The translations under genes were made by a program, and so were the position numbers. The notes under the pieces were generated by a model that was not told the origin of the DNA, did no database searches, and was given only the letters and a program-made list of their open reading frames with translations. Below, piece by piece: positions 1-64,000 of a stretch of 64,000 bases of DNA (positions are counted from its first letter, which is position 1; the number at the start of each line of letters is the position of its first letter). This stretch comes from Trypanosoma brucei. Taxonomy: Eukaryota. Location of the stretch: positions 2,112,001 to 2,176,000 of the forward strand of contig CP000070.1 of the NCBI GenBank assembly GCA_000002445.1, in the 5' to 3' direction.

Positions 1-739
1 CCATTTTCCTTTTTTCCCTTCTTTCACATCTTTGGGCGTGCACGACGCGACCTCAGTGACACGCAAAAAAAAAAAAAGGCAAAAACTTCCAGCATATCTC
101 ATAACAACATGCGTATGGACAAGCAAGAGGACGAGCTAAATTCGACTCTCCCCCTCCCACCTCTCAAAAAAAAAAAAAACACTAAACACTACACAAATAC
201 AATCATATAAGCACGTAACCACACATAAATAAATAAATATATTTATGTTCATGTGAATATAAGTAATAACAGCGTAACAAAAAATGAATAAGTGTGCGCA
301 ACCGAGGTGGAAAATGGGGGGGGGGTTGTACACCGTAGAAAATGAGCATCCTACCTCTTGAAAGAGAGTGTGACACCGCTTTTCGTCTCCCTGTTTTTAT
401 AAATGCAAACGCTGCACGACCCCCTTGTCTGCGATTCCCGTTCGCACTAACAGCTTTGGGTCCCTGCAGCTATGATGAGGTCTTTGCTTATTCCCTCTAT
501 GTGCAAGCTCTATAGTTCCACTTCGACTTCTCACTGCTTCTTCGCGCTTTCTCTCTCTCTCTCTATCTCGTTCTCCTCTTTTAAAGACCCTCTATCTTTA
601 CGCATGTGTATGTGTGCGGTACGCCTGCCCCCATTTTTTAAAAATAACTTCTATTATTTCTGTTTCCTCCTTTTCACCGCTCTTACCTCTCTCTATTTGT
701 ACCCATCTCGGTGGACATATGTGATCAGCGCTCCGAACG

Positions 740-2929
740 CTACACTTCATTCAGCATCCTATCGATGTCCTGAGGGTTAAGGAAGCCCGTGCTGTTCATT
801 GTACTGTTATTGGTTTCGCTGCGCCCCCGACGACTGTGGCGTCGCCCACCCTCGCCACCGCTTTGGTCATCCCAGTCATTAAAATCTCCACTACGAGCAT
901 TACGGCTGCCATCGCGGTGGCCCCTCCGACGGCTGCGGCTGCGGCGCCCGCGGTCCGCTTGAATATCACCTTCGTCCTCACCCGTAACAGAGCGCCCCGG
1001 TGAAGTTCCAAAGCCGGAGGGTTCCATGGTTTCTCCCGTCTCCGCCCCGCCGCGGCTATGACTGCGGTCACCCCTCCGTCTGCTGTGATCCCTGCGGCGA
1101 CGGCGACTGCGCTCATGCACTTCCCCTCCCTCAGCCTCGTCACCCGTCATACTGCTCTGCATCATCCGCTGCTGCTGTTGTAGTTGTTGCTGCACATGTT
1201 GTTGTTGTTGTTGCTGTTGTAGCTGTTGCCCGTGGGGCTGCATTTGCCCCGGGTTCATGGGTACCTGTGGGTACGAACCGGGTTGGGCCCCGGCGGCCCA
1301 GTTAGAGGCATACCGAAGGCTCGGCATGGATGGATCACGATCAATCGTGCTTTCGTCAACACATGAAGCGAAAAATGGTTTGCCCGTTCCGGTGAGCAGC
1401 CGCCATTGGCTGTCTGAGAAGCCGAGCCGCCTTGTATCCGCAAAATCCATAAAGAACATGTCGAGGCGGATGCAGCCCGGCATCTCATCTAGGGGAACAT
1501 CCGGTCGCAAGTTACCAAGCCCGGGATTACACATAGTTCTGTAGATGAGCCAAGGTATGATGAGCACAAACCACAACGCAATCTCAATCAGAATGTTTGA
1601 AATTGGCCACGCAAGGTAGATCGTCACACAGACGACTGTTGCGATAAACCGCTGATGGAATGCTGTGAGGAACTGCTGTAGCTCGCCACTTGCCCTGTCT
1701 CTATATTGCTGCGACTGTGCCATGTAGGATGCCATTAGCGTGTACGTCCACGTAACCACAGCAAAACCCATTACGAACCATGCGCAACGCATGGTCTCAT
1801 AGAAGGGTGTGCCATAGACTTGTATGGGATCAGCTGCACCCGTTCTCGGTGACATCTGCAACCCGGGCTGCATCTGGGTATTTTGACTGCCTTGTTGTGA
1901 GTCGTTAATGGTGGCGTCCAGCTGCCCTTTCACGCTTGGATAGCCCATTGCTGACCCTTGGTGACCCCCATGTTGATGTTGACTTGATGCCAGAGGATCG
2001 TTCTCATCGTTTGCCCCCCTGTTGCTCCGGCGGTGGAAGTTGATCAAATAAGCATACAAAAGAGTGAAGAGGGAATATATCATGGCCAGGAAATACATGG
2101 CGTTCCGTTGCGTACTCCACGTTTTCAGCTGTACTGTAAGTGCGAAAGCATCGATACCATCCCCCATGCACAACCTTGAATCGGTAAAGAATCCGTCAGT
2201 GCACCCACCGCTACTGGAAACAATATTACTGTTTATTTTCGCCTGTAGGGCCCTCGTGTTCGGTACCTTAAACTTGACAAGGATGTTGTCTTTGTCGCCA
2301 AGCGACATTACAGTGGCGAAGGCCGAGGTACTGAGCAGAAAGAAAAATACCATAGCGACAAATGTCCTATCACACATGGAGGCACAACAATTCAGTGGCC
2401 CCCCCGGCTCGGTGGGCGGTCCACAACAATACGGATTCGTCCCTTCGGTGGCGGTGCAGCAGCAACCACTACTGGCGGCACCCGGCCTCTCATAGTTGCA
2501 ACAACCCGGTACCGCGGCCGCTTCAGAGTACCTTCGGTCGTACATATTGGGGTTCCCCCTGTATCCCTGATAATTTGGCGGTGGGTAACCCCACATTGGT
2601 TGCTGCCCGTTGGAGTCTCCTTGCATTTGCTGCTGCTGAAATTGCTGCGGCGGTGCTTGCTGCATCTGCATCTGTTGTTGCGGCTGCTGCTGCATCTGTT
2701 GCTGTGGTATTTGTTGCATTTGGGCATCCGGCAACATTTGCATATGCACTTGTTGTTGTGGTTGCTGTGGCTGCTGCGGAGGTGTACCATTTGAATATCC
2801 GCTGTAAGGCCGCGCATATGGCATGCTGTACCCACTGTTTGCAGCATTCCACTGCTGCATGTTGCCAGGTGGGCTCATTTGTTGCTGTGGGTACATCGTA
2901 CCGTCACCTGACCCGTAGCGCACAAACAA
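740..2929 (-). CDS. Hypothetical multipass membrane protein with a Q/P/Y-rich N-terminal region, a central block of ~5-6 hydrophobic helices, a second poly-Q stretch and an Arg/Ser/Asp-rich C-terminal tail (RS-like)
   Basis: 729-aa uninterrupted ORF on the same strand as neighbouring genes. The N-terminus is dominated by CAG/CAA codon runs (QQPQQPQQQ). The central segment (FVAMVFFFLLSTSAF, MYFLAMIYSLFTLLYAYLINF, WFVMGFAVVTWTYTLMASYM, IATVVCVTIYLAWPISNILIEIALWFVLIIPWLIY) is clearly transmembrane. The C-terminus is HSRRRGDRSHSRGG...RRSRSRRRGHRDGSR. The topology resembles Yip1-family proteins, but that assignment is unverified. Confidence 0.55.
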   Translation of the reverse strand: MFVRYGSGDGTMYPQQQMSPPGNMQQWNAANSGYSMPYARPYSGYSNGTPPQQPQQPQQQVHMQMLPDAQMQQIPQQQMQQQPQQQMQMQQAPPQQFQQQQMQGDSNGQQPMWGYPPPNYQGYRGNPNMYDRRYSEAAAVPGCCNYERPGAASSGCCCTATEGTNPYCCGPPTEPGGPLNCCASMCDRTFVAMVFFFLLSTSAFATVMSLGDKDNILVKFKVPNTRALQAKINSNIVSSSGGCTDGFFTDSRLCMGDGIDAFALTVQLKTWSTQRNAMYFLAMIYSLFTLLYAYLINFHRRSNRGANDENDPLASSQHQHGGHQGSAMGYPSVKGQLDATINDSQQGSQNTQMQPGLQMSPRTGAADPIQVYGTPFYETMRCAWFVMGFAVVTWTYTLMASYMAQSQQYRDRASGELQQFLTAFHQRFIATVVCVTIYLAWPISNILIEIALWFVLIIPWLIYRTMCNPGLGNLRPDVPLDEMPGCIRLDMFFMDFADTRRLGFSDSQWRLLTGTGKPFFASCVDESTIDRDPSMPSLRYASNWAAGAQPGSYPQVPMNPGQMQPHGQQLQQQQQQQHVQQQLQQQQRMMQSSMTGDEAEGGEVHERSRRRRRDHSRRRGDRSHSRGGAETGETMEPSGFGTSPGRSVTGEDEGDIQADRGRRSRSRRRGHRDGSRNARSGDFNDWDDQSGGEGGRRHSRRGRSETNNSTMNSTGFLNPQDIDRMLNEV

Positions 2930-3600
2930 ATGGGGGTCACTAAAGTTGCGTTTGCTTTCAAATGCACTTTCCTTTTATATCTGCCCACTCCCCGTGCCAC
3001 TACTGCTTGTTCCGCCCCTATTAAACGCTGCCTTGTAGCACAAGAAGCGACTACTAAAAATTCTTACGACATAAAGAATCAACGCAAAAAGGGTAAGGAT
3101 ACAGCAAAAAAAGGTTTATTGTCGTCGATGCTGCAAAGACAACTTACAGTAGCGCATACAAACTCAAATGTTGGCCCAACGGCAACACAGCGAAACAGAA
3201 CGCACAGACGCACACGTACGCATAAAATTCACGCCTCCTCTGCTACTTTTTCACATCTTCCTCTGATGCATCAACTACTTTAGGGGGCTGATGGAGTTGC
3301 AAGCCCTTGGCTCATCCTTCAGGCACGTATAGCTCAGTGGAAATTTTTTTCTTTTTTCTTTTTCTCTTGTCCGCGCAAGGAGGACGTGAGGTTTTGATTC
3401 CCAACTCGTCCGCACTTTTCTTCCCTTCTATGCATCCTTTTCATGAAGATGTTAACGTTGCCACATCGCATTTCTTCTGCCGTTTCCGGCACCTCCGATT
3501 AACGTATTCGACATGACCGACGGGTGATCAAACATACGAACTCGTAAACAAACAAACAAATAAATGAGGAAATGTCGGGCACTATCGACATGGCTTTCCC

Positions 3601-4839
3601 TCAAATATGCCGATAGTCGTAGTCCTCCGGATTCATTCCTGCGTCCTCGATACTACTGTTGGATTGCGACATCTCAGGTGCTCCCAACTTGGTCAGCCCC
3701 CTAACCCACCACTCCAACTCTTGCTCAGTGTTAATGACTTGCTTGTTTCCGAACTCCAATCGCAGCTCTGTCCACTCCTCCCGACGCGTATTGTTTTCGC
3801 CACCACCATCGGCATTTCCCGCGTCGAGACTCTCCTGCGTGCCCATGGCCCAGAGTCCCTTTTGGTCGATTTCAAACACAAACGCATTCGCTAGCTTCAG
3901 GGAATAGTTCATATTGAGTGAGGGGACCAACTTCTGCCGTGCAAGATTAAGCATCCTCACGAAGCGCGGTGAGCAGCGACACAACGGATCGGGTTCTGCG
4001 ATGAGTGGTTCCCACACACGATGTGTCTGTGAAGTGCAGTCCATCCACAGTTGTACATCGGGCTTTAGTCGCAGTACCGCAAAAGCATCAGGCTTAATCA
4101 CATACACCGGGCGCTCTTCGTCTTCCTCTGGTGTCGGGTTTCGCTCACGTTCTCGAAATTTCGCCCGCCAATCACTGCTACTCATACGCCTCATCCGCTT
4201 TTCATCTTCTTCCCGCTCCCGACGCTCAATCGTAACGATCTCCTCCTCAGTTTTACTTTCCTTTCGGTTCCACATCTCCTGTGCGATGCTGTGGATTACC
4301 GGATGACGAACGAATGTACGTTCCCAAGCTTCCTGCAGGAGATCGCCCGAAAGCACTTCGAACCGACCTGAGACAATGGCCCGTGGTGGGAGGGTGCCAA
4401 GTTGCTTAAACCAGTGGAACAACTGCGGGTCGGTATGACCAAACATGAAACTACCACGCGGGCAGTCAACGATGTTGCGGAAATGGTCCGAGTTCTTCGG
4501 AATCGCAATCAAAAGGGACCATTTGTCATCACGGTCGCGGTCGAACTTGTGAACTGCATGAGGCTGCAAATCGCTCTTCACGGGTGAGTTAGCACCGTCA
4601 TTGTTGTTGTTCTCACCACCACCTCCACTTTTATTATCGCTATCGTTGTTACTACCCCCATAGTCGAAGGGGATGCTTGCATCCTTGAGACGACGTACAT
4701 TGCTTGTGGTAAGTTGGCCTAAGCGATAAGTCCACATCATGTTGTAGAAGCGAGCGGGCAAGATATCGCCGAGGTTCGACTTGACTTTGGTCTTAATTGT
4801 CTTTGCTACCCCAACCCCAACATTTCCGCCTGAAGACAT
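3601..4839 (-). CDS. Hypothetical protein (412 aa), acidic/charged central region, no recognisable catalytic motif
   Basis: Long ORF co-oriented with its neighbours. It begins with a G/V-rich N-terminus and contains an ER-rich low-complexity linker (ERREREEDEKRMRR). A purine-rich plus-strand stretch (pyrimidine-rich in sense) lies just 5' of the ATG. Confidence 0.5.
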   Translation of the reverse strand: MSSGGNVGVGVAKTIKTKVKSNLGDILPARFYNMMWTYRLGQLTTSNVRRLKDASIPFDYGGSNNDSDNKSGGGGENNNNDGANSPVKSDLQPHAVHKFDRDRDDKWSLLIAIPKNSDHFRNIVDCPRGSFMFGHTDPQLFHWFKQLGTLPPRAIVSGRFEVLSGDLLQEAWERTFVRHPVIHSIAQEMWNRKESKTEEEIVTIERREREEDEKRMRRMSSSDWRAKFRERERNPTPEEDEERPVYVIKPDAFAVLRLKPDVQLWMDCTSQTHRVWEPLIAEPDPLCRCSPRFVRMLNLARQKLVPSLNMNYSLKLANAFVFEIDQKGLWAMGTQESLDAGNADGGGENNTRREEWTELRLEFGNKQVINTEQELEWWVRGLTKLGAPEMSQSNSSIEDAGMNPEDYDYRHI

Positions 4840-5790
4840 AAGTTTTACTTTGCTTCACCTCACACCCACACGCAAAAATAAAAAGAGTTCGATCGCCGCG
4901 TCAGGGGCCTTGCCTTCAAAAAAAAAAAAGACTGGTGGTGAGCTACACTGTTGGTAGCTAGTGTGCAAGTCGGTAGAAGATGAAACCGCACAGCACCCTA
5001 TACATGGGAGTACAACTCACGTTTACAATAGAGGCAAGCGAATAACAGGAAGAATCCAAACATGACCAAAAATAACTGATATAAGTGTTTCGTATATTCA
5101 CCAAATGTATCCGTACAGCGGGGTATTCGGTAATTACGGGGGAAAAGCAACCGCATGTGTGTGCGTGCGGCAAAAGATGACGCCCCCTCCGATAAACGTG
5201 ACCCATATATATCAAATTATAAGGTGGCATTTCGACAGCTCACGAGCACAGCAAAAGGAGACCGCAAGAAATCAACAAAAAAAGCAAAGGAAAAGCTCGC
5301 ACTCTTCACCCCCCCCAAAAAAAAATACAATGAGATCACTACACACCATTCGCCACAAAAATTTGGCAGCCACCACAGGCGGAAGGAAGCTCCAACTTTA
5401 CATCCCCCCATCACGGTTTAGTTCCATGCTCCGCTGCTGCATCGTAGGCTACAAAATTTTTATACGTTTGTGTCTTCAATCGAACCCCTCGCCTGTTACG
5501 CACAAATTTACCACACAGACAGACACAAGTGTATACATGTATACATTACATGCAACGCCCGCCATTTCCTTTGGCCCATTTTCATCGTTCACACCTTTGC
5601 AAATATCACGACCACATTACCCTCTTTTTCTTCATCACCTCTCCCTTTTCAGGCTATGCGTTCCGCCATGTACTTTGGCATCCTTTCTTCCGTTCGCCTG
5701 TCTATGTTCCACTCTGCGACCGTGGTTCAAAATGTTTCGCATCATTAACTTTCCCCCCTTCACCCCAACAGCTGCACCGCCACTCTCCAT

Positions 5791-7137
5791 TCAGATCAAC
5801 GCCATGCGTTCGACTAGGAAAGCTGCAGCACCATAACTCAAAAACATCAAGACGAGAAGGGCGGTTAACGGAATGCCCTTTTGATTCTTCACGGCAGCGA
5901 CGGCGGACGTCGCGGGGGGAATGCGCATTATCACATCCGCTACAGCCGTACGGCGGCACCCCACTGAGCTCTCACCAGGAATTCCGTTCATTGCTTCGGT
6001 GCCAGTGCCTGCTGGTGAGGCGATGTTATTACTACCCCCACCCATCCCCGGATCGGCTTCTGGCGTTTTCATTTGCGAGATACTGGCTGCCTCTTCAGGG
6101 TGGATGCGGGGCCCACTGCGCAAAGCTTTAATGCCAAACTTCAGCGCCTGCAATTCGCCACCTCCGGCGGAGCTGGTGGGACCGGCAGCTGCACCATCAT
6201 TGTTAGTTGCACACGCTGGATCCCGTCGGAGCCGGTCACTTAACTTTCTGTGAATCATAGAGGTTACAAGTCGTGCATTCGGTGGTACAACCACCTGCTC
6301 CTCCTCATGACGTTCACTACTTCGATGGCTACCACTGTTGACGCTACTGGCGGTGCGCTGGACCTCATCACTGCTAATGGCACGGTTGTGTGCCCTGTGA
6401 CTCCTATTCTTGTCACTGTTGTTTCTCACAGCGCTGCCGTAGGCATCAGCCACAGCAGCCCCACTGTTGCAGTGCTTGTTGTCGTTACTAATAGTCATTG
6501 CAGTGGCCGTCGTCGAGGCATTGCTTGTAGCGGTTCCTGAGGCTTCATCACCTCCATCATTATGACTATGGTCGCTGAACCCTTCCCCCCTGCGGCCCTG
6601 CGTCTCATGCAGAGCCCTAACAACACCTCTCGTGTACGCTCGCAGGAACACTGTAGGACCTTGTGTTGCCTTTAGTTTACCTTCCGACACTTGCTCCCAC
6701 AACTCTCGTGCTGCCGTCTCAACGGTATTGGAACCCCTTCTATGAGGTCGTGAGAGTTCCTGAGTTAGGTGCTCGTGTGTTGCGGCGTCGGGCACGACGA
6801 GAAGGTACTCAATTGCAAAGCGGTCGCTATTATCCCTCCGCAGTGACGGTGGTGGCGGCTCTAATGGGTCGTCAGACTGCGGCCGAAGTCCGAAAGTAAT
6901 CGAAACAGCTGGTGGTTGTGGAGGTTTGCGACCGCTGTCATCGCTCACTAAGATGGTTCCATACCGTGGCACGATGTAGAACTTGTGTGGATTAGAGGCC
7001 TTGACCTTGAAAAGGACCACGCTGCGTGGCTGCTGAGCCGAGGCGGTGGCTGGGGCCCGCCACGTAAGAGTAACGATATTGTCCACAGACTCACCATCCG
7101 GAAAGTACAGACCGCTGCAGGACGCCACCAGTGCCAT
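5791..7137 (-). CDS. MSP-domain (VAP/VAMP-associated-protein-like) tail-anchored membrane protein
   Basis: The N-terminal ~125 aa carry MSP-domain signatures (VVLFKVKASNPHKFYIVPRYGTILVSD..., compare VAP KVKTTAPRRYCVRPNSG). A long Ser/Ala-rich disordered middle follows. There is a single C-terminal transmembrane helix (LTALLVLMFLSYGAAAFLV) seven residues from the stop, typical of a tail-anchored VAP. Confidence 0.6.
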   Translation of the reverse strand: MALVASCSGLYFPDGESVDNIVTLTWRAPATASAQQPRSVVLFKVKASNPHKFYIVPRYGTILVSDDSGRKPPQPPAVSITFGLRPQSDDPLEPPPPSLRRDNSDRFAIEYLLVVPDAATHEHLTQELSRPHRRGSNTVETAARELWEQVSEGKLKATQGPTVFLRAYTRGVVRALHETQGRRGEGFSDHSHNDGGDEASGTATSNASTTATAMTISNDNKHCNSGAAVADAYGSAVRNNSDKNRSHRAHNRAISSDEVQRTASSVNSGSHRSSERHEEEQVVVPPNARLVTSMIHRKLSDRLRRDPACATNNDGAAAGPTSSAGGGELQALKFGIKALRSGPRIHPEEAASISQMKTPEADPGMGGGSNNIASPAGTGTEAMNGIPGESSVGCRRTAVADVIMRIPPATSAVAAVKNQKGIPLTALLVLMFLSYGAAAFLVERMALI

Positions 7138-7982
7138 TTTTAAGAAGCATGCTTAAGACGAAGGGAAAGAATAATGCGAACACAAATTAATGAGCACCAG
7201 TGTAAACATATGTTGGTACGTGCGCGGCAAACATCAGCGTAGATATGCGCTTACATGGCTGTTTGAAGGAACACAAAAGGAAAGGCGTCAGCACAAATGC
7301 AGGTTGGACAAAGAGTGTGTAGACCGGTTAGGAAGTACCGCTTCGCAACATTAAGATGAAGGGCCCTGTGTGGAAGGCACCGGTCAAAGGGGAAGGGATA
7401 GAGCAGCGGCAAGCTTCAACTCAACATAAACCCAAGCGGCTGCACACAGTGACAAAATATTCACCAGCCCCCTCAAGTAAACACTTCACATGGGTAGAGA
7501 AGCGGGCAGCCTCATATCTCGTTCAAAATAGTTACAGAAACAATAGGATGGTGCAACAGAAGGCGATTCAAGAGGGGTCGCTGCCTGTTCGCTTTTTTCC
7601 CCGTGACCACAGTGGAAGTAACCTGACAGCTGGACACGGAACGACGACATCCGATAGCAGCGTTTCCCTCTTCACCATTTCCATACAAACTTCATCAACA
7701 GCACTTATTGCCAACATAGGTTAAATGCACCACTTCAAGTAGCGTCCGCAAACAACATCGACCTTCAGTCGACAGGAGGGGAAACTGGGGAGGTACCTGC
7801 CAGTAGTTGGATCCCACCCATTTGAGCGATCCGCTACATGCCAGTGTTAACTCACAAGAACGTGACTGTACCTGTGTTGTCCTATATTCCCTCACTTCAA
7901 AGAGGGGAAAAAAGGGAGGAACTGCTGCAAAGAAAAGAAAAGGAGAGAACAACAAGAAAACAAACGGTCGGTTCACTGTTAT

Positions 7983-7984
<2 letters not shown>

Positions 7985-8020
<36 letters not shown>
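7985..8020. repeat. (AC)18 dinucleotide microsatellite in the intergenic region
   Basis: Perfect acacac... run read directly from the sequence, between the MSP-domain gene and CRK2. This is a typical trypanosomatid intergenic microsatellite. Confidence 0.95.
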
Positions 8021-8022
<2 letters not shown>

Positions 8023-8946
8023 CTGCTCCGCTTCGTGGTGTTCGTGTTTTCCCATTTAATTTAGCCATCACTGGAGCTCATTGTGCATTGTTGCGGTGTG
8101 GCCGCTAGTCACTCATCGAAGACACTGCAAGGCTAACCAAAAGCTCACTAAAACGTGTAGATACTTATGACATACGCTGTATTCAAGGGGAAACTAATAC
8201 ACTCTCTATGGACAGATGCATACATATATAGAAATAAACAAATATACGATCTTTCATCCACCACCTTTCGTTTCCTCTCTTCTTTTCATCTGACTGCTCC
8301 GCAGCAGTCTCCATCGCTCACCGCGTCTTCTTTTTCAAACCCCTCACCATCCTTTCGCCCTGATTTGCCGGCCCCCAGGTCAGATTTGTGAGAGCGAAGG
8401 AAGATAAGCAAATGAACAAGCCAATAACCCCCTGATTCTTTGACCGGTACGCATGCTTGTGCATGCTCCGGTCCAAGCATGAGGGACATCATCCGCAACT
8501 CAGTAAACGCAGACGCACGCAATGATGTGATATCCGTGTGTAACGACACAGACTCATTTACGTACGCCCTTGTAATCTATACATCATCCGGAGTCTGGGA
8601 TTAGCGTTGGGAGTATGACAAACGAAGAGATAGCAATACAAGAAAAGGTTTGCGTGTCAGCGCATCACCTCCCCCTTCCCAAACCAGGAAGGCCAACACC
8701 CCCCTCCGATGTTAAACCGCGATTCCACCTCCTTTCCCCTAACTTTGCGTTGTCCTTACTTTTCCTTTTCTCTATCTTTTTTCCACTCCGCACGAAACTT
8801 TATAAGCTATCTCTTCACGGCCATTTCGAATCCTCAGCCATGCCGTTTCCCCTCGACAACTCTTCCTCAACCTATCCACAAAGGCAGGCGTATACACAAA
8901 GTGCCCGTCCATCTCTTCATAAAGTCGTACTGTTTCCCACCACTGC

Positions 8947-9984
8947 TTAAGCTCCGTTGAACCGCATCAACTTTTCCACTTCTTCCTCACGCACCTCATC
9001 AAAGTATGAGTGTTGAAGAGCCTCATAAGCGGTTATACGTTCCCTCGGGTTGTAGCACAGCATGCGCCGCAGTAAATCTACACCGTCGTCGTCCAACGCG
9101 GGAACTGCAGTGCGCAGTGGCTTCGCGGTCCACCGCGGGAAGTTAACGTTGTGGTGGGGTAGCGATGTGACGCCGCGCCAAGTTGCCTCCGTCGGTGTGC
9201 CGAGCAACTGGAATATGGAAAAGAGCTGATTGATGGCGGTATCCCCCGCGAAGAGCGACCTGCGACGGGCAAGTTCAGCAAAGACACACCCCATCGACCA
9301 CACATCCACAGCGGGGAGGTACTGTTTGTCCCCAAGGAGCACCTCGGGGGCACGGTACCACAGCGTCATAACCTCCGTTGTGTATGTCTGCAGGGGCACA
9401 CGGAAGGCACGACCAAGTCCAAAATCGGCAAGTTTCACGACAGACTCCTTGCGGTCAATAAGAATATTGCTTGGCTTAATGTCACGGTGGACGAAGCGGC
9501 GACTGTGGCACTCATGCAAGCCAAGAAGCAGCTGAAACATGATACGACGAAGCTTGCCGCCAACGAAGGCGGTGTTCCGTTGCTTCAGCATCCCTTGCAA
9601 GTCTTGCTCCATGTATTCAAATATGAGCAACAGCTTCGCCTCATGCAGTACCACATCGAGAAGCCGTACCACGTATGGGTGATTCAGTTCGCGTAGCAGT
9701 GATACCTCGCGGACGGCGGTGGAAGGTACGCCGCCGTCGTTTACGATAAGCGGGATCCGCTTCATAGCTACAGTGCGGCCGGTAAAGTTGTCGTGGCACT
9801 TGTACACAATACCGTAGGAACCTTCACCAACCTTCTCTATTCGGCTATACCGGTCCGGGGTGGACGTACCTCGGAGCGGGGCGGGGCGCAGCGAGCGCGG
9901 CACGAAAGAAGCAGGGCCAGCAGAAGGAAGTGGTCGCAGCGAACCATCACATGCCGTCTGTCCTTCCTGCACCTGCACCTGCAT
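8947..9984 (-). CDS. CRK2: CDC2-related protein kinase with a PSTAVRE cyclin-binding motif and a ~45-aa N-terminal extension (CRK2-type)
   Basis: GEGSYGIVYK glycine loop, AMK lysine, PSTAVREVSLLREL (PSTAIRE variant), HRDIKPSNILI catalytic loop, DFG, WYRAPE and the CDK-type C-terminus. The Q/P/S-rich N-terminal extension before the kinase core matches the extension described for trypanosome CRK2. Confidence 0.85.
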   Translation of the reverse strand: MQVQVQEGQTACDGSLRPLPSAGPASFVPRSLRPAPLRGTSTPDRYSRIEKVGEGSYGIVYKCHDNFTGRTVAMKRIPLIVNDGGVPSTAVREVSLLRELNHPYVVRLLDVVLHEAKLLLIFEYMEQDLQGMLKQRNTAFVGGKLRRIMFQLLLGLHECHSRRFVHRDIKPSNILIDRKESVVKLADFGLGRAFRVPLQTYTTEVMTLWYRAPEVLLGDKQYLPAVDVWSMGCVFAELARRRSLFAGDTAINQLFSIFQLLGTPTEATWRGVTSLPHHNVNFPRWTAKPLRTAVPALDDDGVDLLRRMLCYNPRERITAYEALQHSYFDEVREEEVEKLMRFNGA

Positions 9985-10805
9985 CGTGGGGAAGGGGATG
10001 GAGAGTCAGAGTCTTGATGCAAAAACCTGTGGATCCGGCTCCTTGTCCACGAGTGTGAGCGTTTTTTTCCCCTACCCAATCCCTGTTCCTCCTTCTCACC
10101 CTGTATGTGTTTGTTCACTTGCTGCTAGTCTACCGCGCCGACACGTGTGGTCCCAAGAATTATGCGCCCCTTTTGCTCCTTTTCGACACACTAGCTAGTC
10201 ACTTGCGGGCAACACTCCCCACGTTATGCTTTCGTACCCAACGACGGCAGCGTATTGTCCTTACAAGCTAACCCGTAAACCTTCCTTGTTTTTTTTCCCC
10301 TCACAGATGGTATGACAAAAAGAGCACTTGGGAAACAAAGGCAGTTCCCGAGTGAACGAAGGCAGAAGCAAAAATATAATGGCAGGGGTAACCTTACGAC
10401 TTTCTTCACCCTTACTGCTGGTTGTTTCCTCTACCTGGTGGCCACTGAGGAGGGAATAAGATGGGGGGAGCTGAGGAGAACGAAATGGAAGGGCAACAAA
10501 CACGTTAACTTGCAAATACCTGCGGGACGCACGAACTTCGTTGCAAAGCATCAGCCATCCGCCGTCACACGTCTGCATCTCAGAGGCACCGGTACTGTTA
10601 CTGCTGTACTGGCGTGCATCCTCACGACGGATACATAAATATACGCTTGGTCGCTAGGTCTCGGTAGCTGGTAGGTGCCATTCCGCATCTGATCGCATAC
10701 TTCATATAAAGCCTACGAGGAAAACGCGTGTCCTCTGTGCATTTTTCTCCCTTCGCCGCGCCCAAACGGCCATCGTCCAGCCCGTTCACCGCACTCATTG
10801 ACATA

Positions 10806-11084
10806 TCAGTTAACCTGATACGATTGGGGAGCGAGAGTAATTGTTCTGATCTGCTCCCCCCGGATGAAGCGAAGGGATGCCGGTGCCGCCCCCTCGATTG
10901 ACGGCAGGTGCCCCGTAGTGCTCCAATCCTTCAGCATGATGTTGCAATGGTCGTCCACCGCCAGTAGTGTACCAGAAGTTGTCTCTCTATTCACGGTGTG
11001 CACGCGGACGGGGCAGTCCACGCTCTGCAGCAGAAACACGAAGGGATCCATGGCTTCAAACAGGGCGCGAGAAGTTTGCATCAC
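10806..11084 (-). CDS. Sm-like (LSm/Sm family) small RNA-binding protein, 92 aa
   Basis: Sm1 motif (SGTLLAVDDHCNIMLKD) and Sm2 motif (FIRGEQIRTITL) separated by an extended loop, with size typical for Sm/LSm proteins. It may be the LSm3 orthologue, but I cannot confirm this. Confidence 0.7.
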   Translation of the reverse strand: MMQTSRALFEAMDPFVFLLQSVDCPVRVHTVNRETTSGTLLAVDDHCNIMLKDWSTTGHLPSIEGAAPASLRFIRGEQIRTITLAPQSYQVN

Positions 11085-11227
11085 ACGCGATCGGCAATGG
11101 AAGGATAAGAGCGCGAAAAAAGATTAAAAAGATAAAATACGGAAAGAATCAGCATTTCAATGGGAAACGAAAATCGTTGTTAACGGTAGCCAAGGAGTCA
11201 GAGGGGACCAATTGAAGTCAGCGGGGT

Positions 11228-11242
11228 GGGGGGGGGGGGGGG
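11228..11242. repeat. G15 homopolymer (preceded by GGGG-T), C15 on the coding strand of the unit
   Basis: Read directly from the sequence. It lies in the 3' flank of the giant repeat gene. Confidence 0.9.
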
Positions 11243-11778
11243 CGGAGAAAAATAAGGTAAAAAGATGGGGCAAAACGAGGCTTGCTCAAGACAAGAAGAC
11301 ACAGAGGGAAGCGCGCGTGGACAAATGGAAATGACGAAAGAGGCGACGACACATCTACTCAACTTCGTAAACCTCATCTAGTGCCCTTCATCTGCGGCTT
11401 CATCAAGCAGTAAAAAGAGCACAGTGCACCTTTACGCTGCGCATCGTTCCACCCGGTTAGCACCTGGGAGCGAAGTGCCCCTGCCGGTCCGGCCACAACT
11501 CCTTTTCTAACCTTCTTTCTGCCATTCTTCCTGCTTTCCCTCTTTAAGAGGCTGTTACATGAGGGCTCGACAGGAATCACATCTCGAAAGAAGGCGACGC
11601 AGCGAACACCAAAGCAACAATGGGACAATCCCAACGCATCTCCTTTTTCAGCTTCGTGGAGGATTTGCATGTTCATGAGACTGCTTATGAAAAAAAAAAA
11701 GGAGTAATGACACAACACAGGGGGCAACGCAGGGGAGGGACAAACCCTTCCTCCTTCCCTCACACACACCTATTGCAC

Positions 11779-14700
11779 TTATCGCACTTCGGAAAGTGAC
11801 GCAACCCACTTGGCGGCATCCCCTACCATCTCCTCCAACAGATTTTCAAGAGCATGACCTAACACCAACTGCGTGATTCCTGCACGGCGACTGTCCATGC
11901 CGAGTGTACCGGCACGACTTCCTGCATAGCACGGCGATCCCAGAGACCTTTGAGTCCCAGAATTCCCCAGACCATCTTCTCCACCTACCGCCAAAAGCGA
12001 TGCAGACGCTGAAGATGATAAGGCCCCATTACCGTCGTTACGCTCGAAAAGATTCTCGCGCAACCGCGCCTCACAGTAAAAGTCCTCCGCATTGTTGGTG
12101 CCCTTGCGCACCAGCTCTGTATAATGGTATGCAAGAAATCGAATATCACTGGGTTGTAGCCTCCCAAAGAGGCACTGTGGGGAGACGAGGCCAGCCGACC
12201 GCGACAGAGCCTCCTCTGAGGATAGAAAGGCTTCCTCATACCAAACGAACTCGTCCAGTCGCTGCAACTTCTCCCTTGAGGCCACTGTGATATAGTCGGA
12301 GGCTAGCCTTTCAGCCAAAGCACTGAGGCCCGCACGCCATTCTCCGGACAGCCCCCCCTCCCCCATCGCCGCAGCGGCAACCGAAATAATACTTTGGCTT
12401 AAAGTGCTCTCAATTGTTGAATAGGAAAGCAGACCGGGATGCGCTAAAGCCTCCAATGCCGTCCCCGCTCCCTCTACCAAGTAGTTGATAACAGAATCTA
12501 CCATGAACGCAGTGAACCGCTTCTCACAATTTCCAGCGTGCGCACTATACAGCAAAGAGGGGTCTGAAGGCGTAACCGTACCACTGTGCTCACCTTGCTT
12601 TTCAACCAAACGATTGGCACCACCCTCAGCAATAGACAACTCTACCACTGAATATATAGAAGGTGACTCACTAGAACCACTGATTACGCAATCAACAGAC
12701 GCAACACCAGCACCATTTAATTCGCCGACACAACTAAGCGTACCCTGGGTACCACAGTCGGGGCTTGGCAATGCACAGCTTCCGTACAACGTAGAGCTCC
12801 CGCCATAATAAAACTCAGAAGTTCCGGAAGAACAAACATCGTTATTAATCAGCATAGCAACGGTACTTATTCCGCTCGACAACACGTATTCCGTCACAGC
12901 CTCAGCAGCACCAACACAAGCTTCACCTCCACGAAAAGTATCCAGCAACGACATAGACATCACAGATTCCAACTCACCGCTATAGGCCACATCATCAACG
13001 ACACAACCAAAGCTACAAACGCCACCACAACAAACAGATGTAGCATCTTCGAAGCACTCTGATATCAAATTTACACACAAAGAACGCAAGCAATCAATAA
13101 TAAAAAGCTTATCACCAAACACTGCCGCCCCTTCACCATCAACCCCCAACTGTTCATCCTCTTCAGCCTTGAGACGAGATTCCTCTTCAGCCTTGAAACG
13201 AGCTTCCTCTTCAGCCTTGAGACGAGCTTCCTCTTCAGCCTTGAGACGAGCTTCCTCTTCAGCCTTGAAACGAGCTTCCTCTTCGGCCTTGAGACGAGCT
13301 TCCTCTTCAGCCTTGAAACGAGCTTCCTCTTCAGCCTTGAGACGAGCTTCCTCTTCAGCCTTGAAACGAGCTTCCTCTTCAGCCTTGAGACGAGCTTCCT
13401 CTTCAGCTTCTAGACGGGCGTCTTCCATTGCACGCGCACTGGCAATATGCCGTGAGAAGGCATCATTAAGGCTTTGCCTTATTATGTCGTCAGAGAGGGC
13501 TCTCACACGATCGATAATGTGTTCTTTACCTTCTAAGAGAGTAACAGCCTCTTCTTCAGCCTTGAGACGAGCTTCCTCTTCAGCCTTGAAACGAGCTTCC
13601 TCTTCAGCCTTGAGACGAGCTTCCTCTTCAGCCTTGACACGAGCCTCCTCTTCAGTTTTGAGACGAGCTTCCTCTTCAGCCTTGAAACGAGCTTCCTCTT
13701 CAGCCTTGAGACGAGCTTCCTCTTCAGCTTCTAGACGGGCGTCTTCCATTGCACGCGCACTGGCAATATGCCGTGAGAAGGCATCATTAAGGCTTTGCCT
13801 TATTATGTCGTCAGAGAGGGCTCTCACAAGATCGATAATGTGTTCTTTACCTTCTAAGAGAGTAACAGCCTCTTCTTCAGCCTTGACACGAGCCTCCTCT
13901 TCAGCCTTGAGACGAGCTTCCTCTTCAGCCTTGAAACGAGCTTCCTCTTCAGCCTTGAGACGAGCTTCCTCTTCAGCCTTGAAACGAGCTTCCTCTTCAG
14001 CCTTGAGACGAGCTTCCTCTTCAGCCTTGAAACGAGCTTCCTCTTCAGCCTTGACACGAGCTTCCTCTTCAGCCTTGAAACGAGCTTCCTCTTCAGCCTT
14101 GAAACGAGCTTCCTCTTCAGCTTCTAGACGGGCGTCTTCCATTGCACGCGCACTGGCAATATGCCGTGAGAAGGCATCATTAAGGCTTTGCCTTATTATG
14201 TCGTCAGAGAGGGCTCTCACACGATCGATAATGTGTTCTTTACCTTCTAAGAGAGTAACAGCCCCTTCTTCAGCCTTGACACGAGCTTCCTCTTCAGCCT
14301 TGAAACGAGCTTCCTCTTCAGCCTTGACACGAGCTTCCTCTTCAGCCTTGAAACGAGCTTCCTCTTCAGCCTTGAGACGAGCCTCCTCTTCAGCCTTGAG
14401 ACGAGCTTCCTCTTCAGCCTTGAGACGAGCTTCCTCTTCAGCCTTGACACGAGCTTCCTCTTCAGCTTCTAGACGGGCGTCTTCCATTGCACGCGCACTG
14501 GCAATATGCCGTGAGAAGGCATCATTAAGGCTTTGCCTTATTATGTCGTCAGAGAGGGCTCTCACACGATCGATAATGTGTTCTTTACCTTCTAAGAGAG
14601 TAACAGCCTCTTCTTCAGCCTTGACACGAGCCTCCTCTTCAGCCTTGAAACGAGCTTCCTCTTCAGCCTTGAAACGAGCTTCCTCTTCAGCCTTGAAACG

Positions 14701-17700
14701 AGCTTCCTCTTCAGCCTTGAGACGAGCTTCCTCTTCAGCCTTGAGACGAGCTTCCTCTTCAGCCTTGAGACGAGCTTCCTCTTCAGCCTTGAAACGAGCC
14801 TCTTCTTCAGCCTTGACACGAGCCTCCTCTTCAGTTTTGAGACGAGCTTCCTCTTCAGCCTTGAAACGAGCTTCCTCTTCAGCTTCTAGACGGGCGTCTT
14901 CCATTGCACGCGCACTGGCAATATGCCGTGAGAAGGCATCATTAAGGCTTTGCCTTATTATGTCGTCAGAGAGGGCTCTCACACGATCGATAATGTGTTC
15001 TTTACCTTCTAAGAGAGTAACAGCCCCTTCTTCAGCCTTGACACGAGCTTCCTCTTCAGCCTTGAAACGAGCTTCCTCTTCAGCCTTGACACGAGCTTCC
15101 TCTTCAGCCTTGAAACGAGCTTCCTCTTCAGCCTTGAGACGAGCTTCCTCTTCAGCCTTGAGACGAGCTTCCTCTTCAGCCTTGAAACGAGCTTCCTCTT
15201 CAGCTTCTAGACGGGCGTCTTCCATTGCACGCGCACTGGCAATATGCCGTGAGAAGGCATCATTAAGGCTTTGCCTTATTATGTCGTCAGAGAGGGCTCT
15301 CACACGATCGATAATGTGTTCTTTACCTTCTAAGAGAGTAACAGCCTCTTCTTCAGCCTTGACACGAGCTTCCTCTTCAGCCTTGAAACGAGCTTCCTCT
15401 TCAGCCTTGAGACGAGCTTCCTCTTCAGCCTTGAGACGAGATTCCTCTTCAGCCTTGAGACGAGCTTCCTCTTCAGCCTTGAAACGAGCTTCCTCTTCAG
15501 CCTTGAGACGAGCTTCCTCTTCAGCCTTGAGACGAGCTTCCTCTTCAGCTTCTAGACGGGCGTCTTCCATTGCACGCGCACTGGCAATATGCCGTGAGAA
15601 GGCATCATTAAGGCTTTGCCTTATTATGTCGTCAGAGAGGGCTCTCACACGATCGATAATGTGTTGTTTACCTTCTAAGAGAGTAACAGCCTCTTCTTCG
15701 GCCTTGAGACGAGCTTCCTCTTCAGCCTTGAGACGAGCTTCCTCTTCAGCCTTGAAACGAGCTTCCTCTTCAGCCTTGAAACGAGCTTCCTCTTCAGCCT
15801 TGAGACGAGATTCCTCTTCAGCCTTGAGACGAGCTTCCTCTTCAGCCTTGAGACGAGCTTCCTCTTCAGCCTTGAGACGAGCTTCCTCTTCAGCCTTGAG
15901 ACGAGATTCCTCTTCAGCCTTGAGACGAGCTTCCTCTTCAGCCTTGAGACGAGCTTCCTCTTCAGCCTTGAGACGAGCTTCCTCTTCAGCTTCTAGACGG
16001 GCGTCTTCCATTGCACGCGCACTGGCAATATGCCGTGAGAAGGCATCATTAAGGCTTTGCCTTATTATGTCGTCAGAGAGGGCTCTCACACGATCGATAA
16101 TGTGTTCTTTACCTTCTAAGAGAGTAACAGCCTCTTCTTCAGCCTTGACACGAGCTTCCTCTTCAGCTTTGATTCGTGCCTCTTCTTCAGCTTTGATTCG
16201 TGCCTCTTCTTCAGCTTTGATTCGTGCCTCTTCTTCAGCTTTGATTCGTGCCTCTTCTTCAGCTTTGATTCGTGCCTCTTCTTCAGCTCTGATTCGTGCC
16301 TCTTCTTCAGCTTTGATTCGTGCCTCTTCTTCAGCTCTGAGTCTCGCCTCTTCTTCAGCTCTGAGTCTCGCCTCTTCTTCAGCTTTGATTCGTGCCTCTT
16401 CTTCAGCTTTGATTCGTGCCTCTTCTTCAGCTCTGATTCGTGCCTCTTCTTCAGCTCTGATTCGTGCCTCTTCTTCAGCTCTGAGTCTCGCCTCTTCTTC
16501 AGCTCTGACTCTCGCCTCTTCTTCAGCTTTGAGTCTCGCCTCTTCTTCAGCTCTGATTCGTGCCTCTTCTTCAGCTTTGATTCGTGCCTCTTCTTCAGCT
16601 CTGATTCGTGCCTCTTCTTCAGCTCTGATTCGTGCCTCTTCTTCAGCTCTGAGTCTCGCCTCTTCTTCAGCTCTGACTCTCGCCTCTTCTTCAGCTCTGA
16701 GTCTCGCCTCTTCTTCAGTTCTGAGTCTCGCCTCTTCTTCAGCTTTGATTCGTGCCTCTTCTTCAGCTTTGATTCGTGCCTCTTCTTCAGCTCTGAGTCT
16801 CGCCTCTTCTTCAGCTCTGACTCTCGCCTCTTCTTCAGCTCTGAGTCTCGCCTCTTCTTCAGCTCTGAGTCTCGCCTCTTCTTCAGCTCTGAGTCTCGCC
16901 TCTTCTTCAGCTTTGATTCGTGCCTCTTCTTCAGCTCTGATTCGTGCCTCTTCTTCAGCTCTGATTCGTGCCTCTTCTTCAGCTTTGATTCGTGCCTCTT
17001 CTTCAGCTCTGATTCGTGCCTCTTCTTCAGCTCTGATTCGTGCCTCTTCTTCAGCTCTGAGTCTCGCCTCTTCTTCGAGAGATGGAGCGTGTTGAGAGGC
17101 GTGAATCGTAATTTCCTTTTGTTTTGTGTATGCGTGCTGTGCTGTGGGGTAGTTTGTTTCAATCCGTGAGGTAGTGTGAGTTTGTTTTCGTTCGATTTCC
17201 GTTCGATCGCTAAAATTTTGGCTTTGTGTTTTAGAGCTGTAACTTTTTTCTTCAAAATGTTTTGTTGGTTCGTGTGTTTCTTTTGCTTGTATAGCGAGGG
17301 TTTGTGTTGCTTTGTTTTCTGTTGGTGCCGGGTTTGTGTTTTGTATACTTTGAGTATGTCTTGTGATTGTCGTTCTTTCAGCAGCTGGTTGTCGCGTTAT
17401 GAGCGAGATGGTGTTGAAAGCAGACGGAGCTTCTGTATTGATATTGTTGTGGTTGTTACTTTTCTTGTAGTGTTTGTGTGCTTGTTCATCGTACTTGTTG
17501 TGCCGCTGCTCGTGGATTACTTTTTTCTGTGCGTCTTGTATTATACTTGATGAAAAGCAGTGACTTGTCTCTAGGTTATTACCAATCCCTGTACTTCGAG
17601 GTGGGCACCATGGGTCTGTGAATAGTTTGTTGCTTTGCTGTGACAACTGCACCGACTCTCTTGCTTTGTCTGCTTGTTGCAGCCCGTGGGGACCACTTAC

Positions 17701-18372
17701 TTTTCCTGCTGATGTTGGTTGGTGGTGCAGATGTGCGCTCACATGTTGTGCTGATAGCAAGACTAGTATTTTTTCCTCTCGGAAGGAGGCTGCAATGATA
17801 AGACGCTTCTTCTCGTACTTGTGAACTATCTCGCGGCGGGTGTGTGCTTCAGCTAAGACGACTGCGAACATCGCGGATGAGTGTTTTCGTGTCTCATAAT
17901 CGTCGGAAAGCAGTGATGTTGGAGGCCTTGTGACAGAATCCCCCCTTTTTTGGTATTCCTTCGAGGACCGAGTACCCGCTATGGGGTGCTGTTCTGACAC
18001 AAAACCTGGACCTAGTTGACATCCAGTGTATGCCCGCAGTGTCGGTTGTGTGGTCTCCGTTTGGACGTCATGGCTGCTACTCCGATGGGGCTGTTGAGCG
18101 GTCGTGGTTTTGGTGTCCCGCTTCCTCTTTGAACTGGATATTGGTTCTTCAGCCGCAGCGGCACATGTCCTATCGTGGTTTCCAAGGAACGCTTTCTGCG
18201 CCTCCCTTAATCTATGAATCTCTTCTTTTAGTCCATTAAGCTCCACACGGCTTCCTCCTTCTTTTTTGAGGCGCCTAAACTCTTCTATGAGCCACCCAGT
18301 CCGCTGTATATCTTCCAAGACCGCCAACGCATTAATGCGCACGACCGCCTTATCGCGGTGGGGTGGTGGCAT
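11779..18372 (-). CDS. Giant (~2197 aa) hyper-repetitive acidic protein. It has an N-terminal low-complexity region, ~39 tandem AEEEAR[ILV][KR] octads, eight higher-order units (39-aa unique module plus variable numbers of AEEEAR[LFV]K octads) and a C-terminal ~450-aa Cys-rich non-repetitive domain.
   Basis: 6.6-kb uninterrupted ORF co-oriented with the flanking genes. The repeats are perfect at the nucleotide level (24-nt unit gctgaagaggaagctcgtctcaag and variants). The ORF continues ~1.3 kb beyond the array on each side, which argues that the minus frame is the real one. A purine-rich plus-strand patch (pyrimidine tract in sense) sits ~100 nt 5' of the first ATG. The exact N-terminus is uncertain. 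Confidence 0.75.
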   Translation of the reverse strand: MPPPHRDKAVVRINALAVLEDIQRTGWLIEEFRRLKKEGGSRVELNGLKEEIHRLREAQKAFLGNHDRTCAAAAEEPISSSKRKRDTKTTTAQQPHRSSSHDVQTETTQPTLRAYTGCQLGPGFVSEQHPIAGTRSSKEYQKRGDSVTRPPTSLLSDDYETRKHSSAMFAVVLAEAHTRREIVHKYEKKRLIIAASFREEKILVLLSAQHVSAHLHHQPTSAGKVSGPHGLQQADKARESVQLSQQSNKLFTDPWCPPRSTGIGNNLETSHCFSSSIIQDAQKKVIHEQRHNKYDEQAHKHYKKSNNHNNINTEAPSAFNTISLITRQPAAERTTITRHTQSIQNTNPAPTENKATQTLAIQAKETHEPTKHFEEKSYSSKTQSQNFSDRTEIERKQTHTTSRIETNYPTAQHAYTKQKEITIHASQHAPSLEEEARLRAEEEARIRAEEEARIRAEEEARIKAEEEARIRAEEEARIRAEEEARIKAEEEARLRAEEEARLRAEEEARLRAEEEARVRAEEEARLRAEEEARIKAEEEARIKAEEEARLRTEEEARLRAEEEARVRAEEEARLRAEEEARIRAEEEARIRAEEEARIKAEEEARIRAEEEARLKAEEEARVRAEEEARLRAEEEARIRAEEEARIRAEEEARIKAEEEARIKAEEEARLRAEEEARLRAEEEARIKAEEEARIRAEEEARIKAEEEARIKAEEEARIKAEEEARIKAEEEARIKAEEEARVKAEEEAVTLLEGKEHIIDRVRALSDDIIRQSLNDAFSRHIASARAMEDARLEAEEEARLKAEEEARLKAEEEARLKAEEESRLKAEEEARLKAEEEARLKAEEEARLKAEEESRLKAEEEARFKAEEEARFKAEEEARLKAEEEARLKAEEEAVTLLEGKQHIIDRVRALSDDIIRQSLNDAFSRHIASARAMEDARLEAEEEARLKAEEEARLKAEEEARFKAEEEARLKAEEESRLKAEEEARLKAEEEARFKAEEEARVKAEEEAVTLLEGKEHIIDRVRALSDDIIRQSLNDAFSRHIASARAMEDARLEAEEEARFKAEEEARLKAEEEARLKAEEEARFKAEEEARVKAEEEARFKAEEEARVKAEEGAVTLLEGKEHIIDRVRALSDDIIRQSLNDAFSRHIASARAMEDARLEAEEEARFKAEEEARLKTEEEARVKAEEEARFKAEEEARLKAEEEARLKAEEEARLKAEEEARFKAEEEARFKAEEEARFKAEEEARVKAEEEAVTLLEGKEHIIDRVRALSDDIIRQSLNDAFSRHIASARAMEDARLEAEEEARVKAEEEARLKAEEEARLKAEEEARLKAEEEARFKAEEEARVKAEEEARFKAEEEARVKAEEGAVTLLEGKEHIIDRVRALSDDIIRQSLNDAFSRHIASARAMEDARLEAEEEARFKAEEEARFKAEEEARVKAEEEARFKAEEEARLKAEEEARFKAEEEARLKAEEEARFKAEEEARLKAEEEARVKAEEEAVTLLEGKEHIIDLVRALSDDIIRQSLNDAFSRHIASARAMEDARLEAEEEARLKAEEEARFKAEEEARLKTEEEARVKAEEEARLKAEEEARFKAEEEARLKAEEEAVTLLEGKEHIIDRVRALSDDIIRQSLNDAFSRHIASARAMEDARLEAEEEARLKAEEEARFKAEEEARLKAEEEARFKAEEEARLKAEEEARFKAEEEARLKAEEEARLKAEEEARFKAEEESRLKAEEDEQLGVDGEGAAVFGDKLFIIDCLRSLCVNLISECFEDATSVCCGGVCSFGCVVDDVAYSGELESVMSMSLLDTFRGGEACVGAAEAVTEYVLSSGISTVAMLINNDVCSSGTSEFYYGGSSTLYGSCALPSPDCGTQGTLSCVGELNGAGVASVDCVISGSSESPSIYSVVELSIAEGGANRLVEKQGEHSGTVTPSDPSLLYSAHAGNCEKRFTAFMVDSVINYLVEGAGTALEALAHPGLLSYSTIESTLSQSIISVAAAAMGEGGLSGEWRAGLSALAERLASDYITVASREKLQRLDEFVWYEEAFLSSEEALSRSAGLVSPQCLFGRLQPSDIRFLAYHYTELVRKGTNNAEDFYCEARLRENLFERNDGNGALSSSASASLLAVGGEDGLGNSGTQRSLGSPCYAGSRAGTLGMDSRRAGITQLVLGHALENLLEEMVGDAAKWVASLSEVR
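13140..17090. repeat. ~3.95-kb coding tandem-repeat array with a 24-nt unit, in two sequence families and hierarchical organisation
   Basis: Block 16140-17090 holds ~39 units of the gcctcttcttcagc[tc]t[tc]ga[tg]t[c]... family. Blocks 13165-16140 use the cttgagacgagcttcctcttcagc family, interrupted eight times (near 13410, 13730, 14120, 14465, 14885, 15205, 15545, 15985) by an identical ~120-nt unique module. Confidence 0.9.
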
Positions 18373-19550
18373 GCTAGACGAACGATCCCCGTTACTACTT
18401 ATTAATGAAAAGGAAGCTACCCGCTACTGTATAAAGGAGGGGATGCTTTCCCAGTGCATACACATGCGACGAAGAAAAAAAGAGAGTGTCGTCATGGCCC
18501 GAAACGCGTAGGCGAACCAATGGCAGTTAATACCAATATAAGTACGCGGCTCACTCGCAAGGATCTGAAGACATATAGTAGTGTGGGATGTAGCAAACCC
18601 TGAAGCAGCTGATCGAACTGGGAGTGAGGAAAGGAAACATAAAAGGTACGGGACATCTGTGTCGTGGGGGTTTGTTCGTGCACGCATGCAAGCACTTTCT
18701 TTCCGCCCCCTAACAGGAAGCACAGTCAAAGAAGAAGTGTTTGAAAGAACGCACGCTCCCCCCCCACCACATCTATAAATGATGGACCGAGCCTAACCCA
18801 AGTCAATTTCAACAAAGAGAGATATGCCGGAGGGCGCAGAGTACCATACATTCACGGTGCTTACGGTGTGCCAAAGAATGCTTGTATCTCCACATAGATA
18901 CACGCGCGCCCGCGCACTCGGTCAGCGGAACCGCAAAGTTGGTCCGCACGCAATAAAGAGCTATTTCACTCGCATCCCTTTTTTGCAGATTCCCAAGTCC
19001 TTTTAACCACCTCACGCCTCCCCATTTACCTTTTCTTTGTCCTCGTTTATCCTCCCACCTAACGCTTACAATGATAAGTTCGATACCCAATCCATTCGGT
19101 AACACCCAGCAAATGACAGCAAGGTGCGACTTACTTAACAGCGACACTTCACCTGCTACAGTTACTTGTTTCATTTTTTTCAGCTGGCGGAAGCCAAGGT
19201 AAGGCTAAATCTCATACGATCACTATGCTTGGCACGAATCCAGGCTCTCAGCAACTCACGTACAAAGTATTAGTCAACAGGGAATGTTGCCATGCAAGCC
19301 GCAACGCTGTCGAGTATCCTTCCCCCAGACACTCTAACGCGAATCTGTGCGCAGCCTGTGCTAGCGGTAAAAGCAATGGGGGAGGGAGCAGTAACACAGC
19401 AACATTTCCTACAAATTAAATGAACAGTGACGACCTGTCAACGCGCTTCCGCAAGGGCCCAAGCTACAAAGAAATATGGGTTCACAAGTTAAACTACTAA
19501 CGTACTATAATAAATCTCCAACAAGAGTGGTGCCCACCCAAGAGGTAGAT

Positions 19551-20558
19551 TTACTTCTTGACAACAACAATACCCTTTGTCCCTCCGTGAACAAAACATT
19601 CGTCCCACACGTCTGGCATCTTCTCCAAAGAAGGCGCCACGACCGTCGGGTACTTGAACCCCACAGAAGACAGTTGCTGCAAAACAACCTCCAGTTGTGT
19701 CTGCCGCTCTTCATATGAAAGTGACGCTAGATATGATGGAAGAAGGAACCCCTCCATTGTTACCTCGTTAAAGATTATGTTTGACCCGGAGATCATCAGT
19801 CCCACACCGCTTTGTGCACCGTAAGACACTGCGTGACCCCCCTTCCCAAGAAGCCCGAGAAACGTATCGAAGTGCCGGCCACCAATGGCGTTGAGGTACA
19901 GTGCTGCAGCGGAACCACCCAGTGCTTGACGCATCGCTCGGGATCCCTTTCCATTGTACTCGAATACCTCGCTGCCATATTCGGCATGGCGTTGTTTTGC
20001 CTTGTCGAACCGCTCACCCGGGGTACTGGCCGTCAGAACTCGGAAACCGAGGAGTTTACCCAAAGCTGCCACGGCAAGGGATGTAGCACTGCTACCGCCG
20101 TTCTGCACGATGACTTGTCCCTTACGTAAAGATGTAAAACCATTGACGAGGCGATGTGCAGTTATGTAGTTAGAAGCGTTCACCGCAAGTGGAATGTATT
20201 TGGAATCGATTTTATGTACGGAGTTGCAAGGCACGGCAACTCGCGTTGCCCATAACCCATTCAGCGGCGCTACCCAAACTGTGTCCCCTTCCTTTATAAC
20301 ACTGGAGCCGTTGTTGGCGACCACTACACCAACACCCTCAGAGCCACCTACCCTTGGGAAGGAAGGGAGTTGCAGCCGACGTCGACCCAGCACACTGCCA
20401 TTCACCACCGCCGCGTCTACACGGTGAAGCGGTGCTTGTAACACATCAACTACTACTTCGTTCCCTTTTGGAACAATTTCCATGGTCTCGTACTTCAAGA
20501 CATGGGCGATCGGTCCACACCGAGTATACAGCCACGCCTTCGAAGACAGCCTCGACAT
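19551..20558 (-). CDS. Medium-chain dehydrogenase/reductase (MDR) family oxidoreductase, trans-2-enoyl-CoA reductase / quinone-oxidoreductase-like, probably mitochondrial
   Basis: 335 aa. GroES-like N-terminal domain followed by a Rossmann segment with a glycine-rich nucleotide-binding motif (VIVQNGGSSATSLAVAALGKLLGF). Overall length and order match ETR1/MECR-type enoyl reductases. The basic/hydroxylated N-terminus is presequence-like. Confidence 0.6.
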   Translation of the reverse strand: MSRLSSKAWLYTRCGPIAHVLKYETMEIVPKGNEVVVDVLQAPLHRVDAAVVNGSVLGRRRLQLPSFPRVGGSEGVGVVVANNGSSVIKEGDTVWVAPLNGLWATRVAVPCNSVHKIDSKYIPLAVNASNYITAHRLVNGFTSLRKGQVIVQNGGSSATSLAVAALGKLLGFRVLTASTPGERFDKAKQRHAEYGSEVFEYNGKGSRAMRQALGGSAAALYLNAIGGRHFDTFLGLLGKGGHAVSYGAQSGVGLMISGSNIIFNEVTMEGFLLPSYLASLSYEERQTQLEVVLQQLSSVGFKYPTVVAPSLEKMPDVWDECFVHGGTKGIVVVKK

Positions 20559-21006
20559 TCAAAACTTAAGTTCAAGTGAGTATGATATTAAGTAAAAATA
20601 AACGGCAAGATGTGAGAAAAGTGCAAATAAGGCACACCAGTGGTCGTCACTAAAAATCCGTCCTTGACAATCGGCAACGTTACCTCCCTAGGGGCAAAAG
20701 CGGTGACCGCAGTTGTAGTGAGCATCGAAGCCGACAGAGCGAAACGCACTTCTCTACTGTTCAGAGGTAAGTACACGAAACAACAACAACCACCAAACAC
20801 ACCGCCTCCCGCGATATATATTCCACCATATGATCAAAGAATGTTAACGCCTTACTAACCATAAAGAAAGGACCGTCCATGTGTTCATCCGGTCCGTAAC
20901 CAAAAACCACCACGTGTACAATTCTCTGGAGTTTTATACCTAAAAGTGAAAATAAAAGTGCTACCGGAGGCTAACCTCATTCACTAACAAAGACCTGCTA
21001 GCTAAA

Positions 21007-22761
21007 CTACACTGCCCGCTTACAAGAGTAGAGTAGGTTTTTCAGTGCTTTCACATCCTTCTCGCTCTTGATGGCATTCATTTTCGACTGGTAATGCTGC
21101 AGAAACAGGTGGGTATGTTGTTTCAACATTTCTTCAAGCTCCCCGTGCAAGATTGGACTATTCAAAGTGAAGAAGCGGATCAGGTAGTTCAGCTCCTGTA
21201 CATACATGTAGAAGAACTTATTCTTCGCAGTACCGTACATGATTCCCAGATCCCTGTGGACAAGCAGGTACTCGTAGAACTTTACGTACTGAACCTTCAC
21301 GTCGTCCAAGTAACCATTCAGACACGCGTACAGAGACACAATTGCATTCATGAAATACGAGGGTTGTTTCTGGTTGAACAGCGCGACGAATCGGGCACCG
21401 CGGATCATGGGGATCGTTTGTACCTGCTGGCCGCCCACCGAGTCGGCGGCGAGCTTGCGGTACTCCGCAAGAATCCCCTTCAGCTTTCCGGCAACTCCTT
21501 TCATCGCCGCGTTCTGCGCGGAGGAGCCCACACGTGACACAGATAAACCGATGTTCACTGCAGGACGCTGGCCACCAGTAAACAGTTTCGTATCGAGGTA
21601 GATTTGACCGTCAGTAATGGAAATTACATTCGTCACAATATACGCAGTCACGTCGTTAGACAGCGTCTCCACAATGGGAAGCGCTGTCACGGAGCCACCA
21701 CCCTTTCCAGGGGAAAGCATAGCCGCGCGTTCCAGGAGCCGTGAATGCAGGTAGAAGACATCACCCGGATATGCCTCACGGCCCGGTGGACGACGAAGGA
21801 GCAGCGAAATCTGACGGTATGCGACAGCCTGTTTAGAGAGATCATCATACACGCAGAGACAGTGGCGACCACGGTTCATGAAGTACTCGCCCATCGTGAC
21901 GCCAGCGTACGGAGCCAGGTACTGGAGACCAGCAGGTTCTGCAGCCGTGGCAGCCATTACAGTTGTGTACCGCAGTGCACCGTATGACTGCAGAAGGCGA
22001 TGAATGCGCGCGACGTTCGAGCACCGTTGCCCAATCGAGACGTAAATGGAAATGACCGCATTCTTGGATAAAATCTGTTGGTTGATACGCACCTGGTTGA
22101 TAATGGTCGAGACAGCGATGGAGGTCTTGCCCGTCTGGCGGTCGCCCACAATTAATTCACGTTGACCACGGCCAATCGGAATCATGGTGTCGACAGCTTT
22201 GAAACCGGTTAACAGATTATAGTTCACAGGCGAGCGGGACACGATATTGGGTGCACCAGTGTCTACTTTACCCAACGTGCTGTCCAGCAGGCGGCGACTG
22301 CGGGTAACGAGCCCCACCGGAACCTCGTGGCCGAGTGGGTTCACGACCTTCCCCAGCACACCGGCTCCCACAGGAATGTGCAGTAGCTGACCTGTTGCCA
22401 TTACCTTCTGACCAGACTGCACTTCCGTTATATTGTCCATCAGAATGATACCGATACGGCCATCTTTCTCCAGGTTGAATACCAATCCAGCGGCAAATGT
22501 TGTGGGGCTCACCTGAATCTGAATGATGGTGTTGTACGCCACACCGGGATTCCCAGGCGCGGGGATTAGAGTGGCAATGGTGCCATCGATCGAGTGAACA
22601 TAGCCAATCATCTCAGTTGTTTTAAAGAATGACTTCTGAGCAGAAGATGTGCTGCTTGTGGTGCTGGCACCTGCCGGTGCCGTTGCTGCGCTCGCTAGGG
22701 GGCAGGCCAGGGCACAGCGTGACGCCAACCCGGAGGCAAACTTGGAACCAAAGCGACGCAT
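21007..22761 (-). CDS. Mitochondrial F1-ATP synthase alpha subunit, tandem copy 1
   Basis: 584 aa. Walker A GDRQTGKT, the ATP-synthase alpha signature region and an N-terminal presequence MRRFGSKFASGLASR. The six-frame ORF runs 31 codons further upstream (to 22854), but the second copy fixes the start at the MRRFGSKF methionine. Confidence 0.9.
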   Translation of the reverse strand: MRRFGSKFASGLASRCALACPLASAATAPAGASTTSSTSSAQKSFFKTTEMIGYVHSIDGTIATLIPAPGNPGVAYNTIIQIQVSPTTFAAGLVFNLEKDGRIGIILMDNITEVQSGQKVMATGQLLHIPVGAGVLGKVVNPLGHEVPVGLVTRSRRLLDSTLGKVDTGAPNIVSRSPVNYNLLTGFKAVDTMIPIGRGQRELIVGDRQTGKTSIAVSTIINQVRINQQILSKNAVISIYVSIGQRCSNVARIHRLLQSYGALRYTTVMAATAAEPAGLQYLAPYAGVTMGEYFMNRGRHCLCVYDDLSKQAVAYRQISLLLRRPPGREAYPGDVFYLHSRLLERAAMLSPGKGGGSVTALPIVETLSNDVTAYIVTNVISITDGQIYLDTKLFTGGQRPAVNIGLSVSRVGSSAQNAAMKGVAGKLKGILAEYRKLAADSVGGQQVQTIPMIRGARFVALFNQKQPSYFMNAIVSLYACLNGYLDDVKVQYVKFYEYLLVHRDLGIMYGTAKNKFFYMYVQELNYLIRFFTLNSPILHGELEEMLKQHTHLFLQHYQSKMNAIKSEKDVKALKNLLYSCKRAV

Positions 22762-23096
22762 CTTCTCTTGAATCACTAGTGAGGGGGAAAAAAAAGCAAG
22801 CGTGCCACCAATAGCTTCATTAGTAAATAGAGTACCATAGCGTAGTGAAAACAAAACGACTCCGCATATTTGTTTACAGCCGCAACCACCAACGCCGCAC
22901 TAAAATAATGAACCGTCAACCTCTCAGTGACAACAAAAACACGCACACACGCACACAAACACACATAACCAAGTAAGAACAAAAAAACAAAATTCCCTAT
23001 ACCATCGCCACTTGTTCCTTTCGTTATACCTAAAAGTGAAAATAAAAGTGCTACCGGAGGCTAACCTCATTCACTAACAAAGACCTGCTAGCTAAA

Positions 23097-24851
23097 CTAC
23101 ACTGCCCGCTTACAAGAGTAGAGTAGGTTTTTCAGTGCTTTCACATCCTTCTCGCTCTTGATGGCATTCATTTTCGACTGGTAATGCTGCAGAAACAGGT
23201 GGGTATGTTGTTTCAACATTTCTTCAAGCTCCCCGTGCAAGATTGGACTATTCAAAGTGAAGAAGCGGATCAGGTAGTTCAGCTCCTGTACATACATGTA
23301 GAAGAACTTATTCTTCGCAGTACCGTACATGATTCCCAGATCCCTGTGGACAAGCAGGTACTCGTAGAACTTTACGTACTGAACCTTCACGTCGTCCAAG
23401 TAACCATTCAGACACGCGTACAGAGACACAATTGCATTCATGAAATACGAGGGTTGTTTCTGGTTGAACAGCGCGACGAATCGGGCACCGCGGATCATGG
23501 GGATCGTTTGTACCTGCTGGCCGCCCACCGAGTCGGCGGCGAGCTTGCGGTACTCCGCAAGAATCCCCTTCAGCTTTCCGGCAACTCCTTTCATCGCCGC
23601 GTTCTGCGCGGAGGAGCCCACACGTGACACAGATAAACCGATGTTCACTGCAGGACGCTGGCCACCAGTAAACAGTTTCGTATCGAGGTAGATTTGACCG
23701 TCAGTAATGGAAATTACATTCGTCACAATATACGCAGTCACGTCGTTAGACAGCGTCTCCACAATGGGAAGCGCTGTCACGGAGCCACCACCCTTTCCAG
23801 GGGAAAGCATAGCCGCGCGTTCCAGGAGCCGTGAATGCAGGTAGAAGACATCACCCGGATATGCCTCACGGCCCGGTGGACGACGAAGGAGCAGCGAAAT
23901 CTGACGGTATGCGACAGCCTGTTTAGAGAGATCATCATACACGCAGAGACAGTGGCGACCACGGTTCATGAAGTACTCGCCCATCGTGACGCCAGCGTAC
24001 GGAGCCAGGTACTGGAGACCAGCAGGTTCTGCAGCCGTGGCAGCCATTACAGTTGTGTACCGCAGTGCACCGTATGACTGCAGAAGGCGATGAATGCGCG
24101 CGACGTTCGAGCACCGTTGCCCAATCGAGACGTAAATGGAAATGACCGCATTCTTGGATAAAATCTGTTGGTTGATACGCACCTGGTTGATAATGGTCGA
24201 GACAGCGATGGAGGTCTTGCCCGTCTGGCGGTCGCCCACAATTAATTCACGTTGACCACGGCCAATCGGAATCATGGTGTCGACAGCTTTGAAACCGGTT
24301 AACAGATTATAGTTCACAGGCGAGCGGGACACGATATTGGGTGCACCAGTGTCTACTTTACCCAACGTGCTGTCCAGCAGGCGGCGACTGCGGGTAACGA
24401 GCCCCACCGGAACCTCGTGGCCGAGTGGGTTCACGACCTTCCCCAGCACACCGGCTCCCACAGGAATGTGCAGTAGCTGACCTGTTGCCATTACCTTCTG
24501 ACCAGACTGCACTTCCGTTATATTGTCCATCAGAATGATACCGATACGGCCATCTTTCTCCAGGTTGAATACCAATCCAGCGGCAAATGTTGTGGGGCTC
24601 ACCTGAATCTGAATGATGGTGTTGTACGCCACACCGGGATTCCCAGGCGCGGGGATTAGAGTGGCAATGGTGCCATCGATCGAGTGAACATAGCCAATCA
24701 TCTCAGTTGTTTTAAAGAATGACTTCTGAGCAGAAGATGTGCTGCTTGTGGTGCTGGCACCTGCCGGTGCCGTTGCTGCGCTCGCTAGGGGGCAGGCCAG
24801 GGCACAGCGTGACGCCAACCCGGAGGCAAACTTGGAACCAAAGCGACGCAT
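23097..24851 (-). CDS. Mitochondrial F1-ATP synthase alpha subunit, tandem copy 2 (protein identical to copy 1)
   Basis: Same 584-aa translation as copy 1. Even the spurious antisense ORFs are duplicated exactly, so the DNA of the two copies is identical across the CDS. Confidence 0.92.
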   Translation of the reverse strand: MRRFGSKFASGLASRCALACPLASAATAPAGASTTSSTSSAQKSFFKTTEMIGYVHSIDGTIATLIPAPGNPGVAYNTIIQIQVSPTTFAAGLVFNLEKDGRIGIILMDNITEVQSGQKVMATGQLLHIPVGAGVLGKVVNPLGHEVPVGLVTRSRRLLDSTLGKVDTGAPNIVSRSPVNYNLLTGFKAVDTMIPIGRGQRELIVGDRQTGKTSIAVSTIINQVRINQQILSKNAVISIYVSIGQRCSNVARIHRLLQSYGALRYTTVMAATAAEPAGLQYLAPYAGVTMGEYFMNRGRHCLCVYDDLSKQAVAYRQISLLLRRPPGREAYPGDVFYLHSRLLERAAMLSPGKGGGSVTALPIVETLSNDVTAYIVTNVISITDGQIYLDTKLFTGGQRPAVNIGLSVSRVGSSAQNAAMKGVAGKLKGILAEYRKLAADSVGGQQVQTIPMIRGARFVALFNQKQPSYFMNAIVSLYACLNGYLDDVKVQYVKFYEYLLVHRDLGIMYGTAKNKFFYMYVQELNYLIRFFTLNSPILHGELEEMLKQHTHLFLQHYQSKMNAIKSEKDVKALKNLLYSCKRAV

Positions 24852-25234
24852 ACTTTGTGCAGGTGGTGTTGCTTAGATGACTTGGGACCCTAGGAAAAGT
24901 GTTAGAAATGAAAATATTATTTTAAAAATGATTTTGGTAGACATATATCGGCAATACGAGGTGTGTGCATGCTGCCGTTGCAGTTGTAGGCCCATGTTCA
25001 TATGGGTTTGTATTTTAATACAGCGTGTACGATACGTCATACTTTTTTCTCTAACTTTCGGCTCCATTTTGTTCTGTAAATATGTTTTTCAATGCCTTGC
25101 ATCAATTTACACAAACCGTAAGCCTTTGTATTATTGCTTCCAAAACTTTTACCCCCACCACACAACAGGGCAGCAGTCACCACAAACGCTAAGAAATGCG
25201 TGTTCCCGTAATGTTTGGTCCATCAAGCATCAAT

Positions 25235-25654
25235 TTACAAAACACCACGTCTGTGGTTTGGCTGCCAGTTTGCTTCAATTTCTTGAGCGAATGGAGAGCC
25301 GGGCTCCAGTGGAGGGAAAACGGAACGACGTCCCACTACGGTACACAGAAGAAATAGAAACAAACATTTCGTGATTGCACGGAGATAAAGAACGACGTCC
25401 TTTGTCTCCGTTGCAGCTAAGGAAAGCCGCCCCCCTCTTATGTACGACAGCTCACCGGAGAGCCTTCTCCAACGGTAAGGAAGGAGTGCCCTTTGATATG
25501 ACCAGTACTCACGCCAAACACTTGCACAGAGATCCTCACCCGAGCGGTAATGCTCTTCAACATGACGCTTTAACGGCTCATTCATGCGATCGATCCTCTT
25601 GCTCATGGATGTCGCGAGTGCGGTAAGTGGTCTTGTAAGAGCTTTTCGTGACAT
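25235..25654 (-). CDS. Possible small hypothetical protein (139 aa); weak call
   Basis: Only co-oriented ORF over 100 aa in the 2.7-kb gap between the ATP synthase alpha genes and NOG2. It is basic and Arg/Trp-rich with a hydrophobic C-terminal segment. The upstream sequence is A/C-rich rather than a clean polypyrimidine tract, so it could be a non-coding UTR. Confidence 0.25.
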   Translation of the reverse strand: MSRKALTRPLTALATSMSKRIDRMNEPLKRHVEEHYRSGEDLCASVWREYWSYQRALLPYRWRRLSGELSYIRGGRLSLAATETKDVVLYLRAITKCLFLFLLCTVVGRRSVFPPLEPGSPFAQEIEANWQPNHRRGVL

Positions 25655-27597
25655 TATGCTGGTCGTGTGGTTATGCTGTTATGTGCGTGTTCCTTCTGTG
25701 TCACAGCGACACCAAAGGTTAGGTGAAGTACCTCGGAACGAATGTCGTAGTAGCAAATAGAATCAAGTAACCTTCAAGTCCCTGAAATTGTTCAGGATAG
25801 TAATACAACAACTATAACAAAAAAAGAAAGGAACAAATCCGTTTGCCAAGGGATGTCAACAGAACACCTCCAACGCCAGCAACAGTAAAGCAGATTGAAG
25901 GGGACTGGGAAGATGCTAAGGATCAATTGGAGATGAGGGGGAAGACCGGAGAGCCGCACGGGCGTAGTCCCTGCCCCGCATCTTAGAGAAACAAAACATG
26001 TGGCAACGCTTGCACATTGTTGATAGGTATGAGCATTGGCATCCCGGAAAGTCTCAAACATAAGATGATGAGAAAGGGGAGGAGTGAAAAGAAATTTGAA
26101 AAGTGCCTGTGTAGGCTCACATCTACACCAAGGTAAAGTGGCGGATCACGGTTCTTGAGACGGCCATCAACTCAGCACAACTTACGCGAATAGGCACGAG
26201 GGGGAAAGGCTTAAAAGAGAACATCCTCCTCCTCTCCCACCGCAAACCGAGGGAATTAATTACCACAAATGCGATTCCGCTCCCATCCCTACAGAGAACG
26301 AGTTTTCTCACCCCCGCTCGCGCGCACGCAGGCAAAATAAGCAAACAACTTCATGGTGTGCTGCCGCAAACCACCTGCCGTGATCACAATCATGCTTCGC
26401 CTCCGCCCCCCCCCCCCCCAACGGTGACATGTCCCTGTCAGAGCGACGAACAAACAAGTAAACGATACACTTGAAAATTATCCATAGGGAGTGGTATTGA
26501 CAATCCGGAAATTTGTCGACTGGTGCTACGCCGCGTCGCAAACTTGACAAACTGCTCTCATCCACACCTGCAGCTCATCGATCTGGTTTACGTGAATGCG
26601 GCTTTCCACAATACAAGTACAATGCCGGAAGGACTTTTCGTAGTAGCTGACAATGCGAAAAAGTTCGTGTGCAACCGAAAAGGGAGAGGACCGAGAGGGA
26701 CAAGTTCGAGAAAGGAAAAACCGACCTACGCCCAATCAATAACTTTCACGGCCAGAGGGACGGCGTCACCAGCACGCGGTCGTTACACATGTATAGAAAT
26801 GTTCCTTTGCGTCACTCATAATATGTCTGGACCATCAATAACAGTGGGACTGTATCCAATTACCCCCACAACAGGTACAATAGAATGAGTAGGTGCCACA
26901 AGCAGTGCTTAACAGTTAGAAGGTTTGTATTCATACCACTGAACAAGTGAATAGGCGCCCCGATGTTCACTTCCCCCCCGTGGTTCTCATGAGCCTTTCG
27001 CGGGAACGGAGAAGCGAATGCCAGGGACAACACCTCCTCCTCCTACGGAGGGAGAAAAAAGTTTGTACCGGAGCAGCACTGAGAACGAATACCCTTTGGA
27101 AAACTTGTCACCGCCCCTGCTGCTCAAAGGGCGCGTCATTTCTGATAGACCGAACGCAACAATACATGTAAATGTCTTCACATGGACTCTTCAACCTCGC
27201 CTTTATGTCCTATTTGTTGCAAGTGTGTCCCGCACATCGGGGTGTCATCTTCTGACGCCTGAAACCGAGGATGCCCACCACCTCAACCTACGTAAACCAG
27301 GGGAAGGACGGGCGTAGATGCAGCTAGCATTTCAGCTTCCTTTCCCCATGTAAGCATGTCATGCACTTCCGCCCCCTAATGTCGCCACCTTTTCTTCCAA
27401 CAAAATCACACATACATACACAGTGTTTGATGTGTTACCTTTCTAGAGATGCCACGGTGAGAGTGAAGGCGAGGAGGAGCAGGAACATAATTCAGTGCTG
27501 GACGAAAAGGGGGATGTCCACCAGACGCACCGCTCACTACGTGTAGTGTGTATGTACTTAAATACGCTTAAGTTACTTAATGTTAAATAGCGCGCCG

Positions 27598-29403
27598 TCA
27601 GTCCTGAGCTGCAAGAAGGAAGCGCCTCCACAGCTCATCGTCGTTGGGCCCGTCACCGGGTTCGGTAGAAATCGATGAGGGCTCGTGCAGATCCTTCTTA
27701 CGTAACCCCTTCTTCTTTGTGGGCTCCTGTCGCAACGCAAAGGTAGCAACTGTTGTATTAGGGTCTGGGGGTTTCCCGCTAAACTTGGGTTCAACTCGTT
27801 TCGTCGCATCGCCTTGCACTCCTTCTGCAGGCCGTTCCTCCTCATCCTCACTGCAGTATGGCTCATCTTTGTGATCCATCACACCATCAACTATGTTGAA
27901 TGAACTGTAATGTTCAATTACCTTCATATGCTTTGCCTCAGACAACCCCATTGTGTCGCGATAGTGCTTGTTTGATTCAAATGGGGGTGCACTAAACCAT
28001 GGGATGCGTCCACGTTGCCAGTCGTATAGAACCATGCGTGCTGCTGCCTCTGTATCCGGCTCTCCTCCCGTTACGAGTTTGCCACGAAGTTTCGCCAACT
28101 TCTCAAGAAAGTCGTTTACGTCCCGCCAACTCGAAATGCCGTACGTCGCAGCAATGTCTTTCGGTTTCACGATGTCGAGGACTGTATTCACCACATCTGT
28201 TTTATCAGCGTTCCCCAGGCGCTCCACTCGAACTACACCCTTAAGTACAGCTTGCACATCGTTGTTTGTCTCGCGGTCGTAAACCACCCCTGGGCAATCA
28301 ATCAAAAAGATATTCCTTGTTAGCGCAACGTACTGCCATACCTTTGTTTCCCCCGGAATTGGCGCAACCTTGCATACAGACTTGCGCCGCAGTGTATTGA
28401 TCAATGAACTCTTCCCAACGTTCGGGTACCCGATAATACCCACAGATATTGGTGTTTTAGTGCGACTGCTCCCCCGGTGGGTGACATTCTGCAGCTTTGA
28501 AAACTGCCGTAGAAGCGATATCACACTTCCTTTCCCAAAGGGATGGTTTACACTCGCATGGAAAGCGACCGTAGGATAGTCCTTACTCAGAACCTGAAGC
28601 CATCGGGCAGTGGCCCACAAAGGAATGAGGTCGCATTTGTTCAAAATGAAGACGAAGTGCTTATATTTCTTTTCTTTTCGCATGTAATCCTCGAGGTACG
28701 CACTGCGCGTTCCCAAAGGGTCGCGGGCATCCAAGACGTACAGCACGACGTCTGAGCTGTCAATGACCTTATAAAGTTCGTTCCAAATACGGTTTGATTG
28801 TCCCTTGCGCAAGAGACCTTGGTTCTTTGAACGATCGAGGCGCTCAGTCTCTGATTTTTTCACGAGATCACGATCCGTCCCTTTCTTGTGAGTAAGATAC
28901 TCAGTGTTTTTCGACTCTGCTTTCCTCGCAAAATCTTCCATATCAACAGTGTCTAACCGAATTCGCTTTCGATTAGATTTGTCACCGAAGGTCTTTTCCC
29001 ACTCCATTAGCTGCCTGACACTGCCTTCCTCCTTTTCGGTCATTGTGAGAAGACTGAGGGGAAGTTTCGATTGCTTAATGACAACACTGTACGGGTCTCT
29101 GTATTTAGCACCCATTTCTGTCCTAAACTTTTGCAGTGCCTCCTGCCCAATAACTCTTGTGTTGCCAAACCAGCGGCGATCAGGTGCAACACGCACCATC
29201 TGCTGTTCAACACGATCCGACGCCTTTAAAACGCTCCCCTTCACAATGTGACCCTTTTCATCACGAACAATCTTGGAAGTGTACATTTTCAATCGCTTGA
29301 TCGTCCGCTGGTCTCGCAAACTTGTTTTCGTGGGGTCCACACGGCGGTTAACATTCGTAGGTGCGAGGAGGCCTTTCCCGGCCTTTTTACCAGGCTTCCC
29401 CAT
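27598..29403 (-). CDS. NOG2: Nucleolar GTP-binding protein 2 (NOG2/GNL2-type circularly permuted GTPase), 60S ribosome biogenesis
   Basis: N-terminus MGKPGKK...NVNRR...TSKIVRDEKGHIVKG is typical of NOG2. The GTPase motifs are in permuted order: G4 (NKCDLIP), then G1 (GIIGYPNVGKSSLIN), then G3 (DCPGVV). An acidic C-terminal tail follows. Confidence 0.85.
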   Translation of the reverse strand: MGKPGKKAGKGLLAPTNVNRRVDPTKTSLRDQRTIKRLKMYTSKIVRDEKGHIVKGSVLKASDRVEQQMVRVAPDRRWFGNTRVIGQEALQKFRTEMGAKYRDPYSVVIKQSKLPLSLLTMTEKEEGSVRQLMEWEKTFGDKSNRKRIRLDTVDMEDFARKAESKNTEYLTHKKGTDRDLVKKSETERLDRSKNQGLLRKGQSNRIWNELYKVIDSSDVVLYVLDARDPLGTRSAYLEDYMRKEKKYKHFVFILNKCDLIPLWATARWLQVLSKDYPTVAFHASVNHPFGKGSVISLLRQFSKLQNVTHRGSSRTKTPISVGIIGYPNVGKSSLINTLRRKSVCKVAPIPGETKVWQYVALTRNIFLIDCPGVVYDRETNNDVQAVLKGVVRVERLGNADKTDVVNTVLDIVKPKDIAATYGISSWRDVNDFLEKLAKLRGKLVTGGEPDTEAAARMVLYDWQRGRIPWFSAPPFESNKHYRDTMGLSEAKHMKVIEHYSSFNIVDGVMDHKDEPYCSEDEEERPAEGVQGDATKRVEPKFSGKPPDPNTTVATFALRQEPTKKKGLRKKDLHEPSSISTEPGDGPNDDELWRRFLLAAQD

Positions 29404-29702
29404 TATCTACTCTACCTTCTCTGACAACTCTTTTAAAAGAAGTAATGGGTGAGGGGACTTATTAGACACATCAACCAAACGCCTTTGTATCACTCCGCTG
29501 AGGGACAATGCAGTATATTTGTCGTGCGCTGCCCAACAACGCAGCACGAAGGCTCATGCACTTTCCCCACGTATTATTGCACCGTCTGTTTAAAATTGGG
29601 GGATGATAAAATGAAAAAGAACACAGAGCTATTAAAGGTGTGGAGTGAAGGACCCACTTTACTTTTCTTTTTTGCTTTCTCATCTCCCCTTTCCTTGTTC
29701 AT

Positions 29703-30281
29703 TTACCTCCTCACCGTTGGTTTGATAGCTTGGTCAAGCCACGTATATCGACATGCAGCTTCATCAAGATCACTTGGACCGATTTCTACGAAATCCTCGA
29801 GTCCCATTATCTTGTGCACAAGTTCTGTATCTTCCTCATTGCGAAGTTTGCAACTCAGACAAACACAAAGGAAATCGTGAAACCCCTTCATCTCATACTT
29901 TTCCGCCGCATTTATCGTTTGCAGATAATGCATGATGTTCAAGTCATTCATAAGGCGGGTAGTGAAAAATTCTCTCTCCCAGTCGTCCTTCAAAACATGC
30001 TGCACGTTACGATATATGCAGGGCCTAACTGTGCTGCTCACTGCAACCCCATCCATGCCGTACTTAAGTGTCCACTGGGCAAGGCTCTCGAGAACCGCTT
30101 CCGGATAATCAAATTCAATATCTTCCTCTTCGCTTGATTTCTCAATAAATTTTAGCCGGTTAAGGTGATCCTTTGATACCTCCGCGTACTTTCCGTCGCT
30201 ACAGTGCACAACCGCGTAAAGGGACCTGTCAACATTTGCGGTGTTGTAAACGACACGAATGCCGTGTGTGGAAAAAACCAT
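29703..30281 (-). CDS. Divergent SKP1-family (SCF adaptor-like) protein, 192 aa
   Basis: By-eye alignment to SKP1: SDG in the BTB-like N-terminal fold; [20 protein letters not shown] versus human [29 protein letters not shown] versus [26 protein letters not shown] versus AANYLDIKGLLDVTCKTVA. A hidden-Markov-model search is needed to confirm. Confidence 0.5.
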   Translation of the reverse strand: [192 protein letters not shown]

Positions 30282-32136
30282 AACTTGATTTCGCCGCGGT
30301 GATATATATTTATATGTGTTAGTGGCTCAGTATCTTAGACAGAAATGTGAACAAACAAGCGACAAGAATGGGAGTACGCTAAAGTACATGTGTGTGTGTG
30401 TGGGGGGGGGGGAGGAGGTTTCGTCGTGGCCATATAACATGATAGTCCACGAAGAGCAATAATAATAATGACAACAACAGCACACCAGCAACTTTAATGA
30501 ATAAAAAAATATTGATATTATCACACGGAGCCCTCTTCCAGAATACTAAATTAACACAGCTCACCGCCACGAAAGCAACATAATTAGTTTTCAATAATAT
30601 TTCAAAAAAAAAAAAGTAAAAAAGAACGACAAAGGACGGTAAAATAATTGCAGTCGTGTCCAATTCGATAAACTCAGTAAAACGGACGCTGGAAACCGTC
30701 AGTCATCGGGGAAAGGTTCATCCTTACGTTCAAATTCGCACATGCGTCGTGATAAATACCGACGACGAAACACAAACAATGGCCCAACAAACAGGAAAAC
30801 AGCTCCCAAAGCATAAGGGGGCACATACACATATTACCACAAGGTGGCGACGGCATGAACTGACCAAGTTTTACCCCTGCTAAAAAAATCAACTTCTTAC
30901 ACGAGCGGCTGCCACAATAAAGAAGGAGAGCGGCCAGCGAACTCATCCGCTCCACAAACAAACTAGATCAGAGACCATCATAATAATGCCAGTAAAGAAA
31001 GCAATGCAACAAACCCCACGGCAATGACGGAAAGGAAAGTATAAACTGTCGGGCATTAAAAAAAAAAAAGAGGATGGAACGCAGTGGAACCTGCGCCGTA
31101 ACAACGGGACACGTCCATAATCAAAGCAATGCAAACAATAAACAAAGGGATAAACGTGTAGACGGAAATAAAATTAGTTCCACTTAGCAGATTTGGGGCA
31201 TTACCATTGCACTCAGTGATCTCACCGATCTTTCCACATGAAGCATAAGCCTCACCCCAAACCCACCCGACACCATGACAAAACGTAAGCGAATCAACCT
31301 CTTTGTGTGGTTTGGAGGCAAGCGCGGTGTGCTAAGTAACAAAGCCTGGGTGCGAACATCTTTCTACCCATCTCCCCACTAAACGACAGGGAAGTCTGTA
31401 GAGAGGTTAACACACAAAAAGGTCTGCTGCTTGCAGATGCACATCTGTGGAGAACACAGTTGCATGTGTCGTTTGTCCATAGATAGCTAAGGTACGAATA
31501 CAGTAACATAAAAACGATATGGTGCAAAGCGTTCCTCTGCACTGCATACATCCCCTGCCTTTCCATGGATTCAACAGAGGCTTCCCCCGGGGTGCGGCAA
31601 GTCTCAGGTTGTGTCCACCCCGTGTGCGTATCAGGCGTGCGTCTGCTTCCGTTGAAGCATTACGCATCTTGCACGCACCATCGACCGCCTGGCAGCGATC
31701 GGCTACAGCCTCGTAAAGTCTTCCATAGCTTCTTGACTGGGCTGCTCCGGCTACCCTGTCAGCAGCCCGTCGCCGACGTGCCTGCTTTTAGCCCACTTTA
31801 CATCACAACCGGAGGACGCCCTATACCCGTTGCGGGACCCTTCACGTGCTTCGGGTTGCTGTGCACAGCCGAGGCCCGCGCGAAGAATTATTTCCCGCGA
31901 GCTGTGTACTTATGCCGTCGCTTCCCGCATTTGCTTCTTTCTCCTGTTCTACTCCGGGGCATTACCCGCGCACACCGCTTGGGTGCCATAGCTGGGTCCT
32001 GTCTTCACGCAGCACCGTCACCAAACCGGTGGCGTAACTGCACCGTCAACGTTCGCACACATTTAACGTATTCTTTATATTCTATCTAGCTCCATCCCGC
32101 CCCACGTGGAGTCGCGGAGCCACTTTCTCATTTAGA

Positions 32137-32166
32137 CCCCCCCCCCCCCCCCCACACACACACATC
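32137..32166. repeat. C17 homopolymer immediately followed by a short (AC)n run
   Basis: Read directly from the sequence (ttagac-C17-acacacacacacatc). It lies at the right edge of a GC-rich non-coding block. Confidence 0.9.
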
Positions 32167-35100
32167 TAAACTCACTTCATGCTGAACTGAGTCTCCGAGT
32201 CGCCCAACCAACCTTTCCCACTCTTCCCTTTAGCAATAACTGGCCACACAGCCGGACTTTTGCATGCATATCTGTCCTCACCGACCGCGGCATCGGGGGC
32301 GTCTGTCAGTCCGGGTCCCCTCACAAACCTGCATCTCCGTGGGCTCAGCTTCCGATCGGTCGCGGCGCCCCAGACAACAGGGTCCGTGATGCGGAAGCCG
32401 CAACACGAACTCCCATCACTTCCATTAAGGAACGCAAGCTAAGTGACTTTGCTGAAAGAGGCTTTCCCGCTCCAGACGTCGGTGAAGCCTTTCGAGTTAA
32501 CGTGGCGTCCGGCTCCGTTATCCCTTTGAGGGTGAGGCCAGGCGTCGGCATGCATCCTGGTTTGTGAGGGCTGGGGAGGGCGAGAGGCCGTCGGGGAACG
32601 TGCGGGTGGCAAAGCCGTTGGTTCTCCAACGCGAAAAAGGGTCGTCCGTTTGGGTCCCTGAACACACTGGGCCGCCCCCACTGGTATCCGCTGTGCGATG
32701 CCGATATTGAGCCGGTGTGTCAAACGAATCCCTACTTGTGTTTTACGTGGGTCACAAGGGAACTTTGGTGTGTGTGCGTGTGGTTCTCCCAGCCGAAAAG
32801 AATCGCGTTAGCGAGGCGTCCCCATGCGAAGAAATGCAGTATCCACATCTCCCCGGGGACACCTCCGCACAGACGAAACGGAACACAAAATAATACAAGG
32901 ATGCCGGCAGATTGGGGAACCGTGGTGTTTCGAGAAAAAAATGCACCTTCGAGGGATCACAGAAGTGTGCAGAACAGCAAAAGTTTTTCTCTGGGGAATG
33001 AAAGAGCAGCAACCAAACCAACATTCGGAGAGGAACGGAAAGCCGCGCTTGCGTCCACATCTTACTGGAGACAACCTGCAAGACCACTCGCTGAAAGGAA
33101 GCGTGCAAGAAACAACCTAAGGATATGCAGAAAGGTAATCAAATGCCAATGCGACAGGGGCGGGGACTTGAACACCCCGCAGATCACGCGGAGCACGGTT
33201 TTGGAATAGGGTTTGCAGGGTATGAGGGATAAACGTTGCGGGCGATTGGAGGAATAGTGGTCACTTATAGGGCGAGGGATTCACAATGCGAGTGAAGCAA
33301 TTCCCCCAGCTGTTGGAGGAGCTAGAACAAGTGGGTGGGAAGACAGTTTAAACACTAAACCCCTTGAAGAGCTGGAGAAGAATATACAGAAGGCACTGGC
33401 CGAGGCGCAGAGTAGAACACGATACATATTCCGATAGTACGATAACTTGTGCGTTCATATTCAGGGAAACACCCAACACACTAGGAATAAACACCAGGAG
33501 ATGGTTGCAATGAAAGTAGGTATAGATGATGAAGCGCTCCTGGTAGCAAAGGCGTCTCTGAACATCCTCCAAATCCCCCGCTGCACGACAGAATGTACGG
33601 GACAAAGTGCCGTCGCTAAGCATATGCAGCGCGAGAAAGAACAGAAAATGAAAAACAAGACAGCGCATCACTCTGGGGATAGAGCGCTAGAAATCTTCAT
33701 AGAATTTGTTGGAATTGTTAAGTCCTGAAAGCACCGCGTAAAGAACATGATGCAGGGAACGCTTTGGAAGGCGAATTGCCATCTCACAGACACCCAACTC
33801 GTTTCCTATGCAAATTTTTCGGGCCAAAGTATTTAGGGCAAAGAAAAAAAAAGGAAACGCCGCATCCTCTTCCCGACGAATGCACGAATCCAGAGAGGGA
33901 GTGGGAGTCAAACGCCTCTGTTTTGCCAAGTTTATTCCTCCTTCACCTCACGATATGCCTGCGTATGGGGTGCGGCAGTGTCGCTGCAATGGATTGGCAG
34001 GTGCCGAACGCAACCTTGCGTCTTGGCCCCCGGGTGCCATCTGCAGGACGGTAAAGGCACCGCTTCCACAGACCTTGGCTGCTGCCGCGTGTGGTTGCTA
34101 TGAGCGCTGTTCCGGCAATCGCCCTCTTCAGGTGGAAAGGGCGTCAGCCTGCAGATTTCCTCCATACGGAATGAAAGACGCCGACGACACTTACACGAGA
34201 ACGACCTTGTCGGTGGAGGTCACGATTCCCGAAGGTTTTACCAGGTGTTTTCCTTCCAACCTGCCGCTACCTCAGTTGCGGGTGTTTCCAACGTCGGCAG
34301 ACGCGCCTTTGTGAAAGACACGGGCTAGAAACCGGCGAAAAGTTATGGGGTTTGGAGAAAGAGCCAGTGAATGGTTGACGGAAGTTCCACGGATGTATTC
34401 CGGCTCAATCGCATTCCCCACAGTTACGACATTGAGGCGCCAGCGGGTCAAGCGGGTACCTGGAGAAAATGGCAGCAGAGAGGTCATCGAGACCGCACAC
34501 CCGAGTAGGCACCCACCTGCAGTTCTTTAAGTACACCACAAGGCCTTCATATACGAGCAGCAGGGGCAGCGGCGAAAGGGGAAATCTGTCACAGCCGTCG
34601 CCATGGAATCAGCGTCACATACTTCGCAAACTAATGAGGGAACCCGCCAATGCACGGACAAAAAGCATGACTTCCGTTAACAGCGGGAAATGCAAGCAGC
34701 CGCTGCTCGCAACGCCCCTTCAGATTACTACGGAGGAGGGCTTTAAGAACAGAAGAAGGGGGAAAAAAAAACAGGTTTGGGGATGCGAGTGACACCAATG
34801 AAAGGTGTTAACGTGTCTAGAAACCGCGGTGCTTCAAAAATCGGTTGTTGTTTGAATGTAGTGCAAAGCGATATAAGGCAATGGTAGATCTAGCGATAGC
34901 CAAAAAACAGCGGCAGCTGCAAATTAATAAAACCCTGATATGGAGGTTCCGTTTTGGATGTAAGGAAGAATTACTGAAATTAAATGTACTCATAACCAGA
35001 TTTATACAAAAAAAATATGAAGAGGTAGGTTAAATGGTAACACCAACGAAAAATAAAAAAAGACCAAACAATGCACTACAAAGTGAGAAAAACATCGTTT

Positions 35101-35505
35101 ACGCTTACCGTACAGAAGGCAATTTCACGGCCCTTAAGAATAAAAAAAAACCTAACACACTAGGGTTAACATCTTAGAAAAACATCACGCCGCATACACC
35201 TGACAGAAGGTTGTTTACTTTGCGCGATAGCAAGCAAGAACCTACTAAATCGTATGGGTGAAGGGGTGTGTTGAAATCCAACTCCCCCCCCAGCTACATT
35301 CAGCAAGCGACGTAACTGCAACAAGTAAAGATGCATATCTTGCGCCGAACCAATTGGGATGTATACTGCCAATGGGCTTAAGGAAACTCTTCACATTAAA
35401 AGTAAAATACCTACGAAACATACCATACATCTTTCACAACATCCCATGGCCTTATAAGCCTTAGAAGCCACGATCTATCTGTGATTAACTTCTTTTGATC
35501 CTAAT

Positions 35506-38500
35506 CTAAAAATCACCCAGCTCCCCCACGTGATTGGAAATGATAAGCACCGACCCACTTGACAGGGTGCTCGATGAGTGCTCGCTCTCGACGACAGCGT
35601 GGTAATCCACAACGTGCCCAACCTTCATTGCAATGCGACGCACAACCTCCTCACAGTAGCTGTCGTCCCACGCGGATGCACTTTTCTTGGGCAACGGCAC
35701 CCGCCAACGTTCGCAGAAAGGCATCAAAGTTCCCTGGCGTTGCGCTTGTGTGAAGACGCCCATCAGTGACTGCAAAGAAACCGCAATCGCCTGCGCAGTC
35801 TCACTTAACTCGGCGAGTGTTGAGCTGTAATCACTCGTGGAGGCTGCCGTGCCCTCTCCAAAGATATCAAGCACATCCAGCACCCGGTCCAGGCGCAGCT
35901 CGGCGAATGAGCGACCGGGCACGGCATTCAGCTGGTACACTTCCACAGGCTCTGACACACCACGTAGCGGCACACCACCTAACGGCGTCACGTCAAATTG
36001 GCTCCGTTCTTCAGTACTCAGTGAATGGTACGTCTCACACGTCATCAGCACCTGACCACCGTTACCAACACTCTCTGTCCTTGCTGCCGTGTTCGCCGTC
36101 TGCCCATAGTAGTCGTAACCCTTCGTCACTTCATCGTAGCGGATGTCGCACAATCCAGTATGAATCCCTACACGTACACGCAACCCATTCCACAGTTGCC
36201 GATAAACCTCAGGGTCCAGGCGCGCAGTTGGCGGCTTGTACTTTCCATCACCCTCCTCCGCGTGCCGCTCCTCAAACTCACGGTAAAATTCGTCGAACAC
36301 TGTCGTGCCCCAGTCATGATGCAAGAAACGCCGCTGGAGTTCCTGTGCGAGGTGGACGGCGGCGAATGGACTTTTACATGCAATCATAAAAGAGTCTCCA
36401 ACAGTTTTCACTTCGTAGCAGTCATAATTCTCGATCAGTGAGCGAACCATACTGTGATGTGTCGCAACGGCATCGGGCATCAGCTCAGGTTGTGTCGCCC
36501 ACTGTGCAGTACTGCTCTCGATGTCAGTGAATATTAATGTCACGGGGTCTGCCAATTCTTTTGGGGCGTTGTCGTTATCACGCTTGTTGCGCATAATGCA
36601 GCACAGAAAAACGGTAAGGCCTACTGCCAGTATCAGCACAAGCAAACCGGCACCAACCACACCAGCAAGTTGTGCGGGGGTGAGGGCATTGTTGTTAGGG
36701 ACGGTGTACACCATCGAAGGTGACATCGGATCTTGCAGCACTGGTTCATCCGACCGTAGCGCTCGTGCCATTGACCACACACTAATATCCGTTGCACCGA
36801 AGTTTGACAAACTCTCTTCCGCAGTGGCCACACCCTCAGCGTCTTTGTAAGCGCCATATTGCATATCGTCGACAGTAATAAAAGTTTCGTTGAAAAAGAG
36901 GCCGGACAACAGGTCAGACGTCGCTAAGTCCATGCGCTGAAGGTTTCTCTGCATCAGTCTACCCGTGGCGAAACCCAGCAGCGACAGCGGCGTCCACTTT
37001 TCCACCTCACGTACCGCCTCGTGGAACCGTCGCACAGTCTCCGATGTCGTGTTGACATCTGCCCAGTGCGGTAAACTCGTTGCGAACAAAAGGTGCTTGG
37101 CGCCATCACTATTGTTGAAGGCTTGCACAAACTCATTGTACAGCAGTGCAATGTCAGAGAACTGGACAAGTACGCGCGCCTTGGTGTGGATACGTAGGTG
37201 CTCTTCAATTACCACAATGTCATCAACAGCGAGTCCAATGATAAAAGTGCTACCACTTTTCGGAAGATGCTCTCCAACAGAGTCCCCTGGAGTCAATACA
37301 ACGGTAGAGCTGAGGTTCAAGCCAAATGTGAACAGTGTTTTCTTCAACACATTTTTGACCATCGGCGCCTGCTCACACCTAATAATGCAACTGACAGCAC
37401 CAACGTGAATGTTGGAGAGGTAATTGACAAGCACGTATAGTTGCTGCTCTAGTGTCGGGGACAAGTGGATCACATTCCTGCTGAAACTGTTCAGATGAGG
37501 GGTTGGCGTTATAGGGTCAATGAATGTTAAGTCCCTCAGTCCCAGTGTTGCTTCCGTCACGACACCAAATATAGCACTCACCGCACGATTCTGCCGCTGT
37601 GCATCGACATCCCCAGGAGCATTCTGCATATCTGTGGCAATCTTCTGAAGGAAAAATCTGTTCATATCACCAACTCTTCCAGTTGAGGCTACCGCAGATG
37701 CACCCTTGTTAAACTGATCGGTTGCCCTTTCCAGCTCCGGGTGGTCCTCAACGCTAACGAGCACGCCACTGAGCGGCGGCTGCAGGATTGCGGGGTCACT
37801 ATTACACTCCAGCGGGGATTGCACAGTGTAGCCACCAAGAACTGGCCGTAGTCGGTAATCCTCAGCGACCTCCTTCATGTACACCTTCCTCCCACCATGG
37901 TTGCAGTGACAGATAGCCCCACTCCCGACAGCCCTCTCGCTGCACTCACCTCCAAAATCACCGATCACGATGTCATCAATCACGTAACGGCGTTGCTCGT
38001 ACAGCGACTCAAGGAAGGCTGTGCCGTTGTTCATCCAGCCATGACTACGCAGTGCCCGCGCCAATACCTCCCCAGCAATCCAGCCATTAACCATCAGCTC
38101 CCCATCCGCGTCATTCTTTAGAAAGTGATCTGCATCATTGAAGCCACTCCACTCCTTGTATTCAGTCAAATAGTTCCTCATTTCAGTTTGAAAGCGCTTG
38201 ATCGCTGCGAAGAAGCCGTCTACGGCAAGCGGGTTAGTGCCTGTCTGAATGACACGACGTGGAACAAACGGAGCATTCGCTTCTTCTAATGCCTCCTTCC
38301 ATACTGATGCGATTGACTTCTGCATTAGTGAGGGAGCTAGGAGGAACGCATCCGCGGTACGCGGGTCAGCCACAAGCTTCTTGATAAACTTCTCGGTTTC
38401 TTCTTTCATGGTGGTGAGGAGAATGACAGCCTGTGGACGGTTCGCCGCGAATTCTTTCCATGCCGCCTCAAACTCCGCCGCTGAAATGCCCTGGTCGCCT

Positions 38501-39123
38501 TCATGGCTCTGAACAGTGAATGCACAACACGGTTCATATCCCAAGCGTGACAAAAAAAAAACAGCCTTCTCATATGTCGCACTACCCCCCATCGAACCCT
38601 CAAGATACATAAAGCCCAACCGGAGGACACGCAGGTAATTCACAGCATAGCGGATGAGGGCTATGAGTTCACCAGTCAGCTCCGGTCGAAGGAAATAAAG
38701 ATTGGGGCGGTATGCCTCAAAACCAGCAGCGCCAGTCATAGGGGCGAAGCCGACAAGAGTGTGTTCCTCCAGCGTATCATACGAAGAAGAAGTGCTTTCC
38801 TCGCCCATGGGACCCAGCACAACCAGAAGGTTATTGTCATCTTCCAGGCCTCTTAAGTATTCCTTCAAGTACTCGTGTGCGGGGGTGTTGTAGGATGGGG
38901 GCCGTACCACCGAAACATCGACACCAGGGGCCATCACCCAACCTCGCGCGGCCAGGGATGCGTTAAAACCGGCATTGACAGCGTTAATATACTCCACAGG
39001 CCAGTTTTTACTGTACAACAGGGACAGAACCGTCACGGTTACTTGTACACCCCCGGCTTCCCTCGTCGGCGGCGATGCGGCACATGCTGACAGTAAAAAC
39101 AACAGCAAGGCTGGTGCTTTCAT
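35506..39123 (-). CDS. GRESAG4: Receptor-type adenylate cyclase (trypanosome GRESAG4/ESAG4 family)
   Basis: 1205 aa. N-terminal signal peptide (MKAPALLLFLLSACAASP), a large extracellular periplasmic-binding-protein-like domain and a single transmembrane helix (LAGVVGAGLLVLILAVGLTVFLCCIM). The class III cyclase catalytic domain is intracellular (VTLIFTDIESSTAQWA...KTVGDSFMIA...VRVGIHTG). Confidence 0.9.
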   Translation of the reverse strand: MKAPALLLFLLSACAASPPTREAGGVQVTVTVLSLLYSKNWPVEYINAVNAGFNASLAARGWVMAPGVDVSVVRPPSYNTPAHEYLKEYLRGLEDDNNLLVVLGPMGEESTSSSYDTLEEHTLVGFAPMTGAAGFEAYRPNLYFLRPELTGELIALIRYAVNYLRVLRLGFMYLEGSMGGSATYEKAVFFLSRLGYEPCCAFTVQSHEGDQGISAAEFEAAWKEFAANRPQAVILLTTMKEETEKFIKKLVADPRTADAFLLAPSLMQKSIASVWKEALEEANAPFVPRRVIQTGTNPLAVDGFFAAIKRFQTEMRNYLTEYKEWSGFNDADHFLKNDADGELMVNGWIAGEVLARALRSHGWMNNGTAFLESLYEQRRYVIDDIVIGDFGGECSERAVGSGAICHCNHGGRKVYMKEVAEDYRLRPVLGGYTVQSPLECNSDPAILQPPLSGVLVSVEDHPELERATDQFNKGASAVASTGRVGDMNRFFLQKIATDMQNAPGDVDAQRQNRAVSAIFGVVTEATLGLRDLTFIDPITPTPHLNSFSRNVIHLSPTLEQQLYVLVNYLSNIHVGAVSCIIRCEQAPMVKNVLKKTLFTFGLNLSSTVVLTPGDSVGEHLPKSGSTFIIGLAVDDIVVIEEHLRIHTKARVLVQFSDIALLYNEFVQAFNNSDGAKHLLFATSLPHWADVNTTSETVRRFHEAVREVEKWTPLSLLGFATGRLMQRNLQRMDLATSDLLSGLFFNETFITVDDMQYGAYKDAEGVATAEESLSNFGATDISVWSMARALRSDEPVLQDPMSPSMVYTVPNNNALTPAQLAGVVGAGLLVLILAVGLTVFLCCIMRNKRDNDNAPKELADPVTLIFTDIESSTAQWATQPELMPDAVATHHSMVRSLIENYDCYEVKTVGDSFMIACKSPFAAVHLAQELQRRFLHHDWGTTVFDEFYREFEERHAEEGDGKYKPPTARLDPEVYRQLWNGLRVRVGIHTGLCDIRYDEVTKGYDYYGQTANTAARTESVGNGGQVLMTCETYHSLSTEERSQFDVTPLGGVPLRGVSEPVEVYQLNAVPGRSFAELRLDRVLDVLDIFGEGTAASTSDYSSTLAELSETAQAIAVSLQSLMGVFTQAQRQGTLMPFCERWRVPLPKKSASAWDDSYCEEVVRRIAMKVGHVVDYHAVVESEHSSSTLSSGSVLIISNHVGELGDF

Positions 39124-42100
39124 GGCGGAAGGATTTATCCAGTTGCAGTCACCAGGGAACTGTTTCCCGGATCAGGAGACTTTGATATATATATATATAT
39201 ATATGTGTGTGTCGTTGCAGTGTCTTGTAGCGGTAACCCCGTCAACGCGCGGTGGCAGCTAAAGGGGGTTGTATAGCTCGAAACTGTTATGGCCTAAAAG
39301 ACAGAGAGGAAAACAAACTGTTAATAGTAATTTATGACAGGAGGTAGTGAGAGTCATGCAACGCGACAGGGCTTTCTGGACTGCAATAGCTGTGCTCAAA
39401 CATGTGGGGCCCGTCGCGACGAAGGGTGTACACGTATAGAAAACTGTACAGAAGCAAAGAAATACTAAACATCCCCAGCATCATTTCAGGTCGGGCCCCG
39501 AGGGAGAGGGCAGACGACTGACATAAACTCCCTCTTCACGTCACGCGAAGCACGTCGACAGGCAAGTGTTTCGGGGTTTACTAAGGACGCATGCCTCCTC
39601 CTTCATGTAGTGAGGGAGTTTGGGCAACCACTTCCAATGCACACAACATTTATATAACCACGGCGATGCACGTGATAGTTGCTTCCCAACGACAGTAAAC
39701 TTCGTGTGTAGGAAAGGAAAGTAAAAAATGTGAAAAACTACCATCTAGCAGAAACTCCCTTGAAACATAGAAGTATCGAATAAAACAGTATTTACTCACC
39801 GCTGACGTAGCATCAGTACACCGTTGGCAATCAGCTCAACTGCACGAGCTTTACAGCCTTCACACGAACTACCAAGTAGCATTTCCTACAAGCATGTCCC
39901 CCCTCTTCCATAAACTACTACTAAGCTAAACACACCGCGTCCTCATAGGTATTATACCTAAAGAATTTGGCATGTGCGAAAAAGTGTTCACACGCAGTGG
40001 TCAGCTTTGTCTACTGGTGGTGTCAATCAACATAGCTGGTGATGTGTTTTTCAATGTCTTCAGCGTGCTTTACGAACTGGGTAATATGCTTCAAACGTAA
40101 CCTCTGCACGCCTACGCGTGACATGACTAGAACAAAGTGTGCTCCTTTGCATCAAAAAAAACAAAAATAATAATAATAATCACTTCCATCCACCCACCTT
40201 TGTGATATGTACAGGGTATGAAAACGGCGCCCCTGACACACAAATCGCACTTCAACTCTCTGAACAAAAAACACAGCCCTACACCGAAACTCATCAGTTA
40301 ACATCACTTCGGTAAGCTGATGGCGAGTATTATCTGTCTGAATAGAAGGTTGGACTTCAAATACGGTACGTTTGTCTGGGCACAAACCTGTCTCATCTCC
40401 CAAAAAATCCACAGAATATGCCATGGGGCAAGCAGCGGTGTGCCAACGGAAAGCAAAGCATGAAAATAAAAGGTGACGTAAAGGCAACTACCGCACGGCA
40501 AACATGTGGCATATAATCTGGTACCTGAGTGACTCTCCGTGCTGTTAAATCAGAGGGTATATGTGCAGTGACTGTGACACCATCTGTCCACACTAATGAC
40601 AAGGGCAAAAAATATGGCACCCTCCGCGCAACAACAGGACAGTGCTCCCACAGACTCACTTCTCGCAGAGCAGACTCACTTATAGTACAAATGAAAGGCG
40701 GTAAACGCCACCTTTCCCGCACATTTTTTTGTGCATCCTGTTCATAGCACAACTAACCCCTAACTTTTGATTGTGAGCCGTCAATACCACTGGGTCACCC
40801 GTGCCAGAATGTCCACACCGCCGTCCTCATCCCGAACGTCGGTGAAGGTAAGAATATATCGCCTGAAGGTCCACACTTACTAGAGGGGGATGAAGCTACT
40901 CCCTCATCGCTTAGATGAAGCTGCGTCGTAGAACTGGCAAGTTCCGTGTCCCCACCGTTTCGTGTGTGCACGATCCGCACCACTTTGCTTCAACATCGTT
41001 CTTTCTGCCACACAATAACTTGTAAAGTAACGTTGTGTACTCTCGCGAATACGAAAACAGTAAACGTACAAGGTCCGTTAAGATTACAAAAATGCCTCGC
41101 CACTTCGCCGCCCCTTCCCATTCCAACGTGAACCGCGTACCTGATGGCGCACTGGGGTGTAAAGAAAGCAGACGTGCACTCCAAACCTTTTCAGTTTCGT
41201 CGGCGATGTAAGGGCACTTTCCGTTCACATCGCTACGCATCACATTGTTAACATTTCAACCTCACCTAGCAACGATGGCATTGTATAACCGATGAATGCC
41301 AAAAGCACAAATTAAGGGGCGAGTGGTTGCACTCTTCACAGCATCCCCAGACAGACAATGAGGGAAGGATATGCTGGAATCTCTGGCATTACCAGCTTTG
41401 TCTGTCATGGCAGTTACGTGTTTACTTCACCGCCACGCAACCCGACGTACAGATGGTGAAGTTCGATAACAAGCGCTACGACGATGATGCTGTCACGACC
41501 AGATGCGGCTCCGGATCCTTTCCACGTGTTCAGTGTGTATGGCTTAACTACCTTTAAGAAACCCGAGCCAGCTATTTATTAGAGCCCGTCCTCATAAATT
41601 ATAATACCTTCGGATCCAACCACCAAAGCCTCTTCCTCTTGTCCAATCGTGAACCGTAACGAACAAATACACATCCACCAAACGTGGTACATCATATCCT
41701 GGATAGCAGGTGCTACCTTCATACGACGCGTACTGCTTCACTAAACGTTTTGCAACTCTGTGCGCTACTACCTCGCCGACGTTGTCCCCGTTACGAATCC
41801 GGAAGCTAACACAAGACACTAACCTTTGTGCATCCATTTCCCTTCCCGTTTCCATTGGGGTGTTTACCGTTCCTGTCTCAATATACGCTGGAATTATTTT
41901 TGTTATGCACATTACGAGCTTTTCGAGTAGCTGATAAGTTGTCGTCCGTATCACACTCTTCAAAGTTGCGCCGCTCTCTCACAACGCATCCAAGCTCCTC
42001 ATATACGTGCGCAAAGGGGCGTGAAGAGGCTGAATCAAACCACACGGGAGTCGCTTTCCAAAGTGCAATTTGTCTCTTTCAAAAAACCACAACACGGATG

Positions 42101-44577
42101 TCGCAACTGTGGTTCCCCTTGTGTTTTTTTTACCTTATTTGTTCTTTTTAGCCGTTCAAATGCTGCCCTTTCCCCCAGTTTTCTATCTTTATCATGAGGT
42201 TAGTTGCCGAGTCGTTCCATTATTATATAGTGTAGTGCCTTGAGGACATTATTGGGCCCATGTGTCGAATCGTTCGTGGCGTTGACGTCGTTTCCTGGCG
42301 GACAAGCAGGCATCATTGGCAGTGTTGTCAGGTGTGATCTAGGGGAAATTGTCCGTGTTAACTCTGGAACACTGTCTGCGTTTCATGCCGTATGCCCCCC
42401 TTTCCACTGCTACGCACGTTGACCGACCGATCGATTCAATGTCCCATGTTCACAGCTGACCAAATATTTTTTCCTTTCCCTCTGAAGAAGTCACCACCGG
42501 GAGTGGGGTGCAACCCATGGGTTCACAACGGCATGACTTAGTTTCTTAATCACTCTCAAACGTTTTCCCTCCTCACTTCTCTTCCACCCTTTCGGAGCTG
42601 CAATGATTCCCATCTTCCACGCCGAGGTTTGTTGTGGCATCAGGTTACCTCCGTCGGGTTTCTTCAGTTCATCGTTTTCCTGATCTCACGGCGCAACAAC
42701 AGTAGCTGAAACGTTGGCATTGTTATTCTTCTGGTTGATTCTGCGGTATATATCCACACGGGTTGTGCAATCCCCCCTTTAATCTTGGAGGACCCGTTTT
42801 TTAAAAAGCCAATGAAAGGGATGAAAAGTTGGTGAGCACTGCCATTCTTATCCCTCTTTTGAGATCGCTTTTCCACAATCAGTAAGCGCTACGAATCTGC
42901 TTTTCACCTATGTACTCCTTATCCCATGGCTGGGTATGTAGTACTGTTTCACATCCTTAGAGTGTTGGAACAGTAAGGCCACAACTTCCAGCAAGCAAGG
43001 CGATGTCAATGACTCATCCGTCTAAATTGGGGAGTTGATTTTCTCTAGTTTTTACCTGTCCCGATATTCATTTGCGCTTTTCACCAATGAGGTCATCCGC
43101 TTTAGTTACCAACAACCTTCCTGAAGAGCAAGAAATACTAACGATGATCAGACAGTACCCGACAGCCTCAGAAAAATAAGCGGGCGCAGATGCGACCTGC
43201 AACCTGTGTCCAGATATGAGCCAGTGGGATACTATCCGGGAGTACCCCGTGACACTTAGGCTTAGTGCAACAACTGGGTCCTCCGTCACCGCGCTCCTTC
43301 TCATCGGCTAGAAACCCGCGCCAATACCACACACAAAGACAACGAAGTTTTCGTGTGTACTCCCCTTGTGGGGCTACGTTTTTCCCTTTCAGAATTCCTG
43401 TCGTAGTCTTGATCATGTCGACCCGATTTCCTCATCGGAAGCAGTGCTCATGTGTTCAGAACGGTAGATCTCAGTACACAAGAAGGTATGCTCACAGGCA
43501 GATTGAGCGAATGATTGATCCTCGTCAACCCAGAGGAGAGGGAGGAATGAACATTGTCGTTTTACCAGTCCGTTGCCCACACGATGTATAATTGTTCATC
43601 TGTGCCACTGCCGAATCCTGGGACGCATGCTGACGCTTAGCCCCCTTTCTCCCCCATGAGGGGACCCGCCCATGCTCTGCTGGGGATGCGGCGGCAACCT
43701 TCAAAAGCTAATGTTGAAGAGTGATTCTTACGCAGTTAGCTACTGAAGTAATACTGGAAGCAGGTGTCCACAGCCTACGACACGTCCCGCTTCTACGTTG
43801 TGTGAGTCACAGCTGCTTCCATAATTGGCCTTGTGATGTGGGACGGCTGTCGGTAGGATAATAATAATAGTAATGTCCCAGCAAAGTGGGACGATGACCA
43901 AACATATGGATCAACTTCCGTTACCGCAACGGGGACTATTGCATCACCGGATGAACAATAACGGCGGTGACGGTCAACCTATAAAATCTGCGCAAGCGGG
44001 CGATCTAACCGTAACCTACAAATGGCGATCCAATGCCACGTTTCTCGAACGGGTCACCATCCGAGCACCTACCGCACAATCAGGTGGCAAAAAATGTCAC
44101 CCAATCACACTCGCTAATTCGGAGCGACTACCTCCAAAACATGTCGGACTCACGCAGTGATGCAATCCATTCAGAAAAAAAAAATCATCGCCCCCCCCCC
44201 TTAAGTAACATGGCTTTTTGACCGCAGTAGCCACTGTGCTTTCGCACCCTTCGCCGAGGTGCTTGCACATACTACGGGCAAGCGGCAGCAAAACCCTTGG
44301 CGTATTCGCGTGTATTGCTTCCGCCCACAGTGTACACAAGGAAAAAATATAGAATGAGTGGCAAAACAGTGAGTTAAGATGCAATGCAGCTAGGAGGAAA
44401 GCTCATTTTCTCGAACGCCAACACACCAAGGTGTCCGGAAGGAACGTCTGTGAACCTTCACTTTCACGCGGTATACGGGGTTGATCCGCGCTAGAATAAA
44501 AACGTTAAAATTCAGCGCCATCTCGACGACACGTCGGTACGAATGAGCCTGCACACGACTCAGTCGCGCATCGGAAA

Positions 44578-47073
44578 TCAAATATTAGTAGGAACCACGT
44601 CCCGCCGTCTTTGGAAGACGAGTGTTAATATAAAAAGTGTCAACGCACACAAAGAAATTACGGACAAAAGATAAACATATTCCAATATACCCCCGTCACT
44701 GTATCTCGATCTTACTGAAGAAACATGGTCACCAAACGTAAAAAACACACCGTCATGTGACTGCCTGCCAGCCCCCGCAGCGACTCTTGAAGACACAGGA
44801 AGCGGCGTCGTCGGGTTGGCTGCACGGATCACCTCCCTGTTGGTGAACACCAACTGTAGTTCCCCTTCGCTCAACCTTCGGTTGTACAGGAGCACACTGT
44901 GTACAGTTATGGATGTGTGATCCGAGAGATCAGAGGACGCTGGGGTTCCAACGAAAAAGTGCCTAATGTTTAGAAGGTCGACACGATCGGACTCACTAAC
45001 ATTAATTGCAGCAACCGCTAGTTTGCCGTCAACGTATGCAACAACCAAACCATCTTGCAATGCTAGTGCAATCTGGTGAGTCTCTTCCAAATTTGACGGC
45101 ACCGGAGAACCTTCGCTGCATTTTTCTCCGTACATCAGAGTCCATCTCGTATTTTCAATCGAAAGAATAAAGAGTTTATTAGCATTCTTTTCTCCATTCA
45201 CAAAACCAATTAATGGAGTGTCCCTTTGAGGCACCGCGCCAAACTGCACCGTCGCCACAATTGTGAAATGGGTGTTGGCAAAGTAGTACCGTTGGTCTTG
45301 CCCTTGCTCACTAACCGGCCACACTACACTGCTTCCACTGGTACCACCTAATACGACGCCACGTTTGTTGTCCACAGCTCCACTGACACTTGCATTTACA
45401 CACTTGTACACGTCAGGCCACACATGTCCAACTGCGGGTCCGGTAAGCAACCCGGCAAGATCACCAACTGGTATCCCCTTACAAGGTCTCGTTCCTCCAA
45501 CCGATGAAAGACAGTCACCCACCAACAGAGCATCCTGTGCCTTCCATAACAACACGACCCGTTTAATCATCTTCATCTCATCCACAAGACGTGCAAGGTA
45601 AATAGTGAAAACCTCTTCGATTTTCTGCTCATATAGGCAGTAAAGTTTGCCATCGCTCGTGTATAGTAAGGAGCTGTATGGACTGTTGTCGTCACCTTGA
45701 GATATCTGTCCGACAAGGAATACACGAGTGCCGTCCGTTAACCATAACTGGAGATGGTCACGCGAGAAACTCCCCTTCTCATTTTTTGGCTGAGAAATTA
45801 GCATGACATCCATGCCCTCCACAGTTATGGAAATAGCACTTCCTGAACTACCAGGCTGGTTACGAAGCGGCGAGTTGCCTATCACTCGGGAAAGAGTACT
45901 GATGGATTCCTTCAACGTATTCCCTAGGTCACTCGTTTCAAACACCCTGCGGTAACCTACATATTCGGCCGTTCTGGCATTCACTAACAACCTGTCTTTC
46001 CACCAAACCACGGAAGATTCAGTTGAACCGACCGGTGTTTCTCCCGCACCGAAGTGCCATGTTTTGCCATCATCAGTTGAGTACAAAAGTTTTCCTACAA
46101 CATGGTTCCATGTATTCTTGACTTGGACAGAAAATACAATGGCGCCGTCTGGCGTTACGGCAGCGTTCCCTACGCCACCAAGAAACTGGGATGGGGGGTG
46201 CCCACCTGGTGAGGGCACCGTTGCTAAGAGAAACTTCAGGTTCTGGGGAGCCTCAAATGTAATGCTCGCAGTTACATTACCATCTTTTTCCTCTTTGATG
46301 ACAGTACCCTTGTACATGAGTATATCCCAGTCTTCGCCGTAATGCTGCCACGTCCAATACTTACTGGAAGTGTTGTACCTTCCCACGAGAACGAATATAT
46401 TGTTTCCTTTGACGGCGACTGTGGGATCTACAACTCGGGAAAAATTAGTGTTAACACGACTGTTCTCAATGATGACTTTAGTCTTCCAAGTATCCCCACC
46501 ATCAGCACTGTACTTGGCAACTGTCTCAGTGAAGGTGAAATCAGCAGATGAAATGTACCGTACGTCGGCGATGCCCACCAACACACCACTGACTTCAACA
46601 AACGAAGGGACACGGAAAGAGTGAACGTTGCGCATCCATTGCGTTCCATTCTTCTCCCTAAATGGAACTTTCGTCCTCGGCACCAGCGTGTATCCTTTCT
46701 TCCTCTGAGAAAGCCACTCCTTCCTGCAAACTTCTCCCTTAGCTTCTTTAGCAACCGAGTCCATGCACCACGCCCACCATTCATAGCCGGCGTTCCACTC
46801 GGGGGAGGTTTTCCAACTGCCCTTTTCCCATTCACTCTTCCTCACCCACCGGCCACCTTCCAGAAACACCTCACGCGTCGTCTTCTCATAGATCTTGGAG
46901 GACACGATGCCGCAGCAAAATGACAAAACAGATAGTATCACCACTGTGCACGGTAAAAACGGATATGCTAACATGGAAAATGGGCTCGTCAGGCTTAGGG
47001 TGCCCATGCGCACCTGCAGGCGTTCCATATACTTTCTGCAAGCGTCCTCGCACCTAGCGAATACACCGCTCAC
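44578..47073 (-). CDS. Trans-sialidase/sialidase-family protein (beta-propeller catalytic domain plus C-terminal lectin-like domain, C-terminal hydrophobic anchor)
   Basis: FRVPS (FRIP-type arginine motif), Asp-box SADGGDTW and further S-x-D-x-G-x-T-W-like boxes. Overall length and domain order match trypanosome trans-sialidases. The true start may be an internal Met (positions 47007 or 46974), which is followed by a signal-peptide-like segment MLAYPFLPCTVVILSVLSFCCGIVSS. Confidence 0.8.
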   Translation of the reverse strand: MSGVFARCEDACRKYMERLQVRMGTLSLTSPFSMLAYPFLPCTVVILSVLSFCCGIVSSKIYEKTTREVFLEGGRWVRKSEWEKGSWKTSPEWNAGYEWWAWCMDSVAKEAKGEVCRKEWLSQRKKGYTLVPRTKVPFREKNGTQWMRNVHSFRVPSFVEVSGVLVGIADVRYISSADFTFTETVAKYSADGGDTWKTKVIIENSRVNTNFSRVVDPTVAVKGNNIFVLVGRYNTSSKYWTWQHYGEDWDILMYKGTVIKEEKDGNVTASITFEAPQNLKFLLATVPSPGGHPPSQFLGGVGNAAVTPDGAIVFSVQVKNTWNHVVGKLLYSTDDGKTWHFGAGETPVGSTESSVVWWKDRLLVNARTAEYVGYRRVFETSDLGNTLKESISTLSRVIGNSPLRNQPGSSGSAISITVEGMDVMLISQPKNEKGSFSRDHLQLWLTDGTRVFLVGQISQGDDNSPYSSLLYTSDGKLYCLYEQKIEEVFTIYLARLVDEMKMIKRVVLLWKAQDALLVGDCLSSVGGTRPCKGIPVGDLAGLLTGPAVGHVWPDVYKCVNASVSGAVDNKRGVVLGGTSGSSVVWPVSEQGQDQRYYFANTHFTIVATVQFGAVPQRDTPLIGFVNGEKNANKLFILSIENTRWTLMYGEKCSEGSPVPSNLEETHQIALALQDGLVVAYVDGKLAVAAINVSESDRVDLLNIRHFFVGTPASSDLSDHTSITVHSVLLYNRRLSEGELQLVFTNREVIRAANPTTPLPVSSRVAAGAGRQSHDGVFFTFGDHVSSVRSRYSDGGILEYVYLLSVISLCALTLFILTLVFQRRRDVVPTNI

Positions 47074-49241
47074 AAGGTATAGTATAAGAGTACGCTTTCT
47101 AACACGTAAAATTCATGTCGTAAGGTGAAGTAATCGAGGTTGAAATAAAACACACTCATTAACGCAATGGATTAGGCACAAAAATACAAATGCCAGCGGG
47201 AACGTCACGAAGACCACTGCAAAAGTTGAACCCATGCGTTACGCTTGGTGGTCGGGCTGGTCGAAGAGACATAAACGAACTGCTGTTACACCACCAACTC
47301 CGTAAATTGTTTGATTGACGTAGAATATTAGTGATAAGAATGTATTCGCAGCGGCCTTATATGGGGGCAAAAAATAACCGTAGGGTCACTTCCTAACACG
47401 CATTGAACAAGAGGTACCGATACGCGTGCACTCATACAAGTTTTACAAACCCCCATGTTGTGAACAGTTAAATCCCTCATCTCTCTTATCAATATAGCGG
47501 CAAGTTTCAGCTTTTTGTTTAACCAGGAGAACTCAAGAGGCTGCAACAAACTTCGTGAAAGATAGGCAGGTGCGGAGGGGGGACGGCATCAAGTCACCGT
47601 GGGGTGAGCGGCAGCCCTCCTATAGGGGAAACCCGCTGCTGGAACTCCTTTACGAACTTATATGCGTAATGTCAGCAAAGTCGTCCGCGCCAACAGGAAA
47701 GTAAACTAACCCTAAGCAGTCGGTTTGCTACTCAACGAGCGGGGAAATTAAATTCGGGCCCGCCATACTGATGCCCGAAAGTCGAGAAGAAAAGGGACTG
47801 CACCCTCCTTCATAGGTGAAGCTGAACTCCCATTACGGCAGTAATTGTAAAGAGAGAACAAACTGATCGACGCTGCCGCAGCTGAGGCAAAGAATTGCCC
47901 TATCGAACCGGCATGCCGGCAGGGACTTCAAGGGGAGAAAATAAAACGGCCCCCAAAAGGAAACTCATCGGTGATGAATTACCCACACGACACTGGCATA
48001 TCAGTTGTTAGAGTGCAAAGGCGCCGTTGTTAGTATGGGCTACAGCTTTCTACCGTCCAAATTTGGCCGCGACACAAATCCTTTGCTTTCGCCCAAGGAA
48101 AGCGCAGTGTAGCCGGACTGTACGTTGCGCACGGACGTGAAGGCCAATTGAAACAAGCCTAAGACAGCCCACTGGCACAACCAAGCCACGTGTTAGCAGA
48201 AAAGTGAGTGACACCACTTCAATTAGGGATGAGATCACAGTGGTACAGTATCCTCCCCTAGGTTACCGCTCCACTCCTTCGATCGCAATGCGGCACCCAT
48301 TCACCGTGCCCAACCCAACGTGATCACCGAACTTTACGGCAGTGCGAGCATAGGCGAAGGGGAAGCGCTGCTTGGTGCGGCCCATGCGAGAAACTTCAGC
48401 CACTGAAAAGGGACTGTTCCAATACACCTCCCGCTAGCCGCATCCCCGCTGACGAACAAAAACATGTATGCGGCGCCCCGGTGTCCCGAGGCTGAGTCAG
48501 TAATTGCAGTGCTTTCGCCCCCTTTTCGGTGGAGTGGGAGCCAATGCCAGTGTTCGGACTGAGCAGGCGAGGATGTTGGCGACGCGAGGGCAGCATGAAG
48601 TGACGGTGAAAGCGTGGTCAGGCATTTCTCGCCTCTACGCGGGAGGGTACAGCGCAATCAGGTGCGCTCCGACAGTCCGGACGCGGTGCGTACCGAAAGC
48701 GTGTGCCGCAGTCGCGGGAGGAAGTGCCACAATGTCACTTCTTTCCTCCGGGGCGCGGAAGCAATGTCGAGTCTTTCCGTATGAAGGGCGGTGCGTCAGC
48801 CAAAGAAGGTCCGATGCGAACCGGAGGCGTTGAACCAAGGAAAGGACGTAAAATAGTTTAGTTGAGACACTGGCAACACACCGCAGCAAACGACCACCAC
48901 AAGGGCGCGGAAGGGGGTGGGGGAGATATGGCGACGCCGTGGCGAACGTCAACCATCTCAACACAATTAGGGGACGGATGCTTGACACTTTGGGTCAGTC
49001 CGTTCTTTGCCTATTCGATATCTGCCGCCCACGGCTCCGCTTGTGGCGTTTACCTTCAGACGCGAGGGCGCCATCGAGTTGGAGTGAGAGGGGTGTCGAG
49101 TCCCGGCTCCTCTTCTGTGGGAGGGGAAGCAGCGGTGCCACCACACTATGGTTATTGCCGTCGCGACGTCGTCGGTCCCGTGCGACACCTTACTGAATCG
49201 GTTCCCGTTCCTCGTTTCAGTCCGTGTGGCGTTCACGACAC

Positions 49242-49256
49242 GGGGGGGGGGGGGGG
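49242..49256. repeat. G15 homopolymer inside the strand-switch region
   Basis: Read directly from the sequence (cacgacac-G15-ccgtatcc). Confidence 0.9.
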
Positions 49257-52200
49257 CCGTATCCGTTGCGGAGCTTTGTCGTTTTAGAGAGTTTTGGGTT
49301 CTAGTGTCGTGCAACATTAGCGAGTTGACTCCCCACCTCCATTGCAGGTTGTACCGCTTCCTTTTTGTTGACCAAATAAATGTGATTTTCTGCTTGTTCG
49401 TAGCTGGGCGCCGTCATCTGGATGCGAAAATGATTTAAGTACCGTCCGTTGTGTTGATGTGTCCTGCTGCATGCAGATGTGACGGAGGTTGCCGATATGG
49501 CGAAGTCTAAACACCTTTTGGCTGCAGAAATGCTGTAACAGTTGCGCATGGCGCCGGTGGGTCGGTGCCGGTGCTTTCCGGGAGTAGCTGCCGTGCCATA
49601 GAGTGCAGAAGTTTCCGATTTGGCGATTCTGCTCGGTTAAATTCGCTTGTTTACTTTCCCAAGCTATCGCCTTTGACTTTGAACGAAGAGGGGGAGGTAC
49701 TTGCCCCTTAGAAACCGTGGCAGCGTCAGGTGCAGAGGTTTGTTATGGGCGTTTGAGACGGGGGCTGCTTGCAGTGACTGAACAGAGTGTGAGCCAACAT
49801 GTTTGCTTGATAACGAAAACCCTCTTTTTTTTTTTAGGGGGGGGGGTCATACCAGCAGCTTATTTTACATGTTTATGTGTTGATGCGTACAGTTCACTCA
49901 CATGCATTTTTTGTTTCGTTATTTCTTTTCCCCAGTGGGAAAATGCACTGTGCAACTGATAGGATAGATCAGCTCTCTTTTGCGGTGGGCTGTTCTCGTT
50001 TCAGCATCATATGACGAGCAAGTCGCCGGAGTAGGGGCTTTCGTTTATTTGATATTTCCCAACCGCCCTCCTCTTGCGGCGTTCCGTCTTTTTTACCTCT
50101 GAGATTAGCTTTGTATGTGTGGAGCGCTGGATTGCGTTGGGACAACACACACCTTTCACTTGTGTGAAGCGGTAGGCTCAGAAGCTGGTGAGTTAATGTG
50201 ACTGCTCGGTGTGCCGTGATTTTTTGGTCATTTTTCGTACTTCAATTACTTTCCCCGAGTCGTTCCTGTTTGTGGGAAAAAAAAACAGTGACGAGCTTAC
50301 CTTTCTTTTGTACCAGCGGCGGTTGTTTATGTTGTATTGTATTTGTTTGCCAATTCAATTGACGACTTAATTAGCGTTATCATTGTTAACTTTTTTGCTT
50401 TGGAGAACCCACGGGGAGAGGCACCACGGTTGCAGTGGTCACCGTTGCAGCAATCGCTGCAGGTTACTTGTTTTATCGAAGTGGTGGAAGATAGTAGTAA
50501 AACACTCATATCACTCACACTTGAATGTTGTTTCAGAATTATTGGATATCGCATGGGACAACTGAGAATGTTGTGCGTGTTACGTAGATTCAAGCGACAT
50601 CCACTCAAGTCAGCGGTTAAAAGCGTTTGCCTTACCGTGGATTTGACTTCTTGCGTTGGGTTTCACTGACATATCGTTGGGTTTGAACAATCAGCTTATA
50701 GACAAAGTTATTTTACCATTCTCCTCTTTTTACCAGTTTTGTTATTTACAGGTGGGCTTACTTTTCCACTTGTAACCATTTGAAGGCTGTGGTAAGCATT
50801 ATTTATGTGCCACCGTGCCGGCAGTGTTGTTAAGCAGGGGGGAAAGAAGGCACTATTGAAACATATTGGCACCATTTAAACGCCACCATACGCCAACATG
50901 GAACTTCTTCGTTATTTTCCCGCAATGTCATCCTGTGAGTCACACTTGTAATCACTACGGGGATTCGTCCGGCAGATTCTAGTCGTGCTCGTTCAGTGGG
51001 CAATGTTCTCTCTCACTGGTGCAGGCCATTATCGTCATTGTGATGGAGGTGCTTGGAATTGGACATCCGGTTTCTTACTTTTTATGTTGTTCACATCACA
51101 ACCACCACACAGACACTTTCCCGTAGGTATGATGTCCTTTAAAAAAAGTGGAACTGACGGCTCCAGAAGGGCTTCTACCATGTTGATTTTCTGCCTCGAC
51201 GGGATCGTGAAGGCTGATCAACTGTGATAAATTCATATTGACGGCCCGTGACTTCGAGGACTTTTTTGTGGCTGAGCGTCGAGAGAAGCTCCAGGACCAG
51301 GACATGCCTGTGCTAGTGGGGGCACCGAGCACGGTACGGAAAGGTATTAAATAAACTGGAGCAACCACATAGATGTGTATCATTAGATGCAACTAATAAA
51401 GTTTGAAGTTACAGCAGAGACAGCGATACTTCACTGCAGTGGATTATGCCAACGGGTGCTTGCGGGGGTTATGATCAGTTGGTGGTGAGCGCTTTTCTAA
51501 AGAGGATCGTCGGGTACGAACCCAGTAGCAGTGCCGGATGTGTATACAAGGAAGCCGGATTTTTTCTGCACTGATAGGTGCCATGCCAATTAATGGGTGC
51601 CTTATGGATGCTTTGAATGAAACGTTCTCTGTGGAACTTGAAGTGCTCACAATGCTGGCAGAGTAGCTTTACAGGTCGCACGAAAATGTATTTGACAGAG
51701 CGTCGATATCGGTCTGCACTTGCTGAATATAGTGAATATATTGATTCTGACGATCCCTGGTGGGATAAGCTAAACTAATTCCCACTGGATGCTAATCATG
51801 TCTACACGGATGAAGAGACGTGTGCTCGTCATTTCGTTGTACAAAAGCTGCCTGGCAGCGAACCTACCACGCTACAGGCGAAGGTAATGGAGAAGCTAAA
51901 GTGCTTGACACCAAATCCAGAGATGTCGCACATACGAGGTGAACATGGCGCTCGACTGGTGCGCCACGGAGGTGCTGTGCTGACGATCTCCGTTTCTTTT
52001 ACCGAACACATGCGGTAAAGTGGAGCCCAGATGAAACGAACGGAGCGGAATCCGGTTCGCTAGTTTTCAGCCTTGCTGTGACGTGTGGTCGAGCCACTGA
52101 GCATAGCTGTATGTGTTTGCGGTGTGTGATTGAAAAGTGAAAGAGGTTGTGGAAGAGGGTGATGAACGGTACCGGTATTGAAACAACTTGGTTATGCCGA

Positions 52201-53230
52201 TGGGGCGCCGTCAGATCTATTTCCCTGCGCGGGTTTTGTTGGAGAGGCCCAAAGAACTTAAAGTCTTCACTGGGCGGTGCTGGTTGCGAGGCCGCAGTCC
52301 AGTTACTGACGTGCTGGGGTCTTGACGAATCGCACCTGGAACCGATAAATCGGTAGTTTAGTTGCAGTGAATTGCCTGTACATGGTTTCTACTTGAATAA
52401 TTGCGAGTCGTCGGCCGCAGCAGAGATTTAGGGGCTATTGTGCTTGAAGAGGGTTAGATTGTATACATGGGGCGTTTGGAACAGTAACCTTTAAGGGCGG
52501 AAATGAGGCTGTTTTTCTGTTTTCGTTTTTTTTCCCGTAAATTTCATATTATCGAAAATCTCTGGTGTGACATCGGCACCGACAAGTCTCTAGGGGTCCA
52601 ATCCAACGGAGACACGTATGAACTGCAAAGTAACGGAACAAGTGATGAATAAAAGGGAAGTCTGTGCAACCTCAGTGTTTGAATGATTTGCCCCGTACCG
52701 GGGGAGTGCCTACCTGAGCAGGTCTAACGAACTCTGGGTACATCCTGTTTGCGTTACTGTTTTCTTTGAGTGTATAGATGTTGAACACCACCCCTACGTA
52801 CGCACCCCTACCTTTCGTCAATCCTGCGGATTGTATCAGGGGTGAACGGCAGGCAAAAGGTGCGCTTTAGTGACATTTGTGCACTTCAACATTCTGTCAG
52901 GGACTGCGTTTTCTTTCCTTTGCATGCGGAAGCCGTGAAGTGGAAGTGGACTCGGTACTACGATAAGGCTAAGCTTGAAGGGCTCACCAAGACTCACTTC
53001 CTTCCCCCGCTATCGGAAAGTACTCGTTGGCGTGGCGCATCAAGCAGGTGTTCACTTTCTTACCAAAAGTAGTAGTAAAATGCGGGTGGTGGCTGAGGGT
53101 GTTGTCAAATTTGAAGTACCAACCCGATGAACCGTTCTAGGGTGCAAACACAAGCTAAGCACTTCGATTTAGGAATTTCATTTGCACTTCACTTCAATTA
53201 CTGTTACCGATTGGTCTGTATGCGCATAGC

Positions 53231-53328
53231 CCCACTAATCTCTTTTCCCTCTTCCTACCGCTTAATTTACATGAATACTGGTCATGTGATTCGCTACGCT
53301 TGTCCCCAACTTGCCCTTTGGATCGCAG
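53231..53328 (+). promoter_or_regulatory. Polypyrimidine tract plus predicted spliced-leader acceptor AG for the RING-finger mRNA
   Basis: C/T-rich run ccactaatctcttttccctcttcctaccgcttaatttac...cgcttgtccccaacttgccctttgg. The first downstream AG is at 53327-53328, 2 nt before the ATG at 53331. This is a sequence-based inference only. Confidence 0.45.
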
Positions 53329-53330
53329 AT

Positions 53331-54167
53331 ATGAGTTCCATCCCCGCCAACAGCGTTACCTGCTCCATATGCCTCGAGCACTGGGTAGAACCGACGGAGT
53401 GCCTGCCATGCAGGCACATATTCTGCAAGAAGTGCATATCCAGAGTAGAACGGTGTCCTTTGTGCCGCTCGCACATAAGGGAAATGATGAGTGCTAATCG
53501 CTTCCTGCTTGAGGCGGTGGAAGGCGTTGTTGGGCATGACGGGGTTGAACAACGGGTAAGGAATGCAGAGCAGCGAGCAGAGGAGGCAGAGAAAATTTTG
53601 GCGGAGATCGCTGGGCCGTTTTTGGAAACAGACAACGAAACATGTTGGGAGGCGAAGGCAAGGGAGAATGCAGAAAAGGTCATCGGAGGCCTCCGGTCCC
53701 AGCTGGAGTGTCTAAGAGCGAAGAAACGCGGTATGGAAGCAGCCATATCGAAACTGGAAGCGAGCAAGAGAAATTGTGCGCGGGGTCCGGATGTAAATCA
53801 TTTTTTGCATTGCCTTTCGGGTGCCACACTGCTTCCGCAGTTGATATCAACCTTTGCCCCAACTTCAACTTCGCGCGCCGCCATGGGTGTTGCAGCGAGA
53901 GCGGCGTTGGGGATGGTGACGGGAGGTCCTTTGGGGGCGGTCGCCGCCGCAGCATTTGCGGGGGAGTCGAGTGGGAGGCAAGGAAATGATGAGATAGATG
54001 AAGAAATACGAGTGAAAACAGCAGACCTGCGGATTTTGGAGCGTGAGATCGAGAACATCGAGGCCAACTTGCGTTTGGAGGAAGAGAAGGAGAATCGAAG
54101 GCAGTATTTTGTGGGGTTGATAAGGTCAATGGGACAAAATTCGGAGCGCGGGATGGGACAATCATAG
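53331..54167 (+). CDS. RING-finger (C3HC4) protein with a coiled-coil region and a glycine-zipper-like hydrophobic segment; putative E3 ubiquitin ligase
   Basis: CSICLEHWVEPTECLPCRHIFCKKCISRVERCPLC is a canonical C3HC4 RING. Coiled-coil-like charged helices follow (EQRAEEAEKILAEI..., LECLRAKKRGMEAAISKLEASKRN) and then an AAMGVAARAALGMVTGGPLGAVAAAAFAG segment. The six-frame ORF starts at 53127, but the pyrimidine tract and AG acceptor place the start at the Met at 53331. Confidence 0.7.
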   Translation: MSSIPANSVTCSICLEHWVEPTECLPCRHIFCKKCISRVERCPLCRSHIREMMSANRFLLEAVEGVVGHDGVEQRVRNAEQRAEEAEKILAEIAGPFLETDNETCWEAKARENAEKVIGGLRSQLECLRAKKRGMEAAISKLEASKRNCARGPDVNHFLHCLSGATLLPQLISTFAPTSTSRAAMGVAARAALGMVTGGPLGAVAAAAFAGESSGRQGNDEIDEEIRVKTADLRILEREIENIEANLRLEEEKENRRQYFVGLIRSMGQNSERGMGQS

Positions 54168-57100
54168 TGTGCGCCCAGGGACAAATGTCTCCCGCACTTG
54201 GAATGGAACAGAAACCAAAGGGAGTGCCGTAAAATGGGAGGAGGACAACCCTGGCGAAGAGTTGATTAGTTTCCCCCACGCATGCACGTAAGGAGTAGCG
54301 AGGAATTGTCTGGTCTCGGCGACTCGTCGGGGTGACACGGCGAAAGCAAATGCAATTGCTCGCTTGTGTACGCGCACATCTGTGGGTGCTGTGCGCCAAG
54401 AGGCACGTTCTAGGTCTGACATTTTGATTTTTTTTTTCATATGTGTGTGAAAGTGGGAATAGTTGTCTGTGCCAACTTTCGTTCTCGCTCACTTTACTGT
54501 GTGTGTGTGTGTGTTTTCACTTTTTTTTTGTTAATTTTGCTTGGGGTGAGGGGGGGACGTCCTGCCGTCTACCCCACTACCCTTGTGAAGAATCTTGTTG
54601 GTAACAGTGAGGTTCAACTAGGCGGCTCCGCGCCATGTGCGCTTGCCAGAAGACAAGTAGATAATGTAAAGTGGGAAGTTCTTTTGCTTCTATGTGTGAG
54701 TTTGGGGACTAATTGTGAGTCTGTTGCTGGTTAGCTCGCGTATGAAACAGAGAATGTGGTGATTTCATGCAAACCAACAGCCGTGGTTTCGCCGCATTGG
54801 CCTAGCGCCGCTGTTCCCCCATATTCTCCCTCCCCGTTCCACTGTGCAAACCTTTGTTGCCCTTTTCCTCCTGCGTGCTTACACCCCAGGTTACCCCCTG
54901 GAGAGCGAGATTAGCAGCAGTTGGAAGTACTCTATTTGACCAAACACTTGTTGAGTGATGTTACAGGCAAAACGCGACGTCGATCCGTAAGGACGTGCAT
55001 CAACTACTTTCACGAACCCCACCGCTCGTTGTTTGTCCACTGTGTACCACCTCCTGCTTATAGTATAGTTGATATGTTTCTGTTATGCGGACAATGCAAT
55101 ATGATTTGTGCCAGCCCCTCGATTGGTGCGAGAGCATTTGGGGCACACTAAAACACAAGAACGTTACAAGTGAGTTGTGTGCATCCGATTTGGGCTGCTG
55201 GTGTGTGGTGCACCCGTTCCTCCAATGTCTCGTGCAATCGGCTGCGCTCTTTATCTTTATGGGCTCTGTCAAAAAGAGAGACGTTCCGTCGTGAATGCCT
55301 TATGCCTGGATGTACAGTCATACGTCCCGAGATGCGCACGCATGGTACTTCCACAGTCTCCATTGTAAATGAGACACAGCGGTTGGGATTAATCGCCGAA
55401 GGTGGGACGGATTACTTCTTTTCCGTGATTGTGCATTAAACCTGAGTGCAGAGGGTTAGGATGCCGCTGCCTACGCCGGTCACTCTTAGGAAACTTGGGC
55501 GGACCACCTGACAATTTCTGCGGGTGACTGTCGAGGCCGCTGACCGCAGCCTCGTTGTCGAAAAAAATATGTACCCCATAAAGCAAGCAGCCTCTGTCCG
55601 TATCTCGGAGGATAACAGTCCGATTGGGATCAGTGGCGGCGGGTGGGAGTTGGTTGCCAAAATGGTGTGAATCCTCCCCCTGTGGTGACCACACTTCTGG
55701 AAAGTCGATAATGTGGGGTGACATTCTTGGAGTGTGTGTGTGTGTGTGTGGTTGGCTATAGATCTTTATACTGCTTCCCTGCGGATGGGTGTTGAACATC
55801 GGTTTTTTGGAGGACGTGTATCACCGGCACGATTTCATACCCGGTCGGTAGGAGCTGAAGAATTTGGTATTTGTGAGGCAATAATATTTGCTCCACATGG
55901 GATTCGGATGTTAGTTTTGCCGCACGAATACTCCTTACTTTTGAGGACCTTCGCAATGTTAATATTGTGTTGTCGCATGAGGGGGGGGGTTAAACTTTGG
56001 CTAAGTTTCCTGTTTCACCTATTCCGTTGTCCGGACTCGAATATGTATTTGTGGTGTGTATGCGCGTGATGCAATGGCTGAGAGAAACTGCAAACCTACA
56101 CAAACGCATATATATATATATATATATATACGTAATAAAGCGCTTTCATTGTCCCTCTCCTCGATCTGATGGAACTTGGATTTCTCAGAGGCACAAAACG
56201 GAGAAGGAAGCTACTTGTGTTTCCGATCTAAGCTATTTACTTCAAATTGTCTTCGTTATAGGGGAGTGGAGTTCTCAGGAACGTGTGCGATGGCGTGTCC
56301 GTTCGACACCAGCAATTTTCTTTTTGTTTGGTCGTCTTAATTTTGATGAGACCTGATGGATCTTATCACAAGGTCTTACCGCGTTTTCCCATAGGCGGGA
56401 TCTTTCATGAGCACCGGCCACGATTCCCAAGCGGTTGCTGCCATCTGGATGAGAGGGGGCGGTGGGATTGTGGTTTATTAATTGATGAGGAGGTTGGTTT
56501 TATCCAATGCCATCGTCCTCGGAAGAAAAGCAATGTGTGCCTGAAACTAACAACGCCTCTAGGCGGTGTTCGAGAGGGGGTAACTGGGTGTTGTGTCACC
56601 TCCCGCCACCGATGGGGTGTGCCTTGCATATCAGATCCAACTATTGGGATGCTGTTGTCACGAACGGCACATAATCTGCAAGCGTACAGCTCATGCATCT
56701 ATATATACACGTTGTGTGTACTGTTATTACCCTTTTTGCTGCACAAACATATGTCGTGCTCTAGCTGCCTCGCACTTCAAGGAAGGGAAGGCAATTAGTA
56801 TATAAGAAAGGGGGATGCTGCAGAACCAGCAGTCCGAAAATGAGTGGTGGGAATTGAATAGTCTCCCGCAGGACAACACGGGAAATCAACCGCCTGTTGA
56901 TGGCCATCATTGTCCCATGACGAGGCCGCGAGAAGGGGAGGAAGACATTAGAGCGCAACCGCCGTCACATCGCCAGAAGACTGAGGGCAATGAGCAACCT
57001 CGATGGAAGATGAGCTACGGTGAGGGGGATGCATCACTAACGAAGTGGCTGCGGCGGTTTGCGTAAGGTGGAACCGCGTGTTTCCCCCCTAAAGTCCCCT

Positions 57101-60100
57101 CACGATGCGTGGGTACGTTTGGCATACCTTCTTTTTGTTTTGATTGAGCAATCCTCCCCAGGGGCGAGGGTGGAGGAGAATATGAGAAACCGGGCGTAAA
57201 AGATCTCCATGTGGGGGTTTCCCCTCCCCCGACCTTTTGGGAGTCGCCGCACCGACCGGTACGATTCATTTACCAAACGAAGGCAGTGGACCATTATCCT
57301 CGAGCAGTTAGGCGCTGCATGTCGATGGGGGGGGGGCGAAGACGGAGTACTCGGAGCTGAAGAGTGAAAAAACGAAGTTGTGGACGCGCTTTCGTGTAAA
57401 AAGTGATGCGAAGCCACATAGCGGTGTTACAAGCTCCAGGGCATGTTCCTCTGAAGGAAGGTGATGATGAGGCTCCCTTGACACATAGAGATTAGGGGTG
57501 GGGTTTTTTATATCAATAGAAATTCAGATGAAGTTGGACGACACGCTTCCATGTGGCAGCATAACTGGAAATGTGGAAGCCACATCACGAGCCGGTTCGC
57601 TGCGCATGGGATTATGAATTCCCCTTGAGAAATCGCGTGCCAACTTCGCGATGTTAGCGACATTTTGGGTTTCAGAGATATGAGGGAGTCTGGGGGGATA
57701 TGATGAGGGTGCAATCCGCCATTTGGGCTCACCACAACGAACAGGGTGACTTCTTCTAGTTTTTTTTTGTTATTGAAAGACTGGGGACTAGAAGGTGGTG
57801 TGTCGTTGGCTCGTCTCTGCTTCACTAATTTTTGCGTTACGAGTCGTAGGAGGGGCGCGCGGCTGCATTCCTTGCGAAGGTGAAAGTGTTTATTATCTAT
57901 CTTCCGGAGGATGATCATCATGGCAGGGTTAAATGCCATAATGGTCTGGACATCCATAGGAATTTTAACTATGGTGTCAGAAGAAGGCTTGGAGCGGCGT
58001 GCAACATTTGATATGGCGGACAATATTTGAACCATTCATGGGTGTACTCGGATAATGTTGCGTTACCGTGGTAGTGGTGACAAGTGGAGGAAAAAAAAAA
58101 TTAACACGGAACGATTTATACGCGCGGTGTAGAGACGCTTTCGGGTTAGCTGTGGTGGTGGGCACAGTTCAAAGACATTTACTGCGTGGTATGTACCTTG
58201 AAGGTTTTCCCCTTGGGTAGAAGGAAAAATGAAACAAATGGAAGGGAAAGAGAGAGCACTGCCAACCTCATAGAATATTAATAGCGGGCGGGATGTGTCC
58301 GGAGATCACTTTTGATGTGTCTGGGGGCGGGGGGGAAGGAGAGGGCAACAGCGATGTGGGGATTAAGGAAGCAGGGAAGGGATCAAACTTCTCCTTAGGA
58401 GCGCATGAGGCAATTCCATGTGCAACTTCGAGGCAAACTCGCTACCGTCTTCGTCGACGCAATGATACGAAATCCATCATTCTGTGAAGGGAAAGAGAGC
58501 CAAGAAAATTTGTTTGAGTGTTTAACTGCAGAGATGTAAGCGACCATTTGTAATTAAATAAATCATGGGAAGTGACGTATGAAGATGCCACTGAGCCGTT
58601 GTTTCCCCATTTGTGATGGATGAGATGGTGAAGAATGGGGCGCGACATGTTTCGGTGTCCTACTTCAGTATCTTTGGTGTGTTTTTGGGTGCAATGGAAA
58701 TTTCGTTATCGTTTACGTTTCTGATAAGGTTTTTGCATTACTTGGGCGCACTCAGAAGGACCCTTTCAACAGGATCATCTTGTGATGTGGCAGCTGGTTA
58801 ACGCGTTGCTCACATCGGCTTGCACTTTAAAATATTCTGCTCTACATTTTTTCATGGACATTTCTCCCGCACGTTGCCGGTATATCGTTTAGTTGCCTAC
58901 TGATGCAACCGCATTATTAACGTTTGGACCAAGCGCACTTTCGGATATCTTGTTGCTCTTTTCTTTTCCCGCTTCTCCATGTCTCTTCTTTGTTCCTGCT
59001 TCCAAACCTTGATGATGATCGAAAATTCCTTTCATGTCACCTCCGTTGGTAACCGCGTTGCACTCTGAAGCAGCCTTAATTCCTGTTTATTTTGTCGTTT
59101 TGCGGTGACTGTGCGATCTGCTCATCATCCCTTCACTGCTTATATGTGAGTCTGATGAGCGCAAGGCCTGCGACAAAGAATTTCTGTGAAAGGGACAGTG
59201 ATGGGTTGCATATGTTTGTGGTGTTGTTTACGGCTGTTCTGTGGCAACGTATAGAGGAAGCGGAACTAGTAGAGTTGCGTGTACATTCACTTTTGCTTAA
59301 ATGCATGGCATATGACACCTCGTTGCATCCTTCATCGTTTAGTTTGACTCACTAGCTGTCATTCCTTCATGCCACGCCCATTCACTTTTGAAAATGCATT
59401 TATCTGACTGCCACAACCCTCTGCGAGTTCTGCTGCACAGTTACTCATTCTGCCACATGTCACCGGCGATAAAGGCTTTCTTTTTTTCTTTTTTTACCTT
59501 TTATTTATTTCTTCCGTGTACACAATGAATGTCTCTGTGTGTGTGAGGATGGGGCTAGAAAGGTTGACCCCGTGGTACAAAAGATTTTGTCGTTGATTTT
59601 ATTTAAGTTGGCTGCTGAGAGGACGGAAATCGAGCTCCTCAGAGGTTACAGTTTCCCGCTGAGTGTGCTTGGAGAAGTCTTTACAACGAGATGCAGCAGT
59701 GACAGCACAGTTAAGCACTTATAATTTCAGTGAACCTGAAGGGAGAAAAAAAAAAAAGAAAACATGACAACTGCAATACCGAAGAGCGAAGGATCCACTG
59801 TCTTCTTCAGCGGGGAAGTGGACGAGCCGCGTACAAGCGTGATGGACGCACGACCTTAGCACCTCATGCAGGATAAAGGGTGGTAAAAATGCATATGTAC
59901 GCGTGCATAAGCGTGTGCATGTTTTTTTTTCCTTTCACGCACATTTGCAGCGCGAAGTGTGCAAGATCCTGCCGGGTCATTGGCCTGTTTTTGTTAGGCG
60001 TACAACCCCACACATTTGTTTTTTTCGCTGAACCATGCGCTGCTGCTTGCAACTGCATTGATTCCACACGGAACTTTTAATGGATAATATATATATATAT

Positions 60101-61826
60101 ATATGTTGCGTTTCCTTGTGACTCGTATGGGTTACTTTTGTGGCATCGATTGCACAACGCTTTTAGTCACGAATCCGGCGCGCTTCTCGTGCGGAGATAA
60201 TCTTTTAGCGTGGGACCCATTTTAACGCACACTTAATGGATCTTGGAAACATTACGCATATAAGAGCCGTTGGGACACTCTCTGCGAATATCATTGCAAC
60301 GGAGGTTGGATGGCTGACAAAGACGTTAGATGTGACGTACGCCAATATGTACTCGGTGATGCGTGTGGATTATTGCGGCCTGTCCGTGCAATTTTGCGGT
60401 AAAGTTACTTGCGACTCGTGGACTGGTGCGTGTTTGGGATGTGGAGTTGAAGTCGCTTTCAAACAGAGAATATTTTTGATCAGGCTCTGGCGGAAGCTGC
60501 CAAGTTTGTCGAATGGGGGGGGGGGGGAGAATCGGGACACTTTGCGCTTAGGTTTGATTCCAATAAAATCGCGTTGTAAATAGGGTTGGGAATGCAAGGG
60601 GAGCTAATATTTTGCGGTCAAGTTGAGGGGGATGGGAACAAAATGATGGGAAGCGTTAGGACGAATGAGTTTCAGGGTAAGGAAGGAGGAGAATGTGTTA
60701 TTTCTTTGGTTTCCGCTGGGGGGGGGTTGAGTTTGAGTGGACGTGAGAGCGGCTGAGTTGTTTTGCCGTAGACGTGCTTCCAACTCCCTTAACTAAGGGG
60801 GCCATGGCTGGAACTAGGGTGCATATTTATAACGAATGGGTGGATGGAGCTAGTGGAGATAAACTATAGGATAAAAATAGTGACTTGGCGAGTATCGTAA
60901 CTTTTTTACTCGTTGTCTTTCAGTGGCCCGATCATCAGAGTTTTTCTCAGAAAGATCCCGTTCTAACTCGAAGCTTCGTGATACGGTACGGCATCAGTTA
61001 GCAGTGGATGGGGAGGCCATGCAAACACACCAAAGTGAAGAGGGGAGTGCCACTGGATTGTTGGGGTGATGGTTGCATTTTTGCCCTCCACGTATTATTG
61101 TTTACGTGTTTAATGTCGAAACCACCGTTCCAGGAGTAAAAAAAAAGGGTTTGTCTTAAGTTCCCGTTTCTACCTGCACAACGCTCCCCCTCTTCCAACA
61201 AATTGCGTATTTTTGGAATTATACAGAAACGACGCAGTAATCATGTCATTTTTCTCTCGCAGTGATTGACAGACCAATATCCCACCCTATCCCGTGTAAA
61301 TATGTCCGCCCAGCTCCGTGAGATGGCTGGCTTTTAGGGAGTGAACAGATGGTTGCGTTGCTTGAAGTTTTTTTTTTTTTCCACCCATCGTCCTGTACAT
61401 TCACTGATACCGATACACAAACCGTAAACAGCGTAACCTCCGAGGCACATTGCACGATGGATCTGAATTAGCATCATTATATGATACTTAATTTTGCCGG
61501 CCAAAGGGGAGGATGCTGCACTGTTTACGGCTTGGGTATCGGTATCTGGTTGCTCCCCATTCCCCACTAAAATACGATTTCCCTCCCCCCCCCCCCCGTA
61601 TATCGGATACATAAACAGTAATTCGCTGTTGGTTATTACGTTATTGCCCTTACTTTCTGTCATACGTTGCTGCCGCGAGTACAAGTTTAGCGTGTCTATC
61701 CTCTCGTGCCTTTTCTCTTCACATCCTCATAGGGACTTTGCAGCACCCGCGTGTCTGAATAATCATAAATAACATTATCTTCATTATTATTTTTTGGCGT
61801 CTTCTTATTGATATTTTCATCGACAG

Positions 61827-62795
61827 GTGCTAATGAATCACACTTCGATTCCAGTTATTGATGTGAGCCCTCTGTTTCGTGAAGGTGAACATCGGGTAAT
61901 GGACGTTGCCCAACAAATTGACTGGGCTTGCAGGACGTGGGGTTTCTTTCATGTCGTGGGGCATCCCATTTCCCCTGAACGGATTGGAAAGTTGATGGAA
62001 ATGGCCAAAACGTTCTTCTCGCTTCCACTGGAAGAGAAACTTAAAATTAACATTCAAAAGAGCAAACATCATCGCGGCTACGGGTGCCTTAATGCGGAGA
62101 ATGTTGACCCAACGAAGCCATTTGACTGCAAGGAAACATTTGATATGGGCTGCCACCTCCCTGAGGATCACCCCGATGTCGCAGCTGGGAAACCGTTGCG
62201 TGGACCGAACAATCACCCCACGCAAGTGGGGGGTTGGATGGAATTAATGGAAACACACTATCGCGATATGCGGGACTTTGCCCTCGTTATTCTTCGTGCC
62301 CTTGCACTCGCTATTGGCTTAAGGAAAGACTTTTTCGACAATAAGTTTGATGAGCCATTGAGTGTGTTCCGCATGGTGCATTACCCCGCACAAAAGGAGG
62401 GGTCGCGCCATCCTCTTGTTTGTGGTGAGCATACGGATTATGGTATTATTACATTACTCTACCAAGATTCGGTGGGCGGACTGCAGTTGCGCAATCTGTC
62501 AGATGAGTGGGTGGATGTGGAACCCATCGAAGGAAGTTTTGTTGTGAATATTGGGGACATGATGAATATGTGGAGTAATGGCCGTTACCGTTCTACTGCG
62601 CATCGCGTTCGCTTAACCACAACGGATCGCTACTCCATGCCATATTTCTGCGAGCCCGATCCTTATACTCTTATTGAATGCCTTGATCATTGTCATTCGC
62701 CAAGCAATCCTCCCAAATATCCACCAGTCCGTGCTGTGGATTGGTTGCTGAAGCGTTTCGAGGAAACATATGCCCATCGCAAGGCAAATATGTGA
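61827..62795 (+). CDS. 2-oxoglutarate/Fe(II)-dependent dioxygenase (isopenicillin-N-synthase-like fold; thymine-7-hydroxylase/TLP-like)
   Basis: N-terminal DIOX_N-type region (IPVIDVSPLF...WGFFHVVGHPI). HxD...H iron-binding triad context (GEHTDYGIITLLYQD ... HRVRL) and a 2OG-binding Arg-x-Ser motif (RYSMPYF). 322 aa is typical for this family. Confidence 0.8.
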   Translation: MLMNHTSIPVIDVSPLFREGEHRVMDVAQQIDWACRTWGFFHVVGHPISPERIGKLMEMAKTFFSLPLEEKLKINIQKSKHHRGYGCLNAENVDPTKPFDCKETFDMGCHLPEDHPDVAAGKPLRGPNNHPTQVGGWMELMETHYRDMRDFALVILRALALAIGLRKDFFDNKFDEPLSVFRMVHYPAQKEGSRHPLVCGEHTDYGIITLLYQDSVGGLQLRNLSDEWVDVEPIEGSFVVNIGDMMNMWSNGRYRSTAHRVRLTTTDRYSMPYFCEPDPYTLIECLDHCHSPSNPPKYPPVRAVDWLLKRFEETYAHRKANM

Positions 62796-64000
62796 AGGGG
62801 CGCCAGTGAGTGTATCCCTTACGCGTCTATGCGCTGCGGTGCCATGGCGTTGGTCAATATGGTTACATGAGTGCCGTGTAGGACGATGCCAGTGTGAGCC
62901 AGCGGGATGCTATAAGAATTTGCGTAGCATCTTGCGCTTCAAAGGAAAAGAAAAGGAGGTGAAAAAGATGGTGGCTCGTGGGTCACTTTTCAACTTCTTT
63001 CGTCTTAATTTAAAACATAGGGGGTTTGCTGTAAGGCTCATCCTTTCCTTTCTTCCCTTCACCACTTTTTCTCCCACTTTATTTACTTATACTTTTTTTT
63101 CCTTTTTCAAAATGGGAATAACTTTACTGCAGCGGTTGTTAACGGATTTCAGATGAACGGGGGAGGCGCGGTGTTGTGTCTTGGTTTTGATGTCTGTTCG
63201 CACTTTGGAAGGATAAAGGCACAAAGAAAAAAAAGGGGGACGATAACATTATTATTGCCTTACTTCTTCCTTAAACACCTTTCGGCTATTCTGTTTTGCT
63301 ACTGTTGTTGTTGTTGTTGTTGTTTTTGTCAGTGGTTCTTTGTGGAGCACTCTGGGAGCCCTTTCGTCTAGGGCGGACTCCTTTGCCTTCATCCAGATGT
63401 TCTTGCGGGGTGTTCTCTAACATAAAGAAGAGGAAATAGTAATAGTATGAGAGGGTGGTGGTGGAGGGAAAGGATCTCATCGCTAACGATGACTGTAAGG
63501 TTGGTTCGGTAAGTTGTGCGTGCGCAACGCGTGTCATCATGCAGCATTCAGCCCTCAGATATGTATTGCTCGGTTCGTTGTCCAATGCCATCTTTTAAAA
63601 AGATGTGTGTGTGTGTGTGTGCTTCTCGTGTGATGGAAGCGCTGGTTTGCGCTTTGCCTACTTCGGCCCCATCGGATTCTTACATGCGTGTGGTGCGGGG
63701 GGAGGGGAGACGTTTTAGCGCTGTGCATCAGCACCTTTTAGGAATGTCAAATGCATCCAGCCGCTGGCAAAACTGAGGTTGTGTTTCGTATTTCTGGTCA
63801 CACGATAACTGCACATGTCGCATTCCACACATCAGTTACTTGTTTTGTTTTTTTTTTTCGTCAACCGGTCACGTAATGATCGCTCGTGTAAGGCTGTGGT
63901 GCCCAGCGAAACTACTCCCGAGACTGCTATGGCGGCCGGCGTTTATGCCCGCTTTAGTTTGCGTGAGAAGCGCCATCTGTGTGGAATGGTGGGTCTGCGG

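What the first reader, a model, noticed from the sequence alone, without database searches (positions are those of the whole stretch)
11779..18372. Giant acidic protein built from a hierarchical ER/K octad array, probably a single-alpha-helix spacer attached to a Cys-rich globular domain
About half of this 2197-aa ORF is made of AEEEAR[LIFV][KR] octads. The strict i/i+4 spacing of Glu and Arg/Lys is the hallmark of stable single alpha helices (ER/K SAH domains), not heptad coiled coils. With ~140 octads at ~1.5 A per residue this could be a rigid rod on the order of 150 nm. It is interrupted eight times by an identical 39-aa module (EEEAVTLLEGKEHIIDRVRALSDDIIRQSLNDAFSRHIASARAMEDARLEAEEEAR), giving evenly spaced candidate docking sites. 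The array is capped by a ~450-aa Cys-rich non-repetitive C-terminal domain that I cannot assign to any family. The two octad families (..R[IL]RA at the N-terminal side, ..R[LF]KA in the modules) suggest two separate amplification events. Such a protein would be a strong cytoskeletal, flagellar or molecular-ruler candidate, and the repeat would be a dominant B-cell epitope.
Basis: partly seen in the sequence, partly recalled or inferred. Interest (0 to 1): 0.7.

Follow-up and report, generated by a model that had tools for sequence, protein, structure and literature searches.

The report
Known basal-body protein TbBBP248, helical spacer
The giant repetitive ORF is the already named Trypanosoma brucei basal-body protein TbBBP248 (Tb927.7.7400); its charged 8-residue repeats most likely form long single alpha-helical spacer segments, broken up by nine copies of an old amphipathic helix, between two conserved end domains, but this structure has not been tested by experiment.

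Summary
The ORF (window 11779-18372, minus strand, 2197 aa, 247,993 Da, pI 4.9) and its repeats are real. There are 111 octads, not about 140. There are eight 51-aa modules, four identical and four with one substitution. They lie 107-147 aa apart, so they are not evenly spaced.

The gene is not new. Published endogenous-tagging primers for TbBBP248 (Tb927.7.7400) match the ORF's 3' end and its downstream flank with no mismatches. TbBBP248 is a trypanosome-specific basal-body protein. It was found by TbPOC11, TbBBP46 and TbPLK BioID and localised by C-terminal HA tagging and 3D-SIM.

Orthologues occur across trypanosomatids under the label "kinetoplast-associated protein-like". They share two N-terminal motifs, a charged helical middle, recurring amphipathic modules and a C-terminal helical domain. 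The repeat unit differs between species, and most lack bulky hydrophobic residues.

Charge-pair density, the lack of any hydrophobic seam, and AlphaFold helices favour single alpha-helix segments over a coiled coil. This is inference only. The Cys-rich part of the C-region is poorly conserved and predicted disordered. The conserved domain is a Cys-poor helical bundle with no known relative.

Verdict: a known protein with a plausible, unpublished structural reading. Interest is moderate to low.

The parts
11779..18372 (-). Complete CDS of TbBBP248 / Tb927.7.7400 (2197 aa plus stop codon)
   Evidence: ORF list and translation. Mass is 247,993 Da, matching 248.0 kDa in Table S1 of PMC5210500.
11782..11869 (-). 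Site of the published TbBBP248-FWD endogenous C-terminal tagging primer (last 88 nt of the CDS)
   Evidence: Exact match, 0 mismatches. Primer taken from the supplement of PMC5210500.
11694..11781 (+). Site of the published TbBBP248-REV tagging primer (stop codon plus the start of the 3' UTR)
   Evidence: Exact match, 0 mismatches.
17080..18372 (-). N-terminal non-repetitive region, aa 1-431, basic (pI 9.6). Its second half is polar and low in complexity.
   Evidence: No Pfam or PDB sequence match.
18193..18321 (-). Conserved N-terminal motif N1 (aa about 18-60, LEDIQRTGWLIEEFRRLKKEGGSR...LREAQ)
   Evidence: Aligned with T. cruzi, Leishmaniinae-type and other homologues.
17758..17877 (-). Conserved N-terminal motif N2 (aa about 166-205, FAVVLAEAHTRREIVHKYEKKRL...)
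   Evidence: The most conserved N-terminal block across the family.
16144..17079 (-). Octad block 1, aa 432-743: one partial and 38 complete AEEEAR[ILV][RK] octads without interruption (312 aa, about 47 nm if helical)
13168..16143 (-). Super-repeat array, aa 744-1735: 8 units, each a 51-aa module followed by 7-12 AEEEAR[LFV]K octads
15991..16143 (-). Module 1 (aa 744-794)
15550..15702 (-). Module 2 (aa 891-941; E to Q variant)
15205..15357 (-). Module 3 (aa 1006-1056)
14884..15036 (-). Module 4 (aa 1113-1163; AEEG variant)
14467..14619 (-). Module 5 (aa 1252-1302)
14122..14274 (-). Module 6 (aa 1367-1417; AEEG variant)
13729..13881 (-). Module 7 (aa 1498-1548; R to L variant)
13408..13560 (-). 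Module 8 (aa 1605-1655)
13018..13119 (-). Ninth, diverged module copy (aa about 1752-1785, FGDKLFIIDCLRSLCVNLISECFEDATS)
   Evidence: Local alignment to the module. Module HMM score 46 bits. T. cruzi, T. rangeli and T. theileri have a module at the equivalent position.
12538..13167 (-). Ser/Gly/Val/Cys-rich, poorly conserved linker (aa 1736-1945; 14 of the 17 Cys)
   Evidence: pLDDT below 50 in AF2. Poorly aligned between species. Composition.
11782..12537 (-). Conserved C-terminal all-helical domain (aa about 1946-2197), ending in the invariant RRAGxTQLVLGHALxNLLE helix
   Evidence: Alignments. AF2 core pLDDT 60-84. 24 family representatives found with its profile. No specific PDB fold or sequence relative.

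Best explanation
The ORF encodes TbBBP248 (Tb927.7.7400), a trypanosomatid-specific structural protein of the flagellar basal body. My confidence in that identification is about 0.97.

Proposed mechanism (inferred, about 0.5): the protein is a long, segmented, semi-flexible tether or scaffold.
- The conserved N-terminal motifs and the conserved C-terminal helical bundle are the attachment ends. The C-terminus sits in patches around the mature basal body.
- The 1,304-residue middle is alpha-helical.
- The A-E-E-E-A-R-hydrophobic-K/R octads form salt-bridge-stabilised single alpha-helices of the ER/K (SAH) type. They serve as spacers of about 47 nm (block 1) and 8-14 nm (between modules).
- Each spacer ends in a short Gly/Ser-containing hinge followed by an amphipathic helix of about 20 residues. 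This is the module. It is the ancient, conserved repeated element of the family and most likely a protein-protein contact site, either for docking a partner or for self-association.
- In the T. brucei lineage, both the spacer and the module-plus-spacer unit were recently amplified. This lengthened the protein and multiplied the contact sites, much as happened in the basal-body spacer protein p197.
For: Shown:
- Both published TbBBP248 tagging primers match the ORF end and its flank exactly.
- The mass is 247,993 Da, against 248.0 kDa in the published table.
- Gene order fits the Tb927.7.73xx-74xx numbering: CRK2-like kinase, LSm, this ORF, Zn-dehydrogenase-like oxidoreductase (Tb927.7.7410), then two ATP synthase alpha genes.
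- Published data: the protein was found by TbPOC11 and TbBBP46 BioID and given a basal-body localisation with a C-terminal 3xHA tag. [quoted passage not shown]
- It is a TbPLK BioID hit scored 'BB' (PMC4551316).
- The family architecture is conserved and the T. cruzi locus is syntenic. The C-domain profile finds 24 representatives, and all those with a source name are trypanosomatids.
- N-terminal motifs are conserved.
- The module HMM finds 9 copies in T. brucei and 2-5 in other full-length homologues, all above the best reversed-sequence score.

Supporting the single-helix reading:
- Residues are 62% charged, with 0.49 attractive i/i+4 and 0.25 attractive i/i+3 pairs per residue and no repulsive pairs.
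- There is no hydrophobic face at periodicities of 3.5-3.75 residues.
- Orthologous repeat units differ in length: T. cruzi AAEEEAAKQK, T. grayi AEEEAEAKRR, T. theileri A(E)3-5ARRK. They contain 5% or fewer bulky hydrophobic residues. Composition is conserved, not a seam.
- AF2 predicts two continuous helices over 361 residues (mean pLDDT 82). The only break is at AVTLLEG of one module.
- De novo AEEEKKK and AEEEKRK heptad polypeptides are experimentally single alpha-helices, and such helices are 'commonly misidentified as coiled coils' (PMC5347031).

Precedent: p197 has conserved ends and a helical spacer that is near-identically repeated only in T. brucei (PMC9546609).
Against: - There is no biophysical measurement. 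A single-chain AF2 model cannot tell a single helix from a coiled coil.
- Every T. brucei octad has one L, I, F or V and two Ala. F is present in 25 of the 73 later octads. This is more hydrophobic than classical ER/K helices and could support lateral association.
- Arg-rich designed SAH sequences aggregated (PMC5347031), and block 1 is Arg-rich.
- Characterised SAHs are 40 to about 200 residues long (PMC5347031), so 312 uninterrupted residues is an extrapolation.
- Only the C-terminus has been localised, so the extended-tether geometry is untested.
- The localisation in the source paper is inconsistent. Table S1 says 'Between pBB and mBB', while the text says a ring at the mBB cartwheel.
- No partner of the module is known. 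The module matches no known docking motif.
- BBP248 was not among the proteins studied by individual RNAi in PMC5210500.
- The repeat number in this assembly may be collapsed, as happened for p197.
Confidence: 0.55

Rival explanations
1. The central region is a two-stranded or multi-stranded coiled coil, as in the published annotation, so that BBP248 is a dimeric fibrous protein like many centriolar proteins.
For: Table S1 of PMC5210500 lists '9 x CC' for TbBBP248. Most basal-body proteins in that study carry predicted coiled coils. Each octad has one bulky hydrophobic residue and two Ala. The module itself is amphipathic, with 27% hydrophobic residues, and could pair locally.
Against: An 8-residue period places the hydrophobic residue 80 degrees further round the helix in each repeat. 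The resultant of hydrophobic positions is at most 0.04 for 7/2, 18/5, 11/3 and 15/4 periodicities, against 0.64 for GCN4. Orthologues replace the unit with 7- to 10-residue repeats that have virtually no bulky hydrophobic residues. Coiled-coil predictors are known to miscall SAHs (PMC5347031).
Confidence: 0.15
2. The modules bind each other rather than a separate partner. Association could be within one molecule, folding the chain back into a compact bundle with charged helical loops. It could also be between molecules, cross-linking BBP248 into the patchy ring seen by 3D-SIM.
For: There are nine near-identical amphipathic helices in one chain. AF2 breaks the helix at a module start. pLDDT is highest over the two flanking modules, which lie about 130 residues on either side of the break. 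This is compatible with a hairpin, although I could not inspect the coordinates. The 3D-SIM signal is patches in a ring.
Against: The AF2 result came from a symmetrically chosen fragment with no alignment depth, and pTM was 0.24. Other species have only 2-5 diverged modules, which fits heterotypic docking as well as it fits self-association. No experimental data exist.
Confidence: 0.2
3. The protein is part of the basal body-kinetoplast connection (tripartite attachment complex region). This would explain why orthologues are labelled 'kinetoplast(-DNA)-associated protein'.
For: Orthologues in T. cruzi, T. grayi, T. rangeli, T. conorhini, Leishmania and Leptomonas carry that label. A large T. 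cruzi 'KAP' associated with the kinetoplast was cloned in 1990 (Gonzalez et al., PMID 1694571, cited). The architecture resembles p197. The cartwheel end of the mature basal body faces the kinetoplast.
Against: I could not read the 1990 paper, so the link between that KAP and this family is unverified. The label is also applied to unrelated genes: KAP6 (PMC2700280) and the 660-aa LinKAP. The searchable literature never names Tb927.7.7400 as a TAC component. The protein is acidic and has no DNA-binding domain.
Confidence: 0.15
4. The repeat array has no specific mechanical role. It would be a tolerated, fast-evolving low-complexity expansion, possibly mis-assembled in copy number, in a protein whose function lies only in its terminal domains.
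For: The repeats are almost identical at the DNA level (96-98%), which indicates recent amplification or gene conversion. The unit sequence is not conserved between species. Repeat arrays in this genome are known to be mis-assembled (p197).
Against: A long, charged, Pro/Gly-free helical middle of comparable size is retained in every full-length homologue, about 1,600-2,100 aa. Octad variation is confined to position 7 (always hydrophobic) and to K versus R at position 8. The charge register is kept, which argues for constraint on helix-forming character.
Confidence: 0.1

Closest known systems
TbBBP248 (Tb927.7.7400), T. brucei basal body protein of 248 kDa (Dang et al. 2017, PMC5210500)
   Same: It is the same gene. 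Both tagging primers match exactly, the mass is the same, and the chromosomal neighbourhood is the same.
   Different: Nothing differs at the sequence level. The publication annotates it only as '9 x CC; 12 x Cornifin' and gives no structural or functional analysis.
p197 (Tb927.10.15750), the exclusion-zone filament spacer of the tripartite attachment complex (PMC9546609)
   Same: It is a giant basal-body-associated protein with conserved N- and C-terminal interaction regions. Its central alpha-helical region is made of near-identical tandem repeats in T. brucei but is non-repetitive in other kinetoplastids. It acts as a flexible single-molecule spacer, and its repeat number is under-counted in the reference assembly.
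   Different: There is no sequence relationship. p197 repeats are 175 aa, not 8 aa. p197 has no interspersed conserved module. BBP248 has no demonstrated link to the mitochondrial membrane.
ER/K single alpha-helix (SAH) domains: myosin-6, -7a and -10, INCENP, and the designed AEEEKKK / AEEEKRK polypeptides (PMC5347031, PMC4183817, PMC4571873)
   Same: The repeats begin AEEE and are followed by basic residues. There is a dense i/i+4 and i/i+3 Glu-Arg/Lys network and no hydrophobic seam. The role is a semi-flexible linker between functional domains. Such regions are often miscalled as coiled coils.
   Different: The period is 8, not 7. Each unit has two Ala and one bulky hydrophobic residue, a net charge of -1, and only two basic residues. 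The total length (312 aa uninterrupted, 1,304 aa segmented) far exceeds the 40 to about 200 residues of characterised SAHs. The monomeric state is untested.
Trypanosomatid 'kinetoplast-associated protein-like' / 'kinetoplast DNA-associated protein' gene models (T. cruzi ECC02_006116, T. grayi, T. rangeli, Leishmania martiniquensis LSCM1_07729, Leptomonas pyrrhocoris)
   Same: These are orthologues. The C-terminal domain is conserved at 48-56% identity within Trypanosoma. They share the N-terminal motifs and the modules, and the T. cruzi locus is syntenic.
   Different: The repeat unit differs or is absent, and they have fewer modules (2-5). Many gene models are truncated at the repeats. The 'kinetoplast' label has not been verified for this family.

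Membership tests
TbBBP248 / Tb927.7.7400 locus | The sequence is targeted by the published endogenous-tagging primers | tested here: met
   FWD primer matches 11782-11869 (-) and REV primer matches 11694-11781 (+), both with 0 mismatches. Primers are from the supplement of PMC5210500.
TbBBP248 / Tb927.7.7400 locus | Predicted mass of 248.0 kDa | tested here: met
   247,993 Da.
TbBBP248 / Tb927.7.7400 locus | Chromosome 7 neighbourhood: CRK2 7360, LSm3 7380, oxidoreductase 7410 | tested here: met
   Kinase at 8947-9984, LSM ORF at 10806-11084, ADH-like ORF at 19551-20558, all on the minus strand. Gene IDs come from the literature.
Trypanosomatid BBP248 / 'KAP-like' orthologue family | Conserved C-terminal helical domain ending in RRAGxTQLVLGHALxNLLE | tested here: met
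   Alignments and profile searches.
Trypanosomatid BBP248 / 'KAP-like' orthologue family | N-terminal motifs N1 and N2 (FAVVLAEAHxRRE...) | tested here: met
   The T. grayi N-terminal fragment was recovered.
Trypanosomatid BBP248 / 'KAP-like' orthologue family | Synteny with the T. cruzi locus | tested here: met
   Locus L001 runs ATP synthase alpha x2, ADH-like, this gene, kinase.
ER/K single alpha-helix (SAH) domains | Rich in Glu, Arg and Lys, with dense oppositely charged i/i+3 and i/i+4 pairs | tested here: met
   62% charged residues, 0.49 i/i+4 and 0.25 i/i+3 attractive pairs per residue, no repulsive pairs.
ER/K single alpha-helix (SAH) domains | No hydrophobic seam | tested here: met
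   Hydrophobic resultant at most 0.04 (block 1) for periodicities of 3.5-3.75. Including Ala it is at most 0.012.
ER/K single alpha-helix (SAH) domains | Monomeric, highly helical in isolation, with weakly cooperative melting | not testable with these tools
   This needs CD, AUC or SEC-MALS. AF2 predicts a helix but says nothing about oligomeric state.
Canonical coiled coil | Heptad or hendecad periodic hydrophobic core positions forming a continuous seam | tested here: not met
   Orthologous repeats lack bulky hydrophobic residues.
Cornifin / SPRR (the label in the published table) | Pfam PF02389 match at or above the gathering score | tested here: not met
   24.9 bits against a cut-off of 34.8. 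This is a compositional match.
AKAP-type RII/D-D docking helices (considered for the module) | Match to an RII-binding profile or to the AKAP amphipathic consensus | tested here: not met
   No Pfam hit at E of 10 or below. A consensus regex written from memory gave no hit in the T. brucei module, whereas 24% of shuffles gave at least one.
kDNA-condensing KAPs (KAP1-4, KAP6) | Small, basic, DNA-binding (histone-H1-like or HMG-box) proteins | tested here: not met
   The protein is 248 kDa with pI 4.9 and has no DNA-binding Pfam domain. The same label is used for KAP6 in PMC2700280.

The most novel reading that the evidence does not exclude
BBP248 would be the longest natural single alpha-helix protein described. 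It would be a segmented chain of about 1,300 residues with up to about 200 nm of contour. ER/K-type spacers of defined length would separate nine copies of an ancient amphipathic docking helix. The protein would act as a multivalent 'beads-on-a-rod' scaffold that sets spacing and stoichiometry of a partner around or between the mature and pro-basal bodies. The spacer length would have been tuned in the T. brucei lineage by recent octad amplification. An octad (period-8) SAH with a regular hydrophobic position would also be a new SAH sequence class.
Probability: 0.3. Interest if true: 0.6.

Novelty: already known. Interest (0 to 1): 0.33.

Why it matters
The gene is a named and localised basal-body component, so finding it is not a discovery. 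Its function and structure are still unknown, however. The published annotation ('9 x CC; 12 x Cornifin') probably misdescribes it.

If the octads are single alpha-helices and the modules are docking sites, BBP248 would be a second single-molecule spacer at the trypanosome basal body, after p197. It would also be a natural test case for how the length of SAH segments sets distances in a centriole-associated structure.

The model is directly testable with double tagging and expansion microscopy, and with simple biophysics on short fragments.

A practical point follows too. Gene models for this family are truncated or gapped at the repeats in most assemblies, and the 'kinetoplast-associated' label is unreliable.

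Tried and rejected
- Literature search for the repeat peptide strings found no papers.
- Pfam scans of the N-region, C-region and modules gave nothing above threshold. Cornifin and DUF2345 were sub-threshold compositional hits.
- PDB sequence searches with the C-domain profile and the N-region found nothing.
- Foldseek with the repeat/module model found no matches.
- The afdb50 library was unavailable.
- I rejected the AKAP/RII-docking idea for the module.
- The Chagas serology motif SP[YW]xI[FY] is attributed to a 'kinetoplast DNA-associated protein' (PMC7093460). It is absent from the T. cruzi orthologue locus and from BBP248, so it gives no support for antigenicity.
- LinKAP (LINF_270007500, 660 aa, chromosome 27; PMC12108087) shares the label, but its size and locus differ. 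I did not equate it with this family.
- The 1990 T. cruzi KAP paper could not be read.
- The profile search with the N-terminal alignment found only the T. grayi N-terminal fragment.
- My first module HMM, dominated by T. brucei copies, under-detected distant copies. A seed balanced across lineages was needed. That seed was hand-picked from the same sequences, so the copy counts are indicative, not independent.

Full report
**1. The observation**

The minus strand of window 11779-18372 carries one uninterrupted ORF of 2197 codons. Parsing the translation gives this layout:
- aa 1-431: a non-repetitive, basic N-terminal region (pI 9.6).
- aa 432-743: one partial and 38 complete octads of the form A-E-E-E-A-R-[I/L/V]-[R/K].
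- aa 744-1735: eight super-units. Each is a 51-aa module (AEEEAVTLLEGKEHIIDRVRALSDDIIRQSLNDAFSRHIASARAMEDARLE) followed by 7-12 octads of the form A-E-E-E-A-R-[L/F/V]-K.
- aa 1736-2197: a 462-aa non-repetitive C-region.

There are 111 complete octads, not about 140. The modules are 51 aa with a 42-aa unique core. Four are identical and four carry one substitution. Start-to-start spacing is 107-147 aa, so they are not even.

The two octad families differ consistently at synonymous sites. Block 1 uses GAA-GAA-GAG-GCA/GCG-CGA/AGA, and the later blocks use GAA-GAG-GAA-GCT-CGT. They share only one 24-mer.

Tandem Repeats Finder reports the 24-nt period plus higher-order periods of 321-417 nt. Super-units are 96-98% identical at the DNA level. 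The repeat is real, hierarchical and recent.

**2. Identity**

The neighbouring ORFs encode a CDK-like kinase, an LSm protein, a zinc-dehydrogenase-like oxidoreductase, two tandem ATP synthase alpha subunits, an NGP1-type GTPase, a receptor-type adenylate cyclase and a trans-sialidase. This is a trypanosome gene set.

The C-region is 100% identical to a truncated Trypanosoma equiperdum model. The literature places Tb927.7.7360 (CRK2), 7380 (LSm3) and 7410 (putative oxidoreductase) around Tb927.7.7400. Tb927.7.7400 is named BBP248.

Table S1 of Dang et al. 2017 (PMC5210500) lists TbBBP248 as Tb927.7.7400, 248.0 kDa. The ORF's computed mass is 247,993 Da.

The decisive test used the two long endogenous-tagging primers printed in that paper's supplement. 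They match the window with zero mismatches. One covers the last 88 nt of the ORF (11782-11869, minus strand). The other covers the 88 nt immediately downstream, including the stop codon (11694-11781). The ORF is TbBBP248.

**3. What is published about it**

- TbBBP248 was recovered by BioID with TbPOC11 and TbBBP46 as baits. It was tagged at its C-terminus with 3xHA at the endogenous locus and localised to the basal body.
[quoted passage not shown] Table S1 instead says 'Between pBB and mBB'. This inconsistency is unresolved.
- It is also a TbPLK BioID hit scored as basal body (PMC4551316).
- In a genome-scale bloodstream-form RNAi screen, its knockdown was over-represented in the >4C (endoreduplication/cytokinesis-defect) fraction (PMC9464253).
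- It was not among the proteins analysed individually by RNAi.
- Its published domain annotation is '9 x CC; 12 x Cornifin'. My Pfam scan shows that the Cornifin match is below threshold (24.9 against 34.8 bits).

**4. The family**

A profile of the conserved C-terminal 240 aa or so finds orthologues in T. cruzi, T. c. marinkellei, T. conorhini and T. grayi. An exhaustive search of 1.84 billion representatives finds 24 proteins. Those that carry names come from T. rangeli, T. theileri, Leishmania martiniquensis, Leptomonas pyrrhocoris, Phytomonas and Strigomonas.

The T. cruzi locus is syntenic. Although an assembly gap and frame breaks interrupt it, it encodes a homologous N-terminal region, AAEEEAAKQK decads, module-like insertions and the C-domain.

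Full-length Leishmaniinae-type homologues (about 2,100 aa) have the same ends. Their middle is long, rich in Ala, Glu, Arg and Gln, poor in Pro and Gly, and not a perfect tandem array.

Two N-terminal motifs are conserved: N1...LxxIxxTxxLxxxFRxLKxxG..., and N2, FAVVLAEAHxRREIxHKWERR...

A module HMM seeded from several lineages detects 9 copies in T. brucei and 2-5 in the other full-length proteins. All score above the best reversed-sequence control. One copy always sits just after the charged region, at the start of the C-region. The amphipathic core is roughly h-x-x-h-x-x-x-h-h-x-[D/E]-[C/W]-h-x-x-A-A, where h is a hydrophobic residue. It is therefore an ancient feature of the family. What is specific to T. 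brucei is its recent eight-fold amplification together with the octads.

The label 'kinetoplast(-DNA)-associated protein(-like)' attached to the orthologues is unreliable. It is also used for KAP6 (PMC2700280) and for the 660-aa LinKAP on a different chromosome (PMC12108087).

**5. Single helix or coiled coil?**

- In the octads 62% of residues are charged. There are 0.49 attractive i/i+4 and 0.25 attractive i/i+3 Glu-Arg/Lys pairs per residue, and no like-charge pairs at those spacings.
- An 8-residue period advances 800 degrees per repeat, so the single bulky hydrophobic residue rotates 80 degrees per octad. The vector resultant of hydrophobic positions is at most 0.04 (block 1) for 7/2, 18/5, 11/3 and 15/4 periodicities, against 0.64 for the GCN4 zipper. 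Adding Ala does not create a face.
- Across species the unit changes length: 8 in T. brucei, 10 in T. cruzi and T. grayi, 7-10 in T. theileri, and about 9 in T. rangeli. It loses the hydrophobic position altogether, with 5% or fewer bulky hydrophobic residues. It stays about 40% acidic, about 30% basic, about 20-25% Ala and free of Pro and Gly. Selection has kept helix-forming, salt-bridging composition, not a packing seam.
- AF2 on 361 residues spanning three modules gives two continuous helices (residues 2-174 and 182-360; mean pLDDT 82). The only break is at the AVTLLEG start of the middle module.
- Designed AEEEKKK and AEEEKRK polypeptides are experimentally stable single alpha-helices, and natural SAHs are 'commonly misidentified as coiled coils' (PMC5347031).

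I conclude that the SAH reading is the better-supported one, at roughly 0.65 against 0.15 for a coiled coil. It remains an inference. The T. brucei octad is more hydrophobic than classical ER/K motifs, block 1 is Arg-rich (Arg-rich designs aggregated), and 312 uninterrupted residues exceeds the 40-200 residues of characterised SAHs.

**6. Dimensions**

At 0.15 nm per residue:
- Block 1 is about 47 nm.
- The inter-module spacers are 8.4-14.4 nm.
- The whole 1,304-residue middle is about 196 nm of contour.

With the published persistence length of about 15 nm (PMC5347031), a worm-like chain of that contour has an r.m.s. end-to-end distance of about 74 nm. The protein is better described as a semi-flexible segmented tether than as a rigid 150-nm rod. 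The Gly/Ser-containing starts of the modules are likely hinges.

**7. The C-region**

AF2 with the orthologue alignment gives pLDDT below 50 for the first 215 residues or so. This stretch is rich in Ser, Gly and Val and holds 14 of the 17 Cys. It aligns poorly between species.

'Cys-rich globular domain' is therefore not the right description. The region is a disordered linker followed by a family-specific helical bundle, which is presumably the basal-body anchor because the tag at this end localises there.

**8. Mechanism proposed**

Shown:
- The identity of the gene.
- Basal-body localisation of the C-terminus.
- Proximity to TbPOC11, TbBBP46 and TbPLK.
- The conserved tripartite architecture.
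- The recent amplification.

Inferred:
- The two conserved ends attach to different basal-body-associated structures.
- The middle is a chain of single alpha-helical spacers.
- The amphipathic modules are contact sites, either heterotypic docking or self-association.

The nearest functional precedent is p197. It has conserved ends, an alpha-helical middle that is repetitive only in T. brucei, and a length that sets an inter-structure distance (PMC9546609). That paper also warns that repeat numbers are collapsed in reference assemblies: 3.5 against about 26 repeats for p197. The 111 octads and 8 modules seen here may therefore be a minimum.

**9. Novelty and verdict**

The protein is already known, named and localised.

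Three things appear to be unpublished, within the limits of the library I could search:
- The SAH interpretation.
- The recognition of the amphipathic module as an ancient repeated element of the family.
- The domain map: N1/N2 motifs, spacer-module array, disordered linker and C-terminal bundle.

These are hypotheses of moderate interest that can be tested by simple experiments. They are not a new kind of system.

Noticed in passing
window 13169-17095 (+): A 1308-aa ORF lies antisense to the repeat array (LRRASSSALKRASSSA...; 34% Ser). It is a by-product of the stop-free reverse complement of the octad codons, not evidence of a gene.
   Followed up: partly
window 21007-22854 and 23097-24851 (-): There are two tandem copies of the ATP synthase alpha subunit. 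The same tandem pair occurs in the syntenic T. cruzi locus L001.
   Followed up: partly
window about 47100-53100: All large ORFs to the left are on the minus strand and those to the right are on the plus strand. GC skew changes sign near 48 kb. This looks like a divergent strand-switch region between two polycistronic units. No tRNA genes occur anywhere in the window.
   Followed up: no
window 35506-39123 (-) and 44578-47073 (-): A receptor-type adenylate cyclase (GRESAG4-like) and a trans-sialidase-family gene lie in the same transcription unit as BBP248.
   Followed up: no
window 10806-11084 (-): A 92-aa ORF has an LSM domain (E 1.5e-09). It matches the position of LSm3 (Tb927.7.7380) and of the LSM gene next to the T. 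grayi orthologue (L002 2674-2922).
   Followed up: yes
PMC5210500, Table S1 versus main text: [quoted passage not shown]
   Followed up: no
L001 6700-8400 (T. cruzi GCA_013358655.1, JABDHM010000045.1): The T. cruzi orthologue is interrupted by a run of N and by frame breaks inside its repeat array. Only the last 402 aa are annotated as a gene. The T. equiperdum (393 aa), T. grayi (split over two contigs), T. rangeli and T. theileri models are also truncated at the repeats.
   Followed up: partly
window 5791-7137 (-): A 448-aa ORF has a weak, sub-threshold match to the MSP (major sperm protein) domain (21.2 against 25.9 bits).
   Followed up: no
Leptomonas P0019, aa about 560-720: The non-tandem charged region of the Leptomonas homologue contains isolated AARIKAEE, AARLKAEEE and AARLEAEAEE strings that resemble the T. 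brucei octad. The octad may have been amplified from an ancestral local sequence.
   Followed up: no

What the first reader, a model, noticed from the sequence alone, without database searches (positions are those of the whole stretch)
20933..24853. Two ATP synthase alpha copies share an identical CDS and 70 nt of proximal 3' flank but have unrelated 5' UTRs and distal 3' UTRs
The duplication unit is sharply bounded. Identity starts 70 nt downstream of the stop codon and ends at the ATG. Each copy therefore carries its own 5' flank (its own spliced-leader acceptor context) and its own distal 3' UTR. Gene conversion seems to maintain the coding sequence while the regulatory flanks diverge. This would allow the two copies to be regulated differently after transcription. 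That matters in an organism where F1Fo-ATPase abundance and direction change sharply between life-cycle stages and all regulation is at the mRNA level.
Basis: partly seen in the sequence, partly recalled or inferred. Interest (0 to 1): 0.6.

Follow-up and report, generated by a model that had tools for sequence, protein, structure and literature searches.

The report
Known tandem ATP synthase alpha genes
These are the two already-annotated, identical, side-by-side copies of the mitochondrial ATP synthase alpha gene of Trypanosoma brucei (Tb927.7.7420/7430); recombination most likely keeps their coding sequences identical while their untranslated flanks differ, which is an ordinary pattern in trypanosomes.

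Summary
An exact 1828-nt direct repeat (20934-22761 = 23024-24851, minus-strand genes) covers the whole 1755-nt coding sequence plus 73 nt (not 70) after the stop codon. It ends exactly at the A of the ATG. The 262-nt spacer resembles neither outer flank.

The window is T. brucei TREU927 chromosome 7. The genes are Tb927.7.7420 (downstream copy) and Tb927.7.7430 (upstream copy), published as "two identical ORFs" in 2009. Copy-specific poly(A) sites were published in 2010, giving 3'UTRs of 292 and 179 nt.

Other trypanosomatids carry 2-3 copy arrays of this gene at the same syntenic locus:
- Copies within a species are 99.7-100% identical; orthologues are 75-95% identical.
- The spacers are older than speciation (T. 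cruzi/T. rangeli; L. mexicana/L. donovani).
- The outer identity edges lie at or near the ends of the coding sequence (T. cruzi -2/0, T. melophagium -3/+1).

In T. brucei itself the age of the duplication could not be dated.

Different regulation of the two copies remains untested: published half-lives pool both copies. The different UTRs follow automatically from each copy's position in the array. Low interest; already known.

The parts
23097..24851 (-). Upstream copy U of F1-ATPase alpha (Tb927.7.7430), CDS of 584 aa
   Evidence: ORF. 100% identical over 584 aa to T. brucei ATP synthase alpha (PDB 8ap6, 6f5d). Gene ID from Kolev Table S13: PAS 2134918 + 3'UTR 179 = 2135097 = window 23097 + 2,112,000.
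21007..22761 (-). Downstream copy D of F1-ATPase alpha (Tb927.7.7420), CDS of 584 aa, nucleotide-identical to U
   Evidence: c1 == c2. Gene ID from Kolev: PAS 2132715 + 292 = 2133007 = window 21007 + 2,112,000.
23024..23096 (-). Proximal 73 nt of the 3'UTR of U, identical to that of D
   Evidence: No unusual RNA fold (z = 0.67). Identical in T. b. gambiense.
20934..21006 (-). Proximal 73 nt of the 3'UTR of D, identical to that of U
22918..23023 (-). U-specific distal 3'UTR (106 nt; U-rich with a (UG)n-like tract), ending at the published predominant poly(A) site (window 22918)
   Evidence: Kolev 2010 Table S13; sequence.
20715..20933 (-). D-specific distal 3'UTR (219 nt), ending at the published predominant poly(A) site (window 20715)
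   Evidence: Kolev 2010 Table S13; sequence.
22762..22917 (-). Inter-mRNA part of the spacer. It holds the T8C5 polypyrimidine tract (about 22778-22800), the predicted AG splice acceptor (22777-22776) and the predicted 14-nt 5'UTR of D (22775-22762).
   Evidence: Read from the sequence and scored (80% pyrimidine in the 30 nt before the AG). The 141 nt between the poly(A) site of U and this AG is, from my own knowledge, a typical distance. The acceptor is predicted, not mapped.
24852..24914 (-). Predicted 5'UTR of U (24852-24889, 38 nt), AG acceptor (24891-24890) and polypyrimidine tract (about 24892-24914); unrelated to the equivalent region of D
   Evidence: Predicted, not mapped.

Best explanation
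This is the annotated two-copy, head-to-tail array of the nuclear gene for mitochondrial F1-ATPase subunit alpha (Tb927.7.7430 upstream, Tb927.7.7420 downstream) in a minus-strand polycistron of T. brucei chromosome 7.

The array sits at a locus (NGP1-type GTPase, a ~140-aa ORF, alpha xN, an ETR/ADH-like reductase) that carries 2-3 alpha copies in many trypanosomatids. Recombination between the copies (gene conversion and/or unequal crossing-over) keeps them identical. Homogenisation can only act where both copies are still homologous. The outer flanks therefore drifted apart until the identity block shrank to the sequence that selection holds constant: the CDS, here plus 73 nt.

Each copy is trans-spliced at its own acceptor and polyadenylated at its own site, giving two mRNAs with the same ORF. 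U has a predicted 5'UTR of about 38 nt and a 179-nt 3'UTR. D has a predicted 5'UTR of about 14 nt and a 292-nt 3'UTR.

The most likely primary benefit is gene dosage for a very abundant mRNA. The UTR differences follow from position in the array. Whether they also give copy-specific regulation is open.

Shown: the repeat and its edges, the gene identity, the two poly(A) sites, and concerted evolution in sister lineages. Inferred: that the same process operates in T. brucei, the erosion-to-CDS model, the splice acceptors, and the dosage rationale.
For: - Exact 1828-nt repeat ending at the ATG and at +73; flanks and spacer unrelated.
- Protein 100% identical to T. brucei alpha. [quoted passage not shown]
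- Copy-specific poly(A) sites and 3'UTRs of 292 and 179 nt (PMC2936537 Table S13). The joint abundance, 71.6 RNAs per cell in procyclics, sits among ribosomal-protein and enolase mRNAs in the excerpt of Table S6 returned.
- The spacer has a strong polypyrimidine tract plus an AG 14 nt before the ATG of D and 141 nt after the poly(A) site of U. It looks like an evolved intergenic region, not junction filler.
- Conserved synteny with variable copy number: T. melophagium 3, T. cruzi 3, T. rangeli at least 3, L. mexicana 2, L. donovani 3, L. sp. Ghana 3, Porcisia 3.
- CDS identity is 99.7-100% within species against 75-95% between species (T. cruzi, about 99.7% across repeat units).
- T. cruzi and T. 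rangeli spacers align end to end at about 70% identity (score 127, z = 18), while their CDSs are 87.8% identical.
- The L. mexicana spacer aligns with the L. donovani spacers at about 85%. Their outer edges are conserved (-196/+44 against -204/+45), while the CDSs are 95.8% identical between species and 99.9-100% within.
- Outer identity edges lie on the CDS ends: T. cruzi -2/0, T. melophagium -3/+1, T. brucei 0/+73.
- U and D share the same state at all 3 synonymous sites that differ from T. b. gambiense.
Against: - No variation exists between U and D, so no conversion tract can be seen directly.
- The T. brucei spacer could not be aligned to any other species. Neither could its orthologous outer flanks, so that test is uninformative.
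- The T. b. gambiense DAL972 assembly and both T. vivax assemblies show one copy. That fits a young T. brucei-specific duplication as well as assembly collapse or copy loss.
- Nothing explains why 73 nt of 3' flank stay identical in T. brucei while the 5' edge sits exactly at the ATG. No conserved motif or fold was found in those 73 nt.
Confidence: 0.72

Rival explanations
1. Adaptive sub-functionalisation. The two UTR sets are kept different by selection so that the two alpha mRNAs are stabilised or translated differently in bloodstream and procyclic forms. This is an additional layer and does not exclude the main explanation.
For: - Distinct mapped 3'UTRs: 106 nt unique to U (U/GU-rich) and 219 nt unique to D.
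- Alpha mRNA is strongly stage-regulated through stability.
- Precedent: Leishmania HSP70-I/II share the CDS but differ in 3'UTR and in regulation (PMC3185273).
Against: - No copy-resolved data were found. Fadda 2014 reports one value under Tb927.7.7420.
- Nilsson 2010 Table S2 lists only 7420 as 'down', but that list is an intersection with a microarray study and says nothing about 7430.
- Nothing for either gene appears in the Jensen 2014 or Vasquez 2014 supplements.
- Different UTRs are an automatic result of array position.
- No UA(U)6 or AUUUA motif distinguishes the two UTRs.
Confidence: 0.2
2. Recent, T. brucei-specific duplication. Its junction was formed by non-homologous joining with about 262 nt of inserted DNA. 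Identity then simply reflects youth, with no gene conversion.
For: - 100% identity over 1828 nt, including 73 non-coding nt.
- One copy in the T. b. gambiense DAL972 assembly, with exactly the 5' flank of U and the 3' flank of D.
- One copy in T. vivax.
Against: - The inserted DNA would by luck have to supply a strong polypyrimidine tract and AG just before the ATG, and a poly(A) site at the usual distance.
- The breakpoint would have to fall exactly at the A of the ATG.
- The same CDS-edged architecture exists in T. cruzi and T. melophagium, and spacers are demonstrably old in T. cruzi/T. rangeli and in Leishmania.
- The spacer is transcribed in T. b. rhodesiense YTat1.1.
- Identical tandem repeats are prone to collapse in whole-genome shotgun assemblies. 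PMC2854126 notes limits in quantifying tandem copy number and found four 'missing' isoforms among unassembled reads. T. theileri, closely related to three-copy T. melophagium, shows one copy in a gapped assembly.
Confidence: 0.12
3. Assembly artefact: the genome really holds a single copy that was duplicated in silico.
For: Perfect identity of the two copies. A single copy in the T. b. gambiense assembly.
Against: - Both junctions are unique sequences. The spacer carries a mapped poly(A) site supported by RNA reads from another strain.
- Two genes have been annotated and cited since 2009.
- Multi-copy arrays at the same locus occur in long-read assemblies of other species.
Confidence: 0.02

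Closest known systems
T. brucei tandem gene arrays under concerted evolution (Jackson 2007, BMC Evol Biol 7:54, PMC1855330)
   Same: Head-to-tail copies in one polycistron with identical or near-identical CDS. [quoted passage not shown] This is the pattern seen here.
   Different: The arrays defined there were those with more than 3 copies (stated in PMC2854126), and the alpha pair is not mentioned. With only two copies there is no internal spacer pair to compare, and there is no sequence variation in which to detect conversion tracts.
Leishmania HSP70-I / HSP70-II locus (PMC3185273 and references therein)
   Same: A tandem array with shared CDS in which the last copy has an unrelated 3'UTR. 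The array is conserved across species.
   Different: In HSP70 the 5'UTR is shared and differential regulation has been shown by experiment (heat-shock accumulation against preferential translation). Here the 5' flanks also differ right up to the ATG, and no differential regulation has been shown.
Alpha-subunit arrays at the orthologous locus in T. cruzi, T. melophagium, T. rangeli, Leishmania spp. and Porcisia
   Same: Same gene, same synteny, copies within a species 99.7-100% identical, and spacers unrelated to the outer flanks. Outer identity edges lie at or within a few nt of the CDS ends in Trypanosoma.
   Different: Those arrays have three copies, so their internal spacers are also homogenised. 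T. brucei keeps 73 shared nt after the stop, whereas T. cruzi and T. melophagium keep 0-1. Leishmaniinae keep 112-204 nt of shared 5' flank.
T. brucei ATP synthase subunit c isoforms (PMC3542316)
   Same: Another ATP synthase subunit encoded by more than one nuclear gene in T. brucei.
   Different: The subunit c genes have IDs on three different chromosomes and are described as three distinct isoforms (title). They are not an identical tandem pair.

Membership tests
F1-ATPase subunit alpha (ATP-synt_ab family), T. brucei Tb927.7.7420/7430 | Protein sequence identical to the experimentally characterised T. brucei subunit alpha | tested here: met
   584/584 identity to PDB 8ap6 chain A1, and to 6f5d over the mature part. 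Pfam PF00006 and PF00306 are on record for the identical protein.
F1-ATPase subunit alpha (ATP-synt_ab family), T. brucei Tb927.7.7420/7430 | Genomic position matches the annotated genes | tested here: met
   Published poly(A) coordinates and 3'UTR lengths for both gene IDs give stop-codon coordinates exactly 2090 nt apart. Both map to the window with a single offset of 2,112,000.
Tandem gene array under concerted evolution | Head-to-tail copies on one strand within one transcription unit | tested here: met
Tandem gene array under concerted evolution | Paralogues within a species more alike than orthologues between species | tested here: met
   100% within T. brucei against 99.8% to T. b. gambiense and 77-80% to other species. 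The same pattern holds in T. melophagium, L. mexicana and Porcisia, in T. cruzi (about 99.7% across repeat units) and in L. donovani.
Tandem gene array under concerted evolution | The duplication predates speciation (orthologous spacer in a sister species) | tested here: inconclusive
   Met for T. cruzi/T. rangeli and for L. mexicana/L. donovani. For T. brucei no informative comparator was available. T. congolense has no contig on record, and the T. b. gambiense assembly has one copy. Distant species do not align even in the orthologous outer flanks.
Tandem gene array under concerted evolution | Detectable conversion tracts or mosaic variation among copies | not testable with these tools
   The two copies have no differences. 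Population long-read data would be needed.
Array-position UTR isoforms with different regulation (HSP70-I/II type) | Same ORF carried on mRNAs with different UTRs | tested here: met
   Poly(A) sites at window 22918 and 20715. The different splice-acceptor contexts are predicted only.
Array-position UTR isoforms with different regulation (HSP70-I/II type) | The isoforms differ in stability, translation or stage profile | not tested
   No copy-resolved data in the papers and supplements searched. The Siegel 2010 supplements are not held.

The most novel reading that the evidence does not exclude
The array position of each alpha copy is functionally used. The short U/GU-rich 3'UTR of Tb927.7.7430 and the longer 3'UTR of Tb927.7.7420 would confer different stability or translation in bloodstream and insect stages. 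Homogenisation limited to the CDS edges, also seen in T. cruzi and T. melophagium, would then be the general way trypanosomes keep one protein under several post-transcriptional programmes.
Probability: 0.15. Interest if true: 0.45.

Novelty: already known. Interest (0 to 1): 0.17.

Why it matters
It matters little beyond housekeeping. The gene pair, its identical ORFs and its two 3'UTR lengths are in the literature and databases, and CDS-identical tandem genes with position-dependent UTRs are a textbook feature of trypanosomatid genomes.

Practical points:
- Reads in the CDS cannot be assigned to one copy, so published expression and half-life values pool both genes.
- Only 22918-23023 (U), 20715-20933 (D) and the two spliced-leader junctions are copy-specific.
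- Knock-outs, tagging constructs and RNAi designed on the CDS hit both copies.

The cross-species result is a tidy illustration of concerted evolution bounded by selection: identity edges of the alpha array fall within 0-3 nt of the CDS ends in three Trypanosoma species, while the spacers are older than speciation. It is not a new principle.

Tried and rejected
- Residual similarity between the spacer and the outer flanks (local alignment against shuffles): none in T. brucei, T. melophagium or T. cruzi.
- Alignment of the T. brucei spacer to the spacers and flanks of other species: only a low-complexity T-run/(TG)n match to T. rangeli. Rejected as evidence of homology, because the orthologous outer flanks do not align at that distance either.
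- L. mexicana against Porcisia flanks and spacers: not alignable, so uninformative.
- A conserved motif in the first ~180 nt after the stop across Trypanosoma: no robust conserved block that includes T. brucei. T. cruzi, T. rangeli and T. melophagium do share a proximal element.
- RNA fold of the shared 73 nt: not more stable than shuffles.
- Copy-resolved expression: Nilsson 2010 Table S2 lists only 7420, but the list is an intersection with a microarray study and is uninformative. Siegel 2010 supplements are not held. Jensen 2014 and Vasquez 2014 supplements contain neither gene ID. The Kolev splice-site tables were cut when stored and lack these genes.
- T. congolense locus via the alpha protein or the neighbouring reductase: no contig on record.
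- Logan contigs carrying the neighbouring reductase, to look for an assembly-graph break at the repeat edge: they do not reach the edge; L019 starts with the spliced-leader 3' end and is a transcript contig.
- The T. b. gambiense genome paper's Table 1 of single-versus-multi-copy differences does not list this locus.
- cDNA or retroposition origin: rejected, because identity starts at the ATG rather than at a spliced-leader site and there is no poly(A) remnant.
- tRNA scan and inverted-repeat search: nothing relevant.


Full report
**1. The observation**

The region holds two minus-strand ORFs of 584 aa inside a single exact direct repeat, 20934-22761 = 23024-24851 (1828 nt, offset 2090).

- The upstream copy (U) has its ATG at 24851 and its TAG at 23099-23097.
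- The downstream copy (D) has its ATG at 22761 and its TAG at 21009-21007.
- The listed 615-aa ORF is only a TTG extension of D.
- Identity ends exactly at the A of the ATG. Base -1 is T in U and G in D.
- The 262-nt spacer between the repeats (22762-23023) is no more similar to the 5' flank of U or to the D-specific 3' flank than shuffled sequence is (z = 0.1-0.2).

**2. What the genes are**

The protein is identical over all 584 residues to T. brucei ATP synthase subunit alpha (PDB 8ap6; 6f5d for the mature chain).

Kolev et al. 2010 (PMC2936537, Table S13) list the predominant poly(A) sites:

| Gene | Predominant poly(A) site (chr7) | 3'UTR |
|---|---|---|
| Tb927.7.7420 | 2132715 | 292 nt |
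| Tb927.7.7430 | 2134918 | 179 nt |

The implied stop-codon positions are 2090 nt apart. Both map to the window with one offset, 2,112,000. The window is therefore TREU927 chromosome 7, 2,112,001-2,176,000 (v4 coordinates), with D = Tb927.7.7420 and U = Tb927.7.7430.

Zikova et al. [quoted passage not shown]

The poly(A) site of U (window 22918) lies inside the unique spacer. It was mapped with RNA from T. b. rhodesiense YTat1.1. The duplication is therefore real and is present in a second strain.

**3. Anatomy of the two mRNAs**

- U has a 179-nt 3'UTR: 73 shared nt plus 106 unique nt that are U-rich with a (UG)n-like tract.
- D has a 292-nt 3'UTR: 73 shared nt plus 219 unique nt.
- Upstream of D, a T8C5 polypyrimidine tract is followed by an AG 14 nt before the ATG and 141 nt after the poly(A) site of U.
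- Upstream of U, a different pyrimidine tract is followed by an AG 38 nt before the ATG.
- These acceptors are predictions. The stored copies of the Kolev splice-site tables are cut and lack these genes.
- The shared 73 nt show no unusual fold and no motif conserved across species.

**4. Relatives**

Synteny (NGP1-type GTPase, a ~140-aa ORF, alpha, an ADH/ETR-like reductase) is conserved across trypanosomatids, but the copy number varies.

| Species | Alpha copies |
|---|---|
| T. melophagium | 3 |
| T. cruzi (long-read assembly) | 3 |
| T. rangeli | at least 3, broken by gaps |
| L. mexicana | 2 |
| L. donovani | 3 |
| L. sp. Ghana | 3 |
| Porcisia | 3 |
| T. vivax | 1 |
| T. grayi | 1 |
| T. 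theileri | 1 |
| T. b. gambiense DAL972 | 1 |

T. theileri, closely related to three-copy T. melophagium, shows one copy in a gapped assembly, which suggests collapse there. In the T. b. gambiense assembly the single copy has the 5' flank of U and the 3' flank of D.

CDS identity within a species is 99.7-100%; between species it is 75-95% (T. cruzi).

Two species pairs allow a proper test of age:

- T. cruzi and T. rangeli spacers align end to end at about 70% identity (local score 127, z = 18), while their CDSs are 87.8% identical.
- The L. mexicana spacer aligns with both L. donovani spacers at about 85% identity. The outer identity edges are conserved (-196/+44 against -204/+45). The CDSs are 95.8% identical between species and 99.9-100% within.

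In these lineages the array is therefore older than the species and the copies have been homogenised since. That is concerted evolution.

**5. The edges**

At the outer ends of the arrays, identity to the internal spacer stops as follows (5' edge relative to the ATG / 3' edge relative to the stop).

| Species | 5' edge | 3' edge |
|---|---|---|
| T. cruzi | -2 | 0 |
| T. melophagium | -3 | +1 |
| T. brucei | 0 | +73 |
| T. rangeli | not seen | about +19 |
| L. mexicana | -196 | +44 |
| L. donovani | -204 | +45 |
| Porcisia | -112 | +77 |

Five of the seven Trypanosoma edges measured fall within 3 nt of a CDS end, in intergenic regions of about 250-450 nt. My inference is that this is not chance. 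Recombination can homogenise only sequence that is still homologous on both sides. The flanks at the array ends therefore drift until the identity block reaches sequence that selection keeps constant. T. cruzi copies 1 and 2 differ at codon 4 (F/L), right next to the edge, which fits such erosion.

**6. T. brucei itself**

Direct dating failed. T. congolense has no contig on record, and the more distant species do not align even in the orthologous outer flanks.

The indirect evidence favours an old, homogenised pair over a young duplication:

- A simple tandem duplication would make every base of the spacer a copy of an outer flank, and it is not.
- The spacer has functional-looking processing signals at canonical distances.
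- U and D are identical at the three synonymous sites where T. b. gambiense differs. If the copies had been separate since that split, about 3 differences would be expected in 1828 nt at the CDS rate. By my arithmetic the Poisson probability of seeing none is about 0.05.

A recent duplication with an inserted junction cannot be excluded (about 0.12).

**7. Regulation**

Alpha mRNA is known to be stage-regulated through stability: about 17-22 min in bloodstream forms against about 199 min in procyclics (Fadda et al. 2014, Table 2, citing Brown et al. 2001). The value is reported under one gene ID for both copies.

I found no copy-resolved data. In a two-copy head-to-tail array, different outer UTRs are unavoidable. 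Tandem arrays in this organism are generally read as a gene-dosage device, because genes lack individual promoters (abstract of PMC1855330). The joint abundance, 71.6 RNAs per cell, sits among ribosomal-protein and enolase mRNAs in the excerpt of Table S6 returned.

Differential regulation through the unique UTR parts is plausible by analogy with Leishmania HSP70-I/II (PMC3185273), but it is unproven.

**8. Verdict**

- The gene-conversion idea is supported by comparative evidence.
- The regulatory idea is untested.
- The object is an annotated, published gene pair of a well-known kind.
- Interest is low.

Noticed in passing
window 11779-18372 (-), repeats at 13157-17076: The large neighbouring ORF (2197 aa) contains more than 150 tandem 24-nt (8-aa) units in two blocks. 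In the T. b. gambiense locus the orthologous product is called at 2443 aa, so the repeat number appears to differ between subspecies.
   Followed up: partly
L001 (T. b. gambiense DAL972 chr7, FN554970.1) 6001-7755: The T. b. gambiense assembly has a single alpha copy joining the 5' flank of U to the 3' flank of D, with the spacer absent. The locus is not in that genome paper's table of single-versus-multi-copy differences. It is either assembly collapse or a real unequal-crossover deletion.
   Followed up: partly
L019 1-30 (Logan ERR7929164); window 20559-20566: A transcript contig starts with the 3' end of the spliced leader (CTGTACTATATTG) joined 6 nt upstream of the ATG of the ETR/ADH-like reductase gene (window ATG 20558). 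This gives an experimental splice site about 150 nt downstream of the poly(A) site of Tb927.7.7420.
   Followed up: partly
L017 (T. cruzi) 3443-9346: The third alpha copy is split into several short gene calls, and copy 1 reads through its stop. The copies differ mostly by indels (10 gap openings), which look like long-read errors rather than pseudogenisation. Copies 1 and 2 differ at codon 4 (F/L), next to the array edge.
   Followed up: partly
L006 (L. mexicana) 7981-8574 and 8675-9268: The spacer between the two L. mexicana alpha genes contains an internal perfect 594-nt direct duplication. The L. donovani spacer is about 590 nt shorter (1393 nt against 1984 nt).
   Followed up: no
window about 47100-53100: Genes up to the trans-sialidase-like ORF (44578-47073) are on the minus strand. 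From the RING-finger ORF (53127-54167) onward they are on the plus strand. This implies a divergent strand-switch region, a likely transcription start zone, in between. Few long ORFs lie in 39-44 kb and 47-53 kb.
   Followed up: no
L005 (T. rangeli), L004 (T. melophagium), L017 (T. cruzi): spacers about 50-130 nt after the stop: A proximal 3'UTR block (TTTGTTTAGG.AATAATTAGCATT.GG.GATGTA.GGA.GGAGGTCC) is conserved in the alpha spacers of T. cruzi, T. rangeli and, more weakly, T. melophagium. It is a candidate regulatory element and is not recognisable in T. brucei.
   Followed up: partly

What the first reader, a model, noticed from the sequence alone, without database searches (positions are those of the whole stretch)
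47074..53330. Divergent strand-switch region with a ~1-kb GC-rich, CpG-dense island and a G15 tract
Coding polarity flips here, with the trans-sialidase gene leaving leftward and the RING gene leaving rightward. In trypanosomes such regions are the polymerase II start zones marked by H2A.Z/H2B.V and acetylated histones. Inside it, 48250-49300 is far more GC-rich than typical intergenic DNA. It ends at the G15 run (49242-49256), followed shortly by a T11-G10 block at ~49835-49857. The G15 tract can fold into a G-quadruplex on the plus strand. A GC-rich island at a start region could be a promoter-proximal element, a decayed pseudogene or a small-RNA locus.
Basis: partly seen in the sequence, partly recalled or inferred. 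Interest (0 to 1): 0.6.

Follow-up and report, generated by a model that had tools for sequence, protein, structure and literature searches.

The report
Trypanosome bidirectional promoter with GC-rich core
This is an already catalogued two-way RNA polymerase II start region on Trypanosoma brucei chromosome 7; its 1-kb GC-rich block sits where the two outgoing transcription units meet, and similar blocks mark every other start region I could check.

Summary
The window is T. brucei TREU927 chromosome 7 (window position + 2,112,000 = Tb927_07_v5.1). Polarity flips between trans-sialidase Tb927.7.7480 and RING gene Tb927.7.7490. The block 48252-49274 (60.1% GC) is the window's strongest GC segment. 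G15 lies exactly at 49242-49256. The T11-A-G10 block is at 49825-49846, about 10 bases left of the stated position.

The interpretation as a Pol II start zone is correct but published: Kolev 2010 Table S14 lists both outgoing units as "Divergent". A Bdf3 domain covers window 41047-47889. Long sense-strand G runs are the strongest known sequence signature of the 5' ends of T. brucei start regions (Wedel 2017).

The island is non-coding and unique: no protein homologue, RNA family, tRNA or repeat. The window's G+T, GC and T-A strand-skew minima all fall inside it (48464-48978). The CpG density follows from base composition (observed/expected 1.06).

One extra result: all six mapped or inferred start regions I examined carry a GC island of this kind (five peak at 0.605-0.635 over 600 bp). 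Ten ordinary intergenic gaps peak at 0.555 or below, and one convergent region peaks near 0.50. I did not find this stated in the papers I could search.

The parts
44578..47028 (-). Trans-sialidase gene Tb927.7.7480, first gene of the leftward two-gene unit (7480 -> 7470)
   Evidence: Pfam BNR_3 and TS_C. Exact match to AAZ12809 with the start at 47028. Listed in Kolev Table S14.
41047..47889 (.). Published Bdf3 (bromodomain factor 3) CUT&RUN domain of the leftward start region, bloodstream form (Tb927_07_v5.1 2153047-2159889)
   Evidence: Supplement of PMC9241505. The table lists only peaks that overlap genes. The domain's upstream edge stops 363 bp left of the GC island.
47029..53330 (.). 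Divergent strand-switch region between Tb927.7.7480 and Tb927.7.7490
   Evidence: Named as a divergent Pol II start region.
48252..49274 (.). GC-rich island (60.1% GC): unique, non-coding, C-rich in the left half and G-rich in the right half
   Evidence: Top maximal GC segment of the window. No protein homologue, no RNA family, no repeats. Oppositely signed G4Hunter sites in the two halves.
48464..48978 (.). Strand-composition switch: cumulative G+T skew minimum of the whole window at 48464, GC-skew minimum at 48527, T-A skew minimum at 48978
   Evidence: The Wedel strand-biased 10-mers partition at the same point: 3 on minus and 0 on plus to the left, 18 on plus and 0 on minus to the right.
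48897..48937 (+). Canonical G-tract cluster (gggcgcggaagggggtgggggag) on the rightward sense strand
   Evidence: G4Hunter 2.12; sequence.
49242..49256 (+). G15 tract on the sense strand of the rightward unit, at the right edge of the island. It is G17 in T. b. gambiense DAL972 and falls at an assembly gap in T. equiperdum.
   Evidence: It supplies 8 of the Wedel 10-mers (CG9, G10 x6, G9C).
49825..49846 (+). T11-A-G10 block (T9-A-G8 in DAL972)
49001..50500 (+). Most GT-rich stretch of the switch region (60% G+T, top 2% of 1500-bp windows): inferred 5' part of the rightward start region
   Evidence: Highest plus-strand count of Wedel 10-mers in the window (12 in the bin 49001-50000).
50720..50736 (+). 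Polypyrimidine tract plus AG: first mapped trans-splice acceptor of the rightward unit (the transcript starts at 50737)
   Evidence: Kolev new-transcript table gives Tb7.NT.112 starting at 2162737, which is window 50737. AG at 50735-50736 was read directly.
50737..53174 (+). Tb7.NT.112: a published trans-spliced, polyadenylated transcript with no long ORF, the first processed RNA of the rightward unit
   Evidence: ORF lists show no ORF above about 130 aa.
53331..54167 (+). RING-finger gene Tb927.7.7490, first protein-coding gene of the rightward unit
31579..32703 (.). Sister feature: the second GC island (59.5% GC) with C17 at 32137-32153 (G17 on the minus sense strand). It lies in the published internal start region upstream of Tb927.7.7460.
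   Evidence: Kolev and Maree tables. A Bdf3 peak covers window 28079-31907. An ORC1 site maps to about window 32038.

Best explanation
The interval is a bidirectional RNA polymerase II transcription start region of T. brucei chromosome 7. It is the divergent strand-switch region between Tb927.7.7480 and Tb927.7.7490.

Shown. Two units leave it. The leftward unit is trans-sialidase then GRESAG4. The rightward unit starts with the non-coding trans-spliced RNA Tb7.NT.112 (acceptor at 50737), followed by the RING gene.

Shown. The 1-kb GC-rich island (48252-49274) is neither a gene, a gene relic, nor an RNA gene. It is the compositional core where the two oppositely oriented start regions abut. 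The window-wide G+T, GC and T-A skew minima all fall inside it. Its left half is C-rich on the plus strand, so G-rich on the leftward sense strand. Its right half is G-rich on the plus strand.

Shown. The island ends at G15, and T11-A-G10 follows 570 bp further on. These are sense-strand homopolymer elements of the GT-rich promoter class.

Inferred mechanism. Polymerase enters at or just outside the island's edges and runs outward. On each side the non-template strand is G/T-rich. This is the property that Wedel et al. showed drives directional initiation and H2A.Z deposition. The rigid G and T tracts exclude nucleosomes at the border. Rightward initiation must lie between about 48.5 and 50.7 kb.

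More speculative. The island itself may be a sequence-encoded landmark that fixes where the start-region chromatin domain begins.
For: Identity. Seven window proteins match T. brucei TREU927 chromosome 7 entries exactly. Four annotated genes place the window at Tb927_07_v5.1 2,112,001-2,176,000.

Start region. Kolev 2010 Table S14 lists both outgoing units as Divergent, on the basis of enriched 5'-triphosphate reads at every divergent unit. A Bdf3 domain covers window 41047-47889. Wyllie 2016 names the region, and hemizygous loss of a segment that includes it halves NTR mRNA.

First acceptor. Tb7.NT.112 starts at window 50737, with polypyrimidine plus AG verified in the sequence.

Core position. 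The skew minima are at 48464, 48527 and 48978. The Wedel 10-mers split 18:0 (plus:minus) to the right of 48464 and 0:3 to the left.

G runs. G10 is the top strand-biased 10-mer in the 5'-most fifth of 199 start regions, 132 on the coding strand against 17 on the non-coding strand. [quoted passage not shown]

Not a gene. No homologues, no Rfam family or tRNA, no repeats.

Recurrence. The five highest-scoring GC segments in the window, L004 and L006 together are the five Kolev/Maree-listed start regions those sequences contain. Their peak 600-bp GC is 0.605-0.635, against 0.445-0.555 for ten other intergenic gaps. In a blind test on L007, the top GC segment (7912-8504) lay in the divergent region beside the skew minimum (7577) and ended at a sense-strand G13. 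The adjoining convergent region had no island.
Against: No nucleotide-level start-site, Pol II, H2A.Z or SPARC data for this locus could be read here. Whether polymerase starts inside, at the edge of, or outside the island is therefore inferred.

The Bdf3 table lists only peaks that overlap genes, so the state of 47890-53330 is unknown.

The leftward side is weak in Wedel 10-mers (3 hits).

The islands share no motif. This fits composition-driven function but equally fits a functionless mutational by-product.

The Wyllie deletion also removes the internal start region at 7460/7470, which heads the unit containing NTR. It therefore does not prove activity of this particular region.

The recurrence rests on six loci, four of them next to trans-sialidase genes. 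Three were fetched from T. b. gambiense, while the start-region lists come from T. b. brucei. L007's start-region status is inferred from gene orientation only.

Sense-strand bias of G runs is not general in the window: 3 sense against 3 antisense in the leftward unit.
Confidence: 0.72

Rival explanations
1. The region is a start region, but the GC island is a functionless by-product. Candidate causes are GC-biased repair or gene conversion at a break-prone, R-loop-prone initiation zone, or simply the absence of the AT- and pyrimidine-rich processing signals that fill transcribed intergenic DNA. Under this reading initiation depends only on chromatin and on the flanking GT-rich tracts.
For: The islands at six start regions share no motif beyond homopolymers and no homology. 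The SPARC paper found no motif under CRD1 or RPB1 peaks. R-loops and DNA damage at start regions are documented. CpG observed/expected is only what the composition predicts.
Against: At 60% GC the island exceeds coding DNA (51.6%), so loss of AT-rich signals alone cannot explain it. The separation from ten other intergenic gaps and one convergent region is complete. The island position is tied to the skew switch and to the upstream edge of Bdf3 domains at two loci. None of this excludes a mutational origin.
Confidence: 0.22
2. The GC block is a decayed pseudogene or retroelement relic (for example DIRE, ingi or RHS), as often found in trypanosome strand-switch regions.
For: The many overlapping stop-free stretches of 70-148 codons in all six frames at 48.0-49.7 kb could superficially suggest former coding sequence. 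A 125-aa ORF is annotated there in T. b. gambiense.
Against: The six-frame translation of 48040-49960 finds nothing among 5.8 billion proteins. The T. b. gambiense ORF is frameshifted after the G tract relative to TREU927 and has no Pfam hit. There is no copy elsewhere in the window or in the paralogous chromosome 5 locus. Open frames on all six phases are what GC-rich non-coding DNA gives.
Confidence: 0.02
3. The island encodes a small or structured non-coding RNA (snoRNA, snRNA-like, or a Pol III gene relic) that nucleates the start region, as tRNA genes do at some T. brucei start regions.
For: One of the comparison islands (L006 17418-18158) does contain a tRNA-Lys gene. Kolev classifies several start regions as 'next to tRNA'.
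Against: ARAGORN finds no tRNA in the window. There is no Rfam hit at gathering score, and only a chance C/D-box hit (E = 0.64, at 49500-49549, outside the island) in a permissive scan. No convincing A-box and B-box pair exists. Kolev's new-transcript list has nothing between 47 and 50.7 kb.
Confidence: 0.02
4. The island is primarily a replication-origin element (an ORC1/CDC6 binding site) rather than a transcription element.
For: ORC1 sites in T. brucei concentrate at unit boundaries. One published site maps inside the sister island at the internal start region (Tb427 chr7 2144967, about window 32038).
Against: No published ORC1 site maps to the focal island. The nearest sites on that list are about window 32038 and about 57132 (coordinates converted with an offset derived).
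Confidence: 0.02

Closest known systems
Divergent Pol II transcription start regions of T. brucei (Siegel 2009; Kolev 2010; Wedel 2017)
   Same: Divergent polarity. Listed by name in Kolev's Table S14. A Bdf3 domain lies on the leftward side. The G>C and T>A sense-strand skew flips here. A non-coding trans-spliced first transcript is present.
   Different: Nothing essential differs: it is one of the catalogued regions. Both units it heads are very short. The leftward unit has two genes before an internal start region, and the rightward unit runs toward the end of the chromosome core.
GT-rich promoter elements (Wedel et al. 2017, EMBO J)
   Same: G15 and G10 lie on the coding strand at the inferred 5' end of the rightward start region. 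All 18 hits to the published strand-biased 10-mers between 48465 and 53400 are on the coding strand. Homopolymeric G and T tracts of this kind are nucleosome-excluding.
   Different: The published elements are G/T-rich, not G+C-rich. The 1-kb island itself is 60% GC with little net skew and lies upstream of the GT-rich stretch. Promoter activity of this particular sequence has not been tested.
Vertebrate CpG-island promoters
   Same: A roughly 1-kb GC-rich, CpG-dense block at a dispersed, bidirectional, constitutively active promoter, with G-rich non-template strands (GC skew) leaving it on both sides.
   Different: The T. brucei genome is not CpG-depleted (window CpG observed/expected 0.91). 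The island is therefore not defined by escape from methylation-driven CpG decay, and its CpG observed/expected (1.06) is just what its base composition predicts. This is a resemblance in layout, not membership.
GC-rich strand-switch domains of T. cruzi (centromeric, Obado et al.)
   Same: A GC-rich block at a strand-switch region in a trypanosome (from my own knowledge; mentioned among the hits).
   Different: The T. cruzi domains are 11-16 kb, made of degenerate retroelements and act as centromeres. This island is 1 kb, unique sequence, without retroelement homology. T. brucei centromeres are AT-rich repeat arrays, and none is present here.

Membership tests
T. brucei divergent Pol II transcription start region | Two gene arrays leaving in opposite directions from a gene-free interval | tested here: met
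   Minus-strand ORFs run up to 47073 and plus-strand ORFs start from 53127. The flanking genes are identified.
T. brucei divergent Pol II transcription start region | Primary (5'-triphosphate) transcripts of both polarities arising in the interval | not testable with these tools
   No read-level data are available here. Published: Kolev 2010 Table S14 lists both units as 'Divergent' initiation regions.
T. brucei divergent Pol II transcription start region | Broad domains of H2A.Z/H2B.V, H4K10ac and BDF3 on each outgoing side | tested here: inconclusive
   Published Bdf3 CUT&RUN shows a 6.8-kb peak over window 41047-47889 on the left. On the right only small peaks at 53514-55273 are listed, and the table omits peaks that overlap no gene. 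H2A.Z and H4K10ac tracks could not be read.
T. brucei divergent Pol II transcription start region | G>C and T>A excess on the coding strand, switching sign in the region | tested here: met
   The cumulative G+T, GC and T-A skew minima of the whole window fall at 48464, 48527 and 48978.
GT-rich promoter element (Wedel 2017) | Published strand-biased 10-mers, above all G10, on the coding strand at the 5' end of the start region | tested here: met
   Right of 48464 there are 18 hits on plus and 0 on minus, including CG9, G10 x7 and G9C. The 49001-50000 bin holds the window's highest plus-strand count. The leftward side is weak (3 hits).
GT-rich promoter element (Wedel 2017) | Orientation-dependent reporter transcription and H2A.Z deposition when inserted ectopically | not testable with these tools
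   This needs the dual-luciferase and MNase-ChIP assays.
75-bp sequence-specific Pol II promoter (Cordon-Obras 2022) | Match to the published core promoter sequence or motif | not tested
   The paper is not held in the library and I do not know the motif. Staneva 2022 reports that similar motifs are not found under most CRD1 and RPB1 peaks.
CpG island (vertebrate sense) | CpG observed/expected well above a CpG-depleted genomic background | tested here: not met
   Island CpG observed/expected is 1.06 against a window mean of 0.91 +/- 0.10. The high CpG count (98 against 57) is explained by GC content.
G-quadruplex-forming sequence | Four or more G tracts of at least 3 on one strand; high G4Hunter score | tested here: met
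   G15 fits G3-N1-G3-N1-G3-N1-G3 (G4Hunter 2.28). A second motif at 48897-48937 scores 2.12. The density of such sites in the switch region is no higher than in the window.
G-quadruplex-forming sequence | Structure formed in chromatin | not testable with these tools
   G4 ChIP-seq shows about five-fold enrichment at T. brucei start and termination regions in general. The per-locus peaks are on an assembly I could not map to.
Pseudogene or retroelement relic | Detectable protein or DNA homology to a gene or repeat family | tested here: not met
   The six-frame search found nothing. There are no internal or window-wide repeats. The T. b. gambiense ORF is not frame-conserved.
Structured or small RNA gene | Match to a known RNA family or tRNA model | tested here: not met
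ORC1/CDC6-bound replication origin | Mapped ORC1 site within the element | tested here: not met
   The published site list (Tiengwe 2012 as remapped by Maree 2017) has none in the island. The nearest are about window 32038 and about 57132.

The most novel reading that the evidence does not exclude
A 0.6-1.1-kb block of about 60% GC, placed at the strand-skew switch and often bounded by a long sense-strand G run, may be a general sequence-encoded hallmark of T. brucei Pol II start regions (divergent, internal and tRNA-adjacent). It is absent from ordinary intergenic gaps and from the one termination region examined. It may be the landmark that fixes where the H2A.Z, Bdf3 and SPARC chromatin domain begins. 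If so, it would be a missing 'where' signal for promoters that are regarded as lacking defined sequence. In my sample it holds for 6 of 6 start regions against 0 of 10 control gaps and 0 of 1 convergent region. I did not find it stated in the papers I could search.
Probability: 0.3. Interest if true: 0.6.

Novelty: already known. Interest (0 to 1): 0.3.

Why it matters
How polymerase II chooses its start regions in trypanosomes is a long-standing question. Those regions seem to lack defined promoters and regulated initiation.

This locus adds nothing new as a start region: it is already listed, and its G runs are the textbook signature. What may be worth a follow-up is the compositional rule seen here. 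A GC-rich core at the skew switch separated six start regions from ten ordinary gaps and one convergent region. If a genome-wide scan confirms it, start regions could be predicted from sequence alone in unannotated trypanosome genomes. It would also supply a concrete element to delete or transplant in experiments.

Tried and rejected
1. Pseudogene or retroelement origin. I searched the six-frame translation of 48040-49960 as one concatenated query and found no hit.
2. RNA gene. ARAGORN, Rfam at gathering score and Rfam at E<=1, and an A-box/B-box pattern scan all gave nothing credible.
3. Repeats and palindromes. There are none beyond the homopolymers.
4. Homology with the paralogous trans-sialidase locus on chromosome 5. 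Similarity stops 54 bp upstream of the ATG, so the island is not part of that duplication.
5. Interspecies conservation. The RING protein search returned only its own T. brucei-group (Trypanozoon) cluster. The closest T. congolense trans-sialidase lies in a different gene order with no strand switch. No alignment outside that group was possible. Within the group (T. b. gambiense, T. equiperdum, one Logan contig) the region is about 99.2-99.4% identical, which is too close to show constraint.
6. A shared motif among the GC islands. None exceeded shuffled expectation.
7. Enrichment of G4-prone sites in the switch region. Not seen.
8. Replication origin. No published ORC1 site lies in the island.
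9. The Maree 2017 start-region table lacks this region. This proved to be a loss during remapping to strain 427, since the original Kolev table includes it.
10. TREU927 itself is not in the contig index.
11. One MAFFT run timed out and was replaced by pairwise BLAST.

Full report
**Identity of the sequence.** Seven proteins encoded in the window match GenBank entries of Trypanosoma brucei brucei TREU927 chromosome 7 residue for residue. They include GRESAG4 adenylate cyclase, ATP synthase alpha and CRK2. Four genes whose Tb927_07_v5.1 coordinates appear in a published supplement all fit one offset: Tb927.7.7460, 7470, 7480 and 7490. Window position + 2,112,000 gives the chromosome position. 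The finding therefore lies at about 2.159-2.165 Mb, near the right end of the chromosome core.

**Checking the observation.**
- *Polarity.* ORFs of at least 150 aa lie on the minus strand up to 47073 and on the plus strand from 53127.
- *Flanking genes.* They are a trans-sialidase and a RING-finger protein. Their annotated starts are 47028 and 53331.
- *GC island.* A maximal-scoring-segment analysis puts the strongest GC-rich segment of the 64 kb at 48252-49274 (1023 bp, 60.1% GC). Coding DNA here is 51.6% GC and non-coding DNA is 48.1%.
- *CpG.* The island holds 98 CpG against a window mean of 57 +/- 11. Its CpG observed/expected ratio is only 1.06, against 0.91 for the window. The CpG density is a consequence of base composition, and the genome is not CpG-depleted.
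- *Homopolymers.* G15 is exactly at 49242-49256.
- *Background.* G or C runs of nine or more occur 13 times in the window against 0.3 in shuffles. They include another G15 and a C17. Such runs are real but are a property of the genome, not of this spot alone.

**What the island is not.**
- The six-frame translation of 48040-49960, searched as one query against 5.8 billion proteins, found nothing.
- A 125-codon ORF is annotated inside the island in T. b. gambiense DAL972. The G tract there is G17 rather than G15, and the reading frame after it differs from TREU927. That ORF is spurious.
- There is no tRNA and no Rfam family at gathering score. A permissive scan gave only one chance hit. There is no Pol III box pair.
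- The region has no repeats or palindromes and no copy elsewhere in the window.
- The paralogous trans-sialidase locus on chromosome 5 shares only the coding sequence.

**What is already published for this locus.**
- Kolev et al. 2010 generated 5'-triphosphate-enriched RNA-seq and reported enrichment "at every divergent transcription unit".
- Their Table S14 lists Tb927.7.7480->7470 (minus, Divergent), Tb927.7.7490->Tb07.30D13.80 (plus, Divergent) and Tb927.7.7460->6890 (minus, Internal).
- Their table of new transcripts places Tb7.NT.112 at 2162737-2165174 (plus), which is window 50737-53174. The sequence shows a polypyrimidine tract and AG ending at 50736. The first trans-splice acceptor of the rightward unit is therefore at 50737, and rightward initiation must lie to its left.
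- Bdf3 CUT&RUN in bloodstream forms gives a 6.8-kb peak at window 41047-47889. It ends 363 bp short of the island. That table lists only peaks that overlap genes.
- Wyllie et al. 2016 name this strand-switch region as a probable Pol II start. They found NTR mRNA roughly halved when one allele of a >70-kb segment including it was lost. That deletion also removes the internal start region that actually heads the NTR unit, so it is not specific evidence.
- A remapped start-region list in Maree et al. 2017 omits this region. This is a mapping loss, not a negative result.

**Anatomy.**
- The cumulative G+T skew of the entire window reaches its minimum at 48464, the GC skew at 48527 and the T-A skew at 48978. 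All three lie inside the island.
- Wedel et al. 2017 published 157 10-mers that are at least six-fold enriched on the coding strand of 199 start regions. The top one, G10, occurs 132 times on the coding strand against 17 on the other in the 5'-most fifth.
- Scanning those 10-mers in the window gives 18 plus-strand and 0 minus-strand hits between 48465 and 53400. Between 47000 and 48464 there are 0 plus-strand and 3 minus-strand hits. The 49001-50000 bin has the highest plus-strand count of the window.
- The stretch 49001-50500 is 60% G+T, in the top 2% of windows.
- Inside the island the G4-prone sites are C-rich in the left half and G-rich in the right half.
- The island is thus the place where two outward-facing, sense-strand G/T-rich start regions meet. 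G15 marks its right edge and T11-A-G10 lies in the GT-rich zone beyond. [quoted passage not shown] Maree et al. find G.C runs over 7 bp absent from nucleosomes.

**Recurrence.**
- The window's second-best GC segment is 31579-32703 (59.5% GC), with C17, that is G17 on the minus sense strand. It lies in the 5.2-kb gap that Kolev and Maree list as the internal start region upstream of Tb927.7.7460. The Bdf3 domain there (window 28079-31907) again begins at the island's downstream edge.
- I then fetched three other trans-sialidase loci from T. b. gambiense.
- *L004* is the chromosome 5 divergent region between Tb927.5.630 and 5.640. Its top GC segment (4769-5370, 63.6% GC) lies next to the skew minimum at 5478.
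- *L006* is the Tb927.7.6850 locus. Its top segment (2885-3838, 61.7% GC) contains the skew minimum at 3354. Its second segment (17418-18158) contains a tRNA-Lys gene, matching the listed "next to tRNA" start region of Tb927.7.6840.
- Across the window, L004 and L006 together, the five highest-scoring GC segments are the five listed start regions.
- Peak 600-bp GC is 0.605-0.635 in those five intervals and 0.445-0.555 in ten other intergenic gaps.
- *L007* (chromosome 8) served as a blind test. Its top GC segment (7912-8504, 59.9% GC) fell in the divergent region beside the skew minimum (7577) and ended at a sense-strand G13. The neighbouring convergent region had no island.
- The islands share no motif. 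This agrees with the report that no motif underlies CRD1 or RPB1 peaks.
- I did not find a GC-rich core described in the papers I could search. The library does not hold Siegel 2009 or Cordon-Obras 2022.

**Mechanism.**
- *Shown:* a divergent start region, already mapped experimentally, with a non-coding, unique GC-rich core at the compositional switch and sense-strand G and T homopolymers at the start of the rightward side.
- *Inferred:* polymerase initiates at or near the island's edges and runs outward. The G/T-rich non-template strands and rigid tracts favour open chromatin, H2A.Z deposition and directionality, as shown for synthetic GT-rich elements.
- *More speculative:* the island itself may be a sequence landmark that positions the start-region chromatin.
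- *Main rival:* the island may be a mutational by-product, such as GC-biased repair at an R-loop-prone and break-prone zone, with no function of its own. My data cannot separate the two.
- *Origin function:* it has no support at this island, because no published ORC1 site lies there. One does map into the sister island.

**Verdict.** The main interpretation is right but already published for this very locus. The pseudogene and small-RNA alternatives are excluded as far as these tools reach. The CpG-island framing does not apply. The G runs are a known signature. The one lead worth pursuing is the apparent generality of a GC-rich core at T. brucei start regions, which needs a genome-wide test.

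Noticed in passing
window 30282-35505 (island 31579-32703; C17 at 32137-32153): A second GC island (59.5% GC) with G17 on the minus sense strand lies in a 5.2-kb gene-free gap. The gap is the published internal Pol II start region upstream of Tb927.7.7460. A published ORC1 site maps to about 32038, roughly 100 bp from the tract, and a Bdf3 peak covers 28079-31907.
   Followed up: partly
window 44578-47028; L004 10001-12451; L006 10001-12316; L007 10001-12247: All four T. brucei trans-sialidase loci examined (Tb927.7.7480, 5.640, 7.6850, 8.7340/50) are the first gene beside a divergent strand-switch region. All sit in very short units of one to three genes. On chromosomes 5 and 7 a GRESAG4 adenylate cyclase follows the trans-sialidase.
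   Followed up: partly
window 54168-61826: A 7.6-kb stretch after the RING gene has no long ORF. Three published trans-spliced transcripts cover it: Tb7.NT.113 (55064-56672), NT.114 (56765-59390) and NT.115 (59548-61619). The annotated Tb927.7.7492 (55074-55151) is a 25-codon ORF at the start of NT.113. A published ORC1 site maps near 57132.
   Followed up: partly
L003 5602-5979 (window about 48928-49305): T. b. gambiense DAL972 carries an annotated 125-aa ORF inside the GC island. Its C-terminus is frameshifted relative to TREU927 because the G tract differs in length (G17 against G15). It has no homologues and is probably a spurious gene call.
   Followed up: yes
window 49242-49276 and 49825-49846; L002, L003: Homopolymer lengths differ between subspecies: G15 against G17, and T11-A-G10 against T9-A-G8 or T10-A-G8. 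The T. equiperdum assembly has a run of N directly after the G tract. These tracts are unstable, hard to sequence, or both.
   Followed up: partly
L005 (T. congolense contig CAEQ01000752): The closest T. congolense relative (TS4, 56% identity) lies downstream of a GRESAG4 gene on the same strand. This is the reverse of the T. brucei order (trans-sialidase, then GRESAG4), and no strand switch lies on the contig. The locus is therefore not syntenic.
   Followed up: no
window 39436-44336 (minus strand): The 5.4-kb gap between GRESAG4 and the trans-sialidase is covered by a published 4.9-kb transcript, Tb7.NT.111. It also holds a 57-codon annotated ORF, Tb927.7.7475 (44097-44270). A Bdf3 site listed among those with nearby genes lies at 41887-42287.
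   Followed up: no
window 11779-18372: A 2197-aa minus-strand ORF carries a 1308-aa ORF on the opposite strand (13169-17095). This suggests repetitive or strongly biased coding sequence. A G15 identical in length to the one in the finding lies just upstream of it, at 11228-11242, on the antisense strand.
   Followed up: no
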